Shown: positions 1-64,000 of the stretch, piece by piece
Layout: every line of letters begins with the position of its first letter
How positions within the stretch are numbered: position 1 is the stretch's first letter
Source of the DNA: Bacteroidetes bacterium UBA3022
GTDB taxonomy: Bacteria > Bacteroidota > Bacteroidia > Chitinophagales > BACL12
Reading direction: 5' to 3'
Assembly (NCBI GenBank): GCA_002346225.1
Contig: DDYY01000056.1
Span: 11,132 to 75,131 of the forward strand
DNA: 64,000 nt
Made by a program: the position numbers and the translations under genes
The notes under the pieces: generated by a model
Databases searched by the model: none
What the model was told of the DNA's origin: nothing
The model's input: only the letters and a program-made list of their open reading frames with translations

Positions 1-1649
1 GTGGTTCAGGTGCTACAACAGCTCCTGTAACGCGCGCCTTATTCTCTAACCTTACACTTGTTGGTCCACGTGTTGGCGACACCTCTTTAATGAACTCTCT
101 CCATGGACGCGCCATCAGAATTCGCCGTGCTGCTCAAACTTCAGTAGCTAACTCCATTGTTATGGGTGGTCGTACTTGTGGTTTGAGAATTGAAAACGAT
201 GCAACAGCAGAAGCTGCTGATATGGGAGATCTTATTTTCCGCAACGTAATCATGGCAAACAATGGTGACTCTCCTGCCGGTTCCGACCACTACGAAGAAT
301 CATCTACTTCCGGTTATCCTGCATTTGACATCTTTGCATGGGAAGCTGGTAATTTCACCACTGAATTCTCCAATGAAAGTTCAGTTAGCTTAACAAGTAT
401 AGCTGGCAGAGATTTCCGTCCTACTGCTCTTTCTCCTGCCAACTTCCTCGGCACCAACTTTTCCGGTGATTATGCAACCGGCTTTACTCCTGTTGGTTAT
501 AGAGGAGCGTTTGACGGTGTTAATGACTGGACAGCAGGTTGGGTAGAATGGGATCCGCAAAATGCTGACTATTCTGTACCAGGTTTAACCAGCAACCTTC
601 CTGAAATTGCAGCTATCGTTACCAACGCAAACTGTGCTACTGGTGCAGGTTCAATCGATATTTCAGTTTCTAATGCTGTATCACCCACTTACCTTTGGTC
701 TACTGGTGCAACAACTCAGGATGTCTCCGGTCTTGCTCCGGGTGTTTACACTGTAACTGTTACCAATAGCGGTGGTTGCGCAGCATCTGATACCATTTCT
801 GTTGGCGATGCACCGATAAGCGCCCCTGCTGCAATAGCCTTAGGTGCAGTAACTGAGTGTGATATTACTTACAGCTGGAGTGCTGTTGCCGGTGCGAACT
901 CATACAATGTGCGTCTTCGCGACCAGGCAGGTGCTGTTATTTCCGGTCCTATTAATATTGGAGCTGTAACCACTTATACTTGGGAAAGCTTAGCACCCAA
1001 CACAACATATCGTGTTGATGTAAGTGCAGAATGCGCTGATGGTGACATTTCTGGCTACATCACAACCAGCACTAAAACTCAAAATTGTTCTACACCTTCA
1101 GGCCTTAGTGCAACTGTATTATCATCTACTTCTGCAACATTGTCATGGGAGGATCCATGCAATGGTGCCGGTGATTTGTACAGACTGCAATACAGACAAT
1201 TTGGAACAGCTGCATGGATTAGTGTAAATACATCTACTTTAAGCAGAACGCTTACTACTCTTAGCCCCAGTACTTCTTACCAGTATCGTGCTGCTAAGAA
1301 ATGCGGCGGAGGCGGCGGAAAATCATCTTTCTCCGGAATTTCCACCTTTGCAACTCCTTCCCTAACTGGTCCTGAAGAAAGCAGAATCATGGCTGATAAC
1401 GGTGTTGAAGCTAATATCTTCCCTAACCCTGCTTCTACTACGCTGAACGTTGTTGTTGCTGCTGAAGAAATGATAAACATTCAGATAGTAAGTTTATTAG
1501 GTCAGGTAGTATATCAGTCTGCTTCAGTTGAAGCAGCCGGTATTTTCTCTACAGGTATTGATGTAACATCATTCCCTGCAGGAAATTATATCGTTTCTAT
1601 CAATGGTGAAAACTTCAATATCACCAAAGAACTTGTAATTGTAAAATAA
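1..1649 (+). CDS. Secreted multidomain protein with its 5' end outside the window. It has a region paralogous to the 4675-6567 product, a SprB-type repeat, two Fn3-like repeats and a T9SS type-A C-terminal sorting domain.
   Basis: The frame is open from base 3 with no stop before the ATG at 90, so the ORF continues upstream. FSNLTLVGP and YRGAFDGVNDWTAGWVEWDPQNADY parallel FSNVTLLGP and YIGAFGQVENWFGCWVNFIPQETNY in the 4675-6567 product. NANCATGAGSIDISV..PTYLWSTG..GVYTVTVTNSGGC is SprB-repeat-like. The C-terminus IFPNPASTTLNVVV...GNYIVSING...ELVIVK is a typical T9SS CTD. Confidence 0.7.
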   Translation, partial: GSGATTAPVTRALFSNLTLVGPRVGDTSLMNSLHGRAIRIRRAAQTSVANSIVMGGRTCGLRIENDATAEAADMGDLIFRNVIMANNGDSPAGSDHYEESSTSGYPAFDIFAWEAGNFTTEFSNESSVSLTSIAGRDFRPTALSPANFLGTNFSGDYATGFTPVGYRGAFDGVNDWTAGWVEWDPQNADYSVPGLTSNLPEIAAIVTNANCATGAGSIDISVSNAVSPTYLWSTGATTQDVSGLAPGVYTVTVTNSGGCAASDTISVGDAPISAPAAIALGAVTECDITYSWSAVAGANSYNVRLRDQAGAVISGPINIGAVTTYTWESLAPNTTYRVDVSAECADGDISGYITTSTKTQNCSTPSGLSATVLSSTSATLSWEDPCNGAGDLYRLQYRQFGTAAWISVNTSTLSRTLTTLSPSTSYQYRAAKKCGGGGGKSSFSGISTFATPSLTGPEESRIMADNGVEANIFPNPASTTLNVVVAAEEMINIQIVSLLGQVVYQSASVEAAGIFSTGIDVTSFPAGNYIVSINGENFNITKELVIVK

Positions 1650-1673
1650 CACATTGCTGGCTTACAGATTTTT

Positions 1674-1709
1674 AGAGAAGGGTAGCGTAAGCTACCCTTC
1701 TCTATTTTA
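1674..1709 (+). terminator. Rho-independent terminator
   Basis: Perfect 13-bp stem agagaagggtagc (1674-1686) / gctacccttctct (1691-1703), loop gtaa, followed by attttaa. Confidence 0.8.
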
Positions 1710-1777
1710 ATTAACATATGGTTTATGTTCAGTTTATATGAAAATAAGTGCTTTACATAATATATATAATAATAGTT

Positions 1778-4660
1778 ATGCCTAAAGAGCTGTTCATTCT
1801 TTTAGCAGTTCATCTGCTTTTAACACCATTGTTTTCGCAGACAAGCAGAACCGGCGTCAAGGGAATTGTGCTGGATGCCACTAACAATGAGCCACTAATT
1901 GGCGCAGCTGTTTATATTGAAGGACTGGAAAACCTAGGTGTTATTACTGATTTCGACGGTAATTATCAATTATTCGACCTTGATCCGGGCACCTACAGTA
2001 TAACATGCAGCTACGTTTCCTATCAGAAAAAAATTATTGGCGAAGTTCAGATTCCGGCCGGACAAATTGTGCAGCTTAACATAGTAATGGTTCCTGCGAC
2101 ACAGGAATTGGAAACAGTTGTCATTACAAGTACATTTCGGAAAGAAACCGTGCAAAGTGTTTTAACATTGCAGAAAAATAATATATCTATTTCTGATGGA
2201 ATTTCCAAGGATATCATCACCCGATCACCTGATAAAAACACAGGGGAAGTACTCAAACGAATGAGCGGAACCACCCTGCAGGACAACAAATTTGCCATTA
2301 TACGTGGCTTAAGTGACCGCTATAACATTGCACTAATCAACAATAACGTTTTACCGAGCACTGAACCGGATAAAAAATCATTTTCATTTGATCTTTTTCC
2401 ATCTGCCATGCTCGACAATCTATTCATTTACAAATCTGCACAACCTGACTTTCCCGGTGACTTTGCCGGCGGCATTATACAAATGAATACCCGTGATGTG
2501 CCCGATGAGGATTTTATCACGCTTAGCCTGGGCACGGGGGGTAACCTCCAGACTGCATCACAACCTTATATGGAATACCAGGGCGGATCACTTGACTGGT
2601 TAGGTTTAGATGACGGCACCAGAGCCTTACCCGAAGGATTCCCTGATGCAAATACTTTCAAACTTGGTTCAGAAGAAGAAAGGGTTGCGTGGAGTAAACT
2701 GCATCAAAATAATTGGGGAGCTGAAAACTTTGATGCTTCACCTTTAGACCAATCACTTCAATTGTCATTCGGATTAAACAGAGAGCTTTCTGGAAACAGA
2801 TTTGGCCTAATTGGCGGAATAACCTACAGTGGATCCAGAGAAACGGTCTTCACTGCAAGAAATGATTACCAGGCTGACGGCAGTACACTTTACCAATATG
2901 AAGACACCACATATGCCAGAAATATTTTATGGGGAGCTGTATTAAATTTAGCTTACAGAATTGGCAACAATAATCAAATTGCATTGCGAAATTCAGTTTC
3001 CGTAAATGGTAGAGATTTAACAACCATTAGAGGAGGATTTAATAGTAATTCGGATAATTTCCTGGCACTGGAGTATTACGAATTCCTATCGAACTTTTTG
3101 GGCAGCACAATGCTGAGCGGATCTCATGCATTCAGCAACTCCAAGCTAAAAATAAACTGGACTGCAGGATATAACAGGATAGTGCGTGATCAACCTGATC
3201 TCAGAACATCCTACTACTTTACTCCATCGCTTGATGAACCATTCTTCTCCGTGTTTGCCGTAAACAATATTACAGTAGAGGGTAATTTTAAATATTACTC
3301 TTTTCTTCAGGAAAACTCGGTTAACGGTACCTTCGACATTTCCTATCCCTACCAGATTAAAGGCAACTCGCAGGTGGTAAAAGTGGGAACAATGATTACC
3401 AGAAAGGACAGAGCATTCGATGCCAGATTGATGGGATATGTAATCGACAATGGCTTCTTCAGTCTCGATGGTCTTCCCGATGAAATTAGGGATCAATATG
3501 GTATAACCGCCGGTGGTGCTTTCAGCTATTGGTACTTGCCGCGCAATGTATTACTGAGCGATGATTACATCAATGATTCTCTCTTTCGGATAAAAGATGT
3601 TACCACATTATCCGATGCCTATACAGCTCAGCAATATAACACTGCCATCTATGCAATGTCAGATAATAAGCTGGGCAGAAAGTTTAGGGTTATCTGGGGT
3701 GTAAGGATGGAAAACTGGAGACAGTTTCTTCAATCATATGAAAAATCTTCCCTTGCATTGGACGATGAAATTAACATTGATTCAAGAGAACTTGACACCA
3801 TAGGCTTACCATTTGACTTGCTTCCATCTGTTAACTTCATTTATTCCTTAACAGATAAGATAAATATCAGACTCTCCGGTTCACAAACTGTTGCCCGACC
3901 TGAAATGAGGGAGTATGCTCCTACTGAATACTTTGATTACACTAACAATGTATACTATTTCGGCAGAACAAATTTACGTACCACCCAAATCTACAATGCC
4001 GATATACGCTTTGAATACTTTTTAGGAAACGGTCAAATCATTTCGGTAAGTGGATTTTACAAGTATTTCAATGATCCGATACAAATGCGAAGATATGTTA
4101 CAGGAACATTCACCACTGCCGACCCCATAAATGAAGATTACGGAACCAATATTGGTGCTGAACTGGAATTGCGCAAGAATTTCAGTTTTGTAGCTCCCAC
4201 AAGTAATTTCTTTAACAACCTGACAATTTATACCAATTTGGCCTATATAAAATCCGTTATGCAGGTAGCTGACACAGCCTACTTTGGTGTATCGGAACGA
4301 CCACTGGCCTATCAGTCACCATATGTTATCAATGGCGGTATCTCCTATCTTGATCTGGAAAAAGGATATGGCGTTAACATCCTTTACAACCAGATTGGGC
4401 GCCGTATAACCGAATTGGGTTTTGTCAATTATCCGGATATATACCAGAATCCAAGGCCTTTGCTCGATGCGCAGCTTAGTATTCCTTTCCATAAGCAAAC
4501 AGGAACAATTCGCATTAATTATTCCGACATATTTGCCGCTGATGATATTTTTTATCAGGACATTGACCAGAGCGGAGCTTTTGAAGAAGAAACCGACCAG
4601 CTCATCAGCCGGGCAATTGTTGGCAGCAAAATATCCATTTCTATCACCTATCGCTTATAA
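1778..4660 (+). CDS. TonB-dependent outer-membrane receptor with an N-terminal carboxypeptidase-regulatory-like domain
   Basis: Signal peptide MPKELFILLAVHLLLTPLFSQ. CarboxypepD_reg-like GIVLDATNNEPLIGAAVYIEG...TDFDGNYQL..LDPGTYSITCSYVSYQKK. Plug motifs GEVLKRMSGTTLQDNKFAIIRGLSDRYNIALINN. A long beta-barrel follows. The ATG at 1778 is preferred over the GTG at 1748. Confidence 0.85.
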   Translation: MPKELFILLAVHLLLTPLFSQTSRTGVKGIVLDATNNEPLIGAAVYIEGLENLGVITDFDGNYQLFDLDPGTYSITCSYVSYQKKIIGEVQIPAGQIVQLNIVMVPATQELETVVITSTFRKETVQSVLTLQKNNISISDGISKDIITRSPDKNTGEVLKRMSGTTLQDNKFAIIRGLSDRYNIALINNNVLPSTEPDKKSFSFDLFPSAMLDNLFIYKSAQPDFPGDFAGGIIQMNTRDVPDEDFITLSLGTGGNLQTASQPYMEYQGGSLDWLGLDDGTRALPEGFPDANTFKLGSEEERVAWSKLHQNNWGAENFDASPLDQSLQLSFGLNRELSGNRFGLIGGITYSGSRETVFTARNDYQADGSTLYQYEDTTYARNILWGAVLNLAYRIGNNNQIALRNSVSVNGRDLTTIRGGFNSNSDNFLALEYYEFLSNFLGSTMLSGSHAFSNSKLKINWTAGYNRIVRDQPDLRTSYYFTPSLDEPFFSVFAVNNITVEGNFKYYSFLQENSVNGTFDISYPYQIKGNSQVVKVGTMITRKDRAFDARLMGYVIDNGFFSLDGLPDEIRDQYGITAGGAFSYWYLPRNVLLSDDYINDSLFRIKDVTTLSDAYTAQQYNTAIYAMSDNKLGRKFRVIWGVRMENWRQFLQSYEKSSLALDDEINIDSRELDTIGLPFDLLPSVNFIYSLTDKINIRLSGSQTVARPEMREYAPTEYFDYTNNVYYFGRTNLRTTQIYNADIRFEYFLGNGQIISVSGFYKYFNDPIQMRRYVTGTFTTADPINEDYGTNIGAELELRKNFSFVAPTSNFFNNLTIYTNLAYIKSVMQVADTAYFGVSERPLAYQSPYVINGGISYLDLEKGYGVNILYNQIGRRITELGFVNYPDIYQNPRPLLDAQLSIPFHKQTGTIRINYSDIFAADDIFYQDIDQSGAFEEETDQLISRAIVGSKISISITYRL

Positions 4661-4674
4661 ACAAATTTACAACA

Positions 4675-6567
4675 ATGTTAAACTTTACAAGAACTACACT
4701 AATTGTTTGTTTTTTGCTGGTCTGTCAGCAATTGCTCATCGCGCAAACGGCCACCATTTCGGGGAATATTACAGATGTAAGAGCTTTAAGCGCCGACACT
4801 GTTTATACGCTCGAAGGCAAAGTATATATCAAGGACGGCGGCGTTCTTTTTATACCTCCGGGAACAATTATAAGAGGTGATAAGGATTCAAAAGGAATGC
4901 TTATTTGTACCAAAACGGGAATCCTTGCTGCACAGGGCACACCCGAACAGCCTATTATTTTTACTTCATCGGAAGCCATTGGAGAACGGCAGGCCGGTGA
5001 TTGGGGTGGTGTGGTATTTTGCGGAAATGCCGGCATTAACGCAACCGGTGGCTCGGCGTCATTACCCGGCTTAGACGCTGCTGATGGTGCATATGGCGGA
5101 GCTAACGCATTTGACTCAAGAGGTGGTTTACAATATGTTAGAATTGAATATGGCGGCGGTAGCTCAACACCTGCCAACAAACTGGCTGGCCTTACACTGG
5201 CAGGTGTAGGTCTTGGAACGCTTATTGAGAATGTAATGGTTTCATACAGTGGTGACGATGCTTTCGAAATAAGGGGTGGAACAATGAATGCCAAATACCT
5301 TGTTGCAAACGGATCCGTTGACGATGATTTTGAAACCGACTTAGGCTGGACTGGAAATATTCAATTTGCCGCAGGATATCGTGACCCTTCCTTAGGTGAC
5401 GCATCGGGCTCCAATGGTTTCGAAAGTGATAACGATGACACAGGCTCCGCCAATACGCCTAAAACAAATGGCGTTTTTTCTAACGTAACCTTATTAGGCC
5501 CTATTCAGGATATTTTTACAGAATACGATGCGAATTACAAGCGAGCAGCACATCTGAAAAATAACACAGAGTTGAAAATTTTTAATTCAATTCTTGGTGC
5601 TTACCCTGTCGGCTTAATGGTAGATGGTATGGATTGTGAGGCAAATGCTGATCTTGACTTTATCAAAGTTAAGAATAGTGCAATTGCCATTATTACCGAT
5701 TCTTTGGTTGAAAATCAGTTACTTGAAACACAATTGAGCAGCTTATGGAATATTGAGAGCTGGTATAATACACCGGAGTTTGATAATTTCCAATTTGACA
5801 GTATATCCGGCATTGGTTTTGTAGATCCCTTCAATGCTACGAAACCAGACTTGAGGTTTGAATCTACTTCACCATTGGCCGTTGCCGGTGCAAGTTTTGA
5901 TGATACTGATCTTGATCCAACCTTTTTCATCCCTACTACCTACATAGGTGCATTTGGACAGGTAGAAAACTGGTTTGGGTGCTGGGTAAACTTCATTCCG
6001 CAAGAAACTAATTATGATTTTCCGGGTACAACACTTGCTCCAACAATTGCCTTCTTTTCTTTTGAAACAGACTCGGGTAGCCTAACTATTGACTTCGTGA
6101 ATTTGTCCAGTTCATCTGATGCTTACTTTTGGAATTTTGGAATAGATTCTATCAACACTGATACCAGTTCCCTTGTCAATCCGTCCTTTACTTTTCCAGA
6201 CACAGGTACTTATTTTATTCAGCTTATAGCGTATGGCTGCACTGTTGATACTTTCATCACAGAACTTGTAATTACTCAGGAAGGCGGTTTACTTATTGAT
6301 GATATATCCTACATTGGTGAATTTAAAATATTCCCTAATCCGGCCAACGATCGGGCAACTATTGAAATCTATGCTACAAAGACTACTGAGGGTTTGATCA
6401 GCATATATGATCTGAAAGGCCAAATGATGCTTGAATCGATCAGGGGACAGTTATCTCCCGGAACAAATCATATAAACATGGATTTACAAACACTAAACCC
6501 AGGTGTATATATAGTTTACGTGTTCAACAATGGAATTGGCAGATCTGAACGACTGATAATTCAGTAG
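4675..6567 (+). CDS. Secreted protein paralogous to the 1-1649 product, with a PKD-like domain and a T9SS type-A C-terminal sorting domain
   Basis: Signal peptide ending LLIAQT. It shares motifs with ORF 1-1649 (see that entry). PKD-like segment FSFETDSGSLTIDFVNLSSSSDAYFWNFG...GTYFIQLIAYG. CTD FKIFPNPANDRATIEIY...PGVYIVYVFNNG..SERLIIQ. It starts 14 nt after the receptor gene. Confidence 0.7.
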   Translation: MLNFTRTTLIVCFLLVCQQLLIAQTATISGNITDVRALSADTVYTLEGKVYIKDGGVLFIPPGTIIRGDKDSKGMLICTKTGILAAQGTPEQPIIFTSSEAIGERQAGDWGGVVFCGNAGINATGGSASLPGLDAADGAYGGANAFDSRGGLQYVRIEYGGGSSTPANKLAGLTLAGVGLGTLIENVMVSYSGDDAFEIRGGTMNAKYLVANGSVDDDFETDLGWTGNIQFAAGYRDPSLGDASGSNGFESDNDDTGSANTPKTNGVFSNVTLLGPIQDIFTEYDANYKRAAHLKNNTELKIFNSILGAYPVGLMVDGMDCEANADLDFIKVKNSAIAIITDSLVENQLLETQLSSLWNIESWYNTPEFDNFQFDSISGIGFVDPFNATKPDLRFESTSPLAVAGASFDDTDLDPTFFIPTTYIGAFGQVENWFGCWVNFIPQETNYDFPGTTLAPTIAFFSFETDSGSLTIDFVNLSSSSDAYFWNFGIDSINTDTSSLVNPSFTFPDTGTYFIQLIAYGCTVDTFITELVITQEGGLLIDDISYIGEFKIFPNPANDRATIEIYATKTTEGLISIYDLKGQMMLESIRGQLSPGTNHINMDLQTLNPGVYIVYVFNNGIGRSERLIIQ

Positions 6568-6578
6568 AAAATTCCACT

Positions 6579-6624
6579 TAGTAAGCCCCCAAAATTTACT
6601 ACATGTAAAATTGGGGGCTTACTA
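6579..6624. terminator. Bidirectional hairpin terminator between convergent genes
   Basis: Perfect 14-bp stem tagtaagcccccaa (6579-6592) / ttgggggcttacta (6611-6624). The loop contains a further tttac/gtaaa pairing. Confidence 0.75.
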
Positions 6625-6642
6625 ATTTCCTGGAAGCGGCCA

Positions 6643-7533
6643 TTACTGCATATTAAGTTTATAACTCTTATACAGCGAGTTGACAATTCCATCAGAAAGT
6701 CCCTGTTTCGGTACATATATCTTGTCTATACCGGCCCACTTTAAAGCGTTGATATAAATGCGCAAAGCAGGAACGATAACATCGGCCCTATCGGGTTTCA
6801 ATCCGAGATCTCTTACTCTTTCTACCATAGATAAGCCATCGATATAAGCCATTACCTTTTTAAGCGTTGCGGGCGCAAGGTAAAGCTTACCCTGCTTGCC
6901 GTACATCTTCATCACTTTATTGATATTTCCACCTACGCCGATGGCGGTCAACCCCGGAAAGTCCGCCTTGACCTCCATGAGCCATTTCATCAATACTTTC
7001 CAGGCATCGTCTGTAACTGTATCATTGAGCAATCGCAGGGTACCAATGTTGGCAGAGTAATTCCTCAGCATATCGCCACCACTCAGCAAGGCGAATTCTG
7101 TACTACCGCCACCTACATCAATATACAGGTAATTACCCAGGGGGTCTATCCCCGCCTGCTTCAGTGGGTATTGCATGATGAGAGAAGCCTCTGCTTCCCC
7201 CGGTAAAATTTCAATTTCAATACCTGCCTTCTCTCTTACCAGACGCAATATTTCAGCGCCGTTTTCTGCATCCCGCATAGCCGAGGTGGCGCATGCCTTA
7301 TATGCATTGGCTTTGTGAATATCGATGAGCATCCGCATGACAGTCATGGTCTTAATGACCTGCTCTACCTTCTCATCCGAGATTCTTCCTGCAAGAAATG
7401 CATCCTCTCCTAACCTCACCGGCACCCTCAGTAATTCATCTTTGTGGAATACAGGCCCATTTTTCGTTTCATAAACATTCACAAACAATAGCCTTATAGC
7501 ATTACTTCCGATATCAATAGCAGCAAACTTCAC
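6643..7533 (-). CDS. ppx: Ppx/GppA family exopolyphosphatase (short, about 300-aa form)
   Basis: N-terminus MKFAAIDIGSNAIRLLF and DVGGGSTEF are actin-like ATPase-fold phosphate motifs typical of Ppx/GppA. It lies 12 nt downstream of ppk1 on the same strand. Confidence 0.85.
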   Translation of the reverse strand: MKFAAIDIGSNAIRLLFVNVYETKNGPVFHKDELLRVPVRLGEDAFLAGRISDEKVEQVIKTMTVMRMLIDIHKANAYKACATSAMRDAENGAEILRLVREKAGIEIEILPGEAEASLIMQYPLKQAGIDPLGNYLYIDVGGGSTEFALLSGGDMLRNYSANIGTLRLLNDTVTDDAWKVLMKWLMEVKADFPGLTAIGVGGNINKVMKMYGKQGKLYLAPATLKKVMAYIDGLSMVERVRDLGLKPDRADVIVPALRIYINALKWAGIDKIYVPKQGLSDGIVNSLYKSYKLNMQ

Positions 7534-7545
7534 TTCTCTTGGGTA

Positions 7546-9624
7546 TTAGGTTTCTGATTCACTAAAGTGCTTAAAGTATTCATAGATGGCGATCTGACTT
7601 CTCACAGGAGCATCTTCATTTTCTGGCTGAATGTACTCATTTAAATGATATTGTGAAAGATTCCGGGCCTTCATATTATCCTTCCATTGTATCTCCAAAA
7701 TGTCAATCAGCTGTTGCCGGATTTCTTCATCCAATACTTTTACCAGCACTTCCACCCTGTTATCGATATTTCGTTCCATCATATCTGCAGAGCCAATGAA
7801 TACCTCTTCTTTACCCTTATTGTGAAAATATAATATCCTGGGGTGCTCCAGAAATTTATCCAATATACTAATGGCTTTGATGTTCTCGCTCATTCCTTTC
7901 ACCTCAGGAACAATGGAACAGGCACTTCTTACTATGAGTCGAATCTTTACACCTGCATTACTAGCCTCGTATAGCAAAGCAACAATTTCCCGGTCAATAA
8001 GGTTGTTCACTTTGATATAGATAGAGGCAGGAGCGCCGCTCTTCGCATGCTTTATTTCTCTGTTGATAAGCTGTCGGAGTTTCCTTCGAAGATGTATAGG
8101 AGCCATGAGAATATTTTTATATGCTCCTATTTCATATTGATTTTCAAAAAATCCAAACACCATCTTCATTTCTTTAATAATAGATGGCCGGGTGGTCATC
8201 AACATGACATCCGTATAGAGTTTTGCTGTCTTTTCATTGAAATTACCCGTTCCAATGATGCCGTAGTGCACTTCGGTATTACCCACCTGTTCACGGACAA
8301 TGCACAACTTAGCATGCACCTTCAGTTTATTCACACCGAATATCACCTTCACACCTTCTTCCTGCAGGCGATTCGCCCAATAGATATTATTCTCCTCATC
8401 GAAACGCGCCTGTAATTCCATCACCACCGTCACCTGCTTTCCGTTGCGAGCTGCATTGATGAGGGACAAGGCTACACTGGAGTTGCTGGCCACGCGATAC
8501 AGCGTCATCTGTATATGCGTTACAGACGGATTAATGGCCGCTTCCCTTAAAAAATCAATGACATGGTTGAATGTCTGATAGGGAAAGTGCAGCATGATAT
8601 CCTTCTTCCTGACAACCTGAAAAACACTTGTATGTGGCATCAGCATGGGATGCGCCACAGGTGGATGCACGCGGTACCGCAAGCCTATCCGCTGCAGGTC
8701 AGGGAAATTGATAAAGTCCTTGAAGTTGTGGTAACGCGCTCCGGGAATTAAAGCGTCGTCCTTATGCAACTTCATCTTTCGGACAAAAAAGTCGAGCATT
8801 TCTCGCGGCATCTCGGCATCGTAGATGAACCTCACAGGCTCTCCTTTGACACGCCGTTTGACACTCTTCTGAATGAGTTCTATGAGACTCTGGGATAAAT
8901 CACTGTCAATGTCCAGTTCTGCATCCCTTGTAATCTTAATGGTATAGGCATCCATTCTGTCGAAGTCGAAAATCTGATAGACAGAACGAAGGTTGTAGCG
9001 AATGACATCATCGAGTAATATGATGAACTTCTTATTGCCTATATCCGGCAGAACAAAAAAGCGGGAGGGCTCTCCATCCGGAACTTCTATAAGTGAAAAC
9101 CGGGGCAGCTGACCTTCCTTCAACAATCGCACGGCCAGATAGATGGAGGAGTCACTTAACACCGGCAATTTCGTTTCCTGGTCAATCATGATCGGGAAAA
9201 GCCTGGGTCGGACACTGTCATTGAAATATTGACGAACTACCTCACCCTGCTCATCAGACAATTGCGATTCATTCAACAAAAAGATATCTTCTTTTTCGAG
9301 CTCTTTCAAAATCTCCAGATAGGAATTATCAAACCTGTTTTTCAATACCAGAATTTTCTTTTGAATCTGGCTGATAACCTTGGTGGGGTTGATTTCAAAT
9401 TCCCTGATTTTAGAGCGTTGCAGTTTTGCCATGCGCCTTAGGGTTGCCACCCTTACGCGAAAGAACTCATCCTGATTATTGGAGAAAATACCCAGAAAAC
9501 GCACCCGCTCGTTCAACGGCACACGTTTATCTTCTGCCTCCTGCAAAACCCTTTCGTTAAACGATAACCAACTGATATCCCTGTGGATATATTTAAATGC
9601 GGCAGCTTTCCCCTTCTTTCCCAT
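7546..9624 (-). CDS. ppk1: Polyphosphate kinase 1
   Basis: 692 aa. Motifs RDISWLSFNERVLQEA, ERVRFLGIFSNNQDEFFRVRV and two PLD-like segments (KVHAKLCIV; FIGSADMMERN..NRVEV). Confidence 0.95.
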   Translation of the reverse strand: MGKKGKAAAFKYIHRDISWLSFNERVLQEAEDKRVPLNERVRFLGIFSNNQDEFFRVRVATLRRMAKLQRSKIREFEINPTKVISQIQKKILVLKNRFDNSYLEILKELEKEDIFLLNESQLSDEQGEVVRQYFNDSVRPRLFPIMIDQETKLPVLSDSSIYLAVRLLKEGQLPRFSLIEVPDGEPSRFFVLPDIGNKKFIILLDDVIRYNLRSVYQIFDFDRMDAYTIKITRDAELDIDSDLSQSLIELIQKSVKRRVKGEPVRFIYDAEMPREMLDFFVRKMKLHKDDALIPGARYHNFKDFINFPDLQRIGLRYRVHPPVAHPMLMPHTSVFQVVRKKDIMLHFPYQTFNHVIDFLREAAINPSVTHIQMTLYRVASNSSVALSLINAARNGKQVTVVMELQARFDEENNIYWANRLQEEGVKVIFGVNKLKVHAKLCIVREQVGNTEVHYGIIGTGNFNEKTAKLYTDVMLMTTRPSIIKEMKMVFGFFENQYEIGAYKNILMAPIHLRRKLRQLINREIKHAKSGAPASIYIKVNNLIDREIVALLYEASNAGVKIRLIVRSACSIVPEVKGMSENIKAISILDKFLEHPRILYFHNKGKEEVFIGSADMMERNIDNRVEVLVKVLDEEIRQQLIDILEIQWKDNMKARNLSQYHLNEYIQPENEDAPVRSQIAIYEYFKHFSESET

Positions 9625-9727
9625 AAACGGCTACAAAATAGGTAGTAACCCACGAAAATACATGGAATAAGGCGGTTTAATCCCCCCTGATAATTATCAA
9701 ATTATTAATTCCGTGGAACGGCGTCAA

Positions 9728-10255
9728 CTACAAAGTAGCCACACGTCTGAAAGTAACTTCATCCAATTCAATATTGGTATTGCCTGTGATAATGCGGAAC
9801 TCAACAGGCGAACTGGAAGTGGTAAACAGGTAAAGCACTTCGCGCTTCCATTCCCAGGCATTCTCTGGTTGGATATTGGCTGCAAGTACATTTTCGCCAT
9901 CTTGTACAAGGTAGAGGTAAAAAGCCGCAGAACAACCTGTACTTTCTCCGGCAAGACGGGTGGCTAGCGATATTTCATAGGTAGCATCTGCCTCTACCAG
10001 CAAATCTTCATTGTACATCAACTCGGTGCATTCAGCAGGGTTTACTTTGAGGGCGCGCCATCCGGCGTAAGCTTCCCCCTCCTGTATCTGCATTTCTCCA
10101 CTACCTTCCATAGACCACAGTCCACCAGCAACAGAGAGATCTTCAAAAGAACCATTCTTTACCATATTCGGATAGGTAGCTATTATCTCCTCTTCCGGAG
10201 TGGAACAGGAAACTCCCAGAAGGGCGATACACGATAGCAAGACTACTATTTTCAT
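9728..10255 (-). CDS. Hypothetical lipoprotein, possibly with a CBM4/9-like jelly-roll fold
   Basis: MKIVVLLSCIALLGVSC is a lipobox signal peptide. NGSFEDL...W...EG pattern. The ATG at 10255 is preferred over the TTG at 10276. Confidence 0.5.
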   Translation of the reverse strand: MKIVVLLSCIALLGVSCSTPEEEIIATYPNMVKNGSFEDLSVAGGLWSMEGSGEMQIQEGEAYAGWRALKVNPAECTELMYNEDLLVEADATYEISLATRLAGESTGCSAAFYLYLVQDGENVLAANIQPENAWEWKREVLYLFTTSSSPVEFRIITGNTNIELDEVTFRRVATL

Positions 10256-10453
10256 ACAGTTGATTTTACATTTCAAAAGTACATGCTGAAATCTAATTTT
10301 GGTGACTTAAATAGAAAAAATAAGGCTAAATATACTGCAATAACTGTCTATTTGTGACATGATATATAACCCTCCTAAACCCATGGAGGTAATGATGATT
10401 TGTAATTCTTACAGGTGTTTACAAGCCGGGAAAGAGAGGTCGGAATCATTCTT

Positions 10454-10461
10454 TATTTTTG
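10454..10461 (+). promoter_or_regulatory. Bacteroidota -7 box (TAnnTTTG)
   Basis: tatttttg lies 7 nt upstream of the ATG at 10469. Confidence 0.4.
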
Positions 10462-10468
10462 TGCAACA

Positions 10469-11635
10469 ATGATTGAAAAATATGATTCCCGGGGCGTCTC
10501 TTCTCAAAAAGAGGAAGTGCACGCCGCCATCAAAAATCTTTCTAAAGGGCTGTACCCCACGGCTTTCTGTAAAATCTTACCCGATATAAGCGGTGGCAGT
10601 GAACACCATTGTAATATCATGCACGCCGATACGGCAGGAACAAAAACTGCGCTGGCATATGTGTATTGGCGGGAGACCGGTGACCTTTCAGTCTGGGAGG
10701 GAATTGCACAGGACGCTTTAGTGATGAATCTTGACGATATGGCTTGCGTTGGTGTGACAGACCAGTTCATCATATCCTCTACTATCGGAAGAAACAAGCA
10801 CCTGGTCCCCGGAGAGGTATTAACAGCACTTATTGAAGGCACTTATGCTTTCATCGAAAAGATGGCCGGATACGGCATTGAGATACATCACAGCGGTGGT
10901 GAAACAGCCGATGTTGGTGACATTGTCCGTACGGTTGATGTAGGCATAACTGCATTTGGCCGCCAGGAAAAAAGCCGACTCCTTATCAATAACATCCGCG
11001 AAGGAAATGTAATCGTTGGTCTTGCCTCTTTTGGTCAGTCCTCTTATGAAACACGGTACAATGGCGGCATGGGTAGCAATGGCCTTACCAGTGCCCGTCA
11101 CGATGTATTTTCCAAAGCGTATTTCGATAAATACCCGGAGTCTTTTGCGCCGCAAACGGATGCAGCTCTGGTTTATGCCGGCAGTAAATTATTGACCGAC
11201 CCGTCGCCCATAGAAGGCGTGAACATGGGGCAACTGGTCCTGGCACCAACGCGTACCTACCTTCCGGTTATCCGGACCATACTCAATGATTTCTATCCCC
11301 AAATCGATGGCATGATACATTGTACGGGAGGAGGACAAACCAAAGTGCTCCATTTCACACAGAATGTGCACATCATAAAGGATAACCTGATGTCTCCTCC
11401 ACCGCTTTTCGATATCATTCGGGAGGAGAGCAAAACCCCACTGCGCGAGATGTACAAGGTGTTCAACATGGGTCACCGCCTGGAAGTATATACCGATGCT
11501 GCTACTGCCGGGGAGATTGTGAAGATTGCAGAAAGCTTTCAGATTGATGCCCGTATCATCGGAAGAGTGGAAGGATTTGAAGGAAATAAATTGACGATTG
11601 CAACAAGTGAGGGGCAATTTGAGTATATAGGATAA
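10469..11635 (+). CDS. purM: AIR synthase-related protein (Bacteroidota-type phosphoribosylformylglycinamidine cyclo-ligase)
   Basis: MIEKYDSRGVSSQKEEVHAAIKNLSKGLYPTAFCKILPD...HADTAGTKT resembles the long Bacteroides-type PurM. The ATG at 10469 is preferred over the upstream alternative start. Confidence 0.7.
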   Translation: MIEKYDSRGVSSQKEEVHAAIKNLSKGLYPTAFCKILPDISGGSEHHCNIMHADTAGTKTALAYVYWRETGDLSVWEGIAQDALVMNLDDMACVGVTDQFIISSTIGRNKHLVPGEVLTALIEGTYAFIEKMAGYGIEIHHSGGETADVGDIVRTVDVGITAFGRQEKSRLLINNIREGNVIVGLASFGQSSYETRYNGGMGSNGLTSARHDVFSKAYFDKYPESFAPQTDAALVYAGSKLLTDPSPIEGVNMGQLVLAPTRTYLPVIRTILNDFYPQIDGMIHCTGGGQTKVLHFTQNVHIIKDNLMSPPPLFDIIREESKTPLREMYKVFNMGHRLEVYTDAATAGEIVKIAESFQIDARIIGRVEGFEGNKLTIATSEGQFEYIG

Positions 11636-11670
11636 TACCCCTTAGTCATCAAAATACAGGCGGTATTAAG

Positions 11671-11678
11671 TACATTTG
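11671..11678 (+). promoter_or_regulatory. Bacteroidota -7 box (TAnnTTTG)
   Basis: tacatttg overlaps the TTG at 11676 used by the ORF track. This argues for the ATG at 11700 as the true rocD start. Confidence 0.45.
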
Positions 11679-11699
11679 TCAGAAGCGAAAATTCATAAC

Positions 11700-12926
11700 A
11701 TGCAAGTATTGACGACCAATTATTTTATTGAGCTGGAGGAAAAGTATGGAGCCCACAACTATCATCCGCTTCCTGTTGTATTGAGCAAAGCGGAAGGGGT
11801 ACACGTGTGGGATGTGGAAGGAAAACATTATTACGATTTCCTTTCTGCATACAGTGCAGTAAATCAGGGTCATTGTCATCCCAGGCTGCAACAGGCAATG
11901 CAGGAGCAGGCTACTAAACTCACCTTAACCAGCCGTGCCTTTTATAACGATGTGCTTGGTGAATATGAAAAATACATAACTGAACTATTCGGCTTTGATA
12001 AGGTACTGCCGATGAATTCCGGTGTCGAAGCTGTAGAAACGGCCATCAAACTTTGCCGGAAATGGGGTTATATGATCAAAGGTATCGCCCCCAACAAGGC
12101 CAAGATCATAGTTTTAGAACACAACTTCCATGGTCGCACGAGCGGCGTCATCTCTTTCTCTACTGACCCCTCTTCCCGTACCGACTTCGGTCCTTACATG
12201 CCGGGCTATGTGGTAGTGCCTTATAATGACCTCCCCGCACTGAGCATTGACCTGCAGGATCCCGATGTAGCAGGATTGCTGGTGGAACCCATTCAGGGAG
12301 AAGCCGGTGTTGTGGTGCCGGATGAAGGGTATCTGGCGAAAGCGGCTCAAATGTGTGATGAAGCCAATGTGCTGTTCATGGCTGATGAAATTCAGACAGG
12401 TCTCTGCCGCACCGGCAAGATGCTGGCATGCGATTACGAGGGAGTTAAGCCCGATATCCTGATACTTGGAAAGGCACTCTCCGGTGGAATGCTGCCGGTT
12501 TCAGCTGTGTTGGCAGACGATTATATCATGCTTTGCATCAAACCGGGTGAACATGGCTCCACCTTTGGAGGTAACCCACTCGCCTGTAAGATAGCCATGA
12601 CTGCACTGGAAATTCTCATTGACGAAAAGTTGGCAGAAAATGCTTTTCACATGGGCAATATGCTACGTAGTGCCCTGGAAAAAATGGACAAGGAAGTCAT
12701 CAATCACGTCCGGGGCAAAGGACTATTAAATGCCATCATTGTGCAAGGGTATCACGGTCGCGATGCATGGGACTTCTGTATGATGCTGAAGAACAACGGT
12801 TTACTTGCCAAGCCTACGCATGGTGATAAGATCCGCTTTGCGCCCCCGCTGGTGATTAACGAAGAGGAGATGCAGGAATGTATCGCCATTATAGATAAGA
12901 CGGTTAGCGATTTCAAATCGCATTAA
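11700..12926 (+). CDS. rocD: Ornithine--oxo-acid aminotransferase
   Basis: [57 protein letters not shown] and LGKALSGG (PLP lysine) are the class-III aminotransferase / OAT signature. Confidence 0.9.
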
Positions 12927-12931
12927 TTGAA

Positions 12932-13543
12932 TCAGGCGGGCATGCGGTAGTGCTTAGTGGCCGGGGAATATTCGCGCTCCTGATTGGATGCAATGATAAC
13001 AACCCTTCCGTCACGGTGCTGATTCAGTAAACCGATATACCAATCGACACCGGCTTCATCCAGATTTGTGGCAGGCTCATCGAGCAACACAATTGATGTA
13101 TCAGCCAGCAATGCCAGTGATGTCTTTAGTCGCTGTTGCATGCCCGATGAAAAGTAACGCAACGTTTTATTCGCGTGTTTTTCCAGGCCGGTTAATTCCA
13201 TAACATCTCTTACACTGCTATCGTTTCTAAAGGCTTTCATACTGTGATGAAAGGCGATATTCTCACGTAAGGTAAATTCCTGAATCAACTCAATATAAGG
13301 TCCTGTAACCGATACCTGTCTGAAAATGTCTTCCCTGGCAATCTCCCTGCCATTGCTCGTCCATTGTATGGTTCCCTCTGAAGGCGTGAGCAGACCTGCT
13401 ATTATCCTGAGTAGGGTACTTTTACCCGATCCATTAGGGCCTGTAATTGCGTAGATATTACCTTCCTCAAAGAACCAATCTATCCCTTGAAAAATCCATT
13501 CGTAATTGAAACGTTTAGCAATCCCTTGAAGCTGAATTTTCAT
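12932..13543 (-). CDS. ABC transporter ATP-binding protein (orphan, no permease nearby)
   Basis: Walker A GPNGSGKST, signature FSSGMQQRL, Walker B IVLLDEP. The H-loop position reads IIASNQ, with no His. Its start overlaps the lpxA stop by 4 nt. Confidence 0.85.
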   Translation of the reverse strand: MKIQLQGIAKRFNYEWIFQGIDWFFEEGNIYAITGPNGSGKSTLLRIIAGLLTPSEGTIQWTSNGREIAREDIFRQVSVTGPYIELIQEFTLRENIAFHHSMKAFRNDSSVRDVMELTGLEKHANKTLRYFSSGMQQRLKTSLALLADTSIVLLDEPATNLDEAGVDWYIGLLNQHRDGRVVIIASNQEREYSPATKHYRMPA

Positions 13544-14328
13544 TCACTGATATGACGGAAGCCCTTCATGACACCTCCTTTTGAATTTCGTATAAAGGTG
13601 AGTACCTGATCTCTCTCGGCAGAAGCATTGAAGTCCGCTTCAATCAATCCAATAGCTTTTGTGATATTATAGCCTCGAACAAAGAGTGTACGATATATCT
13701 CCTGAATGTGATGGATATTTTCAGGAGAAAAGCCTCTTCTTCTAAGGCCAATTGAATTAACTCCGGCGTATGCCAGAGGCTCACGAGCAGCTTTAACAAA
13801 AGGGGGCACATCTTTCCTCACCAGCGAACCTCCGGCAATGAAGGCATGCGCGCCAATCCTGATAAACTGCTGTACAGCCACCATACCTTCCAATATGGCC
13901 CAGTCTTCAATCTCCACATGACCGGCCAGATTCACACTATTAGCCAGTATCACATTATTGCCTATTTGACAATCATGTGCTACGTGGCTGTAAGCCATAA
14001 GCAAGCAGTTGCTGCCAATGACTGTCTTTTGAGCATAGCTGGTTCCTCTGTTCACGGTCACACACTCTCTGATGGTTGTTCCATCGCCAATTACTGCGGC
14101 AGTATTTTCCCCTCTGTATTTAAGGTCTTGAGGTATAGCCCCGATAACAGCTCCCGGAAAAACTTTGCAGTTCTTCCCGATTCTTGTCCCGGGCATAATA
14201 TTTACGTTGGGACCAATCCAGGAACCTTCACCTATCACTACATTCTTAGAAATAAAGGCGAATGGCTCAATTACCACACTATCGGCTATTTCAGCCTGCG
14301 GATGCACATATGCTAGGGGTTGATTCAT
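13540..14328 (-). CDS. lpxA: Acyl-ACP--UDP-N-acetylglucosamine O-acyltransferase
   Basis: 262 aa. Hexapeptide repeats (IHPQAEIADSVVIEPFAFI..., GPNVNIMPGTRIG) with a C-terminal helical domain. It sits in an lpxD-lpxC/fabZ-lpxA operon. Confidence 0.95.
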   Translation of the reverse strand: MNQPLAYVHPQAEIADSVVIEPFAFISKNVVIGEGSWIGPNVNIMPGTRIGKNCKVFPGAVIGAIPQDLKYRGENTAAVIGDGTTIRECVTVNRGTSYAQKTVIGSNCLLMAYSHVAHDCQIGNNVILANSVNLAGHVEIEDWAILEGMVAVQQFIRIGAHAFIAGGSLVRKDVPPFVKAAREPLAYAGVNSIGLRRRGFSPENIHHIQEIYRTLFVRGYNITKAIGLIEADFNASAERDQVLTFIRNSKGGVMKGFRHISE

Positions 14329-15728
14329 TTAGCTACACTTCTTTTTACAACTTGTGCCGTGAGTTCGCCTTCCGTGACGAGTGTATTGCCAACATAAGCA
14401 GTTGCTTTCATTTCGCAAATACCTCGACGGATGGGATGCATTAATTCCATTTTCAAAATGAGCGTATCACCCGGAAGGACTTTCTTTTTGAACTTAACTT
14501 TATCAATTTTCAGAAAATAGGTATCGTAATTTTCAGGGTCATCAACCTGGTTCAATACAAATATACCACCTGCCTGCGCCAGTGCTTCAATTTGCAAAAC
14601 ACCCGGCATCACCGGATTTCCGGGGAAATGCCCCATGAAGTAACCCTCGTTAAAAGTAACGTTCTTAACGCCAACCACATACTTATCAGTAATCTCAATG
14701 ATCTTATCTACCAGCAACATAGGATACCGGTGAGGCAGCATGGTGTTGATACGGTTGATGTCGATAATAGGCTCTACATCCGGATTGTACATCGGAGCCA
14801 TGATATTCTTGCGGTTCTTGGCGTAGCTTTTAATCAGCTTGGCAAATTGAACATTGGCCGAATGCCCGGGCCTGTTGGCAATAACTTTCCCTTTAATGGG
14901 CTTTCCTGCCAGAGCGAGATCGCCAATGACATCCAATAACTTGTGCCGCGCAGGCTCATTTACATGATGCAATTCCAGGTTATTCAGAATACCCTCTTTG
15001 CGCACTGAAACAGTTTCCTTGTGGAACATTTGCTTCAGTTTCTCCATCTCTTTCGGACTCACCTCCTTATCTACTATTACAATGGCATTGTTGAGGTCGC
15101 CGCCCTGAATGAGGTTATTCTCGTACAGCATTTCCAGCTCGTGCAGAAAACAAAAGGTCCTGCTGCTCGCAATTTCTGTTTTGAAATCCAGCATGGAATT
15201 CAAGGTGGCGTGCTGCTGTCCCAATACTTTGGAATCAAAATCAATCATCACTGTCACCTGATAGTCGTCGGCCGGTAATACCATCATTTCGGTATTCCGC
15301 TCCACATCCATCAGACTCAGGTTCTCTTTGATTTCTATGCATTCGCGCTCAGCGTCCTGTTCATCAAGCCCAATGGCTGCGATAGCCTCCACAAAAACTT
15401 TGGAGCTACCGTCCATTATGGGTGTTTCTGATGCATTGAGGTCAATCATTACATTGTCAACCCCCATGCCTACCAGGGCTGCCAGTGTGTGTTCAATGGT
15501 ACTCACTTTGACACCATTTCTTGCTATAGTGGTTCCACGGGCAGTATCAATTACCAGATCTGCATCTGCTTCAATCACAGGCTGTCCTGCCACATCCACC
15601 CTGCGAAACTTGTAACCGTGATTGGGAGGTGCCGGATGAAATGTCATCTCTACCTGCTGACCGGTGTGCAGTCCAACACCCGCCACAGTTACTGATTTCT
15701 TGATTGTTTGTTGCAATTGTGCTGCCAT
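14325..15728 (-). CDS. lpxC/fabZ: Bifunctional UDP-3-O-acyl-GlcNAc deacetylase / 3-hydroxyacyl-ACP dehydratase
   Basis: The N-terminal LpxC part has GVGLHTG, TIEHTLAAL and HSANV. The C-terminal FabZ hot-dog part has LPHRYPMLLVDKI and GHFPGNPVMPGVLQIEALAQ. This fusion is characteristic of Bacteroidota. Confidence 0.95.
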   Translation of the reverse strand: MAAQLQQTIKKSVTVAGVGLHTGQQVEMTFHPAPPNHGYKFRRVDVAGQPVIEADADLVIDTARGTTIARNGVKVSTIEHTLAALVGMGVDNVMIDLNASETPIMDGSSKVFVEAIAAIGLDEQDAERECIEIKENLSLMDVERNTEMMVLPADDYQVTVMIDFDSKVLGQQHATLNSMLDFKTEIASSRTFCFLHELEMLYENNLIQGGDLNNAIVIVDKEVSPKEMEKLKQMFHKETVSVRKEGILNNLELHHVNEPARHKLLDVIGDLALAGKPIKGKVIANRPGHSANVQFAKLIKSYAKNRKNIMAPMYNPDVEPIIDINRINTMLPHRYPMLLVDKIIEITDKYVVGVKNVTFNEGYFMGHFPGNPVMPGVLQIEALAQAGGIFVLNQVDDPENYDTYFLKIDKVKFKKKVLPGDTLILKMELMHPIRRGICEMKATAYVGNTLVTEGELTAQVVKRSVAK

Positions 15729-16780
15729 TATTTACCCGATTCGAGGTCTTCAATTCTTTTTAGTAGTTGCTGCAATTGCCGCTGCATATCAGGCAGGCTT
15801 TTAAACACCACCTGAGAGCGCATGGCATCAGCGTAATCAAATGCCGGAGACCCTGTAATGGCTGTGCCTGCCTTTCTGATGGTCTTGGCTACTCCACTCT
15901 GGGCATTGATACGGGTGCCATCGGCAATTTCAATATGCCCGACAATTCCCACCTGGCCGCCAATCATACAATTCCTGCCGATTTTAGTACTTCCTGAAAT
16001 ACCTGTTTGAGCAGCAATAACGGTGTTTTCACCTATCTCTACGTTATGAGCAATTTGTATAAGATTATCCAGCTTAACGCCACTTCTGAGGATGGTAGAC
16101 CCCATTACAGCGCGATCAATGGTAGTGTTGGCACCAATTTCAACATGGTTTTCTATGATGACATTGCCTGTTTGAGGGACTTTCCTGAAGGTTCCGTCCT
16201 CCTGCGGGGCAAACCCAAACCCATCACTTCCTATCACGGTATTGGCACCTACTACACAGTGATCACCAATAATGGTGTCATGGAGTATTTGCGCTGAAGC
16301 CAAAATGGAGCAGCTTTTTCCAATCTGCGCATTCGGAGCAATATAGCAACCCGGATAAATCGTCGTATGCTCACCAATAATAACGCCTTCCGACACATAG
16401 CAAAAAGGGGCAATATTAGCAGTGGCGTCCACTTTTGCCGTAGGATGTATAAAGGCAAGGTGTTTGTTACCATTTTCTGAAAACGCCGTTTTTTGTGCCT
16501 GTCTTTGATAAGTTTCCAGTATAGATGCAAAACTCGCGCGCACATTTTTCACCCTGATTAAAGTAGGCTTTACAGGAGCTTCCAACACCATCGATTCATC
16601 GATAACCAGCACCGAAGCATTGGTAGAGTAAGCGAACTTTAAATACTTAGGACTGTCCAGAAAGCACACATCACCGATGCTGCCTTCTTCTATCTTGGCG
16701 GGCTTCTCTATCATCACTGACCCATCCCCTTCCAGGGAGCCATGGAGCAAGGCACATAATTCTTCTGCTGAAATCTTCAT
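15728..16780 (-). CDS. lpxD: UDP-3-O-(3-hydroxyacyl)glucosamine N-acyltransferase
   Basis: Long hexapeptide-repeat left-handed beta-helix (IGENTVIAAQTGISGSTKIGRNCMIGGQVGIVGHIEIADG). The ATG at 16780 gives an ATGA overlap with the upstream HD gene. The minus-strand stop/start junction with lpxC/fabZ is TAATG. Confidence 0.9.
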   Translation of the reverse strand: MKISAEELCALLHGSLEGDGSVMIEKPAKIEEGSIGDVCFLDSPKYLKFAYSTNASVLVIDESMVLEAPVKPTLIRVKNVRASFASILETYQRQAQKTAFSENGNKHLAFIHPTAKVDATANIAPFCYVSEGVIIGEHTTIYPGCYIAPNAQIGKSCSILASAQILHDTIIGDHCVVGANTVIGSDGFGFAPQEDGTFRKVPQTGNVIIENHVEIGANTTIDRAVMGSTILRSGVKLDNLIQIAHNVEIGENTVIAAQTGISGSTKIGRNCMIGGQVGIVGHIEIADGTRINAQSGVAKTIRKAGTAITGSPAFDYADAMRSQVVFKSLPDMQRQLQQLLKRIEDLESGK

Positions 16781-18012
16781 GGTTGGGGCAGCGTCTTTGG
16801 GTAGCAAAGATAATGCTTTACTACAGTATCGGCTAAGGCTGCCAAATGGAGGTGATCGGAGACTTCTGTGACATCGGCCAGACTGCCGTCTTTCTTGCGT
16901 ATCCGGATATTCTTGTCGCCCAGCCGATAAGCACTATTGCTGGTGGTTTCATGGAAAACAAAGTACTGGAGGTCAAAATCGTCTTCTATGTTGTAATGCC
17001 GTTTCACCTGTGCCGTTACTTCCTTAATCCTAGCTGCAGGAATGGGCTCATTTCCCATTTCAATCTTAAAAAGCTGGCGATTGACCAAAGCCCTGCTCAG
17101 CAAGGAAAGCACCTGATCTTTGCTGTTCATCCAGTATTTCAAGGCCACATATATATCGCTGTCGTCGAGCATAGCAAAATGCCCGAGTGCAGCGCTACCC
17201 GAGACAAAGCTATGGCGGTCTACATCGTTTTTGAGAAAGAAATGCAATGCAGGGGTAGCCTCCAGTTGCATTCCGGCCCTCACCAGGTATTTCGCCCTTC
17301 GAAGAATCCGTATCAGCATTTGTTCGGCGCACAAAACTGTTTTGTGTAAATACACCTGCCAGTACATTAAGCGCCTTGATACGATAAACTTTTCTACAGA
17401 ATAGATGCCTTTTTGCTCGATTACCAGCTCATCCCCCACCACATCCATCATTTCAATCAGCCTGTCATAACCAATGACTCCCTCATGAACGCCGGTAAAA
17501 TAACTGTCGCGAATCAGGTAATCTAGCCTGTCAACGTCGAGTTGTCCGGAAACCAGGTTGCACAGAAATTGCTTGCTGTATTGGCCGGTAAAAATCTGTA
17601 TCGCCAGATCCAGTCTTCCATGCAATTCCTTGTTGAGTTCCTGCATAATGAGGAGTGAAATATCTTCATGTCCTACATGAGAAACTATGGCAGTTTCGAG
17701 TGCATGGGAAAACGGACCATGGCCAATATCATGCAATAATATAGCTGCTGTTGCTGCCTCCGCCTCCGCCTCCGAAATATCCTGCCCCTTGCTGCGCAGT
17801 GTTTGAATGGCTTTACTCATCAGATGCACTGCGCCGAGCGCATGGTGAAAACGTGTATGTTGAGCACCCGGATATACAAGATTGGAAAGGCCTAATTGCT
17901 GAATGCGCCGCATCCGCTGCATCAGTGGGTGCTCGATGAGATCAAAAATTAATTCGTGAGAAATGGTAATAAACCCGTAGACCGGGTCGTTCAAGATTTT
18001 ACGTTTATTCAA
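16777..18012 (-). CDS. HD-domain phosphohydrolase (dNTPase/SAMHD1-like family)
   Basis: ILNDPVYGFI, HTRFHHALGV and LLHDIGHGPFSH are HD motifs. I use the TTG at 18012 (LNKRKILNDP...). The ORF-track start at 18168 would overlap the divergent porX-like gene by about 100 nt and lies upstream of the TAnnTTTG box at 18049-18056. Confidence 0.8.
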   Translation of the reverse strand: MNKRKILNDPVYGFITISHELIFDLIEHPLMQRMRRIQQLGLSNLVYPGAQHTRFHHALGAVHLMSKAIQTLRSKGQDISEAEAEAATAAILLHDIGHGPFSHALETAIVSHVGHEDISLLIMQELNKELHGRLDLAIQIFTGQYSKQFLCNLVSGQLDVDRLDYLIRDSYFTGVHEGVIGYDRLIEMMDVVGDELVIEQKGIYSVEKFIVSRRLMYWQVYLHKTVLCAEQMLIRILRRAKYLVRAGMQLEATPALHFFLKNDVDRHSFVSGSAALGHFAMLDDSDIYVALKYWMNSKDQVLSLLSRALVNRQLFKIEMGNEPIPAARIKEVTAQVKRHYNIEDDFDLQYFVFHETTSNSAYRLGDKNIRIRKKDGSLADVTEVSDHLHLAALADTVVKHYLCYPKTLPQP

Positions 18013-18048
18013 TTCTGCACCTTTAACCTGTAACTTTACCTGAAACAA

Positions 18049-18056
18049 CAAAAATA
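18049..18056 (-). promoter_or_regulatory. Bacteroidota -7 box (TAnnTTTG, minus strand)
   Basis: Plus-strand caaaaata is tatttttg on the minus strand, 36 nt upstream of the TTG at 18012. Confidence 0.4.
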
Positions 18057-18064
18057 TATAGATA

Positions 18065-19615
18065 ATGAGTAATATCAGAATTTTGTGGGCCGACGACGAA
18101 ATTGAGATGCTGAAACCACAAATCCTGTTTCTGCAAGAAAAGGGGTACGAAGTAGAGCCGGTCAGCAATGGTCAGGACGCACTGGACCACTGCATGGATC
18201 CCGAAATCAACCTGATTTTTCTGGATGAGATGATGCCCGGTTTATCGGGCCTGGAAACCCTCCAGAAAATAAAAGAGAAGCGACCGAATATCCCGATTGT
18301 GATGATTACTAAAAATGAAACCGAAAACCTGATGGAGGAGGCAATCGGTTCTCAAATCAGCGATTATCTGATTAAACCCGTGAAATCACAACAGATATTG
18401 CTGACCATCAAGAAACTGACAGACAATAAACGACTGGTGAATGAGCGCACGGATCAAAGTTATCAACGGGAATTCCAGAATATATTCTTTAGCCTGCAAG
18501 ACAATCTGAACAGTGCCACCTGGATAGACCTGTATCAAAAACTGGTTTACTGGGAGTTGCAACTGGACAAAGCAGGAGCATCAGGAATGAAAGAAGTTTT
18601 GCAATCTCAAAAAACGGAAGCTAATACTGAATTCGGAAAATTCATTGACAAGCATTACATGGGCTGGCTGGGCAATCAATCGAAAGATGCACCCATCATG
18701 TCGCATACGCTGATGCGCACCAAGGTTTTCCCATTATTAGAAAAGGACGTGCCTGTCTTCATGATTGTTATCGATAATCTCAGATATGATCAATATAAAA
18801 CGATAGAGCCGCTCTTTGCAGAGATGTTCAAACTGGTGGAGGAATCCTGCTACTTCAGTATGCTTCCTACAGCCACACAATTCGCCCGCAACGCCATTTT
18901 TGCCGGCCTCCTCCCTTCCGAAATTCAAAAAAGAATGCCTTCACACTGGGTGAATGATGATGAGGAAGGAGGGAAAAATATGCATGAAGAGGATTTCCTG
19001 AAAGATAATATTGTGCGCAACAGATTGGATATCAAATTTTCCTATACCAAGGTGGTGAACCACATGGAAGGAAAAACACTGCAGGATAATATCCTGAATC
19101 TGATGAATAACGATTTGAATGTTATTGTTTATAATTTTGTAGATATGTTGTCGCATGCGCGGACAGAGATGGAAGTACTTAAAGAACTGGCCAGCGATGA
19201 AACAGCCTACCGTTCCATCACCCGCTCCTGGTTCGATCATTCTCCCCTCTTTACTGCACTGAAGAAGATTGCTGAAAAGAAGGTTAAAGTGATTATTACC
19301 ACCGATCACGGAACCATCCGGGTCAACAGTCCGTCGAAGGTAATAGCCGACAGAAATGCTACCACCAATCTGCGCTACAAGAGCGGTAAAAATCTGCAGT
19401 TCAACAAGAAGGATGTATTGGAAGTAAAATCACCGGAGGCCGCAGGATTGCCACGAAACAACGTGAGTTCTTCTTACATTTTTGCCAAAGGGGACTCCTT
19501 CTTTGCCTACCCCAATAATTACAATTATTACGTCAACTATTTCAAAAATACCTTCCAGCACGGGGGCATAAGTCTGGAAGAAATGATTATCCCTTTCGCT
19601 GTGTACAAAACATAA
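18065..19615 (+). CDS. porX: Response regulator with a CheY-like receiver and a C-terminal PglZ (alkaline-phosphatase superfamily) domain, PorX-like
   Basis: Receiver ILWADDE...LIFLDEMMPGLSG...ITKN. PglZ part has NLRYDQ and IITTDHGTIRV. Length (516 aa) and architecture match the T9SS regulator PorX. Confidence 0.8.
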   Translation: MSNIRILWADDEIEMLKPQILFLQEKGYEVEPVSNGQDALDHCMDPEINLIFLDEMMPGLSGLETLQKIKEKRPNIPIVMITKNETENLMEEAIGSQISDYLIKPVKSQQILLTIKKLTDNKRLVNERTDQSYQREFQNIFFSLQDNLNSATWIDLYQKLVYWELQLDKAGASGMKEVLQSQKTEANTEFGKFIDKHYMGWLGNQSKDAPIMSHTLMRTKVFPLLEKDVPVFMIVIDNLRYDQYKTIEPLFAEMFKLVEESCYFSMLPTATQFARNAIFAGLLPSEIQKRMPSHWVNDDEEGGKNMHEEDFLKDNIVRNRLDIKFSYTKVVNHMEGKTLQDNILNLMNNDLNVIVYNFVDMLSHARTEMEVLKELASDETAYRSITRSWFDHSPLFTALKKIAEKKVKVIITTDHGTIRVNSPSKVIADRNATTNLRYKSGKNLQFNKKDVLEVKSPEAAGLPRNNVSSSYIFAKGDSFFAYPNNYNYYVNYFKNTFQHGGISLEEMIIPFAVYKT

Positions 19616-19640
19616 CAGCGGTAACCTGAAATTCTTGCTC

Positions 19641-19648
19641 TAATTTTG
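19641..19648 (+). promoter_or_regulatory. Bacteroidota -7 box (TAnnTTTG)
   Basis: taattttg lies 4 nt upstream of the tsaE ATG at 19653. Confidence 0.4.
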
Positions 19649-19652
19649 CCTT

Positions 19653-20072
19653 ATGAAGCACCAGTGGCTGGCAGAAAAGGTAGACGATCTGGACGCGATT
19701 GCAGCAACCATAGTGCAATCATTCCCGTCATTGCGCCTTTTCACGCTGGAAGGCGATTTGGGCAGCGGCAAGACAAGTCTTGTCAAAGCCATGGGGAAAG
19801 TCCTCGGTGTGGATGAAATCATATCCAGCCCTTCCTTTGCCATCCTGCAGGAGTACGGTGACCCGGTAAGAATCTATCATTTCGACCTCTACCGGCTGGA
19901 GCGCTCCGAAGAACTGCTGGAAATTGGCTTTGAGGATTACCTGTACAGTCCGTGCTATGTGTTCATTGAATGGCCCTCCATTGCGGAAAAATGGCTGAAG
20001 GAACATCCCCTGGGAAAAATAGACATTGAGATTATGGAGAATAACGACAGATTGGTTAATTTAGTAATATGA
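19653..20072 (+). CDS. tsaE: tRNA t6A37 biosynthesis ATPase TsaE
   Basis: 139 aa. P-loop LEGDLGSGKTSLVKA, SPSFAI and YHFDLYRL are typical of the YjeE/TsaE family. Confidence 0.85.
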   Translation: MKHQWLAEKVDDLDAIAATIVQSFPSLRLFTLEGDLGSGKTSLVKAMGKVLGVDEIISSPSFAILQEYGDPVRIYHFDLYRLERSEELLEIGFEDYLYSPCYVFIEWPSIAEKWLKEHPLGKIDIEIMENNDRLVNLVI

Positions 20073-21298
20073 GTGGCAATTCATCCAAGTCGGTAACCTC
20101 AGAACTGGCCTCCAAAGCCGGATTGATGGTGATGGAAAAAATGCTGGAGAGCGACAAGAAACAGGGGCGACTTTTCATCGGTATTCCTAAAGAAAACAGC
20201 TTCTATGAGAACAGGGTGCCACTTACACCAGAATCTGTCGAAACCCTAACCAACAATGGCCATCGTCTGGTTATAGAAAGCAAGGCAGGAGAAGCATCCC
20301 GTTTCAGCGACAAGGATTACTCCGAAGCAGGAGCGCGCATCGTATACGATAAGAAAGAGGTCTATGAAGCTGATATACTAATCAAAGTGGCTCCCCCTTC
20401 GGCACAGGATATGGAGTTAATGCATACCAATCAGACCATTATCTCGCCATTGCACCTTCCGACTTTAAAGAAAGAGATCATCACTCAGCTGATTAGCAAA
20501 CAGGTTACCGCACTGGCTTTTGAATACATACAGGATGAGTCAAACACTTATTCTTTTGTGCGGTGTATGAGTGAAATTGCCGGTAGCTCCTCTATACTGA
20601 TTGCCTCTGAATTGCTGGCTACTTACAAACCCGGAAGAGGCATCTTACTGGGTGGGTTGTCAGGGATACCACCTACTCAGATTCTCATTCTGGGAGCCGG
20701 TGTGGTGGGTGAATTCGCGGCAAGAGCTGCCATCGGATTAGGTGCCACGGTAAAAATATACGATAATAATGTATATAAATTATCTCGGCTTCAAAACAAT
20801 ATCGGTGCAAGGGTATATACTTCGGTAATCAATCCTAAAACCCTCTTAAAAGATATTCGGACAGCTGATGTATTGGTAGGTGCTATTCACAGCGAACTGG
20901 GAAGAACGCCAATCATTGTTTCAGAAGCTATGGTAATGGAAATGAAGTCGGGCTCTGTAATCATTGATGTGAGTATAGATCAGGGGGGCTGTATTGAAAC
21001 CAGCGAAGTCACCACGCATGCGCAACCCACTTATATTAAACACGATGTCATTCATTACTGTGTTCCTAATATTCCCTCCCGAGTGCCGCGAACAGCCTCC
21101 TATTCCATCAGCAATATCGTTACCAATACCTTGCTGAAGTTCTCAGATTATGGCGGGCTGGAACATCTGGTCCGGTACAATGAAGGCATTCGCCATGGTG
21201 TGTATATTTACAAAGGGCATCTTACCAATGAATACTTAGGTCAAAAATTCGACCTCAAGTACAACAACATCAACTTGCTGGTAACCAGCGAAATGTAA
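20069..21298 (+). CDS. Alanine dehydrogenase / PNT-family NAD-dependent dehydrogenase
   Basis: AlaDh_PNT N-domain IGIPKE..ENRVPLTPESV. Rossmann motif ILILGAGVVGEFAARAAIGLGATVKIYD. ATGA overlap with tsaE. Confidence 0.8.
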   Translation: MSGNSSKSVTSELASKAGLMVMEKMLESDKKQGRLFIGIPKENSFYENRVPLTPESVETLTNNGHRLVIESKAGEASRFSDKDYSEAGARIVYDKKEVYEADILIKVAPPSAQDMELMHTNQTIISPLHLPTLKKEIITQLISKQVTALAFEYIQDESNTYSFVRCMSEIAGSSSILIASELLATYKPGRGILLGGLSGIPPTQILILGAGVVGEFAARAAIGLGATVKIYDNNVYKLSRLQNNIGARVYTSVINPKTLLKDIRTADVLVGAIHSELGRTPIIVSEAMVMEMKSGSVIIDVSIDQGGCIETSEVTTHAQPTYIKHDVIHYCVPNIPSRVPRTASYSISNIVTNTLLKFSDYGGLEHLVRYNEGIRHGVYIYKGHLTNEYLGQKFDLKYNNINLLVTSEM

Positions 21299-21305
21299 TC
21301 CTTTT

Positions 21306-22457
21306 ATGAAACTGATTTCGCTTTCACTGGTGCTTTCACTTGTCCTGCAATCTTATATCAGCAGTCATACCCCCGAACAGGTAACCGTCTTGGTTCAGGC
21401 GGAGGACAGCACCCGGGAGCAAACAGACAGTGTTGTTGTCGTTACCATCGGCGCCACCGGCGACCTCATGTGTCATAGCACACAATTCAAATATGCTTCA
21501 ACGGGTAACGGACGGTATGATTTTTCAGGCTGCTTTGCCTATGTCGAGCCCTATATTGCAGGTATAGATTACATGATTGGAAACCTTGAAACAACATTAG
21601 CTGGAACAAGGCTACCTTACAGTGGTTATCCCGACTTCAATACTCCTGACGACTACGTAGCAGGTGTGAAGGCTGCCGGGTTCGATATGCTGGTAACAGC
21701 TAATAACCATTCCAACGATACCGGAGAAAGAGGTATCATCCGAACATTGGCAGTGCTGGATAGTCTGGGCATGGACCATACCGGCACCTACGCCAGGGAG
21801 GAGGACAGGTCACCGTTTATCAAAGAGATGGACGGTATCCGCATAGCTTTCCTTGCATACACCTATTCCACTAATGGGAAAATGCTGCCTGCGGGAAAGG
21901 AATGGATGGTCAACCCTATTGATGGCGAACTCATTAGTCGGGATATAGCTGCCGCAAAGTCATCTAATGCTGATATCGTAGTAGTAGTTTACCACTTCGG
22001 GCAGGAGTACAAACGGGCACCCGACGACTATCAGCAACACTATGCCCGAGTTGCGATGGAAAATGGTGCAGATATCATCCTGGGTAGCCACCCGCATGTA
22101 TTGCAACCTGCCGGAAGGTTCGTATCCGGAAAGTCAAATGTTGACACAGGCTTCATCGCATGGTCAATGGGAAATTTCATTTCCAACCAGCAGGATGAAT
22201 ACACCGATGAAGGCATTATCTACCGCTTAAGCATAGAAAAAAACCTGCAATCCGGTAGCGTACGAATCAGTGATGTCGGCTACCTCCCTACCTGGGTATA
22301 CAAGGGAAAATCAGAGGCATTAAGGCTGCATGCAGTTTTTCCTGCTGCTGACACCTTGCACTACTTTCTGGGTCAGGCGGCAATAACAGATGGAGAGAAA
22401 GCATTGCAACATACCACCAGCCTTTTATCCGGAATAAACGGTACAATTCTTGAATGA
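21306..22457 (+). CDS. CapA-family (PGA_cap) metallophosphatase-like protein, secreted
   Basis: Signal peptide. GDLMCH, GNLETTLAG, ANNHSNDTGERG and LGSHPHVLQP motifs. Confidence 0.8.
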   Translation: MKLISLSLVLSLVLQSYISSHTPEQVTVLVQAEDSTREQTDSVVVVTIGATGDLMCHSTQFKYASTGNGRYDFSGCFAYVEPYIAGIDYMIGNLETTLAGTRLPYSGYPDFNTPDDYVAGVKAAGFDMLVTANNHSNDTGERGIIRTLAVLDSLGMDHTGTYAREEDRSPFIKEMDGIRIAFLAYTYSTNGKMLPAGKEWMVNPIDGELISRDIAAAKSSNADIVVVVYHFGQEYKRAPDDYQQHYARVAMENGADIILGSHPHVLQPAGRFVSGKSNVDTGFIAWSMGNFISNQQDEYTDEGIIYRLSIEKNLQSGSVRISDVGYLPTWVYKGKSEALRLHAVFPAADTLHYFLGQAAITDGEKALQHTTSLLSGINGTILE

Positions 22458-23056
22458 TTTATAAGCACATGCGAAGCAACACAATAATGGTTATTGCCCT
22501 TACTCTGGGTATAGCCGCCGGCAGTCCGGCGCAGGCACAGATTGGCATCTTTAAGAAGGAAAAGTCTGCCGAAGACACCATTTATCACCTCTTTCTGGAT
22601 ACTGTTACGATTGAAGCACGCAACCTGAAGAATTACAACTTCAACAGGTATGAGTATGTGGTTAGGAAAGTTTACCCTCTGGCAGATACCGCGACAGCGC
22701 TTTTTTACGAAGTAAACAGCGAAACGGCCACCATGAAACGGCGGGAAAGCAAAAAGTACCGAAAAAAGATGGAGAAGGAGTTGAAAGAGAACTTTGAGGA
22801 CCGCCTGAAAAACATGTCTCGAACCGAGGGACTTGTGCTTATTAAGATCATAGAGCGGAACACCGGCATGTCTTTGTACGACCTATTGAAAGATGTAAAA
22901 AGCGGGAGTACAGCATGGTGGTGGAACAATCTGGGGAAAATGTACGGTTATGATTTGAAGCGTGGCTATTCGCCCAGCGATAATCCCATGCTGGAAATCA
23001 TCATTCAAGAGTACGAGACAAAGAAAGGCATCCAACCGCGCAAGCCATTACAATAA
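22454..23056 (+). CDS. DUF4294-like secreted protein
   Basis: Signal peptide. LDTVTIEAR...YEYVVRKVYPLADTA...EGLVLIKIIERNTGMSLYDLLK...AWWWN pattern recalled from the DUF4294 family. ATGA overlap with capA. Confidence 0.55.
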   Translation: MIYKHMRSNTIMVIALTLGIAAGSPAQAQIGIFKKEKSAEDTIYHLFLDTVTIEARNLKNYNFNRYEYVVRKVYPLADTATALFYEVNSETATMKRRESKKYRKKMEKELKENFEDRLKNMSRTEGLVLIKIIERNTGMSLYDLLKDVKSGSTAWWWNNLGKMYGYDLKRGYSPSDNPMLEIIIQEYETKKGIQPRKPLQ

Positions 23057-23085
23057 AAAAGCCGGATACAATACCCGGCTTTCTC
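23055..23085. terminator. Bidirectional terminator between convergent genes
   Basis: Stem aaagccgg (23058-23065) / ccggcttt (23075-23082), 9-nt loop, with an A-tract on one side and a T-tract on the other. Confidence 0.6.
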
Positions 23086-23102
23086 TATATTCAGTTCAAA
23101 TA

Positions 23103-23486
23103 TTAGTTAGGCAATTCCTCATTGCCATCACTTTCTGCACTACCTTCTTCATTTCCGGTAGCAGCAGGCAGATCTTCCGTATTGGAAGGCAATGTCTGGA
23201 AGTCAGATGCAGGCTGTGGTGCCTGATCGGAGAAAGGCGTGTTGGCCTGGTTAATAGTTGCAGTTGGTTTGAATGCCACTGAAGCGAGACACAATACCAT
23301 CAGACCGATACCCAGTCCCCAGGTAATTTTCTCAATATCATCGCTGGTGCGCTTGTAACCAAACAATTGGTTGGCAGTTCCGCCGAAAGTGCCGCTCAGG
23401 CCTCCTCCCTTGGGATTTTGAATTAAAACGGCAAAAGCCAGTACCACGCAAACAACCAAAGCTAATATGACGATAACGGTAAACAT
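23103..23486 (-). CDS. secG: Preprotein translocase subunit SecG
   Basis: MFTVIVILALVVCVVLAFAVLIQNPKGGGLSGTFGG is the canonical SecG N-terminus. A second TM helix follows, then a low-complexity tail. Confidence 0.85.
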   Translation of the reverse strand: MFTVIVILALVVCVVLAFAVLIQNPKGGGLSGTFGGTANQLFGYKRTSDDIEKITWGLGIGLMVLCLASVAFKPTATINQANTPFSDQAPQPASDFQTLPSNTEDLPAATGNEEGSAESDGNEELPN

Positions 23487-23487
23487 G

Positions 23488-24375
23488 TTACTTCTTGTTT
23501 ATATCCAGAATAAGGCCTGCAAAGTAACTTATTTTTTCCGGGTATTTCAAACCCAGCTGCTTATAAATCTCAATCGCTTTTTCGGGCTTTCCCTGCTGTA
23601 CGAAGATACTTGCCAGCGTTTCTGAGATAACACCTTCACCCAGTTGCGAGCTCTTTCGCGCAAGTTCTTTCGCCTCCCATTCTGTAAAATCCTCTGCAGC
23701 ATCCTCTGCATCCGCCCCATCCTGATGAACAAGCATGCCTTTGCTCGATACTTTCAATGGGCGACGGGCCGAAGAATACGGAACCAGCTGTACCATGGAA
23801 TCACCCGTTAACAGGTGCAGCCACTCGCTGAAGCTGTGCATCCCGTCTGTATGCATAGAAAGCTGCATATCGGCACCGGCTGTCGTTTCCTCTGCCGGTT
23901 CTACAGGGAAATTGGGCAACGCTGCTCCCTTTCCCGATTTCTCGAGGTCCAGAATGGCCTTCTGGAGCTCCATTTCATATGGGGCGTATTCGAAAACCGG
24001 ATCTTCTTGTTCAGCTTCCTGTTGGTGGTTGTGCTGCTCTTCTTCTCTCAATGGTTCCTCCATTTCCGCTAAATTAATTTCTGCCGATTCCTGTACTGCC
24101 TCAGGTGCCTGGACTTCCGATCCCTCCGCTTCTGCCGCTTTGTTGTCGCCCTGCATGATTTGCATCAGCACATTCCTGTCCGGCACTCTCGCTGCTGCGG
24201 CTGCCAGCCAATATTCGTATTGGGGGTCCTGCTCCAAAAATGCCTTTTTAGCCAGCAGTACATAGGGCAAAGCATACCACGGGTGTTGCTCCATAACAGA
24301 CTTCAATGCATCATTGGACGCCTGTTGCAATAGGGCATTATCGTGAATAAGACTATGTAGTTCTAAAGTTTCCAT
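23488..24375 (-). CDS. Hypothetical acidic protein with a C-terminal TPR-like helix pair
   Basis: The central region is rich in E/Q/A. The C-terminus reads ETLASIFVQQGKPEKAIEIYKQLGLKYPEKISYFAGLI. It is packed between the lptE-like gene and secG with 1-2 nt gaps. Confidence 0.5.
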   Translation of the reverse strand: METLELHSLIHDNALLQQASNDALKSVMEQHPWYALPYVLLAKKAFLEQDPQYEYWLAAAAARVPDRNVLMQIMQGDNKAAEAEGSEVQAPEAVQESAEINLAEMEEPLREEEQHNHQQEAEQEDPVFEYAPYEMELQKAILDLEKSGKGAALPNFPVEPAEETTAGADMQLSMHTDGMHSFSEWLHLLTGDSMVQLVPYSSARRPLKVSSKGMLVHQDGADAEDAAEDFTEWEAKELARKSSQLGEGVISETLASIFVQQGKPEKAIEIYKQLGLKYPEKISYFAGLILDINKK

Positions 24376-24377
24376 GC

Positions 24378-24902
24378 TTACCAGTCGGAAGCTGCCTTCA
24401 AATATATATCATCTACTAATTGAATAGTAATAAGACGGATCAATTCCTGCTCCACCTCTGCCAGCGATTGCGTAGCTTCAAAATCTTCAAATCGGGTAAA
24501 TGTCTGACTCCAGTTTTCCTTTTCGTTCTTATGGTTTACAAAATCTACCTTAACGCCAATGGTAAGTCGGTTGAGGGCTGTAGTTTCATTTCCGGTAGGC
24601 GCCATAGGCGTATTGCGGTATTGCACAATTGCACCACTGAATTCCCAGTCTCCGCCTCTGTCCTTCAGATACAACCGTGTCTCTGCTGCCATTTTATCTT
24701 TTAGCGCTTCAGTGAAAGTCTGACTCAAAGACGGAACGACAAAGTTGGTCTGATTCGTAAAAAAATTAATCGTGAAGCTTTCAATTTCTTCGGGAATCCG
24801 GTTACCATTAAACGTATAGCACCCTTGCCAAAGAAAGGCCGTGACCAATAAAAAGCCCAGGGAAACCGGAGCGCTCCATCGCCTTCTATTAATCCAGTTC
24901 AT
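24378..24902 (-). CDS. LptE-like LPS-assembly lipoprotein
   Basis: Signal peptide with lipobox (LWQGC). Size and position between the sigma-54 activator and secG match what I recall of Bacteroidota LptE-family genes. No strong motif. Confidence 0.45.
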   Translation of the reverse strand: MNWINRRRWSAPVSLGFLLVTAFLWQGCYTFNGNRIPEEIESFTINFFTNQTNFVVPSLSQTFTEALKDKMAAETRLYLKDRGGDWEFSGAIVQYRNTPMAPTGNETTALNRLTIGVKVDFVNHKNEKENWSQTFTRFEDFEATQSLAEVEQELIRLITIQLVDDIYLKAASDW

Positions 24903-26109
24903 ATTCTTTTATTTTTCGGTAGAGGGTGCGCTCGGAAATACCTAAATCCAGTGCGGCGTCTTTTCTTTTACCCCTGTGCTTCTTCAGCGCTTTTACTATC
25001 AGCTCCTTTTCCTTGTCAGCCAAGGAAAGATTTTCTTCCACCAGATCAACCGGATAGGCTTTTGGCTGATCAATTACGATTGGCCTTCTTTCATGCATAG
25101 GATCGGTAACCGCAGGCAAACGCTGTTCCTGTTCATCGAATAATTGTTGCACCGAGTGTAAGTCTGTTTTCAATTCATTCGCCTCTGCCATAGATAGCAC
25201 AAACTGCTTCAAATCATTGAGATCATTCTTCATATCATAAAGAATCTTATACATGATCTCCCGTTCTGAAAAAGATGTAGACTCGCTGTCGGATTTGGGC
25301 TGGACCATCGGTAAGTTGGAAGGAACAGCAGGAAGAAACTGAAGCATGTCTGCCGCCGAAATAATCTTATCGGTAGCAAGAACAGAAATTTGCTCTGCTA
25401 CATTTTTCAACTCACGAATATTACCCGGCCATGAAAAATTGGTGAGGATATCGATGGCGCCCTGATCCAGCTGCACAGCCGGCATCCTGTATTTCTCGGC
25501 GAAGTCCGTTGCAAACTTTCTGAACAGCAGGTAAATATCCTCTTTGCGTTCCCTGAGTGCAGGCACCTTGATGGGTACTGTATTAAGCCTATAATAGAGA
25601 TCTTCCCGGAACTTGCCGTTTTTAATGAAGCGGTGCAGGTCCACATTAGTTGCTGCGACGACCCTCACTTCTGTTTTTTGAACTTTCGAAGACCCCACCC
25701 GAATAAACTCACCGGATTCCAGCACACGCAATAGCCTGGCCTGCGTACCCAATGGCATCTCCCCTATCTCATCTAAAAAAATGGTGCCTCCATTGACAGT
25801 TTCGAAGTAACCTTTTCTGTCATCTACTGCGTTGGTAAAAGATCCTTTTACATGTCCGAATAATTCAGAATCTATGGTTCCTTCGGGAATAGCCCCGCAG
25901 TTCACAGCGATGAAGGGGCCGTGCTTGCGCACACTGTACTGGTGAATGATCTGGCTAAATATCTCCTTACCTACACCGCTTTCTCCTGTAATTAGAACGG
26001 TGAGGTTGGTAGGTGCTACCCGGGCAGCAATGCTGAGTGCATAATTGAGTTCAGGCGAATTGCCTATGATGCCAAACCGTTGTTTTATACTTCTTATATC
26101 GTCACTCAT
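24889..26109 (-). CDS. Sigma-54-dependent transcriptional activator (AAA+ domain and Fis-type HTH, no N-terminal sensor domain)
   Basis: Walker A GESGVGKE, ELFGHVKGSFTNA, GTIFLDEIGEM, RVVAATN, WPGNIRELKN. C-terminal HTH AALDLGISERTLYRKIKEY. The AAA+ domain begins within about 15 residues of the start. Confidence 0.9.
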   Translation of the reverse strand: MSDDIRSIKQRFGIIGNSPELNYALSIAARVAPTNLTVLITGESGVGKEIFSQIIHQYSVRKHGPFIAVNCGAIPEGTIDSELFGHVKGSFTNAVDDRKGYFETVNGGTIFLDEIGEMPLGTQARLLRVLESGEFIRVGSSKVQKTEVRVVAATNVDLHRFIKNGKFREDLYYRLNTVPIKVPALRERKEDIYLLFRKFATDFAEKYRMPAVQLDQGAIDILTNFSWPGNIRELKNVAEQISVLATDKIISAADMLQFLPAVPSNLPMVQPKSDSESTSFSEREIMYKILYDMKNDLNDLKQFVLSMAEANELKTDLHSVQQLFDEQEQRLPAVTDPMHERRPIVIDQPKAYPVDLVEENLSLADKEKELIVKALKKHRGKRKDAALDLGISERTLYRKIKEYELD

Positions 26110-26132
26110 GAAGATTTCTTTAAACCATTACT

Positions 26133-27572
26133 TCAGCCTTGTGGCGCCAGCTCTCCAATCAGCGTTGCAGATGTGGCAGACTTAATAGTAACGTAGACGT
26201 AATCGCCGGGTTGTGTATTGCCTTTAGGAAAAACAACCATTTTATTCTGATCGGTGCGGCCGCACATGTCTTTTTCTGACCGTTTGGACCTTTTCTCCAC
26301 CAGCACTTTGAAGGTTTTTCCGATATCCCTGCTGTATTGCAAAGCAGAATATTTGTTTTGCAGCGCAATCACTTCATTCAACCTTCTTTTCTTAACCTCC
26401 TCAGGTACATCATCCGCGTATTTTCTGGCTGCCAGTGTACCGGGTCGTTCACTGTAGAAAAACATGTAGGCCATATCAAACTGCACCAATTCCATGATGC
26501 TGAGTGTTTCCTGATGATCAGCCTCTGTTTCACCGCAGAAACCTGTGATGATATCGGTAGACAAGCCGCAATCGGGAACAATCCGGCGAATAGCATCAAT
26601 GCGCTCGAGGTACCATTCGCGGGTATAGGTGCGGTTCATTCTTTCCAGCACTGTTGTACTGCCCGACTGCACCGGAAGATGGATATAATTGCAGATGTTT
26701 TCATGCGCAGCCATAGCATGCAGTACTTCATCTGTGATATCTTTTGGATGGGAAGTAGAAAAGCGAACACGAAGGTCGGGATGCACCTGTGCCACCATTA
26801 CCAGCAGTTCAGCGAAACTGACCGTTGCTTCGGTGGAGGGGTTTACCCATTTGTAAGAGTCCACATTCTGTCCCAGCAGGGTCACTTCCCTGTATCCTCT
26901 ATCGAATAGCTCCTGCGCTTCTGCCACAATAGTGAAAGCATTTCTGCTGCGTTCCCTGCCTCTGGTAAAAGGAACCACACAGAAAGAGCACATATTATCG
27001 CAGCCCCGCATAATCGAAATAAAAGCGGTGATTCCGCTGGCATCGAGCCGCAAAGGGGCGATGTCAGAATAAGTTTCCTCCCGCGAAAGCAGCACATTCA
27101 CGGCCTTTTGACCTTCGTCAGCTTTCTCCACCAATAATGGCAGATCGCGATAGGCGTCGGGACCACATACAATATCTACCAGTTGCTCTTCTTCCACCAG
27201 CTTGGATTTGAGGCGCTCCGCCATACAGCCCAGCATACCAATCATAGCATCCGGTTTGCGCTGCTTCACCACACGCAACTCCTGCAACCTGTTGCGCACC
27301 CTTTGCTCTGCATTATCGCGAATAGCGCAGGTATTCAACAGAATGAGGTCGGCATCCAGATAGTTATTGGTCAGTCCAAAACCATGTTCATGCAGAATAG
27401 AAGCGACAATTTCACTGTCGCTGAAATTCATCTGACAACCATAGCTTTCAATATAGAACTTGCGTCCTGTAGCTGCAGTCTCCAAATGAGGACTTTGAAG
27501 CGCCTCTCCTTGTTTATCTTCCGGCAAGGGCTCCTGCCTCAGGGCATCCAGTGTAGGATTATTATCGTACAT
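26133..27572 (-). CDS. miaB: tRNA-2-methylthio-N6-dimethylallyladenosine synthase
   Basis: UPF0004 domain [11 protein letters not shown]. Radical-SAM motif [13 protein letters not shown]-terminal TRAM domain. The ATG at 27572 is preferred over the upstream alternative start. Confidence 0.95.
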
Positions 27573-27576
27573 ACTG

Positions 27577-27584
27577 CAAAAATA
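27577..27584 (-). promoter_or_regulatory. Bacteroidota -7 box (TAnnTTTG, minus strand)
   Basis: Plus-strand caaaaata is tatttttg on the minus strand, 4 nt upstream of the miaB ATG at 27572. Confidence 0.4.
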
Positions 27585-27620
27585 CGAAGAATGACTGTCA
27601 AATTGACAGCACAAGGATAG

Positions 27621-27628
27621 TATCTTTG
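27621..27628 (+). promoter_or_regulatory. Bacteroidota -7 box (TAnnTTTG)
   Basis: tatctttg lies 10 nt upstream of the ATG at 27639. Confidence 0.4.
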
Positions 27629-27638
27629 GACTTTCGAT

Positions 27639-29066
27639 ATGAGCAGATTTTTCAAAGTAAATCCAGCATTTCTGTTTGCCTTCCTTGCAGGGGCAACTAC
27701 GCTAGCCGGCAGTCAGGTCCCTTTTTTTAGCGACCAAAGTACATTGCTGAGCTTTCCGGCACTGCATCTGCTGGAGAGCAACTTCCGCTCTTTCCTGCTT
27801 CCGGAAGCCCTCGATACCGGGCACCCGCCCCTGTCAGCCCTTTACCTTGCGGTATGGTGGAAATTATGGGGTGTTTCTTTAACAGTTACGCACCTGGCGC
27901 TATTTCCGGTTGTTGCCGGCGCCGCCTATTATTTTTTCCGCATCTGCAGGGAGTTTCTCGACGACAAAGGCCTGCTGATAGCACTGAGCTTATATTTATT
28001 ACAACCAACGATACTTGCGCACTCCGTAAGTCCCGGCACAGAACCTTTTTTATGGTTGTTTGCTCTTGGGAGTTGGTGGTACATGTACCGACAGCAATGG
28101 ACCGGCATGACCATCATGAGTGCCCTACTTTTACTGACCAATCTGCGGGGGCTGGTATTGTTGGGCGCAATCGGATTATGTGAATTGGCCATTTACCGTC
28201 CGATCTCATTGGCAAATCTGCTTCGCATGTCTTTTCGCTACATGCTGGTACTCCTCCCTTTCCTGCTATGGAATGTATATCATTGGCGTGCAACCGGCTG
28301 GGCGCTATCGCATGATGCATCACCGTGGGTGGAACACCGGGCACTGGTTGGCCCGGATAAGCTACTGTTAGGTGGCGCCGTCTTTGGTTTACGCTTGTTG
28401 GAATTTGGTATGCTACCCGTATGGTTGATGGCTATCTGGAATGCAGCGAAAGCGGTTAAGGCAAGGCAATTAACACCCCTTCACTGGTGGTGGATCCTGC
28501 TGCTGGGTCTACTGCTCCTGGCACTGCTGCCCTTCGCCAATCCAATTACCAACCGCTACCTGCTCTTGTTACAGATGGTAACCCTGGTCTTGGCTGCGAG
28601 AGAATTGGTTGCGGTGCGCTTCAGAAATGTCATTTGGGCGATAACCCTTACCTGGATGACGGCTTCTCACTTCTTTGTGTACAGCGATATATGGAGCAAA
28701 AGAATTGGCTATGCCCACGATGCCACGCTGGTGCATTTATTTTACAGCACGCAATTGCGTCCTGACATTCACCATCAGTTGAACCTGGGAGAAACGGATG
28801 CATCCAGACCCGTTATCTGGTCGGGTTTTCCGGAATACCACAGCTTCTTCTGGACCAACCTCGAAACAGACCAGTTGCAAAGCACCCAAATCGATACGCA
28901 GCACATTGAGCGGGCAGATTACATCCTCTTATCCAATATCATGAATGAAATCCCTTACGGCACCTCAGAGCGCATAAAGAACAACTGGACGCCTGTTTAT
29001 ACATCCAGCTCCGGTCCGCTATGGCTCCATATGTACAGGAATCCCGCTATGGTTAATAATCGTTAA
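27639..29066 (+). CDS. Polytopic membrane protein, GT-C fold (PMT_2/ArnT-like) glycosyltransferase candidate
   Basis: More than 10 hydrophobic segments. An early loop motif [17 protein letters not shown] resembles the D/E...HPPL motif of GT39/GT83-type enzymes. Confidence 0.5.
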
Positions 29067-29118
29067 TCATAGTAAATGATATACTTTTGACACGCGTTAA
29101 TCAGTTGATAGATAAACC

Positions 29119-29126
29119 TAATTTTG
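29119..29126 (+). promoter_or_regulatory. Bacteroidota -7 box (TAnnTTTG)
   Basis: taattttg lies 4 nt upstream of the lepB ATG at 29131. Confidence 0.4.
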
Positions 29127-29130
29127 CAGC

Positions 29131-30699
29131 ATGGAATCCAATATACCTATTACGCTTACCATAATACTCTCGCTTGCAGCTGTTGCATTGCATATCGGCT
29201 TGTGGAAACTTTTTGAAAAAGCGGGGCATGCAGGATGGAAAGCAATAGTACCCTTTCTCAATGTGTACATTGTCACCCGACTGATTGGCAAACCCATCTG
29301 GTGGTTCGCTTTGATATTCGTGCCGATAATCAACGCTGTCATGATTTTTCTGATGGCCGCAGAGCTGGTACGGGCATACGGTAAAGACAGTTTCTGGGCT
29401 GGTGTCGGTGGTATGCTGATACCCTGGATTTATTTTCCGATACTGGGATTCAACGAAAACGTAAAATACCTGGGCATACCTGCTGAGGTTTACAAAGACC
29501 AGAAAAAAAGTGCCGGCAGGGAATGGGCAGACGCCATTGCATTCGCCGTTATTGCTGCCACCTTTGTTCGAACTTTTGTTTTTGAAGCATATACCATCCC
29601 CACAACATCCATGGAAGGTGAATTGCTGGCGGGTGATTTTCTCTTTGTGAGCAAGGTGAACTATGGTCCGAGAATCCCCATCACACCTGTAGCCTTTCCG
29701 TTTGCGCACCATACGATGCCACTCATCAAAACCAAGGCCTACAGTGAAATTATCCAGTTGCCCTACATGCGCTTTCCGGGATTCCAGCAACTCAAGCGCA
29801 ATGACATGGTAGTTTTTAATTTCCCTGAGGGAGACACCATATTCAAGCCCATTGCCGATCAGGATTACTATGATATGAAACGCGCCAATCCAAAAGGGTT
29901 TGTTCCGCGTCCCGATCAGATTGGCACCAGGCCTATCGATAAGCGGGAGAACTACATCAAACGCTGCGTGGGAGTTCCCGGTGACTCCCTGGCGGTGGTG
30001 AATGGCATTCTGTATATCAATGGAGAAAAAGCATTTGCGGCTGAGCACCAGCAAAAATCCTATAGAATCATTTTCAAACCTAACATAACAGTTCCGGAAG
30101 AATACCTCGCTGACCAGGGAGTTAACCTGATGGATTATGATGGACAGGGATTGTATACCGACAACCAGGTGTATGTGCTGGTCAACATGGACAAGGAAAC
30201 AGCCGAACGCTTTAGCAATAACCCTTCAGTGGATAAAGTAGAACCTATTTACAAAGGAAAAATTCCGGGACCGGACAATCGCGATTATATCCCGGCGCGC
30301 TACTATCCCAATAATCCGGATGTACAACTTAACAGTATTGATGAATTCGGACCCATCTGGATTCCCAAGAAAGGAGTAACCATTGACATCACTGCTGAAA
30401 ATTATCCTTTCTTCCAGCGCATTATTGAGTTCTATGAAGACAATGATATTACCTACGACAGTAAAGGCTATCCTTACCTTTCCGGCAAACCACTAACCAG
30501 CTATACATTTAAAATGAATTACTACTGGCTCATGGGAGATAACCGGCACCGCTCTCTGGACTCACGGTTTTGGGGTTTTGTTCCTGAAGACCATGTTGTT
30601 GGAAAGGCCAGTATGGTGTGGTGGAGCTGGGATAGCAAGGTGGGTTTATTACAGCGATTTGGTACCATCCGCTGGGATCGATTTATGAAAATTCTATAA
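29131..30699 (+). CDS. lepB: Signal peptidase I with an extra N-terminal multi-TM domain
   Basis: S26 motifs [20 protein letters not shown] (Ser), KRCVGVPGD (Lys box) and [25 protein letters not shown]. About 110 N-terminal residues form additional TM helices, like the small-membrane-protein domain often fused to Bacteroidota LepB. Confidence 0.9.
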
Positions 30700-30708
30700 T
30701 TCATTTTT

Positions 30709-31041
30709 ATGAAAGTGTTCCTGACAGCATGCTGCTCTCTCCTGCTCCTTGTTGCCTGTGGCGGAGAGAAAAATGCAACTACCGTATCTTTTAAAGTGTA
30801 TGGCAACTGTGGTATGTGTGAAAAAACCATTGAAGGAAGTCTGGAAAAAGAAGGCATCTACTTCGCCGACTGGGATAAGGAGACTAAAATGATAGAAATC
30901 AGGTATGATTCGGTACAACTCGCACAGGAAGACTTGCATCAGATCATTGCCGCGTCAGGCTATGACACTGAGTTGGCCAGGTCCAGCGATGAAGCTTACA
31001 GCGATTTGCATGAATGCTGCCAGTACGAGCGTCCTATGTAA
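30709..31041 (+). CDS. Heavy-metal-associated (HMA) domain lipoprotein
   Basis: Lipobox LLLVACG. Metal-binding motif GNCGMCEKTIE. C-terminal CC pair (HECCQYE). Confidence 0.7.
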   Translation: MKVFLTACCSLLLLVACGGEKNATTVSFKVYGNCGMCEKTIEGSLEKEGIYFADWDKETKMIEIRYDSVQLAQEDLHQIIAASGYDTELARSSDEAYSDLHECCQYERPM

Positions 31042-31046
31042 GTCTT

Positions 31047-31382
31047 TTACTTTTCTCCTGCCAGAATCAGCAGCATCGCATTGACGGAAGTATTGATTTC
31101 CGGGCACTGCTCATTAATAGCTACGGCAAGGTCCAGTATGAAAGTTGTATCGGCGCGCAGATCAGGATAATGCGTGGCACCTTCTTGCAGACATTCCCTT
31201 AGCACCTGTTCTACTTCTCCTCCTTTATTCAACAAAGAAGGATTGGACTGCAGCTGCTGTTTCCATTCAATGACCGGCTGACCGCAATCACAAAGCAGTT
31301 GGGTATAGTAATCAAGCTGTTGCTGTTGCCCGGAGCAACCCGCACATGCGACTATCATTACCCATAACCACTTTTTCACCAC
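31047..31382 (-). CDS. Hypothetical Cys-rich lipoprotein
   Basis: Lipobox VACAGC. Additional Cys motifs LCDCG, RECL, EQCP. No recognisable family. Confidence 0.4.
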   Translation of the reverse strand: MVKKWLWVMIVACAGCSGQQQQLDYYTQLLCDCGQPVIEWKQQLQSNPSLLNKGGEVEQVLRECLQEGATHYPDLRADTTFILDLAVAINEQCPEINTSVNAMLLILAGEK

Positions 31383-31481
31383 CTAAAGATAGCGCATAGG
31401 GTTCAGGATATAAACGCTTTTGAGCCGCTTATTCCTTTAAAATAGTCATAGATTTACCCCCATAATTTAGGCACCCTATTA

Positions 31482-31952
31482 ATGAAACTGCGCTTACTTG
31501 CAATAGGTAAAACTTCGGGCAAACACTACCCCGCCCTGATGGATGACTATATCGCGCGCATTTCCCGCTACAATGCATTTGAATACCGCGAAATGCAGGT
31601 AGCAACAGGAACAAAAACACCGGAAGCGGTGCAGATGGAAAAAGAAGGACAAGCAATATTGAAACATATGGCCCCTCAGGAGCGAATGGTATTACTGGAT
31701 GCCGGCGGTGCTTCGCTGGACTCCGTATCATTTTCGAATTATGTGGAGACCTTGCGGGAAACGGGAACAAGGCAAGTCTGCTTCGTCATCGGTGGCCCGT
31801 ATGGGTTTTCGCCTGCAGTGCGCGCTGCAGCGGCAGAAAGTATCAGCCTGAGTCCTATGACCTTTACACATCAGATGGTTCGGCTTATTTTCCTCGAACA
31901 ATTGTATCGAGCCTTCACGATTATCAATAACGAACCTTACCACCACAGCTAA
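31482..31952 (+). CDS. rlmH: 23S rRNA (pseudouridine1915-N3)-methyltransferase
   Basis: 156 aa. MKLRLLAIGKT...LDAGG...FVIGGPYGFS...LSPMTFTHQMVRLIFLEQLYRA is the SPOUT RlmH signature. Confidence 0.9.
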   Translation: MKLRLLAIGKTSGKHYPALMDDYIARISRYNAFEYREMQVATGTKTPEAVQMEKEGQAILKHMAPQERMVLLDAGGASLDSVSFSNYVETLRETGTRQVCFVIGGPYGFSPAVRAAAAESISLSPMTFTHQMVRLIFLEQLYRAFTIINNEPYHHS

Positions 31953-32575
31953 TGTCTATCACGCTCCTAATTATGATACTAACCGCCGTGACTTCCATCA
32001 TGGCTTTCAATAACCCGGCAATGAAAGGACAGGCATTATTCTATCCTTATGCCATCCAAGCGAGAAATGAATGGTATCGTTTCCTCACCTCCGGTTTCAT
32101 TCATGCAGACTGGTTGCACCTGATTGTAAATATGTATGTATTATATATATTTGGAGAATTACTCGAGGACTATTTTCTACCTGCTTATTTTGTCGAAAAA
32201 GGACGTCTGGTTTATTTACTGCTTTACATAGGCGGAATGGTGGCGGCCGATCTTCCCTCTTATTTTAAACACCGCAACAATGCGATGTTCCGATCGCTGG
32301 GAGCATCCGGCGCTGTATCAGCGATTGTATTTGCCAGTATAGTTATCAATCCGTGGCAAGGCGGTATTGGACTCCTCTTCCTGCCCATTACGCTGCCTCC
32401 CATTATTTTTGGAGTATTGTATCTCATCTATACGGTCTATATGTCGCAGCGACAATCAGATAACATTAACCATGATGCCCACCTTTTTGGTGCGGTATTC
32501 GGTTTGGTAATACCGTGTTTACTGGATTTCCGCATTTTTCAATCGTTTATCGATCAGCTAAGTTCAAGATTATGA
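31952..32575 (+). CDS. Rhomboid-family intramembrane serine protease
   Basis: Six TM segments. [13 protein letters not shown], the catalytic GASGAVSA, and a downstream His (HDAHLFG). Confidence 0.85.
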
Positions 32576-33603
32576 GAGTAGACATAAGAAGTGACACCTT
32601 TACGCAACCTTCAGCCGGAATGCGAAAAGCCATGCAGGAAGCTGTAGTGGGAGATGATGTATTTCAGGAAGACCCTACGATAAATCAACTGGAGGCAGAT
32701 GTAGCCCAACTGATGGGAACGGAGGCAGCCTTATTTTGCCCTACAGCCACAATGTGCAATCAAATCGCCATCAAGGTGCATACCCAGCCCATGGATGAAA
32801 TCATTTGCGACAGGCTGGCTCATATCTACAACTACGAAGTAGGCGGATATGCCTATCTGAGCGGATGCAGTATACGATACATCACCACCGAGCGAGGTCT
32901 GCTGCAGGCGGATGATATTCTGGCCAATATCAATCCAACGGATATTCATAAGCCGGCTACCACCTTGGTTTGTCTGGAAAATACCTGCAACAAGGGAGGC
33001 GGCAGTGTCTATCCGCCAGACGTTTTGGAAGCAACGGCACATGCAGCCCGCAGCAATGGCCTCAAACTGCATATGGACGGCTCCCGGTTGTTCAATGCAT
33101 CCATCGCCGGCAATTTACCCATGTCTTTTTTCGGACAGCTGATGGATACAACAACCCTTTGTCTTTCCAAAGGATTAGGTTGTCCTGCGGGAGCGCTGCT
33201 TGCAGGAAGTAAAGCAACCATCGTAAAGGCCCGAAAAATCAGGAAAGTGCTGGGTGGAGGTATGCGGCAGGCAGGTGTGCTGGCGGCAGCCGGAATTTAC
33301 GCACTGGAACACCAGCTGGACGACCTGAGAACAGATCATTTACATGCCGCGCAAATTGCCGAAGTACTTTCCCAATGCAACTATTGTGTGCATATCAAGC
33401 CGGTAGATTCAAATATAATTATTTTCCATCTGAGGGAGGATATAGCTTCTCCTGCCTTTGCCCAACAACTGGAAGCCTCCGGAATCCTGGCTTTTGCACT
33501 CGATGCAGGACAGGTGAGATTCGTGCTTCACCGCGATATATCTGCCGAAATGGTAAATTATGTTTGTCAACAGTTATCGGCACTACAAGCCAATTATGGA
33601 TGA
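32572..33603 (+). CDS. ltaE: Low-specificity L-threonine aldolase
   Basis: [30 protein letters not shown] and [10 protein letters not shown] (PLP Lys) motifs. The ATG at 32572 gives an ATGA overlap with the rhomboid gene. Confidence 0.85.
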
Positions 33604-33677
33604 TTGGCGTATAAAACGGTGATATTTATCACTCTTTACCTTACCCTTAAGTCAATAACGAGCCATTTTCCGGCTCC

Positions 33678-33685
33678 TACTTTTG
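33678..33685 (+). promoter_or_regulatory. Bacteroidota -7 box (TAnnTTTG)
   Basis: tacttttg lies 21 nt upstream of the ATG at 33707. Confidence 0.4.
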
Positions 33686-33706
33686 CACTTATTAAAAGCG
33701 TTATAA

Positions 33707-34285
33707 ATGTCAAAGCGAAATAACATTTTATTCTTAGCTCTCTTTCTGCTACCGTTTTGTCTGAGCGCCCAAACAGCCAGCTATAAAGTTTCGGGTAGTT
33801 CCAAGATGAAAATCACAGGAAGCTCCAATGTACATGAATGGGAAGAAAATGTTAACAAAACAACCGGAAACGCCAGCATGGATGCATCTGAAAATTTTCA
33901 GATTGACCAACTGGTATTCAAGGCTGAAGTAACCTCCATCAAGAGCACCAAAGGCTCTATCATGGATAACAAGACATATGAGGCTCTTAAGTCTGATAAG
34001 CATCCCTACATCATATTCGAACTCGACAAGGTTTTGAAAGCATCACCTGTTTCAGGAGGCTACTGGCTGAACACACAAGGCTATCTGACAATTGCAGGAA
34101 CCAAAAAACTGGTAAAGTTGGATGTTAAAGCCATTCTTAACAGTGATGGAAGCATTGCATTCGAAGGAACCAAAGTATTCAATATGTCTGAGTTCGGTAT
34201 CGATCCCCCCACTGCTATGATGGGCAGTATGAAGGTGGGTGATGAAGTGAAAATTCAATTTAAAATCTATTACAATAAGTATTAA
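33707..34285 (+). CDS. YceI-family (lipid/polyisoprenoid-binding lipocalin-like) secreted protein
   Basis: Signal peptide. YKVSGSSKMKITGSSNVHEW...DKHPYIIFEL...LTIAGTKKLVKLDV...FGIDPP...VGDEVKIQFKI has the YceI-like domain layout. Confidence 0.75.
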   Translation: MSKRNNILFLALFLLPFCLSAQTASYKVSGSSKMKITGSSNVHEWEENVNKTTGNASMDASENFQIDQLVFKAEVTSIKSTKGSIMDNKTYEALKSDKHPYIIFELDKVLKASPVSGGYWLNTQGYLTIAGTKKLVKLDVKAILNSDGSIAFEGTKVFNMSEFGIDPPTAMMGSMKVGDEVKIQFKIYYNKY

Positions 34286-34315
34286 TCAACCAATTATTCA
34301 TTTAAAACAACAGTT

Positions 34316-35722
34316 ATGAGAGACCTAACCAAATATGCAAAAGCCATGCTCATGTCAGCAATGATTCTGGCAACAACAGCTGTTATGGCACAGCAACCCG
34401 GCATATCCCACTTCAGAGGCTACGACAAGAGCGCAGTCAACCAGTTTGAAACATCTAAAGACGACATTCAGCCATTCAATGGGCTAAAAGTTCGCGTAGG
34501 TGGAAGCTTTACCCAGACTTTCCAGGCTTTAAATCATGAAAACGTTTTGGACACTGTTGCCGCACAATTTATTGATAATAACGGCGACGGTACGGATGAC
34601 CGTGAATTATATCCATTAGCTCCTGGTTTCAACCTGGCAGAAGCCAATTTAAACCTTGATGTTCAACTGGCAAAAGGTATCCGTTTATCACTGGAAACCT
34701 ATTTGTCCACTCGTCACCACTCAGAAGCATGGGTGAAAGGCGGTTACATCCAGGTAGATAATCTTCCTTTCGGAGATGAAAACAGTTTCTTCAATCAGCA
34801 TATGTTCGTTAAAGTAGGACACATGGAAATCAACTATGGTGATGGCCATTTCCGTCGCTCCGATGCTGGTAATACTTTCCAGAATCCATTTATGGAAGGT
34901 TACATTATGGATGCTTTCACCACTGAAATCGGCGGTGAAGTCTATTACACCAATAATGGTTTACTCGTTATGTTGGGTGCCACCGGTGGTGAGATCAAAG
35001 GCAACGTATTCAGGGAATCAGCTCTGGACCCTGCATCTAACCTCGATCCTACTCAACTCGATACCAATAGAAGAGCACCTTCTATCCTGGCAAAACTGGG
35101 TTACGACAAACAACTGAACAGCGATTTAAGAGTTCGCATCACCGGTTCATTGTATACTACCTCCAGCTCCAACAGGAATACACTTTATGGTGGCGACCGC
35201 TCCGGTTCTGACTACCATCTGGTAATGGAAAACACAGCTGCCAGCTCTGGTTCCAATTTTACCTCAGGCCGCTATAACCCAGGCTTTACCGATCAGGTTA
35301 CTTCTATCATGATTAACCCATTCGTGAAATTCCAGGGATTAGAATTATTCGTCACCTATGAAATGGCCAGTGGTCGTTCATTATTCGAACCTGCTCCTAC
35401 TGAAGGTGCTGAAGATATCGACGAAACAAGGGCTGCTACCCAAATTGCTGCCGACCTGATTTACCGTTTCGGTTCCAATGAAAACTTCTACGTAGGTGGT
35501 CGTTACAATACATTGACTGCACAATACCGCGATGTTGATGACTTGATTCTGTCTGATGGAACTATTAACAGGATTGCAGCTGTATTTGGCTGGTTTGTTA
35601 CCGACAATATCCTTGCAAAAGTGGAATACGTTCAACAAAGCTATGATGGATTCCCTGCAACCTCTATCTTCAATGAAGGCCAGTTCAGTGGTATTATGCT
35701 GAGCGGTGCCGTTGGTTTCTAA
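34316..35722 (+). CDS. Putative outer-membrane beta-barrel / porin-like protein
   Basis: Signal peptide (AVMAQQ). Alternating hydrophobic pattern throughout. C-terminal LSGAVGF ends in Phe. A strong terminator follows. Confidence 0.5.
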   Translation: MRDLTKYAKAMLMSAMILATTAVMAQQPGISHFRGYDKSAVNQFETSKDDIQPFNGLKVRVGGSFTQTFQALNHENVLDTVAAQFIDNNGDGTDDRELYPLAPGFNLAEANLNLDVQLAKGIRLSLETYLSTRHHSEAWVKGGYIQVDNLPFGDENSFFNQHMFVKVGHMEINYGDGHFRRSDAGNTFQNPFMEGYIMDAFTTEIGGEVYYTNNGLLVMLGATGGEIKGNVFRESALDPASNLDPTQLDTNRRAPSILAKLGYDKQLNSDLRVRITGSLYTTSSSNRNTLYGGDRSGSDYHLVMENTAASSGSNFTSGRYNPGFTDQVTSIMINPFVKFQGLELFVTYEMASGRSLFEPAPTEGAEDIDETRAATQIAADLIYRFGSNENFYVGGRYNTLTAQYRDVDDLILSDGTINRIAAVFGWFVTDNILAKVEYVQQSYDGFPATSIFNEGQFSGIMLSGAVGF

Positions 35723-35742
35723 TATTTGTTTGTTATAATTGA

Positions 35743-35770
35743 CCTCCCGGTATACGCCGGGAGGTTTTTT
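35743..35770 (+). terminator. Rho-independent terminator
   Basis: Stem cctcccgg (35743-35750) / ccgggagg (35757-35764), loop tatacg, T6 tract at 35765-35770. Confidence 0.8.
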
Positions 35771-35773
35771 ATT

Positions 35774-36370
35774 ATGAAAAAAGCTCCCTTCCTATTCCTG
35801 CTGATCCTGCTGCATAGTATGACCATCCATGCTCAGCATCAGCAACGGTACACCTGCAGACTCATTCAGGCTAAGGAGCTGGCACTTTTCGGCACATCGA
35901 ATACGGTCGATTTTACCTGCGGGTACAAAGCACCCTACTCCAAAAAACAAATTGCCTTTGTTCAGGTCAACCAGCGGAATCTGGAACAGTTTCCTGAAAT
36001 TCAACTTCGTGTTCGTCAACTGGACTGTGGCAGCTCAGGTATCAACTACGACATGCAAAAAACGCTGCAGGCAAGTAAATACCCTTCCATACTCCTGCAG
36101 CCTGTGCGCGCTTTCAGCGACTTTTCCCTTTCCTCCCAACAGCAAGGCGAGATTCAAATCTGGATTACCATTGCCGGTAAAAAACAACTTGAAAAAGTCT
36201 CCGTAGAATTGACCCCGCTTGGTAATGACCGCTTCCGTATACAAGGCCGCCACTGGCTCTCCTTTACCAGATATGGCATGGATCCTCCTAAAGCACTCTT
36301 CGGATTGGTGCGCGTCGATGATAAACTACTGCTCAAATTTGACCTCGAAATCGAGCTTATTCCTTCCTGA
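35774..36370 (+). CDS. Divergent YceI-like secreted protein
   Basis: Signal peptide MKKAPFLFLLILLHSMTIHAQ. Colinear with the 33707 product: LFGTSNTVDF / ITGSSNVHEW, KYPSILLQP / KHPYIIFEL, ITIAGKKQLEKVSVEL / LTIAGTKKLVKLDVKA, YGMDPP...VDDKLLLKFDL / FGIDPP...VGDEVKIQFKI. Confidence 0.55.
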   Translation: MKKAPFLFLLILLHSMTIHAQHQQRYTCRLIQAKELALFGTSNTVDFTCGYKAPYSKKQIAFVQVNQRNLEQFPEIQLRVRQLDCGSSGINYDMQKTLQASKYPSILLQPVRAFSDFSLSSQQQGEIQIWITIAGKKQLEKVSVELTPLGNDRFRIQGRHWLSFTRYGMDPPKALFGLVRVDDKLLLKFDLEIELIPS

Positions 36371-36429
36371 CCAATCAATATATTACCTGAAGGTAGCATA
36401 AGCCGCTTTGTGGATTGTGGTTCGGGTGG

Positions 36430-36437
36430 TACATTTG
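36430..36437 (+). promoter_or_regulatory. Bacteroidota -7 box (TAnnTTTG) for the VTC operon
   Basis: tacatttg lies 12 nt upstream of the ATG at 36450. The GTG at 36408 is upstream of this box and therefore an unlikely start. Confidence 0.45.
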
Positions 36438-36449
36438 CTTGTTAATTTA

Positions 36450-36851
36450 ATGTTAATGCGAAAAGGTTTAATCCCAATTATTATTGGCATGTTGGCGCTT
36501 ATAGGCGGCTGCGAGTTAGGGCCCGGAGAAGGCGGTCGGTCTGCCATAACCGGTAAAGTCTTTATGGAAGAGTACAACAGCGCCGGCTCACTGATAAAAG
36601 ACTATTATATCGCCGATGAACGCGTGTACATAATTTACGACGATGGAGATACCTATCATGATGAATTCCGAACCAGCTTCGATGGGAGCTATCGTTTTGA
36701 ATTCCTGAGAAAAGGCAACTACAGAATTTTCGCCTATTCCGAATGTCTGGGTTGCCCAGGCTCAACAGAGCCATCCATCATAGAGATTTCTATTGATAAG
36801 AACGGAGAAGAAATTGTAGCGGAGGATATTGTAATTAAAAAATGGAACTAA
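36450..36851 (+). CDS. Lipoprotein with a carboxypeptidase-regulatory/transthyretin-like beta-sandwich signature
   Basis: Lipobox LALIGGC. ITGKVF...DGSYRFEFLRKGNYRIFAY pattern. It overlaps the next gene by 10 nt. Confidence 0.5.
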   Translation: MLMRKGLIPIIIGMLALIGGCELGPGEGGRSAITGKVFMEEYNSAGSLIKDYYIADERVYIIYDDGDTYHDEFRTSFDGSYRFEFLRKGNYRIFAYSECLGCPGSTEPSIIEISIDKNGEEIVAEDIVIKKWN

Positions 36852-37606
36852 ACCTCTCCGCTCTGCAAATGCTCCAGCCCATATCTCTGGAAGAAATGGA
36901 TGCCGTTGCATTGCTCAATAGAAAAGATACCAAGTTTGTATTCCCGCTCGCACGGCTTTCAGCAGTGCTGGAACAGCTATCTGACAGCTACCGCGTTCTG
37001 ACCATCAACAACAAACGCTGGACAGAATACGATAATTTATACTTCGATACACCCGAGCGATACTGCTACTACCAGCACCATAACCGCAGACTGAACCGCT
37101 TCAAGTTCCGCATCCGGGAATATGTGGGCAGCGACCTCGCCTTCTTTGAAATCAAATTCAAAAGCAACCGGGAAAGAACTATTAAGTCGCGCATGAAAAT
37201 CCCCTCCTCCGTCAGAGAGCTTACCGGAGAAATTGCAGCGTTTATTCGCGAGAAAAGTCCCTTCAATCCGGAAGAGATGGAACCATCCATTTCCATAGGG
37301 TTCACCAGAATTACACTCGTGAGTCACGACCTGACTGAACGCGCAACATTGGACATAGGCTTGGAAGCAAGTGGTAATAACAAAATGGTGCAGTTCAATA
37401 ATATTGTCATAGCTGAATTGAAACAGGATGGCATTATCTCTGGCTCGCAATTCAAGGTCGCATTACGCATGAATAACAGCATTGAACAAAGGATCAGTAA
37501 ATACTGTATCTGCCTATCCAGAACAGAGCCTGAACTCAAGTCCAATCTCTTCAAACCTAAACATCTGAATATTAATAAACTTAAAAAATTCGTAGCAAAT
37601 GAATGA
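36842..37606 (+). CDS. VTC-domain protein (CYTH-like triphosphate tunnel; polyphosphate-polymerase-domain protein)
   Basis: RKDTKFVF, DNLYFDTPE, FKFRIREY, FFEIKFK and VIAELKQD correspond to the conserved tunnel strands of the VTC/Vtc4 catalytic domain. There is no TM segment. Confidence 0.8.
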   Translation: MELNLSALQMLQPISLEEMDAVALLNRKDTKFVFPLARLSAVLEQLSDSYRVLTINNKRWTEYDNLYFDTPERYCYYQHHNRRLNRFKFRIREYVGSDLAFFEIKFKSNRERTIKSRMKIPSSVRELTGEIAAFIREKSPFNPEEMEPSISIGFTRITLVSHDLTERATLDIGLEASGNNKMVQFNNIVIAELKQDGIISGSQFKVALRMNNSIEQRISKYCICLSRTEPELKSNLFKPKHLNINKLKKFVANE

Positions 37607-38216
37607 AGAAAATGACTTCCGGATCATGGAAATAAAGCTCTTTGACAACGATTTCTATGACTACATACTGCGATACGCTTTTAACGTGTTGATGGCATTT
37701 ATTCTGCTGAAATTCATTTACAGGAGCGACAAGAAAAACAGGAATTACGCCTTTACTTTCTACGTCTTCAACACCCTGATTTTCTTTCTTTGCTATTTGA
37801 TGAATAATGTGAAACTCGACCTCGGCTTTGCATTTGGTTTGTTTGCCGTATTCAGTATTCTACGGTACCGAACCAGTGCCATACCTATGAAAGAAATGAC
37901 CTATTTGTTTCTGGTAATTGGTATTGCCGTCATCAATGCTTTAACAACTAAGAAAGTCAGTTTTGTTGAGCTGCTTTTCACCAATGCAGCCATCCTAACC
38001 GTAACCTATATACTAGAACGCCTCTGGTACAAAGAAGGGTTAACCGAGCGCATCGTAGAGTACGAAAAAATTGAAAATATCAAACCTGAAAACAGCGAAC
38101 TCATGCTGGCAGACCTTCGGTCCAGAACAGGTCTGGATATCAGGGAATTTGAAATCCTGCAGGTAGATTTTGTCAGGGACCTGGCAAGAGTCAGAATATA
38201 CTACAAGTACCAGTAA
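37599..38216 (+). CDS. DUF4956-type integral membrane protein
   Basis: Four to five hydrophobic helices (VLMAFILLKFIY, FYVFNTLIFFLCYLM, FAFGLFAVFSILRYRT, YLFLVIGIAVINAL, LLFTNAAILTVTYIL) and a soluble C-terminal part of about 60 aa. ATGAATGA overlap with the VTC gene. Confidence 0.7.
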   Translation: MNEENDFRIMEIKLFDNDFYDYILRYAFNVLMAFILLKFIYRSDKKNRNYAFTFYVFNTLIFFLCYLMNNVKLDLGFAFGLFAVFSILRYRTSAIPMKEMTYLFLVIGIAVINALTTKKVSFVELLFTNAAILTVTYILERLWYKEGLTERIVEYEKIENIKPENSELMLADLRSRTGLDIREFEILQVDFVRDLARVRIYYKYQ

Positions 38217-38848
38217 TGCGCCTGAAACTGCATATTGCGTTGCTGCTTTCTATGGGAAGTCTGGCTGCTGCCGCACAACAGCAGCGCTATAGTGCATGGC
38301 TGGAAGCGAAAACAGAAATAGAGCTTTTTAAGGATGTAGATTTGACCATAACGCAAATGTTTCGCTCCGACCTGCTGCCCTACTCCTTTGGGCAGGTGAA
38401 CACAGAACTCTCCGCATCATATAAGTTGAATAAGCATTGGCGTGTAGGTGCCGAATATCGCTATATACAGACAGATAACCAACAGCGCAACAGGTATGCG
38501 ATTTCTGCCAAATACAGAGACGGAATAAACGATTTCGAGTTAGCCATCCGCAGTCAATACCAGATGGAAACCAGCTCTACTGCACTGCCGGAATACGTAT
38601 TCCGCAATAAAGGGTCTTTGGGCTACGAATTAACAAAAGACCTGATGCCTTATATGGCGTTTGAACTTTTCTACCGGCAGTACTTTAGGGAAAATATCTT
38701 CGATGAATACAGACTTGCAGGAGGACTCGAATGGGAACTAAACAAGCATAATGATGTTGATATATTCTACATCTATAGTCGTGAATTCAATGTCAGCAAT
38801 CCGGACTTTCGCCACATATTTGGATTATCGTATAAGTACAATTGGTAA
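38216..38848 (+). CDS. DUF2490-like outer-membrane beta-barrel protein
   Basis: Signal peptide MRLKLHIALLLSMGSLAAAAQQ. Amphipathic beta-strand pattern. C-terminal LSYKYNW is aromatic. TAATG junction with the preceding gene. Confidence 0.6.
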   Translation: MRLKLHIALLLSMGSLAAAAQQQRYSAWLEAKTEIELFKDVDLTITQMFRSDLLPYSFGQVNTELSASYKLNKHWRVGAEYRYIQTDNQQRNRYAISAKYRDGINDFELAIRSQYQMETSSTALPEYVFRNKGSLGYELTKDLMPYMAFELFYRQYFRENIFDEYRLAGGLEWELNKHNDVDIFYIYSREFNVSNPDFRHIFGLSYKYNW

Positions 38849-39134
38849 ATACTGTGCGCTGGTTATTTTAGTGGGTTGCAGCCAAACGGCATCGTCTCAG
38901 TTGCAGATTCAAATGCCCGAATCAATTCCTTCCTATCAGTTGAGTCTTCCTCTACCATTCAACGCGATGAAACGGGACCTTTCCTTTTCCTCCAATGCAA
39001 CTCCTGCCATTACTCCTGCTTTGCCGCCCTATCCTTTTGTATTTGTACCATCTTATCAACTGGGCTTCTTTTGTAAATTCGAAGACGCTATCAACAGAAA
39101 CCGAAAATGGCGCATTGATTTTGGCACCGACTGA
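38790..39134 (+). CDS. Small hypothetical lipoprotein (start uncertain)
   Basis: The only ATG giving a signal peptide is at 38790 (…KYCALVILVGC, lipobox LVGC), and it overlaps the DUF2490 gene by 59 nt. The alternative GTG at 38871 lacks a signal peptide. The conserved-looking C-terminus is YQLGFFCKFEDAI..RKWRIDFGTD. Confidence 0.35.
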   Translation: MSAIRTFATYLDYRISTIGKYCALVILVGCSQTASSQLQIQMPESIPSYQLSLPLPFNAMKRDLSFSSNATPAITPALPPYPFVFVPSYQLGFFCKFEDAINRNRKWRIDFGTD

Positions 39135-39140
39135 CGGCTC

Positions 39141-39872
39141 ATGCAAAACAATCCTTTGCTTCAACCTATAATGTCAACGTGCACTTCATTGCTGGAAACT
39201 ATTACCCAAAAAATCAGTGTAGTAGAAGGAAAAGGCGTTTGGCTACAAGACTTCTGGCACGCTGAAGCAGGAACAAATGGCACCATCCTTACTTTGGAAA
39301 ATGCCAATATTTTTGAAAAAGCTATGGCTGAATCCTATTCCTGCAATAATACAGATTGCAGATCAGCCGGCTTTACCCTTGCTTTGCACCCTCACCATCC
39401 ATTGGTACCTGTATGGATCTGTCAATTGCATTTTTACCTTTCAGAAAAAGGTACCGTTCAGTATAGGGGTAATCTTATACAATACAGCTATGCACCGGCA
39501 GGCTGGATGCCGTCAGAAGCAATAACAAGCTCCACGGATATCGGTAGCCTGTTATTACAGCAATTAAAGTCTGAGTTGGTAGGTCCATCCATTTTGCAGA
39601 TTACATCGAGCAGAGGCGCGGATAGCAGCCAACAGAGTACACTACCGGAGCTGTTGAATAAGCTGATGCGTTTATTGATGGATCAATATCTGGAAATTGT
39701 TAATGAGCTGCAGGATAAACCGACAGATGCTGCTATGAAAAAGGCCCATCATCAACAACGATTAGAATGGAATCGCTTTCTTCAAGAAGAAGAAAATAAG
39801 GCTAATTGGAAACCAAGCCACTCATTCCCGAAGGTTAGCAGGGAGATGATTTATGCTCCAGCAAACGATTAA
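39141..39872 (+). CDS. Degenerate coproporphyrinogen-III-oxidase (HemF)-like protein
   Basis: By eye it is colinear with E. coli HemF: DFWHAEAGTNG / DSWQREAGGGG, IFEKA / VFEQA, LALHPHHPLVPVWICQLHFY / [20 protein letters not shown], YLEIV / YLPIV. It lacks WWFGGG.DLTP and RRGRYVEFNL and is about 55 aa shorter. Confidence 0.4.
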   Translation: MQNNPLLQPIMSTCTSLLETITQKISVVEGKGVWLQDFWHAEAGTNGTILTLENANIFEKAMAESYSCNNTDCRSAGFTLALHPHHPLVPVWICQLHFYLSEKGTVQYRGNLIQYSYAPAGWMPSEAITSSTDIGSLLLQQLKSELVGPSILQITSSRGADSSQQSTLPELLNKLMRLLMDQYLEIVNELQDKPTDAAMKKAHHQQRLEWNRFLQEEENKANWKPSHSFPKVSREMIYAPAND

Positions 39873-40324
39873 TCGCAGATAAGCGAAAGATTGGGTGTGC
39901 GAATTTCATTGCTCCAGTTACCTGCCCTGTCCCGAATCTGTATAGTGTAGTAAAAGGTATCTACGTCAACCGGATTAATACATTGGGAAATACCCCTTAC
40001 GGCATAAATATTACCCGAAATGGCTGTGTGGTTTCCCTGTAATTCGATGTAGGGAATTTTAGCACCGATTCTGAATCCTGGAACCCGGCTGTCTTCCCAG
40101 AAGAGATTGAGAGAGTCCACATCCTCACCGCCTATATCGCCATCGCCATCTTCAAAGTAGATGTTAACTCTCAGACTGTCGGGATCAAACTCTACAAAAC
40201 TCACCTTATTGACTTCCACCAATTCAATCCTGGGTTCCACTGGATATTCCGGTGGTTTTACACACGAATTAAATCCGGTAATGAGAAAAGCAGCAGCCGA
40301 TATGGTCAAAAGAGTCTTTAACAT
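39869..40324 (-). CDS. Hypothetical lipoprotein
   Basis: Signal peptide with lipobox (ITGFNSC). Beta-rich. Its stop codon shares the TTAA at 39869-39872 with the convergent gene. Confidence 0.5.
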   Translation of the reverse strand: MLKTLLTISAAAFLITGFNSCVKPPEYPVEPRIELVEVNKVSFVEFDPDSLRVNIYFEDGDGDIGGEDVDSLNLFWEDSRVPGFRIGAKIPYIELQGNHTAISGNIYAVRGISQCINPVDVDTFYYTIQIRDRAGNWSNEIRTPNLSLICD

Positions 40325-40371
40325 GGTATGCTTCTAACTATAAAAGTAGCACATTAGTATAACTTTACTCC

Positions 40372-41334
40372 GTGAAAATAGTTCGGGAATTATTGGAAGG
40401 ACAGCCGGTAGATTTTGAGGAAGCTGCATTGAGCTGTTTCCATTATCAACTGGAAAACAATGCCCTGTACCGACAATGGTGCCAGGGAATTGGAAGAACC
40501 AAGCCCAAGTCCCTTTCAGAAATTCCGTTTTTACCGGTTGAGCTGTTCAGAAACCATACGGTAGTGAGTGCCCCTCCTCCTTATCAATTGAGCTTCATGA
40601 GCAGCGGAACCACTTCAACTGCGCGGTCCAGACATTTCGTAAAGTCTACAGATTGGTATAAAAAAAGTTTCCTGACGACATTTATGCATTTTTATGGATC
40701 TCCTGCCAGGTACCGGCTCATTTGCCTGCTCCCTTCTTATGCTCCGGAAAGCTCGTTGATATATATGTGCTCAGAATTGATTCGCGCCAGCAAACATCCT
40801 GATAGTGGCTTCTACCTTGAAGACCCAGAGCGCATGCATGAAATTTTACACAAAGAGGATAATCAACGCACCACACTGCTGCTGGGCGTAACCCATGCAC
40901 TGCTGGATCTTGCCGAACAAACTACACTTAATCATGAGCACTTAATTGTAATGGAAACGGGTGGCATGAAAGGTCGCAGGAAGGAAATGGTCAGAGCAGA
41001 GGTACACCGGATTTTACAACAAGCCTTTGGCGTGGCTGCCGTTCACTCCGAATACGGCATGACGGAGCTGCTATCCCAGGCTTACTCATCCGGCATGGGC
41101 TTGTTCACCTGTCCTCCCTGGATGAAAGTAATCTCACGAGATGCAGAAGACCCCTTTGAACTGCTGGAAAGCGGGCAAAGGGGATTACTGAATATAATAG
41201 ACCTCGCGAATATAGATTCCTGCTGCTTTATCGCTACTCAAGATACCGGTTTGGTACATTCTGATGGTCGATTTGAAGTTACCGGACGTTCCGATAACAG
41301 TGATATCAGGGGATGCAACCTACTTCTTCAGTGA
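40372..41334 (+). CDS. LuxE/PaaK-like acyl-adenylate-forming enzyme (acyl-protein synthetase family)
   Basis: GTG start. FHYQ..NN.LY..W, FMSSGTTSTARSRHF, METGGMKG and SEYGMTELLSQ motifs. Confidence 0.55.
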   Translation: MKIVRELLEGQPVDFEEAALSCFHYQLENNALYRQWCQGIGRTKPKSLSEIPFLPVELFRNHTVVSAPPPYQLSFMSSGTTSTARSRHFVKSTDWYKKSFLTTFMHFYGSPARYRLICLLPSYAPESSLIYMCSELIRASKHPDSGFYLEDPERMHEILHKEDNQRTTLLLGVTHALLDLAEQTTLNHEHLIVMETGGMKGRRKEMVRAEVHRILQQAFGVAAVHSEYGMTELLSQAYSSGMGLFTCPPWMKVISRDAEDPFELLESGQRGLLNIIDLANIDSCCFIATQDTGLVHSDGRFEVTGRSDNSDIRGCNLLLQ

Positions 41335-42987
41335 TGCTGCCCGTGCATTTCTGATGTACTGAATCAGGTTATTGGTAGATGCATCGTGGTTCAGTGTGTC
41401 AACGTTGGTAGCCAGTTCAGGCAGAATGGCAGCTGCCAGTTTCTTACCCAGTTCGACTCCCCATTGATCAAAACTGAAAATATTCCATATAACTCCCTGA
41501 ACAAATATTTTGTGTTCGTAGAGGGCTATTAGTTGTCCCAATTGGAATGGATTAATCTCCGGCAGAATAAACGTGGAGGAAGGAATATTCCCTTCGAAGA
41601 CCCGATAGGGTGCCTGCCATTCTACTTCCTCCTCCGGCATGCCGGCAGCTAAAAGTTCCTGTCGTACTTCTTCCAGGGTCTTTCCGCGCATGAGTGCCTC
41701 CGACTGCGCTAAGCAATGCGAGATTAAGATGGGATGATGCTTGCCCATTTCGTTTTGGGACACTACGGGCAGAATAAAATCACAGGGAATCATTTGGGTA
41801 CCCTGATGTATCAATTGATAAAATGCATGTTGTCCATTGGTGCCTGACTCGCCCCATACTACCGGTCCTGTCGCATAACCAACCTTTTTACCTGTTCGGT
41901 CAACGTGTTTGCCATTGCTCTCCATATCGGCCTGTTGCAGATAGGCCGGAAAGCTGGATAAATATTGATTATAGGGAAGCACAGCATGCGTGGAAGTGTG
42001 AAAGAAATTAGTGTACCATATACCCAGCAAGGCCATGATGACAGGAATATTGTCTTTCAGTTCGGTCTCCTTAAAATGTACATCTGCTGCATGAGCTCCA
42101 TCGAGCAGTTTGCGGAAATTTTCCTTCCCAATTCCAATCATGATGCTCAATCCGATAGCACTCCAAAGGGAATACCTGCCGCCCACCCAGGGCCAGAAAC
42201 CAAAGGTTCTCTCAGGGGAAATGCCAAATGCTTCCACATGATCCAATGCCGTAGAAACAGCAACAAAATGCGCTGCAATCCATTTTTCTTCCCGGGCGTG
42301 CTCCAAAAACCATGTTCTAGCTGATTGTGCATTCGTCATGGTCTCCTGGGTGGTAAATGTTTTGGAGGCAATGATAAACAGAGTGGTTTCCGGGTCGAGT
42401 TTCCTCAGGCACTCGGCCATATGCGTTCCATCAACATTGGAAACAAAGTGCAATTGAATGTCCCGCTGGCTGAAAGCCTTCAGTGCCTCGCTCACCATGA
42501 CCGGACCGAGGTCTGACCCACCTATACCAATATTGACTACATCGGTAAAGGCTTTTCCTGTATAGCCTGTAATTTCCTTATTGCGCACTTTATCTGAAAA
42601 GGCACCCAATTGATCTAAAACTGCATACACCTCAGGTACGACATTTTCACCATCGGCCATATATACTTCATCCTGCATTGCACGTAGCGCAACATGCAGC
42701 ACCGGTCTGTTCTCAGTTACATTGATGGCGGCACCTGAAAACATATCGTGTATAGCTTCCGGCACCCGGCATTCTTCTGCCAGTGCAATCAACGAATTAA
42801 AAACTTCATCATCTATTCTATGCTTGCTGAAATCAAACAACAAGCCATTCATTTGCCGGGAAAACTTATTGTATCGATGGGGATCAGCTTTAAACTGCTC
42901 GCGCATGTGCGTGGTGCGTGCAGTAGCAACCAGCTTTTCCAGTTGCGACCATGCTTCTGTAGACAAAGGAGATAAAACAGGTAACAT
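41320..42987 (-). CDS. pgi: Glucose-6-phosphate isomerase
   Basis: 555 aa. VVNIGIGGSDLGP, ASKTFTTQET, GGRYSLWSAIG and QQADMESNGK motifs. Confidence 0.95.
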   Translation of the reverse strand: MLPVLSPLSTEAWSQLEKLVATARTTHMREQFKADPHRYNKFSRQMNGLLFDFSKHRIDDEVFNSLIALAEECRVPEAIHDMFSGAAINVTENRPVLHVALRAMQDEVYMADGENVVPEVYAVLDQLGAFSDKVRNKEITGYTGKAFTDVVNIGIGGSDLGPVMVSEALKAFSQRDIQLHFVSNVDGTHMAECLRKLDPETTLFIIASKTFTTQETMTNAQSARTWFLEHAREEKWIAAHFVAVSTALDHVEAFGISPERTFGFWPWVGGRYSLWSAIGLSIMIGIGKENFRKLLDGAHAADVHFKETELKDNIPVIMALLGIWYTNFFHTSTHAVLPYNQYLSSFPAYLQQADMESNGKHVDRTGKKVGYATGPVVWGESGTNGQHAFYQLIHQGTQMIPCDFILPVVSQNEMGKHHPILISHCLAQSEALMRGKTLEEVRQELLAAGMPEEEVEWQAPYRVFEGNIPSSTFILPEINPFQLGQLIALYEHKIFVQGVIWNIFSFDQWGVELGKKLAAAILPELATNVDTLNHDASTNNLIQYIRNARAASLKK

Positions 42988-42993
42988 AGTATA

Positions 42994-43833
42994 TTAATTA
43001 TTTTTATGATATTCAATTAATCCATTCAGTGGATCTGCCATGATATTACCGGTTACTAATCCGAATCCGGATAATTGTTCCCTCAGCAAATCAGCATAAG
43101 CCGCTGCAATGGAGCCGGTGCAGTGAACGGGCAGGTGCAAGGGCTTAAACCGAAGCAGATAAGCCTTGATAAAGGCCTGAAATGCAGTGGTGATAACTTG
43201 CCTTATATAAAGATGTGTTTCTCTGCCGACAGCGAATCGGGCAGCATTTGCAATAAATCTGTTGGGTGCCGGAGCATGATAGGTAGCCGCTAATACTTCC
43301 TCACGGGTATACGGGAAGTAAAGACTAAATGCCTTTGCTATTTCATCCGGCATTTGTCCGTAGAAATAGTCCGCTATAAAATGCTTCCCAATGGAGAATC
43401 CACTCCCTTCGTCACCCAATATATAACCCAGGCTGTGCTGGTCATCATCAATTGTTGCTCCATCCCAGCGACAAGCATTGGAACCTGTACCCAGTATGGC
43501 GACGATACCCGGCTGGTTCGCACACAAGCTTCTGGCAGCTGCTACCAAGTCATTTTCAAGGGCAATGGCTGCATCCTGAAAATGCTGACTGAGCCAGCCT
43601 TGCATGATTTGATTGCCTGCTTTACTTCCCAAACCGGAACCGTAAAAGTAGATTTGGTGGGCTGTTTTCCATTCGGCTGGTAAGGTATTGAAGACGGCAA
43701 CTGCATCATTGGGTTGCGTATAATTCGGATTTAACCCAGACGTGGTATGCTGTCCGGAAACTCCTCCATTTTCCATCCATACCCAGTTGGTTTTAGTAGA
43801 ACCGCTCTCAGCTATCAGCACCTTATTGCTCAC
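42994..43833 (-). CDS. BadF/BadG/BcrA/BcrD-type ATPase (N-acetylglucosamine kinase-like)
   Basis: GTG start. LIAESGSTKTNWV, ILGTGSNA and GYILGDEGSG motifs. Confidence 0.8.
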   Translation of the reverse strand: MSNKVLIAESGSTKTNWVWMENGGVSGQHTTSGLNPNYTQPNDAVAVFNTLPAEWKTAHQIYFYGSGLGSKAGNQIMQGWLSQHFQDAAIALENDLVAAARSLCANQPGIVAILGTGSNACRWDGATIDDDQHSLGYILGDEGSGFSIGKHFIADYFYGQMPDEIAKAFSLYFPYTREEVLAATYHAPAPNRFIANAARFAVGRETHLYIRQVITTAFQAFIKAYLLRFKPLHLPVHCTGSIAAAYADLLREQLSGFGLVTGNIMADPLNGLIEYHKNN

Positions 43834-45124
43834 CTATTTCCTTGCTTGGATGAAAGAGAATCTTATCAATACGGGAACCATCCATGTCCAGTACTTCAAA
43901 GGAATGATCTTTCCATGTAAGGCGCTCCCCTTCTGAAGGAATGCGCTCCAGCTCATGAATAATAAAGCCCGCAACGGTATTATAATCCAGTTCTTCGAGG
44001 TTATCGAATTCTTCAATTTCAAAATAAACCAGAAAATCATAGAAAGGCAATCCAGCATCTATGAGATAACTGCCATCTTCCCTTTTGATGATGGAATAGT
44101 CGGGCATATTGAGTTCGTCAAATTCCCCTACAATGGCCTCCAGGATATCATTGATGGTCACGAGTCCCTGCAGGGAGCCGTACTCATCCACTATGAAAGC
44201 ATAATGGATTTTTGAATTTTTGAATTTTTCCAGCACATTATAAGCGGTATTGTTTTCCGGTAAATACAATACAGGCTTTATAAATTCTCTTATTCTTTCA
44301 AATCTGACACTTTCATCTGCCAGAAACAGATTCTTCAGGTAAATAATGCCCAGTGGTTTGTCCAGGTCGCCATCGCAAACCGGGTAAACAGAATGCACTT
44401 CACTCTCTATGGTGTTCATCAACTCGTCGGGCGTATCCTCGAGGTTCAGCCAAACGATATCACTCCGGTGCGTCATCAGAGAGCCGATTCTTCTGTCGCC
44501 AAGGTGGAATACCCGCTCTACGATATCCTGTTCAATTTCTTCAATTTCACCTGAGTTGGTGCCTTCCTGAATCATGGCCTTGATTTCCTCTTCCGTAACC
44601 CTGTCATCATTGGCACTGCGCAGATTAAACAACTTAATCATACCGTTGGATGCCGCAGTCAGCACCCAGGTAAATGGTGCCGTAATCCTGGACAACAGCA
44701 TCATAGGCTTCGCCATAAAGGTGGCTATGGTTTCGGAGTATGCCAGCCCAATGCGTTTAGGCAGCAACTCCCCAATCAGGAGAGACAAGCTGGTAACAAA
44801 AAGTACAACGATGGTGATGGCAATGGTTTCGGCATAGTTGGCCATATTCTCAAACCCCATCAACCATCTGATAATAGGTTCTTTAATGGTGTCGCCTGAA
44901 TAGATACCGGTTAAGATACTAATGAGGGTAATGCCTATTTGAACAGTTGACAGGAACCGGGCCGGTTCGTTGTGCAGCTCTAGTGCAATTTCGGCGCGTT
45001 TGTTCCCTTTTTTAGCCGCCGACTCCAGTCGGCTCTTTCTGGAGGAAACCATCGCCATCTCGCTCATGGCAAAGAGTCCGTTCACACAAATAAGCAGGAA
45101 TATAATGAGCAGTTCGGTAACCAT
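43823..45124 (-). CDS. Hemolysin-family / CNNM transporter-associated protein (DUF21, CBS pair and CorC_HlyC domains)
   Basis: N-terminal 4-TM DUF21 (NGLFAMSEMAMVS). CBS pair (LMTHRSDIVWL...YAFIVDEYGSLQGLVTINDILE). C-terminal transporter-associated domain. Confidence 0.9.
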   Translation of the reverse strand: MVTELLIIFLLICVNGLFAMSEMAMVSSRKSRLESAAKKGNKRAEIALELHNEPARFLSTVQIGITLISILTGIYSGDTIKEPIIRWLMGFENMANYAETIAITIVVLFVTSLSLLIGELLPKRIGLAYSETIATFMAKPMMLLSRITAPFTWVLTAASNGMIKLFNLRSANDDRVTEEEIKAMIQEGTNSGEIEEIEQDIVERVFHLGDRRIGSLMTHRSDIVWLNLEDTPDELMNTIESEVHSVYPVCDGDLDKPLGIIYLKNLFLADESVRFERIREFIKPVLYLPENNTAYNVLEKFKNSKIHYAFIVDEYGSLQGLVTINDILEAIVGEFDELNMPDYSIIKREDGSYLIDAGLPFYDFLVYFEIEEFDNLEELDYNTVAGFIIHELERIPSEGERLTWKDHSFEVLDMDGSRIDKILFHPSKEIGEQ

Positions 45125-45380
45125 TACCTAAATTGATATTTCGGTTGAAAGGACAAATTAATACGGAAATTGAAATAGATATGAGCTGGAAGGATAATCG
45201 CCCGATGGGTAAGGGTCACTTGAACTAGCCATGCAATCCGGATATTTTTACAAAAGTAAGCATAATAGAACAAACCTTCAGCAAATGATTCCACAGGGGG
45301 TGACATATTCACAGTAATGTCAAAAGGGTGCCGCAAGACATATCGTTCTTGCTTTCTTTTAGTTACTCAGCCGAATTCAG

Positions 45381-45388
45381 TAATTTTG
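45381..45388 (+). promoter_or_regulatory. Bacteroidota -7 box (TAnnTTTG)
   Basis: taattttg lies 24 nt upstream of the ATG at 45413. Confidence 0.4.
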
Positions 45389-45412
45389 AACACTTAAATC
45401 CAGTATTTTCCA

Positions 45413-47521
45413 ATGAAAAAGTATCTTCTCATCCTCCTTTCCGCAGCCTCTGCTATGCTTTCACAGGCACAAACGCTTAAAGAGTGCGGAAATACAGCCC
45501 ACGATCATTTGTTGCAGGAAACAGTTCCGGGGTATACCGAACGCCGTCAAATGATTGAGGATTTCACCCAGAAATTCATTGAAAAGGAAATGATGAACGG
45601 TGGCTCACGCGCCAGCACCATCATTACCATCCCTGTCGTGGTGCATGTAGTTTTTGAAAACGACCTCGAAAACATCACAGATGCGCAGGTACTCTCTCAA
45701 ATAGATGTCTTAAATGAAGATTTACGAAGGTTAAACGCCGATGCAGCAGATACACCTGCAGAATTTGAAGGGGTAGCTGCCGACTTTGAAATTGAATTCT
45801 GTCTGGCAACCATTGACCCGGACGGTAACCCTACCACAGGTATACTGCGCATTCCAACGACCGAGACTTCCTTTGGTATCAGCGACGATATCAAATTCAG
45901 TGCTTCCGGTGGTTCTGATGCATGGCCTGCAGATGAGTACCTCAATATTTGGTGCGGAGACCTCGGCGGCGGTTTATTGGGTTATGCGCAATTTCCCGGC
46001 GGTCCCGACAATACTGATGGCGTGGTAATTACCTACTCCAGCTTTGGAAGAGAAGGTTATGTGCTGGCTCCTTACGACTTAGGCCGCACCGGCACTCACG
46101 AAGTGGGCCACTGGCTGAACCTCTACCATATCTGGGGCGATGATTTCGACTGTTCAGGAAGTGATCTGGTGGCTGACACTCCTAACCAGGAAGTGGCTAC
46201 TTATGGATGTCCCAGCTCACCGCTTGCTGATGCCTGTAACCTGTCCATCCAGTTTCAGAACTATATGGATTATACCGATGACGCTTGCTACAATATGTTC
46301 ACGGAAGGTCAGAAAGAACGCGCAAGAGCATTGTTCGAGCCAGGTGGAGCAAGATTCGACCTGGGCAATTCCATCAAATGTATATCCTACAACTTTGATG
46401 CTGCTGCCCTCGAAATACTGGTTCCCACTGGAACTTATTGTTTCTCCACTTTCTCACCGGTCGTTACCATCCGCAACACCGGTTCGGAAGTAATGACAAG
46501 TGTAGACATCAATTACAGTGTTGACGGTGCTACGCCGGTTACTTTCTACTGGACAGGCTCTTTAGATACTTACGAAACCGAAGATGTTACCCTTCCTTCC
46601 CTTTCGCTGGGAGACGGTGCGCACAGCCTTACTATTACTGTTAGTGACCCCAATGGTATGCCCGATGAATATGCTGGAAACAATGAAACCAGTAGCGACT
46701 TCTTCATCAATACCTTTGGTCTGACCTTGCCGTTGGTACAAGGCTTTGAAGCTGACCCCTTCCCTTACACCGGTTATTCAGTTATCAACCCCAATGGTTC
46801 CTTTACATGGGAGCGCACCACTGCAGCTTCTAAATTGGGCTCTGCTTCCATTTTCATGAACCACTTTGAAAACACCGCTGTAGGTGCTGTTGATGAAATG
46901 GAATTACCCGCATACAACATGACCGGCATTACGGCCGCCCACCTTGATTTTGATGTAGCGTATGCCGTTTATACTCCGGGGGGAGATTATTCCGATACTT
47001 TACAAGTGCTGGTAAGCGATGATTGTGGTGTCACCTGGAACAGTGTTTACTACAAAGCCTGGCCGGATTTGAATACTGCAGGTGCTACCGGAACGGCTTT
47101 CGTTCCTACTCAGGATCAGTGGAGATTCGAAAGCGTCAGCCTTACACCATATATAGGTGATAAACTCATCGTGAAATTCAGAACGGTCAGCTCATGGGAG
47201 AACAACCTCTATGTCGACAATATCAATATCGCTTCAGGAACTGTTGGAATAGATGAAATGTCTGACAATGCCTGGTTTGATGTTTATCCTAACCCGGCGA
47301 ATAGCTGGATTAATATCGCATATGGTTTTGCCCAAAGCCCGACAGTTAACATTGAAATAATCAATCTTGCCGGACAAGTTGTATTGTCGGATATGGCTCC
47401 GAACATTCCGGGTCAATCGAACCAGACCTCATTGCTGGTGAACTCCCTGCCTGCCGGTGTTTATTCTGTACGGATGTTTGACGAGGCACATGCTGTGCAA
47501 CGCACATTTGTAAAGAACTAA
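45413..47521 (+). CDS. M43-family (pappalysin/cytophagalysin-like) zinc metalloprotease with a T9SS C-terminal sorting domain
   Basis: Signal peptide. Zinc motif THEVGHWLNLYHIWGD plus Met-turn region NYMDY. CTD FDVYPNPANSWINIAY...AGVYSVRMFDE. Confidence 0.85.
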   Translation: MKKYLLILLSAASAMLSQAQTLKECGNTAHDHLLQETVPGYTERRQMIEDFTQKFIEKEMMNGGSRASTIITIPVVVHVVFENDLENITDAQVLSQIDVLNEDLRRLNADAADTPAEFEGVAADFEIEFCLATIDPDGNPTTGILRIPTTETSFGISDDIKFSASGGSDAWPADEYLNIWCGDLGGGLLGYAQFPGGPDNTDGVVITYSSFGREGYVLAPYDLGRTGTHEVGHWLNLYHIWGDDFDCSGSDLVADTPNQEVATYGCPSSPLADACNLSIQFQNYMDYTDDACYNMFTEGQKERARALFEPGGARFDLGNSIKCISYNFDAAALEILVPTGTYCFSTFSPVVTIRNTGSEVMTSVDINYSVDGATPVTFYWTGSLDTYETEDVTLPSLSLGDGAHSLTITVSDPNGMPDEYAGNNETSSDFFINTFGLTLPLVQGFEADPFPYTGYSVINPNGSFTWERTTAASKLGSASIFMNHFENTAVGAVDEMELPAYNMTGITAAHLDFDVAYAVYTPGGDYSDTLQVLVSDDCGVTWNSVYYKAWPDLNTAGATGTAFVPTQDQWRFESVSLTPYIGDKLIVKFRTVSSWENNLYVDNINIASGTVGIDEMSDNAWFDVYPNPANSWINIAYGFAQSPTVNIEIINLAGQVVLSDMAPNIPGQSNQTSLLVNSLPAGVYSVRMFDEAHAVQRTFVKN

Positions 47522-47535
47522 AGAATTAACAACAG

Positions 47536-47564
47536 AAAAGCACCGCAAATGCGGTGCTTTTTTT
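47536..47564 (+). terminator. Rho-independent terminator
   Basis: aaaa-gcaccgc (47540-47546) / loop aaat / gcggtgc (47551-47557) / T7 (47558-47564). The T-tract runs directly into the ATG at 47565. Confidence 0.75.
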
Positions 47565-47927
47565 ATGGATAATATTGAAGCGCTCAGAGACTATTGCCTC
47601 CTTAAAAAGGGGGTTACGGAAGAACTTCCCTTCGGCCCCGACACGCTTGTATTTAAGGTCATGGGAAAGATTTTTGCCATAGCTCCTTTAGATGAAATAC
47701 AACTGCGCGTCAATCTCAAGTGCGACCCGGAGAGAGCTTTGGAACTCAGAGAGCAGTATTCAGCCATTCAACCGGGATACCATATGAATAAGCTGCACTG
47801 GAATACCATTGTACAAGATGGTAGTATACCCGGCTCGCTGCTGAAAGAGTTGATTGATCATTCCTATAATTTAATCGTGGAAAGCTTGCCACGAAAAACC
47901 AGAAACGAATGGGAGGCACTCGAATAG
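47565..47927 (+). CDS. MmcQ/YjbR-family DNA-binding protein
   Basis: 120 aa. LPFGPDTLVFKVMGKIFA...LKCDPE...YHMNKLHWNT pattern. Confidence 0.8.
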   Translation: MDNIEALRDYCLLKKGVTEELPFGPDTLVFKVMGKIFAIAPLDEIQLRVNLKCDPERALELREQYSAIQPGYHMNKLHWNTIVQDGSIPGSLLKELIDHSYNLIVESLPRKTRNEWEALE

Positions 47928-47928
47928 C

Positions 47929-48615
47929 ATGCATCTGGATATCCTATTTGAAGACAATCATCTGATTGCCATAAACAAACCACCCGGTGCTATTACGCAA
48001 GGTGACAAAACCGGTGATACGGCTATCACGGAGCACGTCAGCCAGTACCTGAAAACCACTTATCAGAAACCGGGCAACGTTTATCTTGGATTGGTGCATC
48101 GGCTGGACCGACCTGCCAGTGGTATTTTGTTGATGGCCAAGACCAGTAAAGCCGCAGAAAGACTGAGCGCGATGATACAGCAGCGAACGATTAGGAAGTT
48201 CTATTATGCAGTTACAGGCACTCAACCGGACCCTCCCGCCGCAAAATTGACAGACTATTTAGCCAAGAACGAACGACAGAATAAGAGTTACCGGGTAAGC
48301 GAAGGCAGCAAAGGTGCTAAACTGGCTGTCCTTGAATACCAGCTCAAAGCCGCATCAGATCATTACTTCCTCTTGGATATTGAGCTGATGACAGGAAGGC
48401 ACCATCAAATCAGGGCACAGCTCTCGAGCATAGGTTGCCCTATCAAAGGAGATTTAAAATACGGAGCTCCCCGTTCCAATAAAGATGGCTCTATTCACCT
48501 GCACGCCCGGGCTCTTGAATTTGTGCATCCGGTGCAAAAAACAGACGTAATCATTACGGCTCCAGCTCCTGACGAAGTAGTCTGGAACGCTTTGGTACAA
48601 AAAAACAGCCCCTGA
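47929..48615 (+). CDS. RluA-family pseudouridine synthase
   Basis: LAINKPPG, catalytic HRLDRPASGILLMAKT, and GRHHQIRAQL. Confidence 0.9.
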   Translation: MHLDILFEDNHLIAINKPPGAITQGDKTGDTAITEHVSQYLKTTYQKPGNVYLGLVHRLDRPASGILLMAKTSKAAERLSAMIQQRTIRKFYYAVTGTQPDPPAAKLTDYLAKNERQNKSYRVSEGSKGAKLAVLEYQLKAASDHYFLLDIELMTGRHHQIRAQLSSIGCPIKGDLKYGAPRSNKDGSIHLHARALEFVHPVQKTDVIITAPAPDEVVWNALVQKNSP

Positions 48616-48632
48616 AAAAAATCCAGGGGCTG
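48606..48632. terminator. Hairpin terminator shared by convergent genes
   Basis: 9-bp stem cagcccctg (48606-48614) / caggggctg (48624-48632). The left arm contains the rluA-family stop codon. A plus-strand A-tract immediately 5' of the hairpin supplies a U-tract for the minus-strand transcript. Confidence 0.6.
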
Positions 48633-48657
48633 CTGATATTTGAAAGCAAGCAAATCC

Positions 48658-49470
48658 TTATTGTTCCATATGATAATGGATTCCTACGCTGATACCAACG
48701 AAGGCGTTGCGGGAGAATTCAAAATCATTATAGAGTTCCCTTGTTGCCTCAGCGTTGATGTCAGTAAATCCGTAATACATGCGCAAGTCTGGTGACAGGT
48801 ACAGGTTATCGTTCAGGTAGATATTGGCTCCGACAGTCAGTTGGATACCGAAGTCCAGCGTGCTGAAGTAGGCATCATCCGCTTCCAGCTCAGGCGTGCT
48901 GGAGAAATCAGGAATGGCAGCCTGAATGATTTCTTCCGGAATATCTGTAATCGTTCCATTATTGCTGATATAAGCTTGCCATACCTGCTCCCCGGAAAGT
49001 AATAATCCGATGGTAGGTCCGCCCATTGCATGGAAAACGGCATTCGACTTTTTCTTCCTTTCTGTTTGGAAACGATACATGATGGGAATCTGCAGATAGT
49101 TCAGATCTATCTGACGATAGGTATCCACTTTAGGGTCATTGTTGCCGCTACCTAAAGAGAAATCGCGAATCTTGTCGTAGTAATCTTGCCCCATTTGAGC
49201 GTAATTCAACTCCAGTTGGATTCCGTTCATGTCATCAAAGTTGTATCCCAGCGCAATACCTGGATACACCCCAAACTTCATTTCATAATCCATTTCTGAG
49301 AAGCCATAGCTGTTCTGGTTATGAATGAATACACCATTAAATCCAAAATGAGCTCCTGCATGGAAACCTGTTTGTGAGAAAGCTGATAGGGTGGTTACAA
49401 CCAGCACTGTAGCGAGTAAAACTTTTTTAATAAGGTAATTTTGTGACAAAAATAATATTAATGAGCGCAT
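48658..49470 (-). CDS. Outer-membrane beta-barrel (porin-family) protein
   Basis: Signal peptide VLLATVLVVTTLSAFSQ. Beta-strand periodicity with G/Y-rich strands. The ATG at 49470 is preferred over 49503. Confidence 0.55.
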   Translation of the reverse strand: MRSLILFLSQNYLIKKVLLATVLVVTTLSAFSQTGFHAGAHFGFNGVFIHNQNSYGFSEMDYEMKFGVYPGIALGYNFDDMNGIQLELNYAQMGQDYYDKIRDFSLGSGNNDPKVDTYRQIDLNYLQIPIMYRFQTERKKKSNAVFHAMGGPTIGLLLSGEQVWQAYISNNGTITDIPEEIIQAAIPDFSSTPELEADDAYFSTLDFGIQLTVGANIYLNDNLYLSPDLRMYYGFTDINAEATRELYNDFEFSRNAFVGISVGIHYHMEQ

Positions 49471-49571
49471 ATATACAATTAAAGACCGACAGTAAATCAA
49501 CAAATGTTACAAGGAAAAATACGATTTTACTTCGACCTAAAAGTTGATTACTGAGCTAAAGCTAAGATTAA

Positions 49572-50513
49572 TCACGGTTCAGCATTGAACATACCCACAT
49601 AACGTGTGTCTTTTTTTCTGAACGCCCTGTACATACCGGGTGTATTGAATTCCATAACAGCGCTTCCATTCTTGTCTATACTGATCAATCCTCCCTCTGC
49701 TCCCTGCGCTTTCAGCTTCACATGAATGATGTTTTTTGCCGCTTCAGCGTGTTCCATTCCTCCATACAATAGCATGGCATGCAAGTCATAAGCCACTACA
49801 TTTTGCATAAAGCTCTCTCCTTGCCCGGTGCACGATACAGCGCAGGTTGCATTGTTGGCATAAGTTCCGGCTCCAATGATAGGGCTGTCTCCTACTCTGC
49901 CGTACTTTTTATTCATCATTCCACCGGTAGAAGTCGCCGCCGCCAGATTACCTGAACTATCCAAAGCTACTGCACCAACCGTCCCATACTTATAGGAGTC
50001 AAATTCATCAACAAAAAACGGTAGCCCGCTTCTATCAGCTTCCTGCACCGCCTTGAGCTGGGCTCGTCTGGCAGGAAAAATCAAGGACTCGGGCTCTACA
50101 GGTAAACATCCGGCTTCGATGGCAAATGCTTCTGCACCGGCTCCTGTCAATAGATTATGCTGGCTTTGCTCCATGACCCTTCGCGCTACAGTTATCGGAT
50201 GGCGGAACCTGCTGATGCCAGCTACAGCTCCATTACGAAGGTTTCGGCCATCCATGATACTCGCGTCCAACTCCGGTATTCCTGCAGCATTTAACACGCA
50301 TCCATAACCGGCATTGAAAAGCGGATGTTCTTCCAAAGCACATACCACTTTTTCCACTGCATCTACTGCAGAAGCCCCGCTCTGCAGCAGGGTATATCCC
50401 AGATCAATGGCTTGGCTCAGTACCTTTTCTGCTTCCATCCGTGCAGCCCCTTGCAGCAAATGCGGCAGAATATTGCCTGCACCACCGTGTAGAATTATTA
50501 CGGGCTCATTCAT
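49572..50513 (-). CDS. Isoaspartyl peptidase / L-asparaginase (Ntn hydrolase, Asparaginase_2)
   Basis: MNEPVIILHGGAG. Autoprocessing site YGTVGAVALD. GAGTYA and TGQGE motifs. The ATG at 50513 is preferred over 50552. Confidence 0.85.
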   Translation of the reverse strand: MNEPVIILHGGAGNILPHLLQGAARMEAEKVLSQAIDLGYTLLQSGASAVDAVEKVVCALEEHPLFNAGYGCVLNAAGIPELDASIMDGRNLRNGAVAGISRFRHPITVARRVMEQSQHNLLTGAGAEAFAIEAGCLPVEPESLIFPARRAQLKAVQEADRSGLPFFVDEFDSYKYGTVGAVALDSSGNLAAATSTGGMMNKKYGRVGDSPIIGAGTYANNATCAVSCTGQGESFMQNVVAYDLHAMLLYGGMEHAEAAKNIIHVKLKAQGAEGGLISIDKNGSAVMEFNTPGMYRAFRKKDTRYVGMFNAEP

Positions 50514-50532
50514 TTGCTCCAGTATTTGATAA

Positions 50533-50540
50533 TAACTTTG
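50533..50540 (+). promoter_or_regulatory. Bacteroidota -7 box (TAnnTTTG)
   Basis: taactttg lies 4 nt upstream of the ATG at 50545. Confidence 0.35.
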
Positions 50541-50544
50541 CCCA

Positions 50545-51333
50545 ATGAGCATTTGGCAACAGACAGCCTATTTCCTCCGGCACAGCTGGCAAGCTGTACC
50601 CCGCAATCATATTGATTCTCCATTTGTGCATGACTTTATTCAAAATGTTATGTCTAATACCGGTCAATATTACGCTTTTCAAAGTATTGAGGGCTACCGG
50701 AAGAAGTTGCTTGCCAACCGGGACAAGCTAACTGTAGAGGATCTTGGTGCCGGCTCCAAACGATTGAAAGGCCGACAACGGAGCGTTGCCGATATCGCCA
50801 GGAACAGCTTGATCACACCGAAGTACGGTCAATTGCTGTTTCATTTGATGCGGCACTACCAATACCGGCATGCGCTTGAATTGGGTACATCATTGGGCAT
50901 CAGTGCGGCCTATATGGCAGCCGTTTCCGGTGAATCGACCGTAATTTCGATGGAGGGTAGCCGGGAAATTGCCGCAATGGCCCGAAAAACATGGGAGGAC
51001 CTTGGCTTGAAAAATTGCAGTGTGGTCACCGGCAACTTTGACACCACACTGCAAGAAGTTCTAGCTACATCTAACACATTTGACCTGATTTTTATTGACG
51101 GCAACCACCGGTACCAGCCCACAGTGGATTATTTTCAGCAATGTTTACCAAAATTGAGTTCGAATGGAGTCATCATTCTCGATGACATCCACTGGAGCGC
51201 AGAGATGCACCAGGCATGGAATGATATCTGTGCGCAACAAACAACAGGTATCACCATCGATTTATACCACAAAGGCCTGGTATTTCCAGGCGTGCAAAAA
51301 CAAGGTCGACAGAAATTCATATTGCGATATTAA
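50545..51333 (+). CDS. Class I SAM-dependent methyltransferase (O-methyltransferase-like)
   Basis: Motif I ALELGTSLGISAAYMA. FDLIFIDGNH and IILDDIHW motifs. Confidence 0.7.
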   Translation: MSIWQQTAYFLRHSWQAVPRNHIDSPFVHDFIQNVMSNTGQYYAFQSIEGYRKKLLANRDKLTVEDLGAGSKRLKGRQRSVADIARNSLITPKYGQLLFHLMRHYQYRHALELGTSLGISAAYMAAVSGESTVISMEGSREIAAMARKTWEDLGLKNCSVVTGNFDTTLQEVLATSNTFDLIFIDGNHRYQPTVDYFQQCLPKLSSNGVIILDDIHWSAEMHQAWNDICAQQTTGITIDLYHKGLVFPGVQKQGRQKFILRY

Positions 51334-51389
51334 TTATTGCAATTAACATTGTTTAACGCCATTTCTGTTCTTAGCCGACTCCTAATTCT

Positions 51390-51397
51390 TACCTTTG
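51390..51397 (+). promoter_or_regulatory. Bacteroidota -7 box (TAnnTTTG)
   Basis: tacctttg lies 20 nt upstream of the ATG at 51418. This supports that start over 51337. Confidence 0.4.
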
Positions 51398-51417
51398 TTA
51401 CATCACAAATTGGAGAT

Positions 51418-52791
51418 ATGAAAAAAATACTAGTAACTACTTTGTTGTTCACGGCTGCCCTGGCTGCTTTCGCACAACAGAAATTACCATCAAACTTTTA
51501 CCTGGAAAAACTCGATAACGGATTAGAGGTCCTGGTTATCGAAGACAATTCCGTTCCCCTTGCTACCGTAGAAATAGTAGTGAGGAATGGCGCTTATACT
51601 GAAGACAGCGCATTCAACGGTTTATCGCATCTGTATGAACACATGTTCTTCAAAGCGAATAAAGACATCCCGTCGCAGGAAGAATTCCTGAAACGCGTCA
51701 ATGAACTGGGTATTATTTTTAATGGTACCACCTCTGATGAAAGGGTCAATTACTTCTTTACCCTGAGCAACAAAAACCTGATGGAAGGACTTGAATTTAT
51801 GAATTCAGCTATCCGTTATCCCTTGTTCCTGGAAGAAGAAATGAAAAATGAGAACCCCGTGGTTGACGGAGAGTTTCAACGTGCCGAATCCAACCCTTAC
51901 TTCGAACTGTTCCAGACTTTTGGAAGAAAAATGTGGGGAGATAATTACTACAGAAAGAATCCTATCGGTTTGCATGATGTAATTCTATCAGCAACTACCG
52001 AAAAAATGGAAATCATCAAGAATAAGTACTACTACCCCAACAACTCCATGCTGGTTGTAGCCGGAGACGTGAACCATGAGGAAGTAGTCCCTATGGCGGA
52101 GAAAATTTTCGGTGACTGGGAACCATCTGACTTTGACCCATTCGAAAGATATCCCATCCCGGAATTTGCGCCCCTGAAAGGTGAGACAAAATTCCTTACA
52201 GAAAGCGAAAACGCTCAGGTGCCTTTGTTCATGATTGGTTTCCACGGTCCTGACACACGAAATGACTTACGTTCTACCTATGCTGCCGACGTGTTTTCTT
52301 ACATACTGCAACAAGCTTCCTCCAAGCTGCAGAAAGATTTGATTGAAACAGGATTGGCGCTTCAAGTGCAGGTAGGTTACCAGACCAACAAATACACCGG
52401 ACCTATCCAGATCATTCTTGTTCCCAATCCTATGAATGTGCAGGCTGCATATGACAAACTCTGGGAGCATATAAACATGTGGAATGACCCCGATTACTAC
52501 ACAGATGAACAACTGGAAACTGCTAAGAAGTTGCTGGCCATCGATGATGCCTACAGTAAAGAAGCTACTTCCAACTTCGTACATACGGTGACTTACTGGT
52601 GGGCAAGTGCTACTATAGACTACTACACCAATTATGTAGAAAATCTTAAGAAGGTTACCCGGCAGGACATAAGTAAATACGTTAACACTTATATCACTGA
52701 TCAACCACATGTGGTGGGCTTAATGATCAACCCATCCATGAAAGGCTACATCGACCTTTCTGCCATGGGTTTCGAAGCAGGCGAGGAATAA
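51418..52791 (+). CDS. M16-family (pitrilysin/insulinase) zinc peptidase, active-site subunit
   Basis: Signal peptide MKKILVTTLLFTAALAAFAQ. Inverted zinc motif HLYEH (HxxEH) followed by NGTTS..E..Y. Confidence 0.85.
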   Translation: MKKILVTTLLFTAALAAFAQQKLPSNFYLEKLDNGLEVLVIEDNSVPLATVEIVVRNGAYTEDSAFNGLSHLYEHMFFKANKDIPSQEEFLKRVNELGIIFNGTTSDERVNYFFTLSNKNLMEGLEFMNSAIRYPLFLEEEMKNENPVVDGEFQRAESNPYFELFQTFGRKMWGDNYYRKNPIGLHDVILSATTEKMEIIKNKYYYPNNSMLVVAGDVNHEEVVPMAEKIFGDWEPSDFDPFERYPIPEFAPLKGETKFLTESENAQVPLFMIGFHGPDTRNDLRSTYAADVFSYILQQASSKLQKDLIETGLALQVQVGYQTNKYTGPIQIILVPNPMNVQAAYDKLWEHINMWNDPDYYTDEQLETAKKLLAIDDAYSKEATSNFVHTVTYWWASATIDYYTNYVENLKKVTRQDISKYVNTYITDQPHVVGLMINPSMKGYIDLSAMGFEAGEE

Positions 52792-52816
52792 TATTTAAAT
52801 CTGAAAATACAGACCA

Positions 52817-54148
52817 ATGAAAAGGTATATGAAAATAAAAAATGTAATATTAGCAGCATTCCTTCTGATAGGCACAAGTGCTATGGCCGGAAGTGGTGCG
52901 ACTGAATTTACCGTTGATGGTATTAAAGTTATCCTTAAGAACACTCCCAAGGACGTAATAAGCGTGCGTTTGTTTGTGGAAGGTGGTACAGCAAATTACC
53001 CCGACGATAAACAAGGGATTGAAAACCTGATGCTGAATCTGTTGGTAGAAGGTGGCACCAAAAGCATGGATAAGGTAACCTTTAAAACAGAAGCTGAAAA
53101 GATAGGCACCTCCATGAGTGCCAATACAGGACTGGACTACGGAAGCGTTAACATGACATGTGTACGGGCTTTTTTTAATGAGTCCTGGAGTCTGTTCAGC
53201 GATGCCATTTTAAATCCTGCACTAGGTCAAAAGGAGTTTACACTTTTGCAACAGCAATTAATTGCCGGTGCTAAATCGGCGCAAAGTGATCCCGATTCTC
53301 ACCTGGGACTGATATCCCGCAGCAATGCTTTTCCCAATTCCAATTACAGAAAAGACCCTGCAGGTACACCTGAATCACTGGAAGCACTTACCCTCGATGA
53401 TGTACAGAAGTATTACAGCAAGATTATTTCCAAGAAACGCTGTTTCATCGTTGTTGTGGGAAATGTAAGTCAGGAAGAACTTACGAATCTGATCAAGAGC
53501 ACCTTGGCTAAACTACCGCAGGGCGCTACTGCTGCACAGGAACAGCGGACAATTCTTACAGAAGGTAAAGTGTTTGTGGAAGACAGAGATATCGCCACCA
53601 ACTACATTCGTGGTGTCATGAGTGCACCTTATGCTAATTCCAAAGATGGTGTTGCTATGCGTATTGCCATGTCTATTCTTGGCGACCGTTACTTCACCGA
53701 ATTGCGCACCAAGAGGAGCCTGTCCTATGCTCCTGCCGCATTCTATGCAATGTCTGCCATTAATAATCCTTACAGCGTTATCTACATCTCCACCACGAAT
53801 CCGGAAGAGAGCATGAAGGTGATGGTTGAAGAGATCAATAAGATAAAGAGCGAAGGTTTTGATGAAGAAGAATTGACAGATGTGAAGGAAGTATTTCTTA
53901 CCAGCTATTACATGACCCTCGAAACCACTTCCAGCCAGGCCGATGTGATTGGTATGAGCGAGATTATGGGCGACTGGTCACAGTTGGATAACTTCACCGA
54001 TAATGTGAATTCTACCACATTGAAAGATATCAACAAAGTATTTGACGAGTATTCGAAAGCAATCGTCTGGACCTATCTCGGCAAACAGGATATGGTGAAA
54101 GAGGAGAACTTCGTACAACCCAAGGAAACCAAAAACAAACCTTACTAA
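52817..54148 (+). CDS. M16-family peptidase-like protein lacking the HxxEH motif (non-catalytic partner)
   Basis: Signal peptide. M16 fold pattern (VRLFVEGGTANYPDDKQGIENLM...). No HxxEH. It is adjacent to the active paralog. Confidence 0.75.
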   Translation: MKRYMKIKNVILAAFLLIGTSAMAGSGATEFTVDGIKVILKNTPKDVISVRLFVEGGTANYPDDKQGIENLMLNLLVEGGTKSMDKVTFKTEAEKIGTSMSANTGLDYGSVNMTCVRAFFNESWSLFSDAILNPALGQKEFTLLQQQLIAGAKSAQSDPDSHLGLISRSNAFPNSNYRKDPAGTPESLEALTLDDVQKYYSKIISKKRCFIVVVGNVSQEELTNLIKSTLAKLPQGATAAQEQRTILTEGKVFVEDRDIATNYIRGVMSAPYANSKDGVAMRIAMSILGDRYFTELRTKRSLSYAPAAFYAMSAINNPYSVIYISTTNPEESMKVMVEEINKIKSEGFDEEELTDVKEVFLTSYYMTLETTSSQADVIGMSEIMGDWSQLDNFTDNVNSTTLKDINKVFDEYSKAIVWTYLGKQDMVKEENFVQPKETKNKPY

Positions 54149-54170
54149 GCGTTTGGAAATCTAACAGAAT

Positions 54171-54197
54171 AGGCTGCCAAAAGGCAGCCTTTTCTGT
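54171..54197. terminator. Bidirectional terminator
   Basis: Stem aggctgcc (54171-54178) / ggcagcct (54183-54190), loop aaaa, followed by tttctgttt. Confidence 0.7.
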
Positions 54198-54719
54198 TTA
54201 CATGAAGAGCGCTTTCAACTCTGTCGCCTCTTCCGGTTTCATTCTGCCACCCAATATCAGTCGTAGTTCCCTGCGACGCAAGGCCCTTTCATACCGGTGG
54301 CGCTCATCATCCGTTTCGGGGATAATTTCCGGCACGGGAGTGGGTCTCCCATCATCGTCCAATGCTACAAACGTATAATACGCTTCATTGCATTTTATCT
54401 TACCTGAGTTGGTTCGGATATTCTCTTTATACACCTCAATAAAAATTTCCATAGAAGAATGGAAAGCTCTGGTAACCTGGGCGTCTATGGTAACTACATC
54501 TCCTATTTTGATCGGCCTGCTGAATGAAACATTATCCACGGCAGCTGTCACCGCAACTTTCCGGGCGTGTTTGCCTGCGCATATGCCGCTCACGACGTCC
54601 ATCCATTTCAAGAGATTTCCTCCCATCAGATTGTTCATCGGATTTGTATCATTGGGCATTACCAACTCGGTGAAAGTGGTAAATGACTCACTCACTTTTT
54701 TTGCTTCTATATTGTTCAT
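54198..54719 (-). CDS. Acyl-CoA thioesterase (hot-dog fold, YciA/Acot-like)
   Basis: ELVMPNDTNPMNNLMGGNLLKWMD...AAVDNVSFSRPIKIGD pattern. Confidence 0.85.
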   Translation of the reverse strand: MNNIEAKKVSESFTTFTELVMPNDTNPMNNLMGGNLLKWMDVVSGICAGKHARKVAVTAAVDNVSFSRPIKIGDVVTIDAQVTRAFHSSMEIFIEVYKENIRTNSGKIKCNEAYYTFVALDDDGRPTPVPEIIPETDDERHRYERALRRRELRLILGGRMKPEEATELKALFM

Positions 54720-54727
54720 ATTGCCTG

Positions 54728-54735
54728 CAAAGGTA
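54728..54735 (-). promoter_or_regulatory. Bacteroidota -7 box (TAnnTTTG, minus strand)
   Basis: Plus-strand caaaggta is tacctttg on the minus strand, 8 nt upstream of the ATG at 54719. Confidence 0.4.
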
Positions 54736-54803
54736 GGGCATCATGTAGTATTAAATCGGTAGTAAAACAGCAATTCCACCCTCAGTCATAAGGACCTTTT
54801 GCT

Positions 54804-54811
54804 TATCTTTG
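54804..54811 (+). promoter_or_regulatory. Bacteroidota -7 box (TAnnTTTG)
   Basis: tatctttg lies 16 nt upstream of the sucC ATG at 54828. Confidence 0.45.
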
Positions 54812-54827
54812 CGGCAAATTTTTATCA

Positions 54828-56018
54828 ATGAATCTGCACGAATACCAGGGTAAAGAACTCATCAAACGCTTCGGCGCCCGCATACAGGAAGGAATAACTG
54901 CGACAACACCAGAAGAAGCACTTGCTGCGGCAAAGGAACTTCAGGAAAAAACCGGAACCAATATATGGGTGGTCAAAGCGCAAATCCACGCCGGTGGTAG
55001 AGGCAAAGCAGGTGGTGTAAAAGTAGCCACTTCCCTGGAAGCAGTAAAAGAAAAAGCATCAGCCATTCTCGGTGCAACACTGGTAACGCCACAAACTGGT
55101 CCCAAAGGAAAGCTCGTGAATAAAGTGCTCATCGCACAGGATGTATATTATCCTGGCGAGGAAGAGCCAAAGGAATATTACATAAGCGTATTGCTAGACA
55201 GAGAGCTGAGTAAGAATGTTATCGTGTACTCCACAGAGGGAGGTATGGATATTGAAGAAGTAGCTGATAAAACACCGCACCTTATTCACAAGGAGTGGAT
55301 CGATCCTATGTTGGGTATTCAACCATTTCAGGCGCGAAAAGTGGCATTCCAACTGGGATTAAGCGGCGTTGCTTTCAAAGAGATGGTGAAATTCGTCACC
55401 TCCCTCTACAACGCATTTACCGGCAATGATTGCTCTTTGCTGGAAATCAATCCTGCGTTGAAAGCCTCAGACGGAAAGATTATCGCTGTTGATACCAAGT
55501 GCGTAGTAGATGGAAATGCATTGGGAAGACATCCTGATATTGCTGCCATGCGCGATATTACCGAAGAAGATCCCACTGAAGTGGAAGCCGGAGAAGTAGG
55601 GCTAAATTTCGTAAAACTGGACGGGAATGTAGGCTGTATGGTGAATGGAGCCGGTCTTGCTATGGCTACCATGGATATTATAAAATTATCAGGTGGTAAC
55701 CCTGCCAACTTCCTCGATGTTGGAGGTACTGCTGATGCTCAAAGGGTGGAAACGGCCTTTAAAATCATTTTGAAAGACCCTTCAGTAAAAGCTATTCTTG
55801 TCAATATCTTCGGAGGAATTGTACGCTGCGATCGCGTTGCGCAAGGTGTTATCGATGCCTACAAAAACATGGGTACTATTGATGTCCCAATTATTGTCAG
55901 GTTACAGGGCACCAATGCTGAAGAAGCCAAGGCAATGATCGATGCCAGCGGATTACGCGTAAAAAGTGCTATCCTGCTGAAGGAGGCTGCTGCACTGGTA
56001 CAGGAGGCCGTAGCGTAA
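54828..56018 (+). CDS. sucC: Succinate--CoA ligase (ADP-forming) beta subunit
   Basis: MNLHEYQGKEL, VVKAQIHAGGRGKAGGVK, GNVGCMVNGAGLAMATMD and NIFGGIVRCD. Confidence 0.95.
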   Translation: MNLHEYQGKELIKRFGARIQEGITATTPEEALAAAKELQEKTGTNIWVVKAQIHAGGRGKAGGVKVATSLEAVKEKASAILGATLVTPQTGPKGKLVNKVLIAQDVYYPGEEEPKEYYISVLLDRELSKNVIVYSTEGGMDIEEVADKTPHLIHKEWIDPMLGIQPFQARKVAFQLGLSGVAFKEMVKFVTSLYNAFTGNDCSLLEINPALKASDGKIIAVDTKCVVDGNALGRHPDIAAMRDITEEDPTEVEAGEVGLNFVKLDGNVGCMVNGAGLAMATMDIIKLSGGNPANFLDVGGTADAQRVETAFKIILKDPSVKAILVNIFGGIVRCDRVAQGVIDAYKNMGTIDVPIIVRLQGTNAEEAKAMIDASGLRVKSAILLKEAAALVQEAVA

Positions 56019-56072
56019 CATTGTGACCTATCTTATAACAAAGAGCTGATTCCAAGTTTGTAATTTTAAGGC

Positions 56073-57536
56073 ATGGAATCGCATTTCCTACCTTTTCGGA
56101 AGCAAATTATTGGCATTGACGCTGCCATTGAAACGCCCTATGGTCAAAAACCATTGGTTTATGCCGATTGGACGGCAAGTGGGAGAATGTATGGGCCTAT
56201 AGAAGAAAAGCTAATGCAGTATGTCTATCCCAATGTGGGAAACACCCATACTGATACCAGCTTTACCGGGAGCGCTATGACCATGGCCTATCACGAGGCG
56301 ATCCAGCTCATAAAGCGACATGTTGGTGCTTCGAAAGATGATGTACTGATATCGAGTAACTCGGGAATGACGGGAGTCGTCAATAAGTTACAGCGCATAT
56401 TGGGTCTCAAAGTCCATGAACGGTTCAGAAAGTCCATTGATATTCCGGAAACAGATAGACCCATTGTTTTCTGCACACACATGGAGCACCATTCCAACCA
56501 GACCAGCTGGCTGGAAACCATTGCAGATGTTGAAGTGATTGCTCCTGACCAGCACGGACTCGTTGACCTGCAACATCTGGCACAACTGCTTGAAAAATAT
56601 CAAAACAGGAAACAAAAAATTGCTGCCATTACCTCCTACAGCAATGTAACAGGCATAGCCACGCCTTATCATACCATTGCGGCCATGATGCATGAGGCAG
56701 GTGGTCTCTGCTTTGTCGATTTTGCCTGTTCAGCTCCTTACATCCCCATTAACATGCATCCCGAACGTCCCGAAGAGCGGCTGGATGCCATATATTTTTC
56801 TCCGCATAAGTTCCTGGGAGGTCCCGGATCATCAGGGATTGTCATCTTTAACAAAGCCTTATATAATAATCAGGTCCCCGACCACCCTGGCGGTGGAACA
56901 GTAGACTGGACCAACCCATGGGGTGAGCATAAATATCTCGATGATATCGAACTGAGAGAGGATGGTGGTACTCCGGCATTTATCCCGACTATGCGCGTTG
57001 CAATGAGCATACAGTTGAAAGAACAAATGGGTGTTGTTCCTATTCGTGACAGAGAAAAGGAAATTGTCGATAGGGTTTGGGACAAGTTACGATCCTTTAA
57101 AGGTGTACACGTGCTGGCTGACAAAATAAAAAAGCGTTTGCCTATATTTTCTTTCTATATTGAAAATCTTCATTTTAATCTGGCTGTCAGAATATTGAAC
57201 GACCGATTTGGCATCCAGACCCGGGGAGGATGCTCCTGCGCCGGAACCTATGGCCACTATCTGCTCCACGTAGATAAGGAACAATCTCATAGCATAACAC
57301 AGGCTATTTCGGAAGGCGATTATTCTAAGAAACCCGGATGGGTGCGCATGTCCTTGCATCCTACCAACACCAATAAGGAAATTGACTATATACTGGATGC
57401 AATCGCTGCACTTGCGGAAAACCACATCGAATGGAGCAAGGATTACCTTTGCGACCTGCAGCATAATAATATCCGGCATAAATCAAGAGAGACGTCTGCT
57501 ATCAAGGAACTGATAGACCATATTTACTACCGATAA
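56073..57536 (+). CDS. Class V aminotransferase-fold PLP enzyme (cysteine desulfurase/selenocysteine lyase-like)
   Basis: YADWTASGR, HHSN and FSPHKFLGGPGSSG (PLP Lys). RGGCSCAG near the C-terminus. Confidence 0.75.
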   Translation: MESHFLPFRKQIIGIDAAIETPYGQKPLVYADWTASGRMYGPIEEKLMQYVYPNVGNTHTDTSFTGSAMTMAYHEAIQLIKRHVGASKDDVLISSNSGMTGVVNKLQRILGLKVHERFRKSIDIPETDRPIVFCTHMEHHSNQTSWLETIADVEVIAPDQHGLVDLQHLAQLLEKYQNRKQKIAAITSYSNVTGIATPYHTIAAMMHEAGGLCFVDFACSAPYIPINMHPERPEERLDAIYFSPHKFLGGPGSSGIVIFNKALYNNQVPDHPGGGTVDWTNPWGEHKYLDDIELREDGGTPAFIPTMRVAMSIQLKEQMGVVPIRDREKEIVDRVWDKLRSFKGVHVLADKIKKRLPIFSFYIENLHFNLAVRILNDRFGIQTRGGCSCAGTYGHYLLHVDKEQSHSITQAISEGDYSKKPGWVRMSLHPTNTNKEIDYILDAIAALAENHIEWSKDYLCDLQHNNIRHKSRETSAIKELIDHIYYR

Positions 57537-57774
57537 CTCCATGGAAATATATCCAGTAAATCCAACTGGATTCTTCACAAGATTTGCAAATTGTCTTCGT
57601 CAGTGAAAAAACAATCCTGAACTGAGACAGTTGAACGTAGTATTTTTTAGAAGTATATAATTTAGTTGTTAGTGGATTGAATACCAGCTAATAATGAATC
57701 AACAAGTTAAGGCACTGAGCGCACTGATAAAGAGTTAAGCTTAGGGTTGTCCTCAATTATTTCAGTGCATTATC

Positions 57775-58662
57775 TCAGGCTCCGGGGAAATACCGAAGGT
57801 ATACACGGAGGCGTTTGAAATTGGTAACGCGCATTACAAACAGGAAATTGAGAATGACACCTGTCAACACGATACCCATCCCAAGGTAACCTGTTAGGCT
57901 GTATTGTTCCCGAAAGAGGATGATACTGAAAAGGATGGCAAAGACAATTCCCAGGTAAGTGTAAGGCGTTATAACCAATGCCTCAGCCATCTGATAGGCG
58001 CGCGTGAGATATACTTGTGCAATTTGCGTGAGCACTCCCACAGCTATCAACAATAGCCATTCCTGACCAACAGGCATTACCCAGTTAGCCACAGCAAAGG
58101 GTGTAATCACAGGAATAGTAACCAGGGGCAGATAAAATACCACGACCAGAGCATGTTCCGTCTCTCCTGCTTTTCGAACCGCGTTGTAGGCAAAGCCCGA
58201 AAGCGCAGCGGCCAGGATGCCCAGCAACAATAAAGAGGTCGGGAATTCCGGATTAAATCCCCGGATTAATACAATTCCACAAAAGGAAAGCAACATAAAT
58301 GCCCATTGCTGCCAGCGAATCTGCTCTTTAAGAAGAAAAGCGGCAAACAAGACCGTAAACAAGGGTGCCAGGTATTGTACGGTGACAGCAGTAGCCAGCG
58401 GCAGGCGTTGTAGCGTATAAAAATATATCAGCAATGCTGCTGAACCGGCAATTCCACGCATTATAAGGTAGAGATAACTCCCTCTGCCAAAAGGAAATAT
58501 CTTTAATCTCAGCAATAAGGCCAGCGAAAGCACAAATGAAATAATCGAGCGAAAGAGGACAATTTCATAGCTGGGAATGCCGGGTAGTAATTTGATACAC
58601 ACATTCATCAGTGCAAAGAACACTGTAGATAGCAAAACAAAGGAAATGGCCTTACCTGACAC
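57775..58662 (-). CDS. DMT-superfamily (EamA-type) transporter
   Basis: Ten hydrophobic helices arranged as two EamA repeats. The GTG at 58662 is preferred because the TTG at 58677 sits upstream of the TAnnTTTG box at 58667-58674. The start remains uncertain. Confidence 0.75.
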   Translation of the reverse strand: MSGKAISFVLLSTVFFALMNVCIKLLPGIPSYEIVLFRSIISFVLSLALLLRLKIFPFGRGSYLYLIMRGIAGSAALLIYFYTLQRLPLATAVTVQYLAPLFTVLFAAFLLKEQIRWQQWAFMLLSFCGIVLIRGFNPEFPTSLLLLGILAAALSGFAYNAVRKAGETEHALVVVFYLPLVTIPVITPFAVANWVMPVGQEWLLLIAVGVLTQIAQVYLTRAYQMAEALVITPYTYLGIVFAILFSIILFREQYSLTGYLGMGIVLTGVILNFLFVMRVTNFKRLRVYLRYFPGA

Positions 58663-58666
58663 GCCG

Positions 58667-58674
58667 CAAAGGTA
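58667..58674 (-). promoter_or_regulatory. Bacteroidota -7 box (TAnnTTTG, minus strand)
   Basis: Plus-strand caaaggta is tacctttg on the minus strand, 4 nt upstream of the GTG at 58662. Confidence 0.35.
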
Positions 58675-58804
58675 CAATTTTCAAGAGGCGAATAATATCT
58701 TTCGGAAGGCACAAATCAGGCACGAAATGTGAAATAGTATTAAAAATTGCGTCATTAGACAAAATCTTCTTTACTTAACGTTTGATATAAAACAGACCTC
58801 AAAT

Positions 58805-60412
58805 ATGTTCCGTAAATCAATCTTTTCCCTACTGATCGTTTTTCTTATTGGAGGAAGCCTCCAGGCACAGACGGAAACTGCTCCGTTAACCCTCAGTGAA
58901 GCTCAGGTAAAACTCGACAGGTTTTTACAACTCGTAGAATCCAAATACCTGGAAGATGTGGATGCTGGAAAGCTGGTCGAGGATGCTATTAATGCCATTC
59001 TGGAAGAATTGGATCCTCACTCTGTCTACTTTACAGCCGATGAGTTACAGCAAGCCAACGAGCCACTGGAAGGTAATTTTGAAGGTATAGGCATCCAGTT
59101 TAACATTCTGAAAGATACCATCATCGTGGTCAATACCATCTCCGGTGGCCCATCAGAAAGGGTTGGAATCAGAAGCGGTGACAAAATTATTGTGATAGAA
59201 GGCGAAAATGTGGCAGGTAAGGAAATCACCAACAAAGATGTTACTGACCGCCTCAGAGGAAAAAAGGGCACTAAGGTCAATGTGGAAATCCAGAGAAAAG
59301 GGGTCAACAAGCCGCTCGATTTTGTTATCACACGGGATGTTATCCCTCTGTATAGTGTTGATGCCTCCTATATGGCCGCCCCTGAAACGGGCTATATTCG
59401 GGTAAGTAAGTTCGCTTCAACTACGGTTGACGAATTCCGCAAGGCCACTGCCGAACTCAAAGCTGAGGGCATGGAAAACCTCATCCTCGACCTGCGTGGA
59501 AACGGTGGCGGTTATCTCAATGCGGCCATTGATCTGGCCGATGAATTTCTGCCGGCAGGAAAACTGATTGTATACACAGATGGCAGAGCCTACCCGAGGC
59601 AAGACGCTTATGCAACTTCCTTTGGAAAAATGCAGGAAGGAAAAGTTATTGTCCTGATTGATGAAGGGTCCGCATCGGCAAGTGAAATTGTTTCAGGTGC
59701 GCTGCAGGATTGGGACCGTGCGTTGATTATCGGTAGAAGATCATTCGGAAAAGGTTTGGTGCAAAGACCTTACAACCTTACCGACGGATCTGCAGTCCGC
59801 CTCACAGTATCCCGTTATTATACTCCTTCCGGACGTTCCATCCAAAAACCTTACGATGAAGGGATTGAAGCTTATCACAATGAGCTGAACGAAAGATTGT
59901 CTGATGGTGAATTGACTGCTGACCATGCAGTAGCTTTCCCCGATTCTTTAAAATACTTTACTAGCGCTAAAAGAGTCGTTTACGGCGGTGGTGGCATTAT
60001 GCCGGATATTTATATTCCGCTGGATACAACATGGTCTACTGATTATTACGCCAATGTTGTTGGAAAAGGGATTGTCAATCAGTTTACCCTTACCTGGTTA
60101 GATGGCGTAAGGAATGACCTGGAAAAGAGCTATGCTACACCGGAACAGTTTCGCGATAAGTTTACCATATCACAAAGCCTTTGGGATGAATTCATCGCCT
60201 ATGCTGAGTCAGAGGAAGTTCCCTTCGATCAGGAAGGTTTTGATGTTTGTAAAGATCGTCTGGATTTGATCATGCGCTCTACTATTGCCCGTAACCTGTT
60301 CGATTTTGAAGCCTTCTGGATAGTGTACAACACAGGTGATGACGCCTACCTGAAAGCACTGGAAGCGCTGAATGACAATACATTCAAAAAGATGAATATT
60401 GCTGAGAAATAA
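58805..60412 (+). CDS. S41-family C-terminal processing (tail-specific) peptidase with a PDZ domain
   Basis: Signal peptide. PDZ segment GIGIQF...GGPSERVGIRSGDKIIVIEG. LDLRGNGGGYL. Catalytic SASASEI (Ser) and FGKGLVQ (Lys). Confidence 0.9.
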   Translation: MFRKSIFSLLIVFLIGGSLQAQTETAPLTLSEAQVKLDRFLQLVESKYLEDVDAGKLVEDAINAILEELDPHSVYFTADELQQANEPLEGNFEGIGIQFNILKDTIIVVNTISGGPSERVGIRSGDKIIVIEGENVAGKEITNKDVTDRLRGKKGTKVNVEIQRKGVNKPLDFVITRDVIPLYSVDASYMAAPETGYIRVSKFASTTVDEFRKATAELKAEGMENLILDLRGNGGGYLNAAIDLADEFLPAGKLIVYTDGRAYPRQDAYATSFGKMQEGKVIVLIDEGSASASEIVSGALQDWDRALIIGRRSFGKGLVQRPYNLTDGSAVRLTVSRYYTPSGRSIQKPYDEGIEAYHNELNERLSDGELTADHAVAFPDSLKYFTSAKRVVYGGGGIMPDIYIPLDTTWSTDYYANVVGKGIVNQFTLTWLDGVRNDLEKSYATPEQFRDKFTISQSLWDEFIAYAESEEVPFDQEGFDVCKDRLDLIMRSTIARNLFDFEAFWIVYNTGDDAYLKALEALNDNTFKKMNIAEK

Positions 60413-60426
60413 ATAAGAATAAAAGC

Positions 60427-60462
60427 AAAAAAAAGCCCGGTCATTGAAACCGGGCTTTTTTT
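60427..60462. terminator. Bidirectional rho-independent terminator
   Basis: A8 tract (60427-60434), stem gcccgg (60435-60440) / ccgggc (60450-60455), T7 tract (60456-60462). It lies between convergent genes. Confidence 0.8.
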
Positions 60463-60467
60463 ATTGC

Positions 60468-63400
60468 TTATCTAGCTATATACATTTTACCTATTCCACT
60501 TTCGAAGTATTGATCAGTACCTGTGTTGTAATTATCGAGCCCAACTCCATTGAGCTTGGCCACTACCCTGTACAGGTATAAACCATTACCCACCGGATCG
60601 CCGAACTTATCTGTGCCGTCCCATGCAAAGGTGGTGATGTTATTTCCAATGCGGATGGGGCCTAGTTCAGGTCCGAGTATCTCTCTGATTACTTTACCAC
60701 TTACTGTCAGTATCTGAATTTTAAAGTATTCCGGCACCTCGCTACCTGTCAGCGTAAATACAAAGCGGGTCTGAGTGGTGAAAGGATTGGGATAGGTCAG
60801 TACATTACTGATCATCGGTTTGTTGATTACCTCAAAACCAATCCGATACTCGATACCGCCACCTACCAGGTTTCCACTGGCATCCTGTCCACTAATCAGC
60901 AACTCATAAAGTCCATCTTGTTCGAGGATAGGATTCAGTTCCACCCGGGCAACATTACTTTCTGCGAGACTGGCAGTATCAGCAGGATAAAATCGCATTA
61001 TGACATCGTCAAATGCCAGCTCAATTTCTGTTCCATCCGGATAGCGCAGGGAAATATCCAGAAGACTGGTATCATTCAAGGCAAGAAACGTATTCTCATC
61101 TTTGAGGGAAATCAGGATATTGGGCTTGGCAGAAACAATATCCCCATCCAGAATATGTACACCATCGAAGGTGACATCCAACAATGGGTCTGAAGCGTCT
61201 CCTAAGATTCGGAAAGGCAGGTAACCGATATTATTAAAATGATATTGCTCGGGCTGATCGTTCGCCGGGTTTACTTCCACAATTAAGACAGCTGCTCCGG
61301 AGGGTAAGGTGCGTGTATCTACATCAACTGTGCTAATGAGTCTTCCATTGGCCAGCAGAGAGTCCTGTCTAGGATAGTTGATCGGGTGCAGTCCATTGGC
61401 CGCATCTTTAACGGTATATTGGATTAATAGACTATCCATATCCCATTGGCTCACATTGTCTATGGCAACCTGCAGCTGCAACATGGAGCCCTGGGTCAGT
61501 GTGTCATCAATAAAGTTAAAAGCCGCACTGGCATTCAAAGCAGCTTCCGGAACAGGCGTATAAACAACCCTCCAATACGCCAATTGAGCAGGTGTCCGGA
61601 GTGAATCGTCGAATGAATAAGTCCTTAACTTCAAAAATGGATAGGCGATCGGATCAATCCAGTCAAGTGTTGTATCGCCCGATAATAATCCGGATGCCAA
61701 TACAGTTTCCATACCGAAGTAATCCACACCTATGAACTCCACAAATGCACTATCTACCCCTGCAGCATCAAACGCCTGGTAATCCCAGTATGCTTTGTCC
61801 CATCCGTTGGCAGGACCTATCAGCTCAGAGGTATAGGATCCCTCGTCCCAAAGTCCGGGAATATTTACCTCTGCGTCAATCTTGTTGCCAATGGTATCGC
61901 CTATAACTTCAAAGGCAGTAGAGATATCGCCCTTTTTAGCAAAGAAGATATAAGACCTGTCGGCATCGTAGGTAGAGAGCGAGGTAATCATACTTGCGCC
62001 ATAAGTTGTAAAGGCGTCAAAAAGACTTGTACCTCCTGTAGATAAAGTATCATCCAGCCATTCGTTAAACTTTGGATAGTTATTACTGTAGCATAGAAAA
62101 TAATGACCATCCGGAACAGTATCCATCATGAAATTGTAGAGCGTAGTTCTAGAATCCAGGCTGTTGGTATTGAATTGAATCATCCGCTCATAAGGATCGC
62201 TGCTGCAATACAGGTCACCATAAGGTCCGAAACCACTATCCCCTACTTCACTTACCTCCCACGAATATCCACTGATGGGGTCGATAACAAATACTACAAA
62301 TCCATTACTGGCGCAGGAACCAACGGCTATATTTTCTCCATTGATATAGCTGGTAACTTCCGTCCAGTCTGTCACCGGATAGATTCCCGTAGCAACCTGA
62401 TAATTCACAAAATTGGTTACAAAATCGAAGGTCCTGTCATCATCTACCTCCGTATTGCTATAAGCATTGTCTAAATACTGGAAGTAGTGGCTTTGGTTCC
62501 ACCCGATTTCATCACCCGGCTGGTACATGAAGGAACTGTTGCGCCAGAGGTAATCATCTAGATCAGCTGTGGTATCTACACTCACCCGCCAGTAATATAC
62601 CTTATTGGGTATCCAGGTAATTGATGGAGATTCCCATTTCAACACACCACCGGATTGAACGATGGTCTTCGATTGCAGTAAAGGACTATTGAACATTTGG
62701 GTAGTATCAATCTGCATGATGTACTGATTTACACCTGCAAACGGATTGGAAGTGGAGGCAGCCAGATAGCCGGGAGGCTCATTAATCAGTGCAAACTCAT
62801 AAGGATAAATCGGAACGGCATCGTCGCCCAAAATGAGCTCGGTTCTATTGATGATATTGTTCCATTCTGCCAGTTCGGCAATAGAATCACCTTTATCGAC
62901 CTCAATAACAAATGAATTCAATCCTGTACCTGAGATGGCATCGGTAAAGAAGGTAAGCGATACAGTATCCCTGAACATCGCTGCCCGCAGTGTTTGAGAC
63001 ACTTCCTCCTGTGTACCATCGGACTTGGTGCGAATCACACTTACCGTATAATTGCGATCAACTGCTTTACCGATGTTAGTCACGACCACATTAACGGTAA
63101 AACTATCCTCGGCTGTAGTAACAATCTCCGGTTCAAAATAGACATATGGCTCTTCAATCACATAATCCGGCTCAGCATGCGTATAGAGCTTCAGGGATGG
63201 ATCCCCCTGAAGTGTCGTATGCATAGTGGTAAGCAGGTCGTAGATATTTTCGAAGTCTGCAATATATGCTGAGGTAGCCTGCATCACATCGCCTAACCCT
63301 TTATTATAGTTCTCCCGGGCTAACTCTACATAAAAACGCTGGCCGTAATTATTGAGACTACCGGCAAGTGAGAAAGTCGTTGCAGCGATAAATCCGATGG

Positions 63401-64000
63401 AAGCTTTTCCCTCCGTATTGATGTATTTTTCACCGAGGGTAACAGTAGCATCAAATATCGCAGCCGTATTACAACCGTTTCCAAAAATCACATTGTACTT
63501 TCCGTGATTTGAAAATTCGTCGGGGTCACCGATATTATAATCAAATGAACCTGTAGTAGAATGGCCGAAAAAGGTAATGAGCGAAACACCGCTGTTGATA
63601 ATGGAATCTATATAGTCAGAAGTTTCGTAGAATATGGGGTCTGTAGTTATCTTATTGAACTGCGTAACCTTGGCGCCGAATAAGGTATCCCCGATTATGT
63701 TTCCATAGCTTGTTAGATAGGCGTTGAATAGATTCTGCTCGTATTCATTTAGTCCACCTGCAAAATGAAGGACATTTTTCATCCAGGCTTTGTCCGCAAT
63801 GGTTTGTTCCCCGGTCACTTGCGCTAATTCAAACTCTGTTACCTTGTCGTAATAACGCCTTACTTCATCGCCGCTATAGGCAACCAGCCTTCCTGTGGGA
63901 ATCAGTGGGATATAAGTTCCGGGCCTTGCAGTCAGCAACAGATCAGAACCAGGGCTTCCGAAGGTTGGAACGTAATTGGCTGCATAGATGGTAGTACTAT
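60468..64000 (-). CDS. Very large C25-like (gingipain-fold) cysteine peptidase with a FlgD-Ig/T9SS-like C-terminal domain; N-terminus outside the window
   Basis: The frame stays open from the TTG at 63938 to base 64000, so the gene continues beyond the window. Putative catalytic dyad ITFFGHSTTG (His codon 63561-63563) and FGNGCNTAA (Cys codon 63471-63473) are 30 residues apart, as in C25 peptidases. The C-terminal segment is TYPNPFTTQTRFVFTL...ITTFAWDGTDKFGDPVGNGLYLYRVVA. Confidence 0.65.
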   Translation of the reverse strand, partial: STTIYAANYVPTFGSPGSDLLLTARPGTYIPLIPTGRLVAYSGDEVRRYYDKVTEFELAQVTGEQTIADKAWMKNVLHFAGGLNEYEQNLFNAYLTSYGNIIGDTLFGAKVTQFNKITTDPIFYETSDYIDSIINSGVSLITFFGHSTTGSFDYNIGDPDEFSNHGKYNVIFGNGCNTAAIFDATVTLGEKYINTEGKASIGFIAATTFSLAGSLNNYGQRFYVELARENYNKGLGDVMQATSAYIADFENIYDLLTTMHTTLQGDPSLKLYTHAEPDYVIEEPYVYFEPEIVTTAEDSFTVNVVVTNIGKAVDRNYTVSVIRTKSDGTQEEVSQTLRAAMFRDTVSLTFFTDAISGTGLNSFVIEVDKGDSIAELAEWNNIINRTELILGDDAVPIYPYEFALINEPPGYLAASTSNPFAGVNQYIMQIDTTQMFNSPLLQSKTIVQSGGVLKWESPSITWIPNKVYYWRVSVDTTADLDDYLWRNSSFMYQPGDEIGWNQSHYFQYLDNAYSNTEVDDDRTFDFVTNFVNYQVATGIYPVTDWTEVTSYINGENIAVGSCASNGFVVFVIDPISGYSWEVSEVGDSGFGPYGDLYCSSDPYERMIQFNTNSLDSRTTLYNFMMDTVPDGHYFLCYSNNYPKFNEWLDDTLSTGGTSLFDAFTTYGASMITSLSTYDADRSYIFFAKKGDISTAFEVIGDTIGNKIDAEVNIPGLWDEGSYTSELIGPANGWDKAYWDYQAFDAAGVDSAFVEFIGVDYFGMETVLASGLLSGDTTLDWIDPIAYPFLKLRTYSFDDSLRTPAQLAYWRVVYTPVPEAALNASAAFNFIDDTLTQGSMLQLQVAIDNVSQWDMDSLLIQYTVKDAANGLHPINYPRQDSLLANGRLISTVDVDTRTLPSGAAVLIVEVNPANDQPEQYHFNNIGYLPFRILGDASDPLLDVTFDGVHILDGDIVSAKPNILISLKDENTFLALNDTSLLDISLRYPDGTEIELAFDDVIMRFYPADTASLAESNVARVELNPILEQDGLYELLISGQDASGNLVGGGIEYRIGFEVINKPMISNVLTYPNPFTTQTRFVFTLTGSEVPEYFKIQILTVSGKVIREILGPELGPIRIGNNITTFAWDGTDKFGDPVGNGLYLYRVVAKLNGVGLDNYNTGTDQYFESGIGKMYIAR

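Follow-up and report, generated by a model that had tools for sequence, protein, structure and literature searches.

Does this locus encode a second bacterial route to make, and perhaps export, polyphosphate (polyP)? Bacterial polyP is ascribed almost wholly to PPK1 and PPK2. VTC is treated as eukaryotic in reviews of its evolution (PMC10657179), and in a 2026 preprint Bacillus cereus is described as having extracellular polyP that depends on neither PPK and has no known source (10.64898/2026.08.04.742738). In the 64-kb stretch analyzed here (the window), which comes from an abundant type of marine or brackish Bacteroidota, an operon pairs a yeast-type polymerase domain with a membrane protein, a barrel and lipoproteins, and is therefore a good candidate for such a second route. 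The relevant features are these:

6643-7533, minus strand: ppx (Pfam)
7546-9624, minus strand: ppk1 (Pfam)
35741..35766, plus strand: intrinsic terminator of the upstream porin-like gene (11-bp stem with 7 GC pairs, then a T-run)
36407..36437, plus strand: putative Bacteroidota-type promoter (TTTG at 36407-36410, 19 nt, TACATTTG at 36430-36437)
36450..36851, plus strand: small acidic lipoprotein, 133 aa (lipobox LIGG followed by C; ATG at 36450, alternative ATG at 36456)
36842..37606, plus strand: VTC-domain protein, 254 aa, predicted catalytic subunit (PF09359, AF2 model, Foldseek)
37599..38216, plus strand: DUF4956 inner-membrane protein, 205 aa (PF16316, AF2 model, hydropathy)
38216..38848, plus strand: DUF2490 outer-membrane beta-barrel, 210 aa (PF10677, OMP_b-brl, signal peptide, C-terminus YKYNW)
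38751..39134, plus strand: small secreted protein or lipoprotein (lipobox LVG followed by C; start uncertain)

The canonical ppk1 and ppx genes that an earlier, sequence-only reading had placed in the window were both confirmed by Pfam, and no PP_kinase or PPK2 domain was detected by Pfam in the operon products. That reading had also proposed that four plus-strand genes overlap at every junction, which the open reading frames and the sequence bear out, with overlaps of 10, 8 and 1 nt in order down the operon. The lipoprotein stop codon (36849-36851) lies beyond the VTC ATG at 36842, the VTC stop codon (37604-37606) lies beyond the DUF4956 ATG at 37599 (ATGAATGA), and the final base of the DUF4956 TAA, at 38216, is the first base of the DUF2490 ATG (TAATG). 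The four genes would be best explained as one transcription unit. The gene at 38751-39134 is probably part of the unit in this lineage; each of the five closest loci carries a homologue in the corresponding place.

The terminator claimed upstream is real and forms an upstream boundary. The YceI-like gene at 35774-36370, which lies between this terminator and the operon, had been described as divergent; it is instead encoded on the plus strand in the same orientation as the operon. Its product has no Pfam YceI match of its own, and the kinship holds in that it is a diverged paralogue of the true YceI-domain gene at 33707-34285 (BLASTP E 9e-12). The TAnnTTTG box expected at 36430 is present as TACATTTG, and with the TTTG element it can be read against the -33/-7 consensus of Bacteroides promoters, ending 12 nt upstream of the first ATG of the operon. 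Single motifs of this type show no enrichment in the window, with 53 occurrences against 51.7 expected, and the composite motif occurs twice (1.3 expected); a promoter here is thus plausible from its position only.

Conservation was assessed in 80 related genome loci from several phyla, seven of them from Chloroflexota. DUF4956 lies directly downstream of VTC on the same strand in 79 of the 80, and its start overlaps the VTC stop in 67 of these 79, so that the expectation of conserved synteny in related genomes was strongly borne out. These data bear directly on the view that the genes are neighbors by chance and form no functional unit. The promoter motif taken alone occurs at chance frequency and the products other than the VTC protein are individually without assigned function, as this view would have it, but every junction overlaps, and gene order and overlaps are conserved across the 80 loci and several phyla; we consider coincidence extremely improbable.

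The VTC protein is predicted to be a soluble triphosphate tunnel metalloenzyme of the Vtc4 polyphosphate-polymerase type, with a catalytic role. Its match to the Pfam VTC family (PF09359; 81.3 bits against a cut-off of 23, E 1e-22) spans residues 26-225 and profile positions 1-231 of 235; matches to VTC, DUF4956 and DUF2490, as anticipated, all exceed the Pfam gathering cut-offs. Pfam finds no domain besides VTC, and no SPX domain, in this protein, and its hydropathy profile contains no hydrophobic segment. All of the Vtc4-type motifs proposed for it are present: RKDTKF (27-32), LYFDT (66-70), KFRIREY (88-94), FFEIKFK (101-107) and VIAELK (189-194). In a Foldseek search of the PDB, the AF2 model (pLDDT 90.2, pTM 0.88) finds Vtc4 entries at the top (3g3r, 8i6v and 3g3q; E 6e-11, TM 0.66), ahead of Vtc2/3, YgiF and CYTH proteins. 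The closed beta-tunnel fold of the model is thus closest to that of the Vtc4 catalytic domain.

Profile alignment to yeast Vtc4 with hhalign places K200, R264 and R266 at K31, R90 and R92, K281, K294 and R373 at K105, K115 and R167, and E426 and K458 at E192 and K220; the C-terminal part of this alignment is weak alone (E 0.045), although the order is the same and it is consistent at motif level. Invariant residues in 40 homologues include K31, R90, R92, E103, K105, K115, R167, E192, K194, S219 and K220, so the conserved tunnel Lys, Arg and Glu residues, on which the sequence-only reading had relied, are retained. In Vtc4, R264, R266 and E426 are the residues of a published inactivating triple mutant (PMC9911596), and K458 is termed catalytic (PMC4641920).

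Most characterized bacterial tunnel enzymes, including the YgiF and CYTH proteins among the structural matches, are hydrolases or cyclases, and the VTC protein might likewise be a membrane-held hydrolytic or cyclizing enzyme (a tripolyphosphatase, a polyphosphatase or a nucleotide-triphosphate enzyme) that acts in phosphate homeostasis or signaling rather than as a polymerase. AtTTM3 shares the Vtc4 tunnel center and yet makes no polyP (PMC4641920). The acidic patch of hydrolytic tunnel enzymes consists of four Glu residues, which are replaced by basic residues in Vtc4 (PMC4641920). Three of the four positions could be compared: R27 (Vtc4 R196) and K194 (Vtc4 K428) are basic, as in Vtc4, which makes a full second metal site unlikely, whereas the invariant D29 stands at the position of Vtc4 T198 (Glu-4 in AtTTM3), which the second glutamate of ExExK occupies in hydrolases. 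The equivalent of catalytic K458 is invariant, and that lysine is dispensable for hydrolysis by AtTTM3 (PMC4641920); in sequence and fold, moreover, the protein is nearer to Vtc4 than to any hydrolase. A hydrolytic or cyclizing role is quite improbable. Sequence and fold give good support to polymerase chemistry, and from them we infer the activity itself; in the literature, bacterial VTC-domain proteins have no known enzyme activity.

The DUF4956 protein matches PF16316 over the full profile (173.7 bits against a cut-off of 30.6, E 3.6e-51), in agreement with its proposed assignment as a DUF4956-type protein with four to five transmembrane helices. Its AF2 model, which is only moderate (pLDDT 70), consists of five predicted helices and a C-terminal beta-alpha-beta-beta domain of ACT-like appearance; the resemblance to ACT domains in the fold search is weak and non-significant. 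The invariant residues are L88-R-Y-R-T92, E99, E124 and E140, and the conserved residues of the membrane region are acidic as well as basic. Neither profile search nor fold search identified a significant PDB relative, no other membrane family exceeds the Pfam threshold, and the protein is unrelated to the Vtc1-type membrane domain. The Streptococcus intermedius homologue has been described as four transmembrane helices with an ACT domain, and an MgtC-like character has been suggested for it (PMC12345266). No similarity to MgtC was detected for the protein of this operon: there is no MgtC match in Pfam up to E 5 and no significant PDB match. The DUF4956 protein is predicted to serve the VTC protein as membrane partner or conduit.

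The acidic as well as basic membrane residues of DUF4956, its C-terminal domain, the architecture reported for the S. intermedius homologue and the lack of any sign of a pore suit a narrower role, in which the VTC protein makes polyP, DUF4956 is only an anchor or regulator (an ACT-like ligand sensor), the polymer stays at the cytoplasmic face, and the barrel and lipoproteins are merely co-regulated. The envelope genes argue against this. The first gene encodes a lipoprotein with the lipobox claimed for it (MLMRKGLIPIIIGMLALIGG followed by Cys); its homologues occur in 54 of the 80 loci, and 41 of these 54 have a lipobox-like Cys, followed mostly by K-K-E-x-G-E-G-G. Its mature part is acidic (pI 4.5), which makes it unlikely to bind polyP directly. 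It has beta-sandwich hints below threshold and no Pfam family (CarboxypepD_reg, 15.9 bits against a cut-off of 32.3).

The fourth product was correctly proposed to be a signal-peptide-bearing, DUF2490-like barrel: it matches PF10677 (61.4 bits against a cut-off of 29.8, E 1.2e-16) and OMP_b-brl (40.5 bits, E 4e-10), and has a signal-peptide-like N-terminus (MRLKLHIALLLSMGSLAAAAQQQ) and the C-terminus YKYNW. DUF2490 is classed as a putative outer-membrane porin family (TC 1.B.81) whose pore function is not established (PMC4827864), and a buried charge network has been reported for some members. A further small lipoprotein had been predicted to follow; the gene and its lipobox are present, but the start is uncertain and the product may be a secreted protein or a lipoprotein. 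It belongs to no Pfam family and carries the conserved C-terminal motif GxFCxFEDxINRxRKxRIDF.

Among the 52 loci outside Chloroflexota that have long enough flanks, DUF2490 is present in 45 and the lipoprotein in 42, and neither was found in the seven Chloroflexota loci. In six loci the lipoprotein–DUF2490 pair has been relocated as a unit, still within the cluster, and in a different lineage a TPR-plus-YaiO outer-membrane barrel precedes VTC–DUF4956. Unrelated envelope or secreted partners thus recur (DUF2490 with the lipoprotein, the TPR-YaiO barrel and CotH), and a product that never leaves the cytoplasm would be hard to reconcile with them. In addition, free cytosolic polyP is described as harmful in eukaryotes, where synthesis is coupled to translocation. 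The anchor or regulator role is therefore rated unlikely.

CotH kinases had been named as companions of VTC and DUF4956 in some genomes. A CotH kinase gene is indeed present in the cluster in at least 21 of the 80 loci, including four of the seven Chloroflexota loci. CotH carries a type IX secretion tail in the one Bacteroidota representative that was scanned, and some CotH proteins follow a lipobox-like segment. A natural DUF4956–TM–CotH fusion occurs on six contigs, with loci from two independent assemblies, and adjoins VTC and a second CotH gene. These observations raise the prospect that the core job of VTC–DUF4956 is to furnish polyP or a short chain as extracellular phosphoryl donor to a secreted CotH kinase. 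Such a kinase would phosphorylate surface proteins or polysaccharides, and in this genome its gene would lie elsewhere or have been lost. Gram-positive cotH–VTC–DUF4956 clusters adjoin pel (PMC7112168), and deletions of the DUF4956 and CotH genes reduce Pel-dependent aggregation in S. intermedius (PMC12345266), in keeping with this idea. However, no CotH is known to use polyP as a donor, and the lack of a CotH gene here was confirmed: an HMM built from the CotH proteins of relatives matches only secretion-tail proteins in the window, and no CotH was detected in flanks of up to 6 kb in the five closest loci, which indicates that the module can exist without an adjacent CotH. A donor role as the core function is distinctly unlikely.

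The reading that we prefer, held tentatively and at a little under even probability, is that the operon encodes, as a set of separate proteins, a bacterial equivalent of the eukaryotic VTC synthase-translocase for polyP, which feeds envelope parts and is distinct from ppk1–ppx. The VTC protein, produced in a fixed proportion with DUF4956, would dock on it and add the γ-phosphate of ATP to a growing polyP chain within the basic beta-tunnel. The probable topology of DUF4956 is five helices with an external N-terminus and a cytoplasmic, C-terminal ACT-like domain, and an oligomer of the protein may conduct the nascent polyanion out of the cytoplasm, aided by the membrane potential; docking and export are suggested by the invariant gene pairing and by analogy to Vtc4, which carries a membrane domain of its own. 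The lipoprotein and DUF2490 barrel of Bacteroidota, joined here by the further small secreted protein, would take up the polymer in the envelope, hold it there or hand it on, as their conserved linkage suggests. In many relatives the system may also serve a secreted CotH kinase. Export via DUF4956, any outer-membrane step and the coupling of synthesis to export across both membranes are suggested by context only.

In favor of the synthase-translocase reading are the Pfam and fold assignments, the active site, the gene overlaps with the VTC–DUF4956 linkage, the envelope link and the extracytoplasmic CotH. Counted against it are the invariant D29, the modest model of DUF4956 without PDB relatives (its channel role is putative) and without kinship to the Vtc1-type domain, the missing SPX domain, the putative nature of the DUF2490 pore with a buried charge network in some members, the acidity of the lipoprotein, and the rarity of VTC–DUF4956 fusions, of which one is a singleton and one a deletion chimera, both doubtful. 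A broader proposal extends the scheme to a widespread bacterial, PPK-independent, envelope-crossing polyP synthase in which VTC synthesizes, an oligomeric DUF4956 channel exports across the inner membrane, outer-membrane barrels follow and secreted CotH kinases draw on the product as donor. We regard it as improbable; if true, lineage-specific barrels would release polyP or display it on the cell surface, and the system would be the prokaryotic relative of the eukaryotic VTC machinery and the source of extracellular polyP. The VTC family is large, with 8,867 clusters at 50% identity; its retention of the Vtc4 catalytic residues and its pairing with one conserved membrane protein in nearly every locus make the module a concrete, testable candidate for PPK-independent synthesis and export. 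Surface or released polyP in the host, if real, would bear on phosphorus cycling and would help to make sense of secreted CotH kinases, for which no extracellular phosphoryl donor is otherwise obvious.

Four known systems can be compared with the operon. PPK1 is a PLD-like kinase with a phosphohistidine intermediate. PPK1/PPX and the operon share the proposed product (polyP) and phosphate source (ATP), whereas the operon enzyme is a tunnel metalloenzyme of unrelated fold and mechanism, and PPK1 lacks dedicated membrane or envelope partners.

The eukaryotic VTC complex (yeast Vtc4, Vtc1 and Vtc2/3; vacuole, acidocalcisome) has in common with the operon the Pfam VTC domain, the tunnel fold, the residues for catalysis and chain guidance (those equivalent to R264, R266, E426 and K458 among them), and a catalytic domain obligatorily paired with a membrane component. 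Unlike Vtc4, the bacterial protein has neither an SPX sensor nor a three-helix membrane domain in the same chain, and it carries the invariant Asp at T198. Its partner has five helices and an ACT-like domain instead of the three-helix Vtc1-type domain, the polymer would be destined for the periplasm or cell surface rather than an organelle lumen, and the operon adds an outer-membrane barrel and lipoproteins.

PgaA, BcsC and PelB are TPR-plus-barrel porins of synthase-dependent exopolymer secretion. The logic of such systems, with a cytoplasmic-face polymerase, an inner-membrane partner and an outer-membrane barrel in one operon, is alike, and the TPR-YaiO barrel of one VTC–DUF4956 lineage recalls the porin architecture. 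In contrast, the polymer of the operon would be inorganic, no glycosyltransferase or c-di-GMP receptor is encoded in the operon, and its barrel is of the small DUF2490 type without TPR repeats.

One precedent is Gram-positive. Genes for cotH, a 'polyphosphate polymerase' and DUF4956 have been listed as accessory genes beside Gram-positive pel operons (Whitfield 2020, PMC7112168; SIR_1592-1594 of S. intermedius, PMC12345266), and Clostridium perfringens NELoc-2 carries such module genes (PMC2879425). The earlier statement that bacterial VTC/DUF4956 modules have no defined function is essentially right, with these mentions and the S. intermedius deletion phenotype as the exceptions. The VTC–DUF4956 pair is the same in both settings, and CotH is found in the wider Bacteroidota and Chloroflexota clusters too, where in relatives of the operon it can have a type IX secretion tail. 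The window differs in having no CotH, DUF4832 or pel genes, and the operon adds a diderm-specific DUF2490 barrel, a lipoprotein and a small secreted protein. No description of this outer-membrane version was found in the literature. The VTC–DUF4956(–CotH) module is thus known from Gram-positive bacteria, and its outer-membrane form in Bacteroidota is a new and real variant with a predicted function.

The VTC operon is real. Four forward-strand genes, encoding a lipoprotein, a VTC-domain protein, a DUF4956 membrane protein and a DUF2490 protein, overlap at every junction (by 10, 8 and 1 nt in succession), as the sequence-only reading had described, and a small ORF follows. The features of the locus are:

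35741-35766: strong intrinsic terminator, the upstream boundary
35774-36370, plus strand: YceI-like gene between the terminator and the operon
36407-36437, plus strand: putative promoter (TTTG, 19 nt, then TACATTTG) inside the 79-nt gap before the lipoprotein gene
36450-36851, plus strand: lipoprotein gene (lipobox LIGG/C)
36842-37606, plus strand: VTC gene (254 aa; Pfam match)
37599-38216, plus strand: DUF4956 gene (205 aa; Pfam match)
38216-38848, plus strand: DUF2490 gene (210 aa; Pfam match)
38751-39134, plus strand: small ORF (lipobox-like LVG/C)
39869-40324, minus strand: 151-aa lipoprotein-like gene, convergent to the operon, the downstream limit

The VTC, DUF4956 and DUF2490 products match their Pfam profiles at 81, 174 and 61 bits, respectively, the last also matching a generic outer-membrane barrel model, and all scores lie far over the curated cut-offs. 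These matches confirm the earlier family calls, and the overlapping plus-strand genes, together with conservation of the gene set in relatives, confirm the operon reading; every peptide motif quoted at that stage is present in the products. Neither the lipoprotein nor the final small ORF falls into a Pfam family, none of the operon products has an NCBIfam model, and a PADLOC search returned no matches, hence nothing that ties the operon to known defence systems. The DUF4956 protein is identical to a database record from 'Sphingobacteriales bacterium BACL12 MAG-120813-bin55', a brackish-water member of the Bacteroidota. The VTC family has 8,867 representatives at 50% identity (E up to 0.001), with lengths of 226-322 aa among the 150 best-scoring, and the annotation 'polyphosphate polymerase domain-containing' is already in use for VTC homologues.

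The YceI-like gene, at first taken to be divergent, in fact shares the operon's strand. Its product has no Pfam YceI match of its own but is a diverged paralogue (E 9e-12) of that of a genuine YceI-domain gene at 33707-34285 (plus strand). The latter is followed by a gene for a 468-aa signal-peptide protein (34316-35722) that ends in F, has no Pfam family and is probably an outer-membrane barrel; the same trio of YceI gene, 468-aa protein type and diverged YceI paralogue precedes the operon in L001, one of the five closest related loci (L001-L005, all Chitinophagales). The TAnnTTTG box proposed upstream of the operon is present and plausible on its position, but its counts in the window are close to expectation (single motif, 53 vs 51.7 expected; composite motif, 2 vs 1.3 expected). 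Downstream, an ORF at 39141-39872 (plus strand) may be a hemF gene that is decaying or has diverged strongly: it can be aligned with full-length HemF-like (coproporphyrinogen III oxidase) genes that occupy the same position in L002-L005, several conserved internal segments are missing from it, and its Pfam Coprogen_oxidas match covers residues 14-64 only and is under the cut-off. L001-L005 also preserve, 3' of the operon, the pairing of the 151-aa minus-strand gene with a gene for a LuxE-like acyl-protein synthetase (40372-41334, plus strand).

A scan of one genome per species gave 565 relatives, and the best 80 loci were analysed. Of these best 80 of 565, 79 have DUF4956 immediately 3' of VTC and in the same orientation, and in 67 of the 79 its nearest ATG overlaps the VTC stop codon. 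The set includes 52 non-Chloroflexota loci with enough flank, of which 45 contain DUF2490 and 42 the lipoprotein; both are absent from all seven Chloroflexota loci of the set, which fits outer-membrane-specific parts. In six of the 80 loci, the lipoprotein-DUF2490 pair is shifted upstream as a unit and stays in the cluster, which points to a two-gene sub-module kept with VTC-DUF4956. In 46 of the best 80 loci (e.g., 5453-5983 of locus L056), a Sec-secreted protein about 177 aa long, without a Pfam family, is encoded between the lipoprotein and VTC genes; the window does not have it. L001-L005 have exactly the window arrangement, including the small downstream ORF. Synteny thus excludes, for practical purposes, the idea that the operon genes are neighbours by chance. 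Co-expression of VTC with one conserved inner-membrane protein is obligatory and probably stoichiometric, and the linkage to predicted envelope-exported proteins is demonstrably conserved.

An AlphaFold model of the VTC protein built from 40 homologues (pLDDT 90, pTM 0.88) has as its best solved-structure matches the catalytic domain of yeast Vtc4, the polyphosphate polymerase subunit, in crystals and in cryo-EM VTC complexes (E 6e-11, TM 0.66); non-catalytic Vtc2/3, Escherichia coli YgiF and CYTH enzymes rank below it. Vtc4 was not found by sequence similarity alone: phmmer with the single VTC sequence had no relevant match among PDB sequences, and the 40-sequence profile found only Vtc2 (E 0.096). 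The residues were therefore mapped by aligning the Vtc4 tunnel sequence (8i6v_E residues 189-482, identity confirmed) to the family profile with hhalign. This mapping pairs Vtc4 R196, K200, R264, R266, E279, K281, K294, R296, R361 and R373 with R27, K31, R90, R92, E103, K105, K115, R117, R156 and R167 of the VTC protein, respectively, and, in the C-terminal part, E426, K428, S457 and K458 with E192, K194, S219 and K220. The C-terminal pairs come from a separate local hhalign run (a global alignment was meaningless and was set aside); that segment is weak alone (E 0.045), and it follows the same order as the N-terminal segment with agreeing motifs (AVLEVK/VIAELK and FSKF/ISKY). All 14 mapped residues are invariant in the 40-sequence family alignment, so that the tunnel residues noticed at first as motifs are indeed kept.

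Several of these positions have known roles. R264A/R266A/E426N is a catalytically impaired Vtc4 mutant (PMC9911596), and Vtc4 K458 is described as the catalytic lysine, the equivalent of which a hydrolytic tunnel enzyme can do without (PMC4641920). Hydrolytic tunnel enzymes build a second metal site from four glutamates that make up an acidic patch, whereas Vtc4 has basic residues there that guide the exiting chain (PMC4641920). At these positions, the VTC protein has basic R27 and K194, as in Vtc4, and an invariant acidic D29 (Vtc4 T198), a mixed pattern that leans towards the polymerase type. D29 and the precedent of AtTTM3 favour a hydrolase, a reading that is nonetheless improbable. The mapping and the model together establish the VTC protein as a predicted Vtc4-type tunnel enzyme with its catalytic set intact.

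The DUF4956 protein was modelled with moderate confidence (pLDDT 70) as five helices (residues 19-41, 48-70, 75-91, 97-114 and 122-146) followed by a C-terminal beta-alpha-beta-beta domain. No significant fold match was found, a resemblance to ACT-type domains being weak and non-significant, and PDB sequences gave no match; a published 'MgtC-like' label was not reproduced, as there is no Pfam MgtC match. With one exception, loop charges agree with an N-out, C-in topology. This topology is supported by a natural fusion, on six contigs with loci from two independent assemblies, in which DUF4956 is followed by one hydrophobic lipobox-like segment and then by CotH, a kinase clustered with VTC-DUF4956 in some relatives; such an order supports a cytoplasmic DUF4956 C-terminal domain and an extracytoplasmic CotH. 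The topology would place the most conserved stretch (G-F-A-F-G-L-F-A-x-F-x-x-L-R-Y-R-T), with its L-R-Y-R-T end and E99, at the cytoplasmic face, where a docking site or channel mouth is expected. Between the same genomes, identity to the closest relatives is about 82-86% for DUF4956 vs 55-58% for VTC, and it is unusual for a membrane protein to be more conserved than the neighbouring enzyme. A search for natural fusions with an artificial VTC+DUF4956 concatenate as the query gave two apparent single chains, both set aside: P0241 (454 aa) is full-length and a singleton on a 2.5-kb contig, and P0242 (351 aa) is a deletion chimera without the VTC end and the first DUF4956 helices. Both may be sequencing or deletion artefacts.

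The reported lack of CotH is borne out across the 64-kb window, and no CotH was detected in the flanks (up to 6 kb) of L001-L005; CotH genes are present in at least 21 of the best 80 loci, in four Chloroflexota loci 3' of DUF4956. The sole Bacteroidota representative scanned (L054, 2836-5073) carries lamin-tail and type IX secretion sorting domains, the latter predicting export to the surface. A 559-aa secretion-tail protein at the CotH position in about 15 of the best 80 loci resembles CotH proteins only in the C-terminal tail region. A module that mainly feeds a secreted CotH kinase is attractive for the VTC-DUF4956 family overall but not evident in the CotH-less window, and is distinctly unlikely. 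Two metagenome contig loci (L081, 3997-9372, and L082) encode a TPR-plus-YaiO outer-membrane barrel, VTC, a 676-aa DUF4956-CotH fusion and a second CotH; a non-homologous barrel at the same operon position strengthens the envelope link. Elsewhere in the window, just upstream of ppx-ppk1, lie genes for two type IX sorting-domain proteins (one also with fibronectin type III repeats) with a TonB-dependent-receptor-like gene between them (90-1649, 1748-4660 and 4675-6567, plus strand). Type IX secretion cargo is thus encoded in this genome, though no CotH cargo in the window. The canonical ppk1 (7546-9624) and ppx (6643-7533) are confirmed, both on the minus strand.

The lipoprotein shows below-threshold hints of a carboxypeptidase-regulatory-like beta-sandwich. 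Its pI is 4.5 (family median, 5.1), and therefore polyphosphate binding would need bridging cations. A lipobox-like Cys is present in 41 of 54 homologues, mostly followed by a near-fixed K-K-E-x-G-E-G-G, the window counterpart being C-E-L-G-P-G-E-G-G; the residues after the Cys did not establish a surface-export signal. A buried charge network has been reported for some DUF2490 members, and the literature found demonstrates no pore function for the family. The small ORF and its L001-L005 homologues have a variable N-terminal signal region and a sharply conserved C-terminal LPxYxxGxFCxFEDxINRxRKxRIDF.

At the membrane's inner face, the VTC enzyme would polymerise ATP-derived phosphate. DUF4956 would form an oligomer that conducts the chain outward, and the membrane potential would favour this exit of a polyanion, as has precedent in the yeast VTC channel (PMC9911596). 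Handling of the polymer, periplasmic or at the surface, may then fall to the DUF2490 barrel with the lipoprotein and the small secreted protein; the absence of a shown pore, the buried charge network and the acidic lipoprotein make this the weakest step. Of the coupling of synthesis to export proposed earlier, the polymerase chemistry fits both sequence and fold, whereas DUF4956 export and the envelope steps stay at the level of prediction. DUF4956 might instead be an anchor or regulator of a polymer that stays intracellular, a possible though unlikely arrangement.

The operon is an instance of the bacterial VTC-DUF4956 gene pair, of which there are earlier reports. Clostridium perfringens NELoc-2 carries the pair, with the membrane gene labelled 'tubulin/FtsZ' (PMC2879425), and the pair adjoins Gram-positive pel operons (PMC7112168); in Streptococcus intermedius, deletions of the DUF4956 and CotH genes lowered Pel-dependent aggregation (PMC12345266). 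The sole Bacteroidota mention found is a Bacteroides thetaiotaomicron transcriptome table listing adjoining DUF4956 and DUF2490 genes (PMC10434189), and in the searchable literature no bacterial VTC-domain protein was found to have been studied biochemically. The operon would work like the eukaryotic VTC complex but is not a member of it: SPX and Vtc1-type membrane domains are both absent, and the partner protein differs. What is new is a diderm variant, of predicted function, that lacks CotH and has its own outer-membrane barrel and lipoproteins; the catalytic set is further shown to be intact, and the gene set to be conserved across many genomes.
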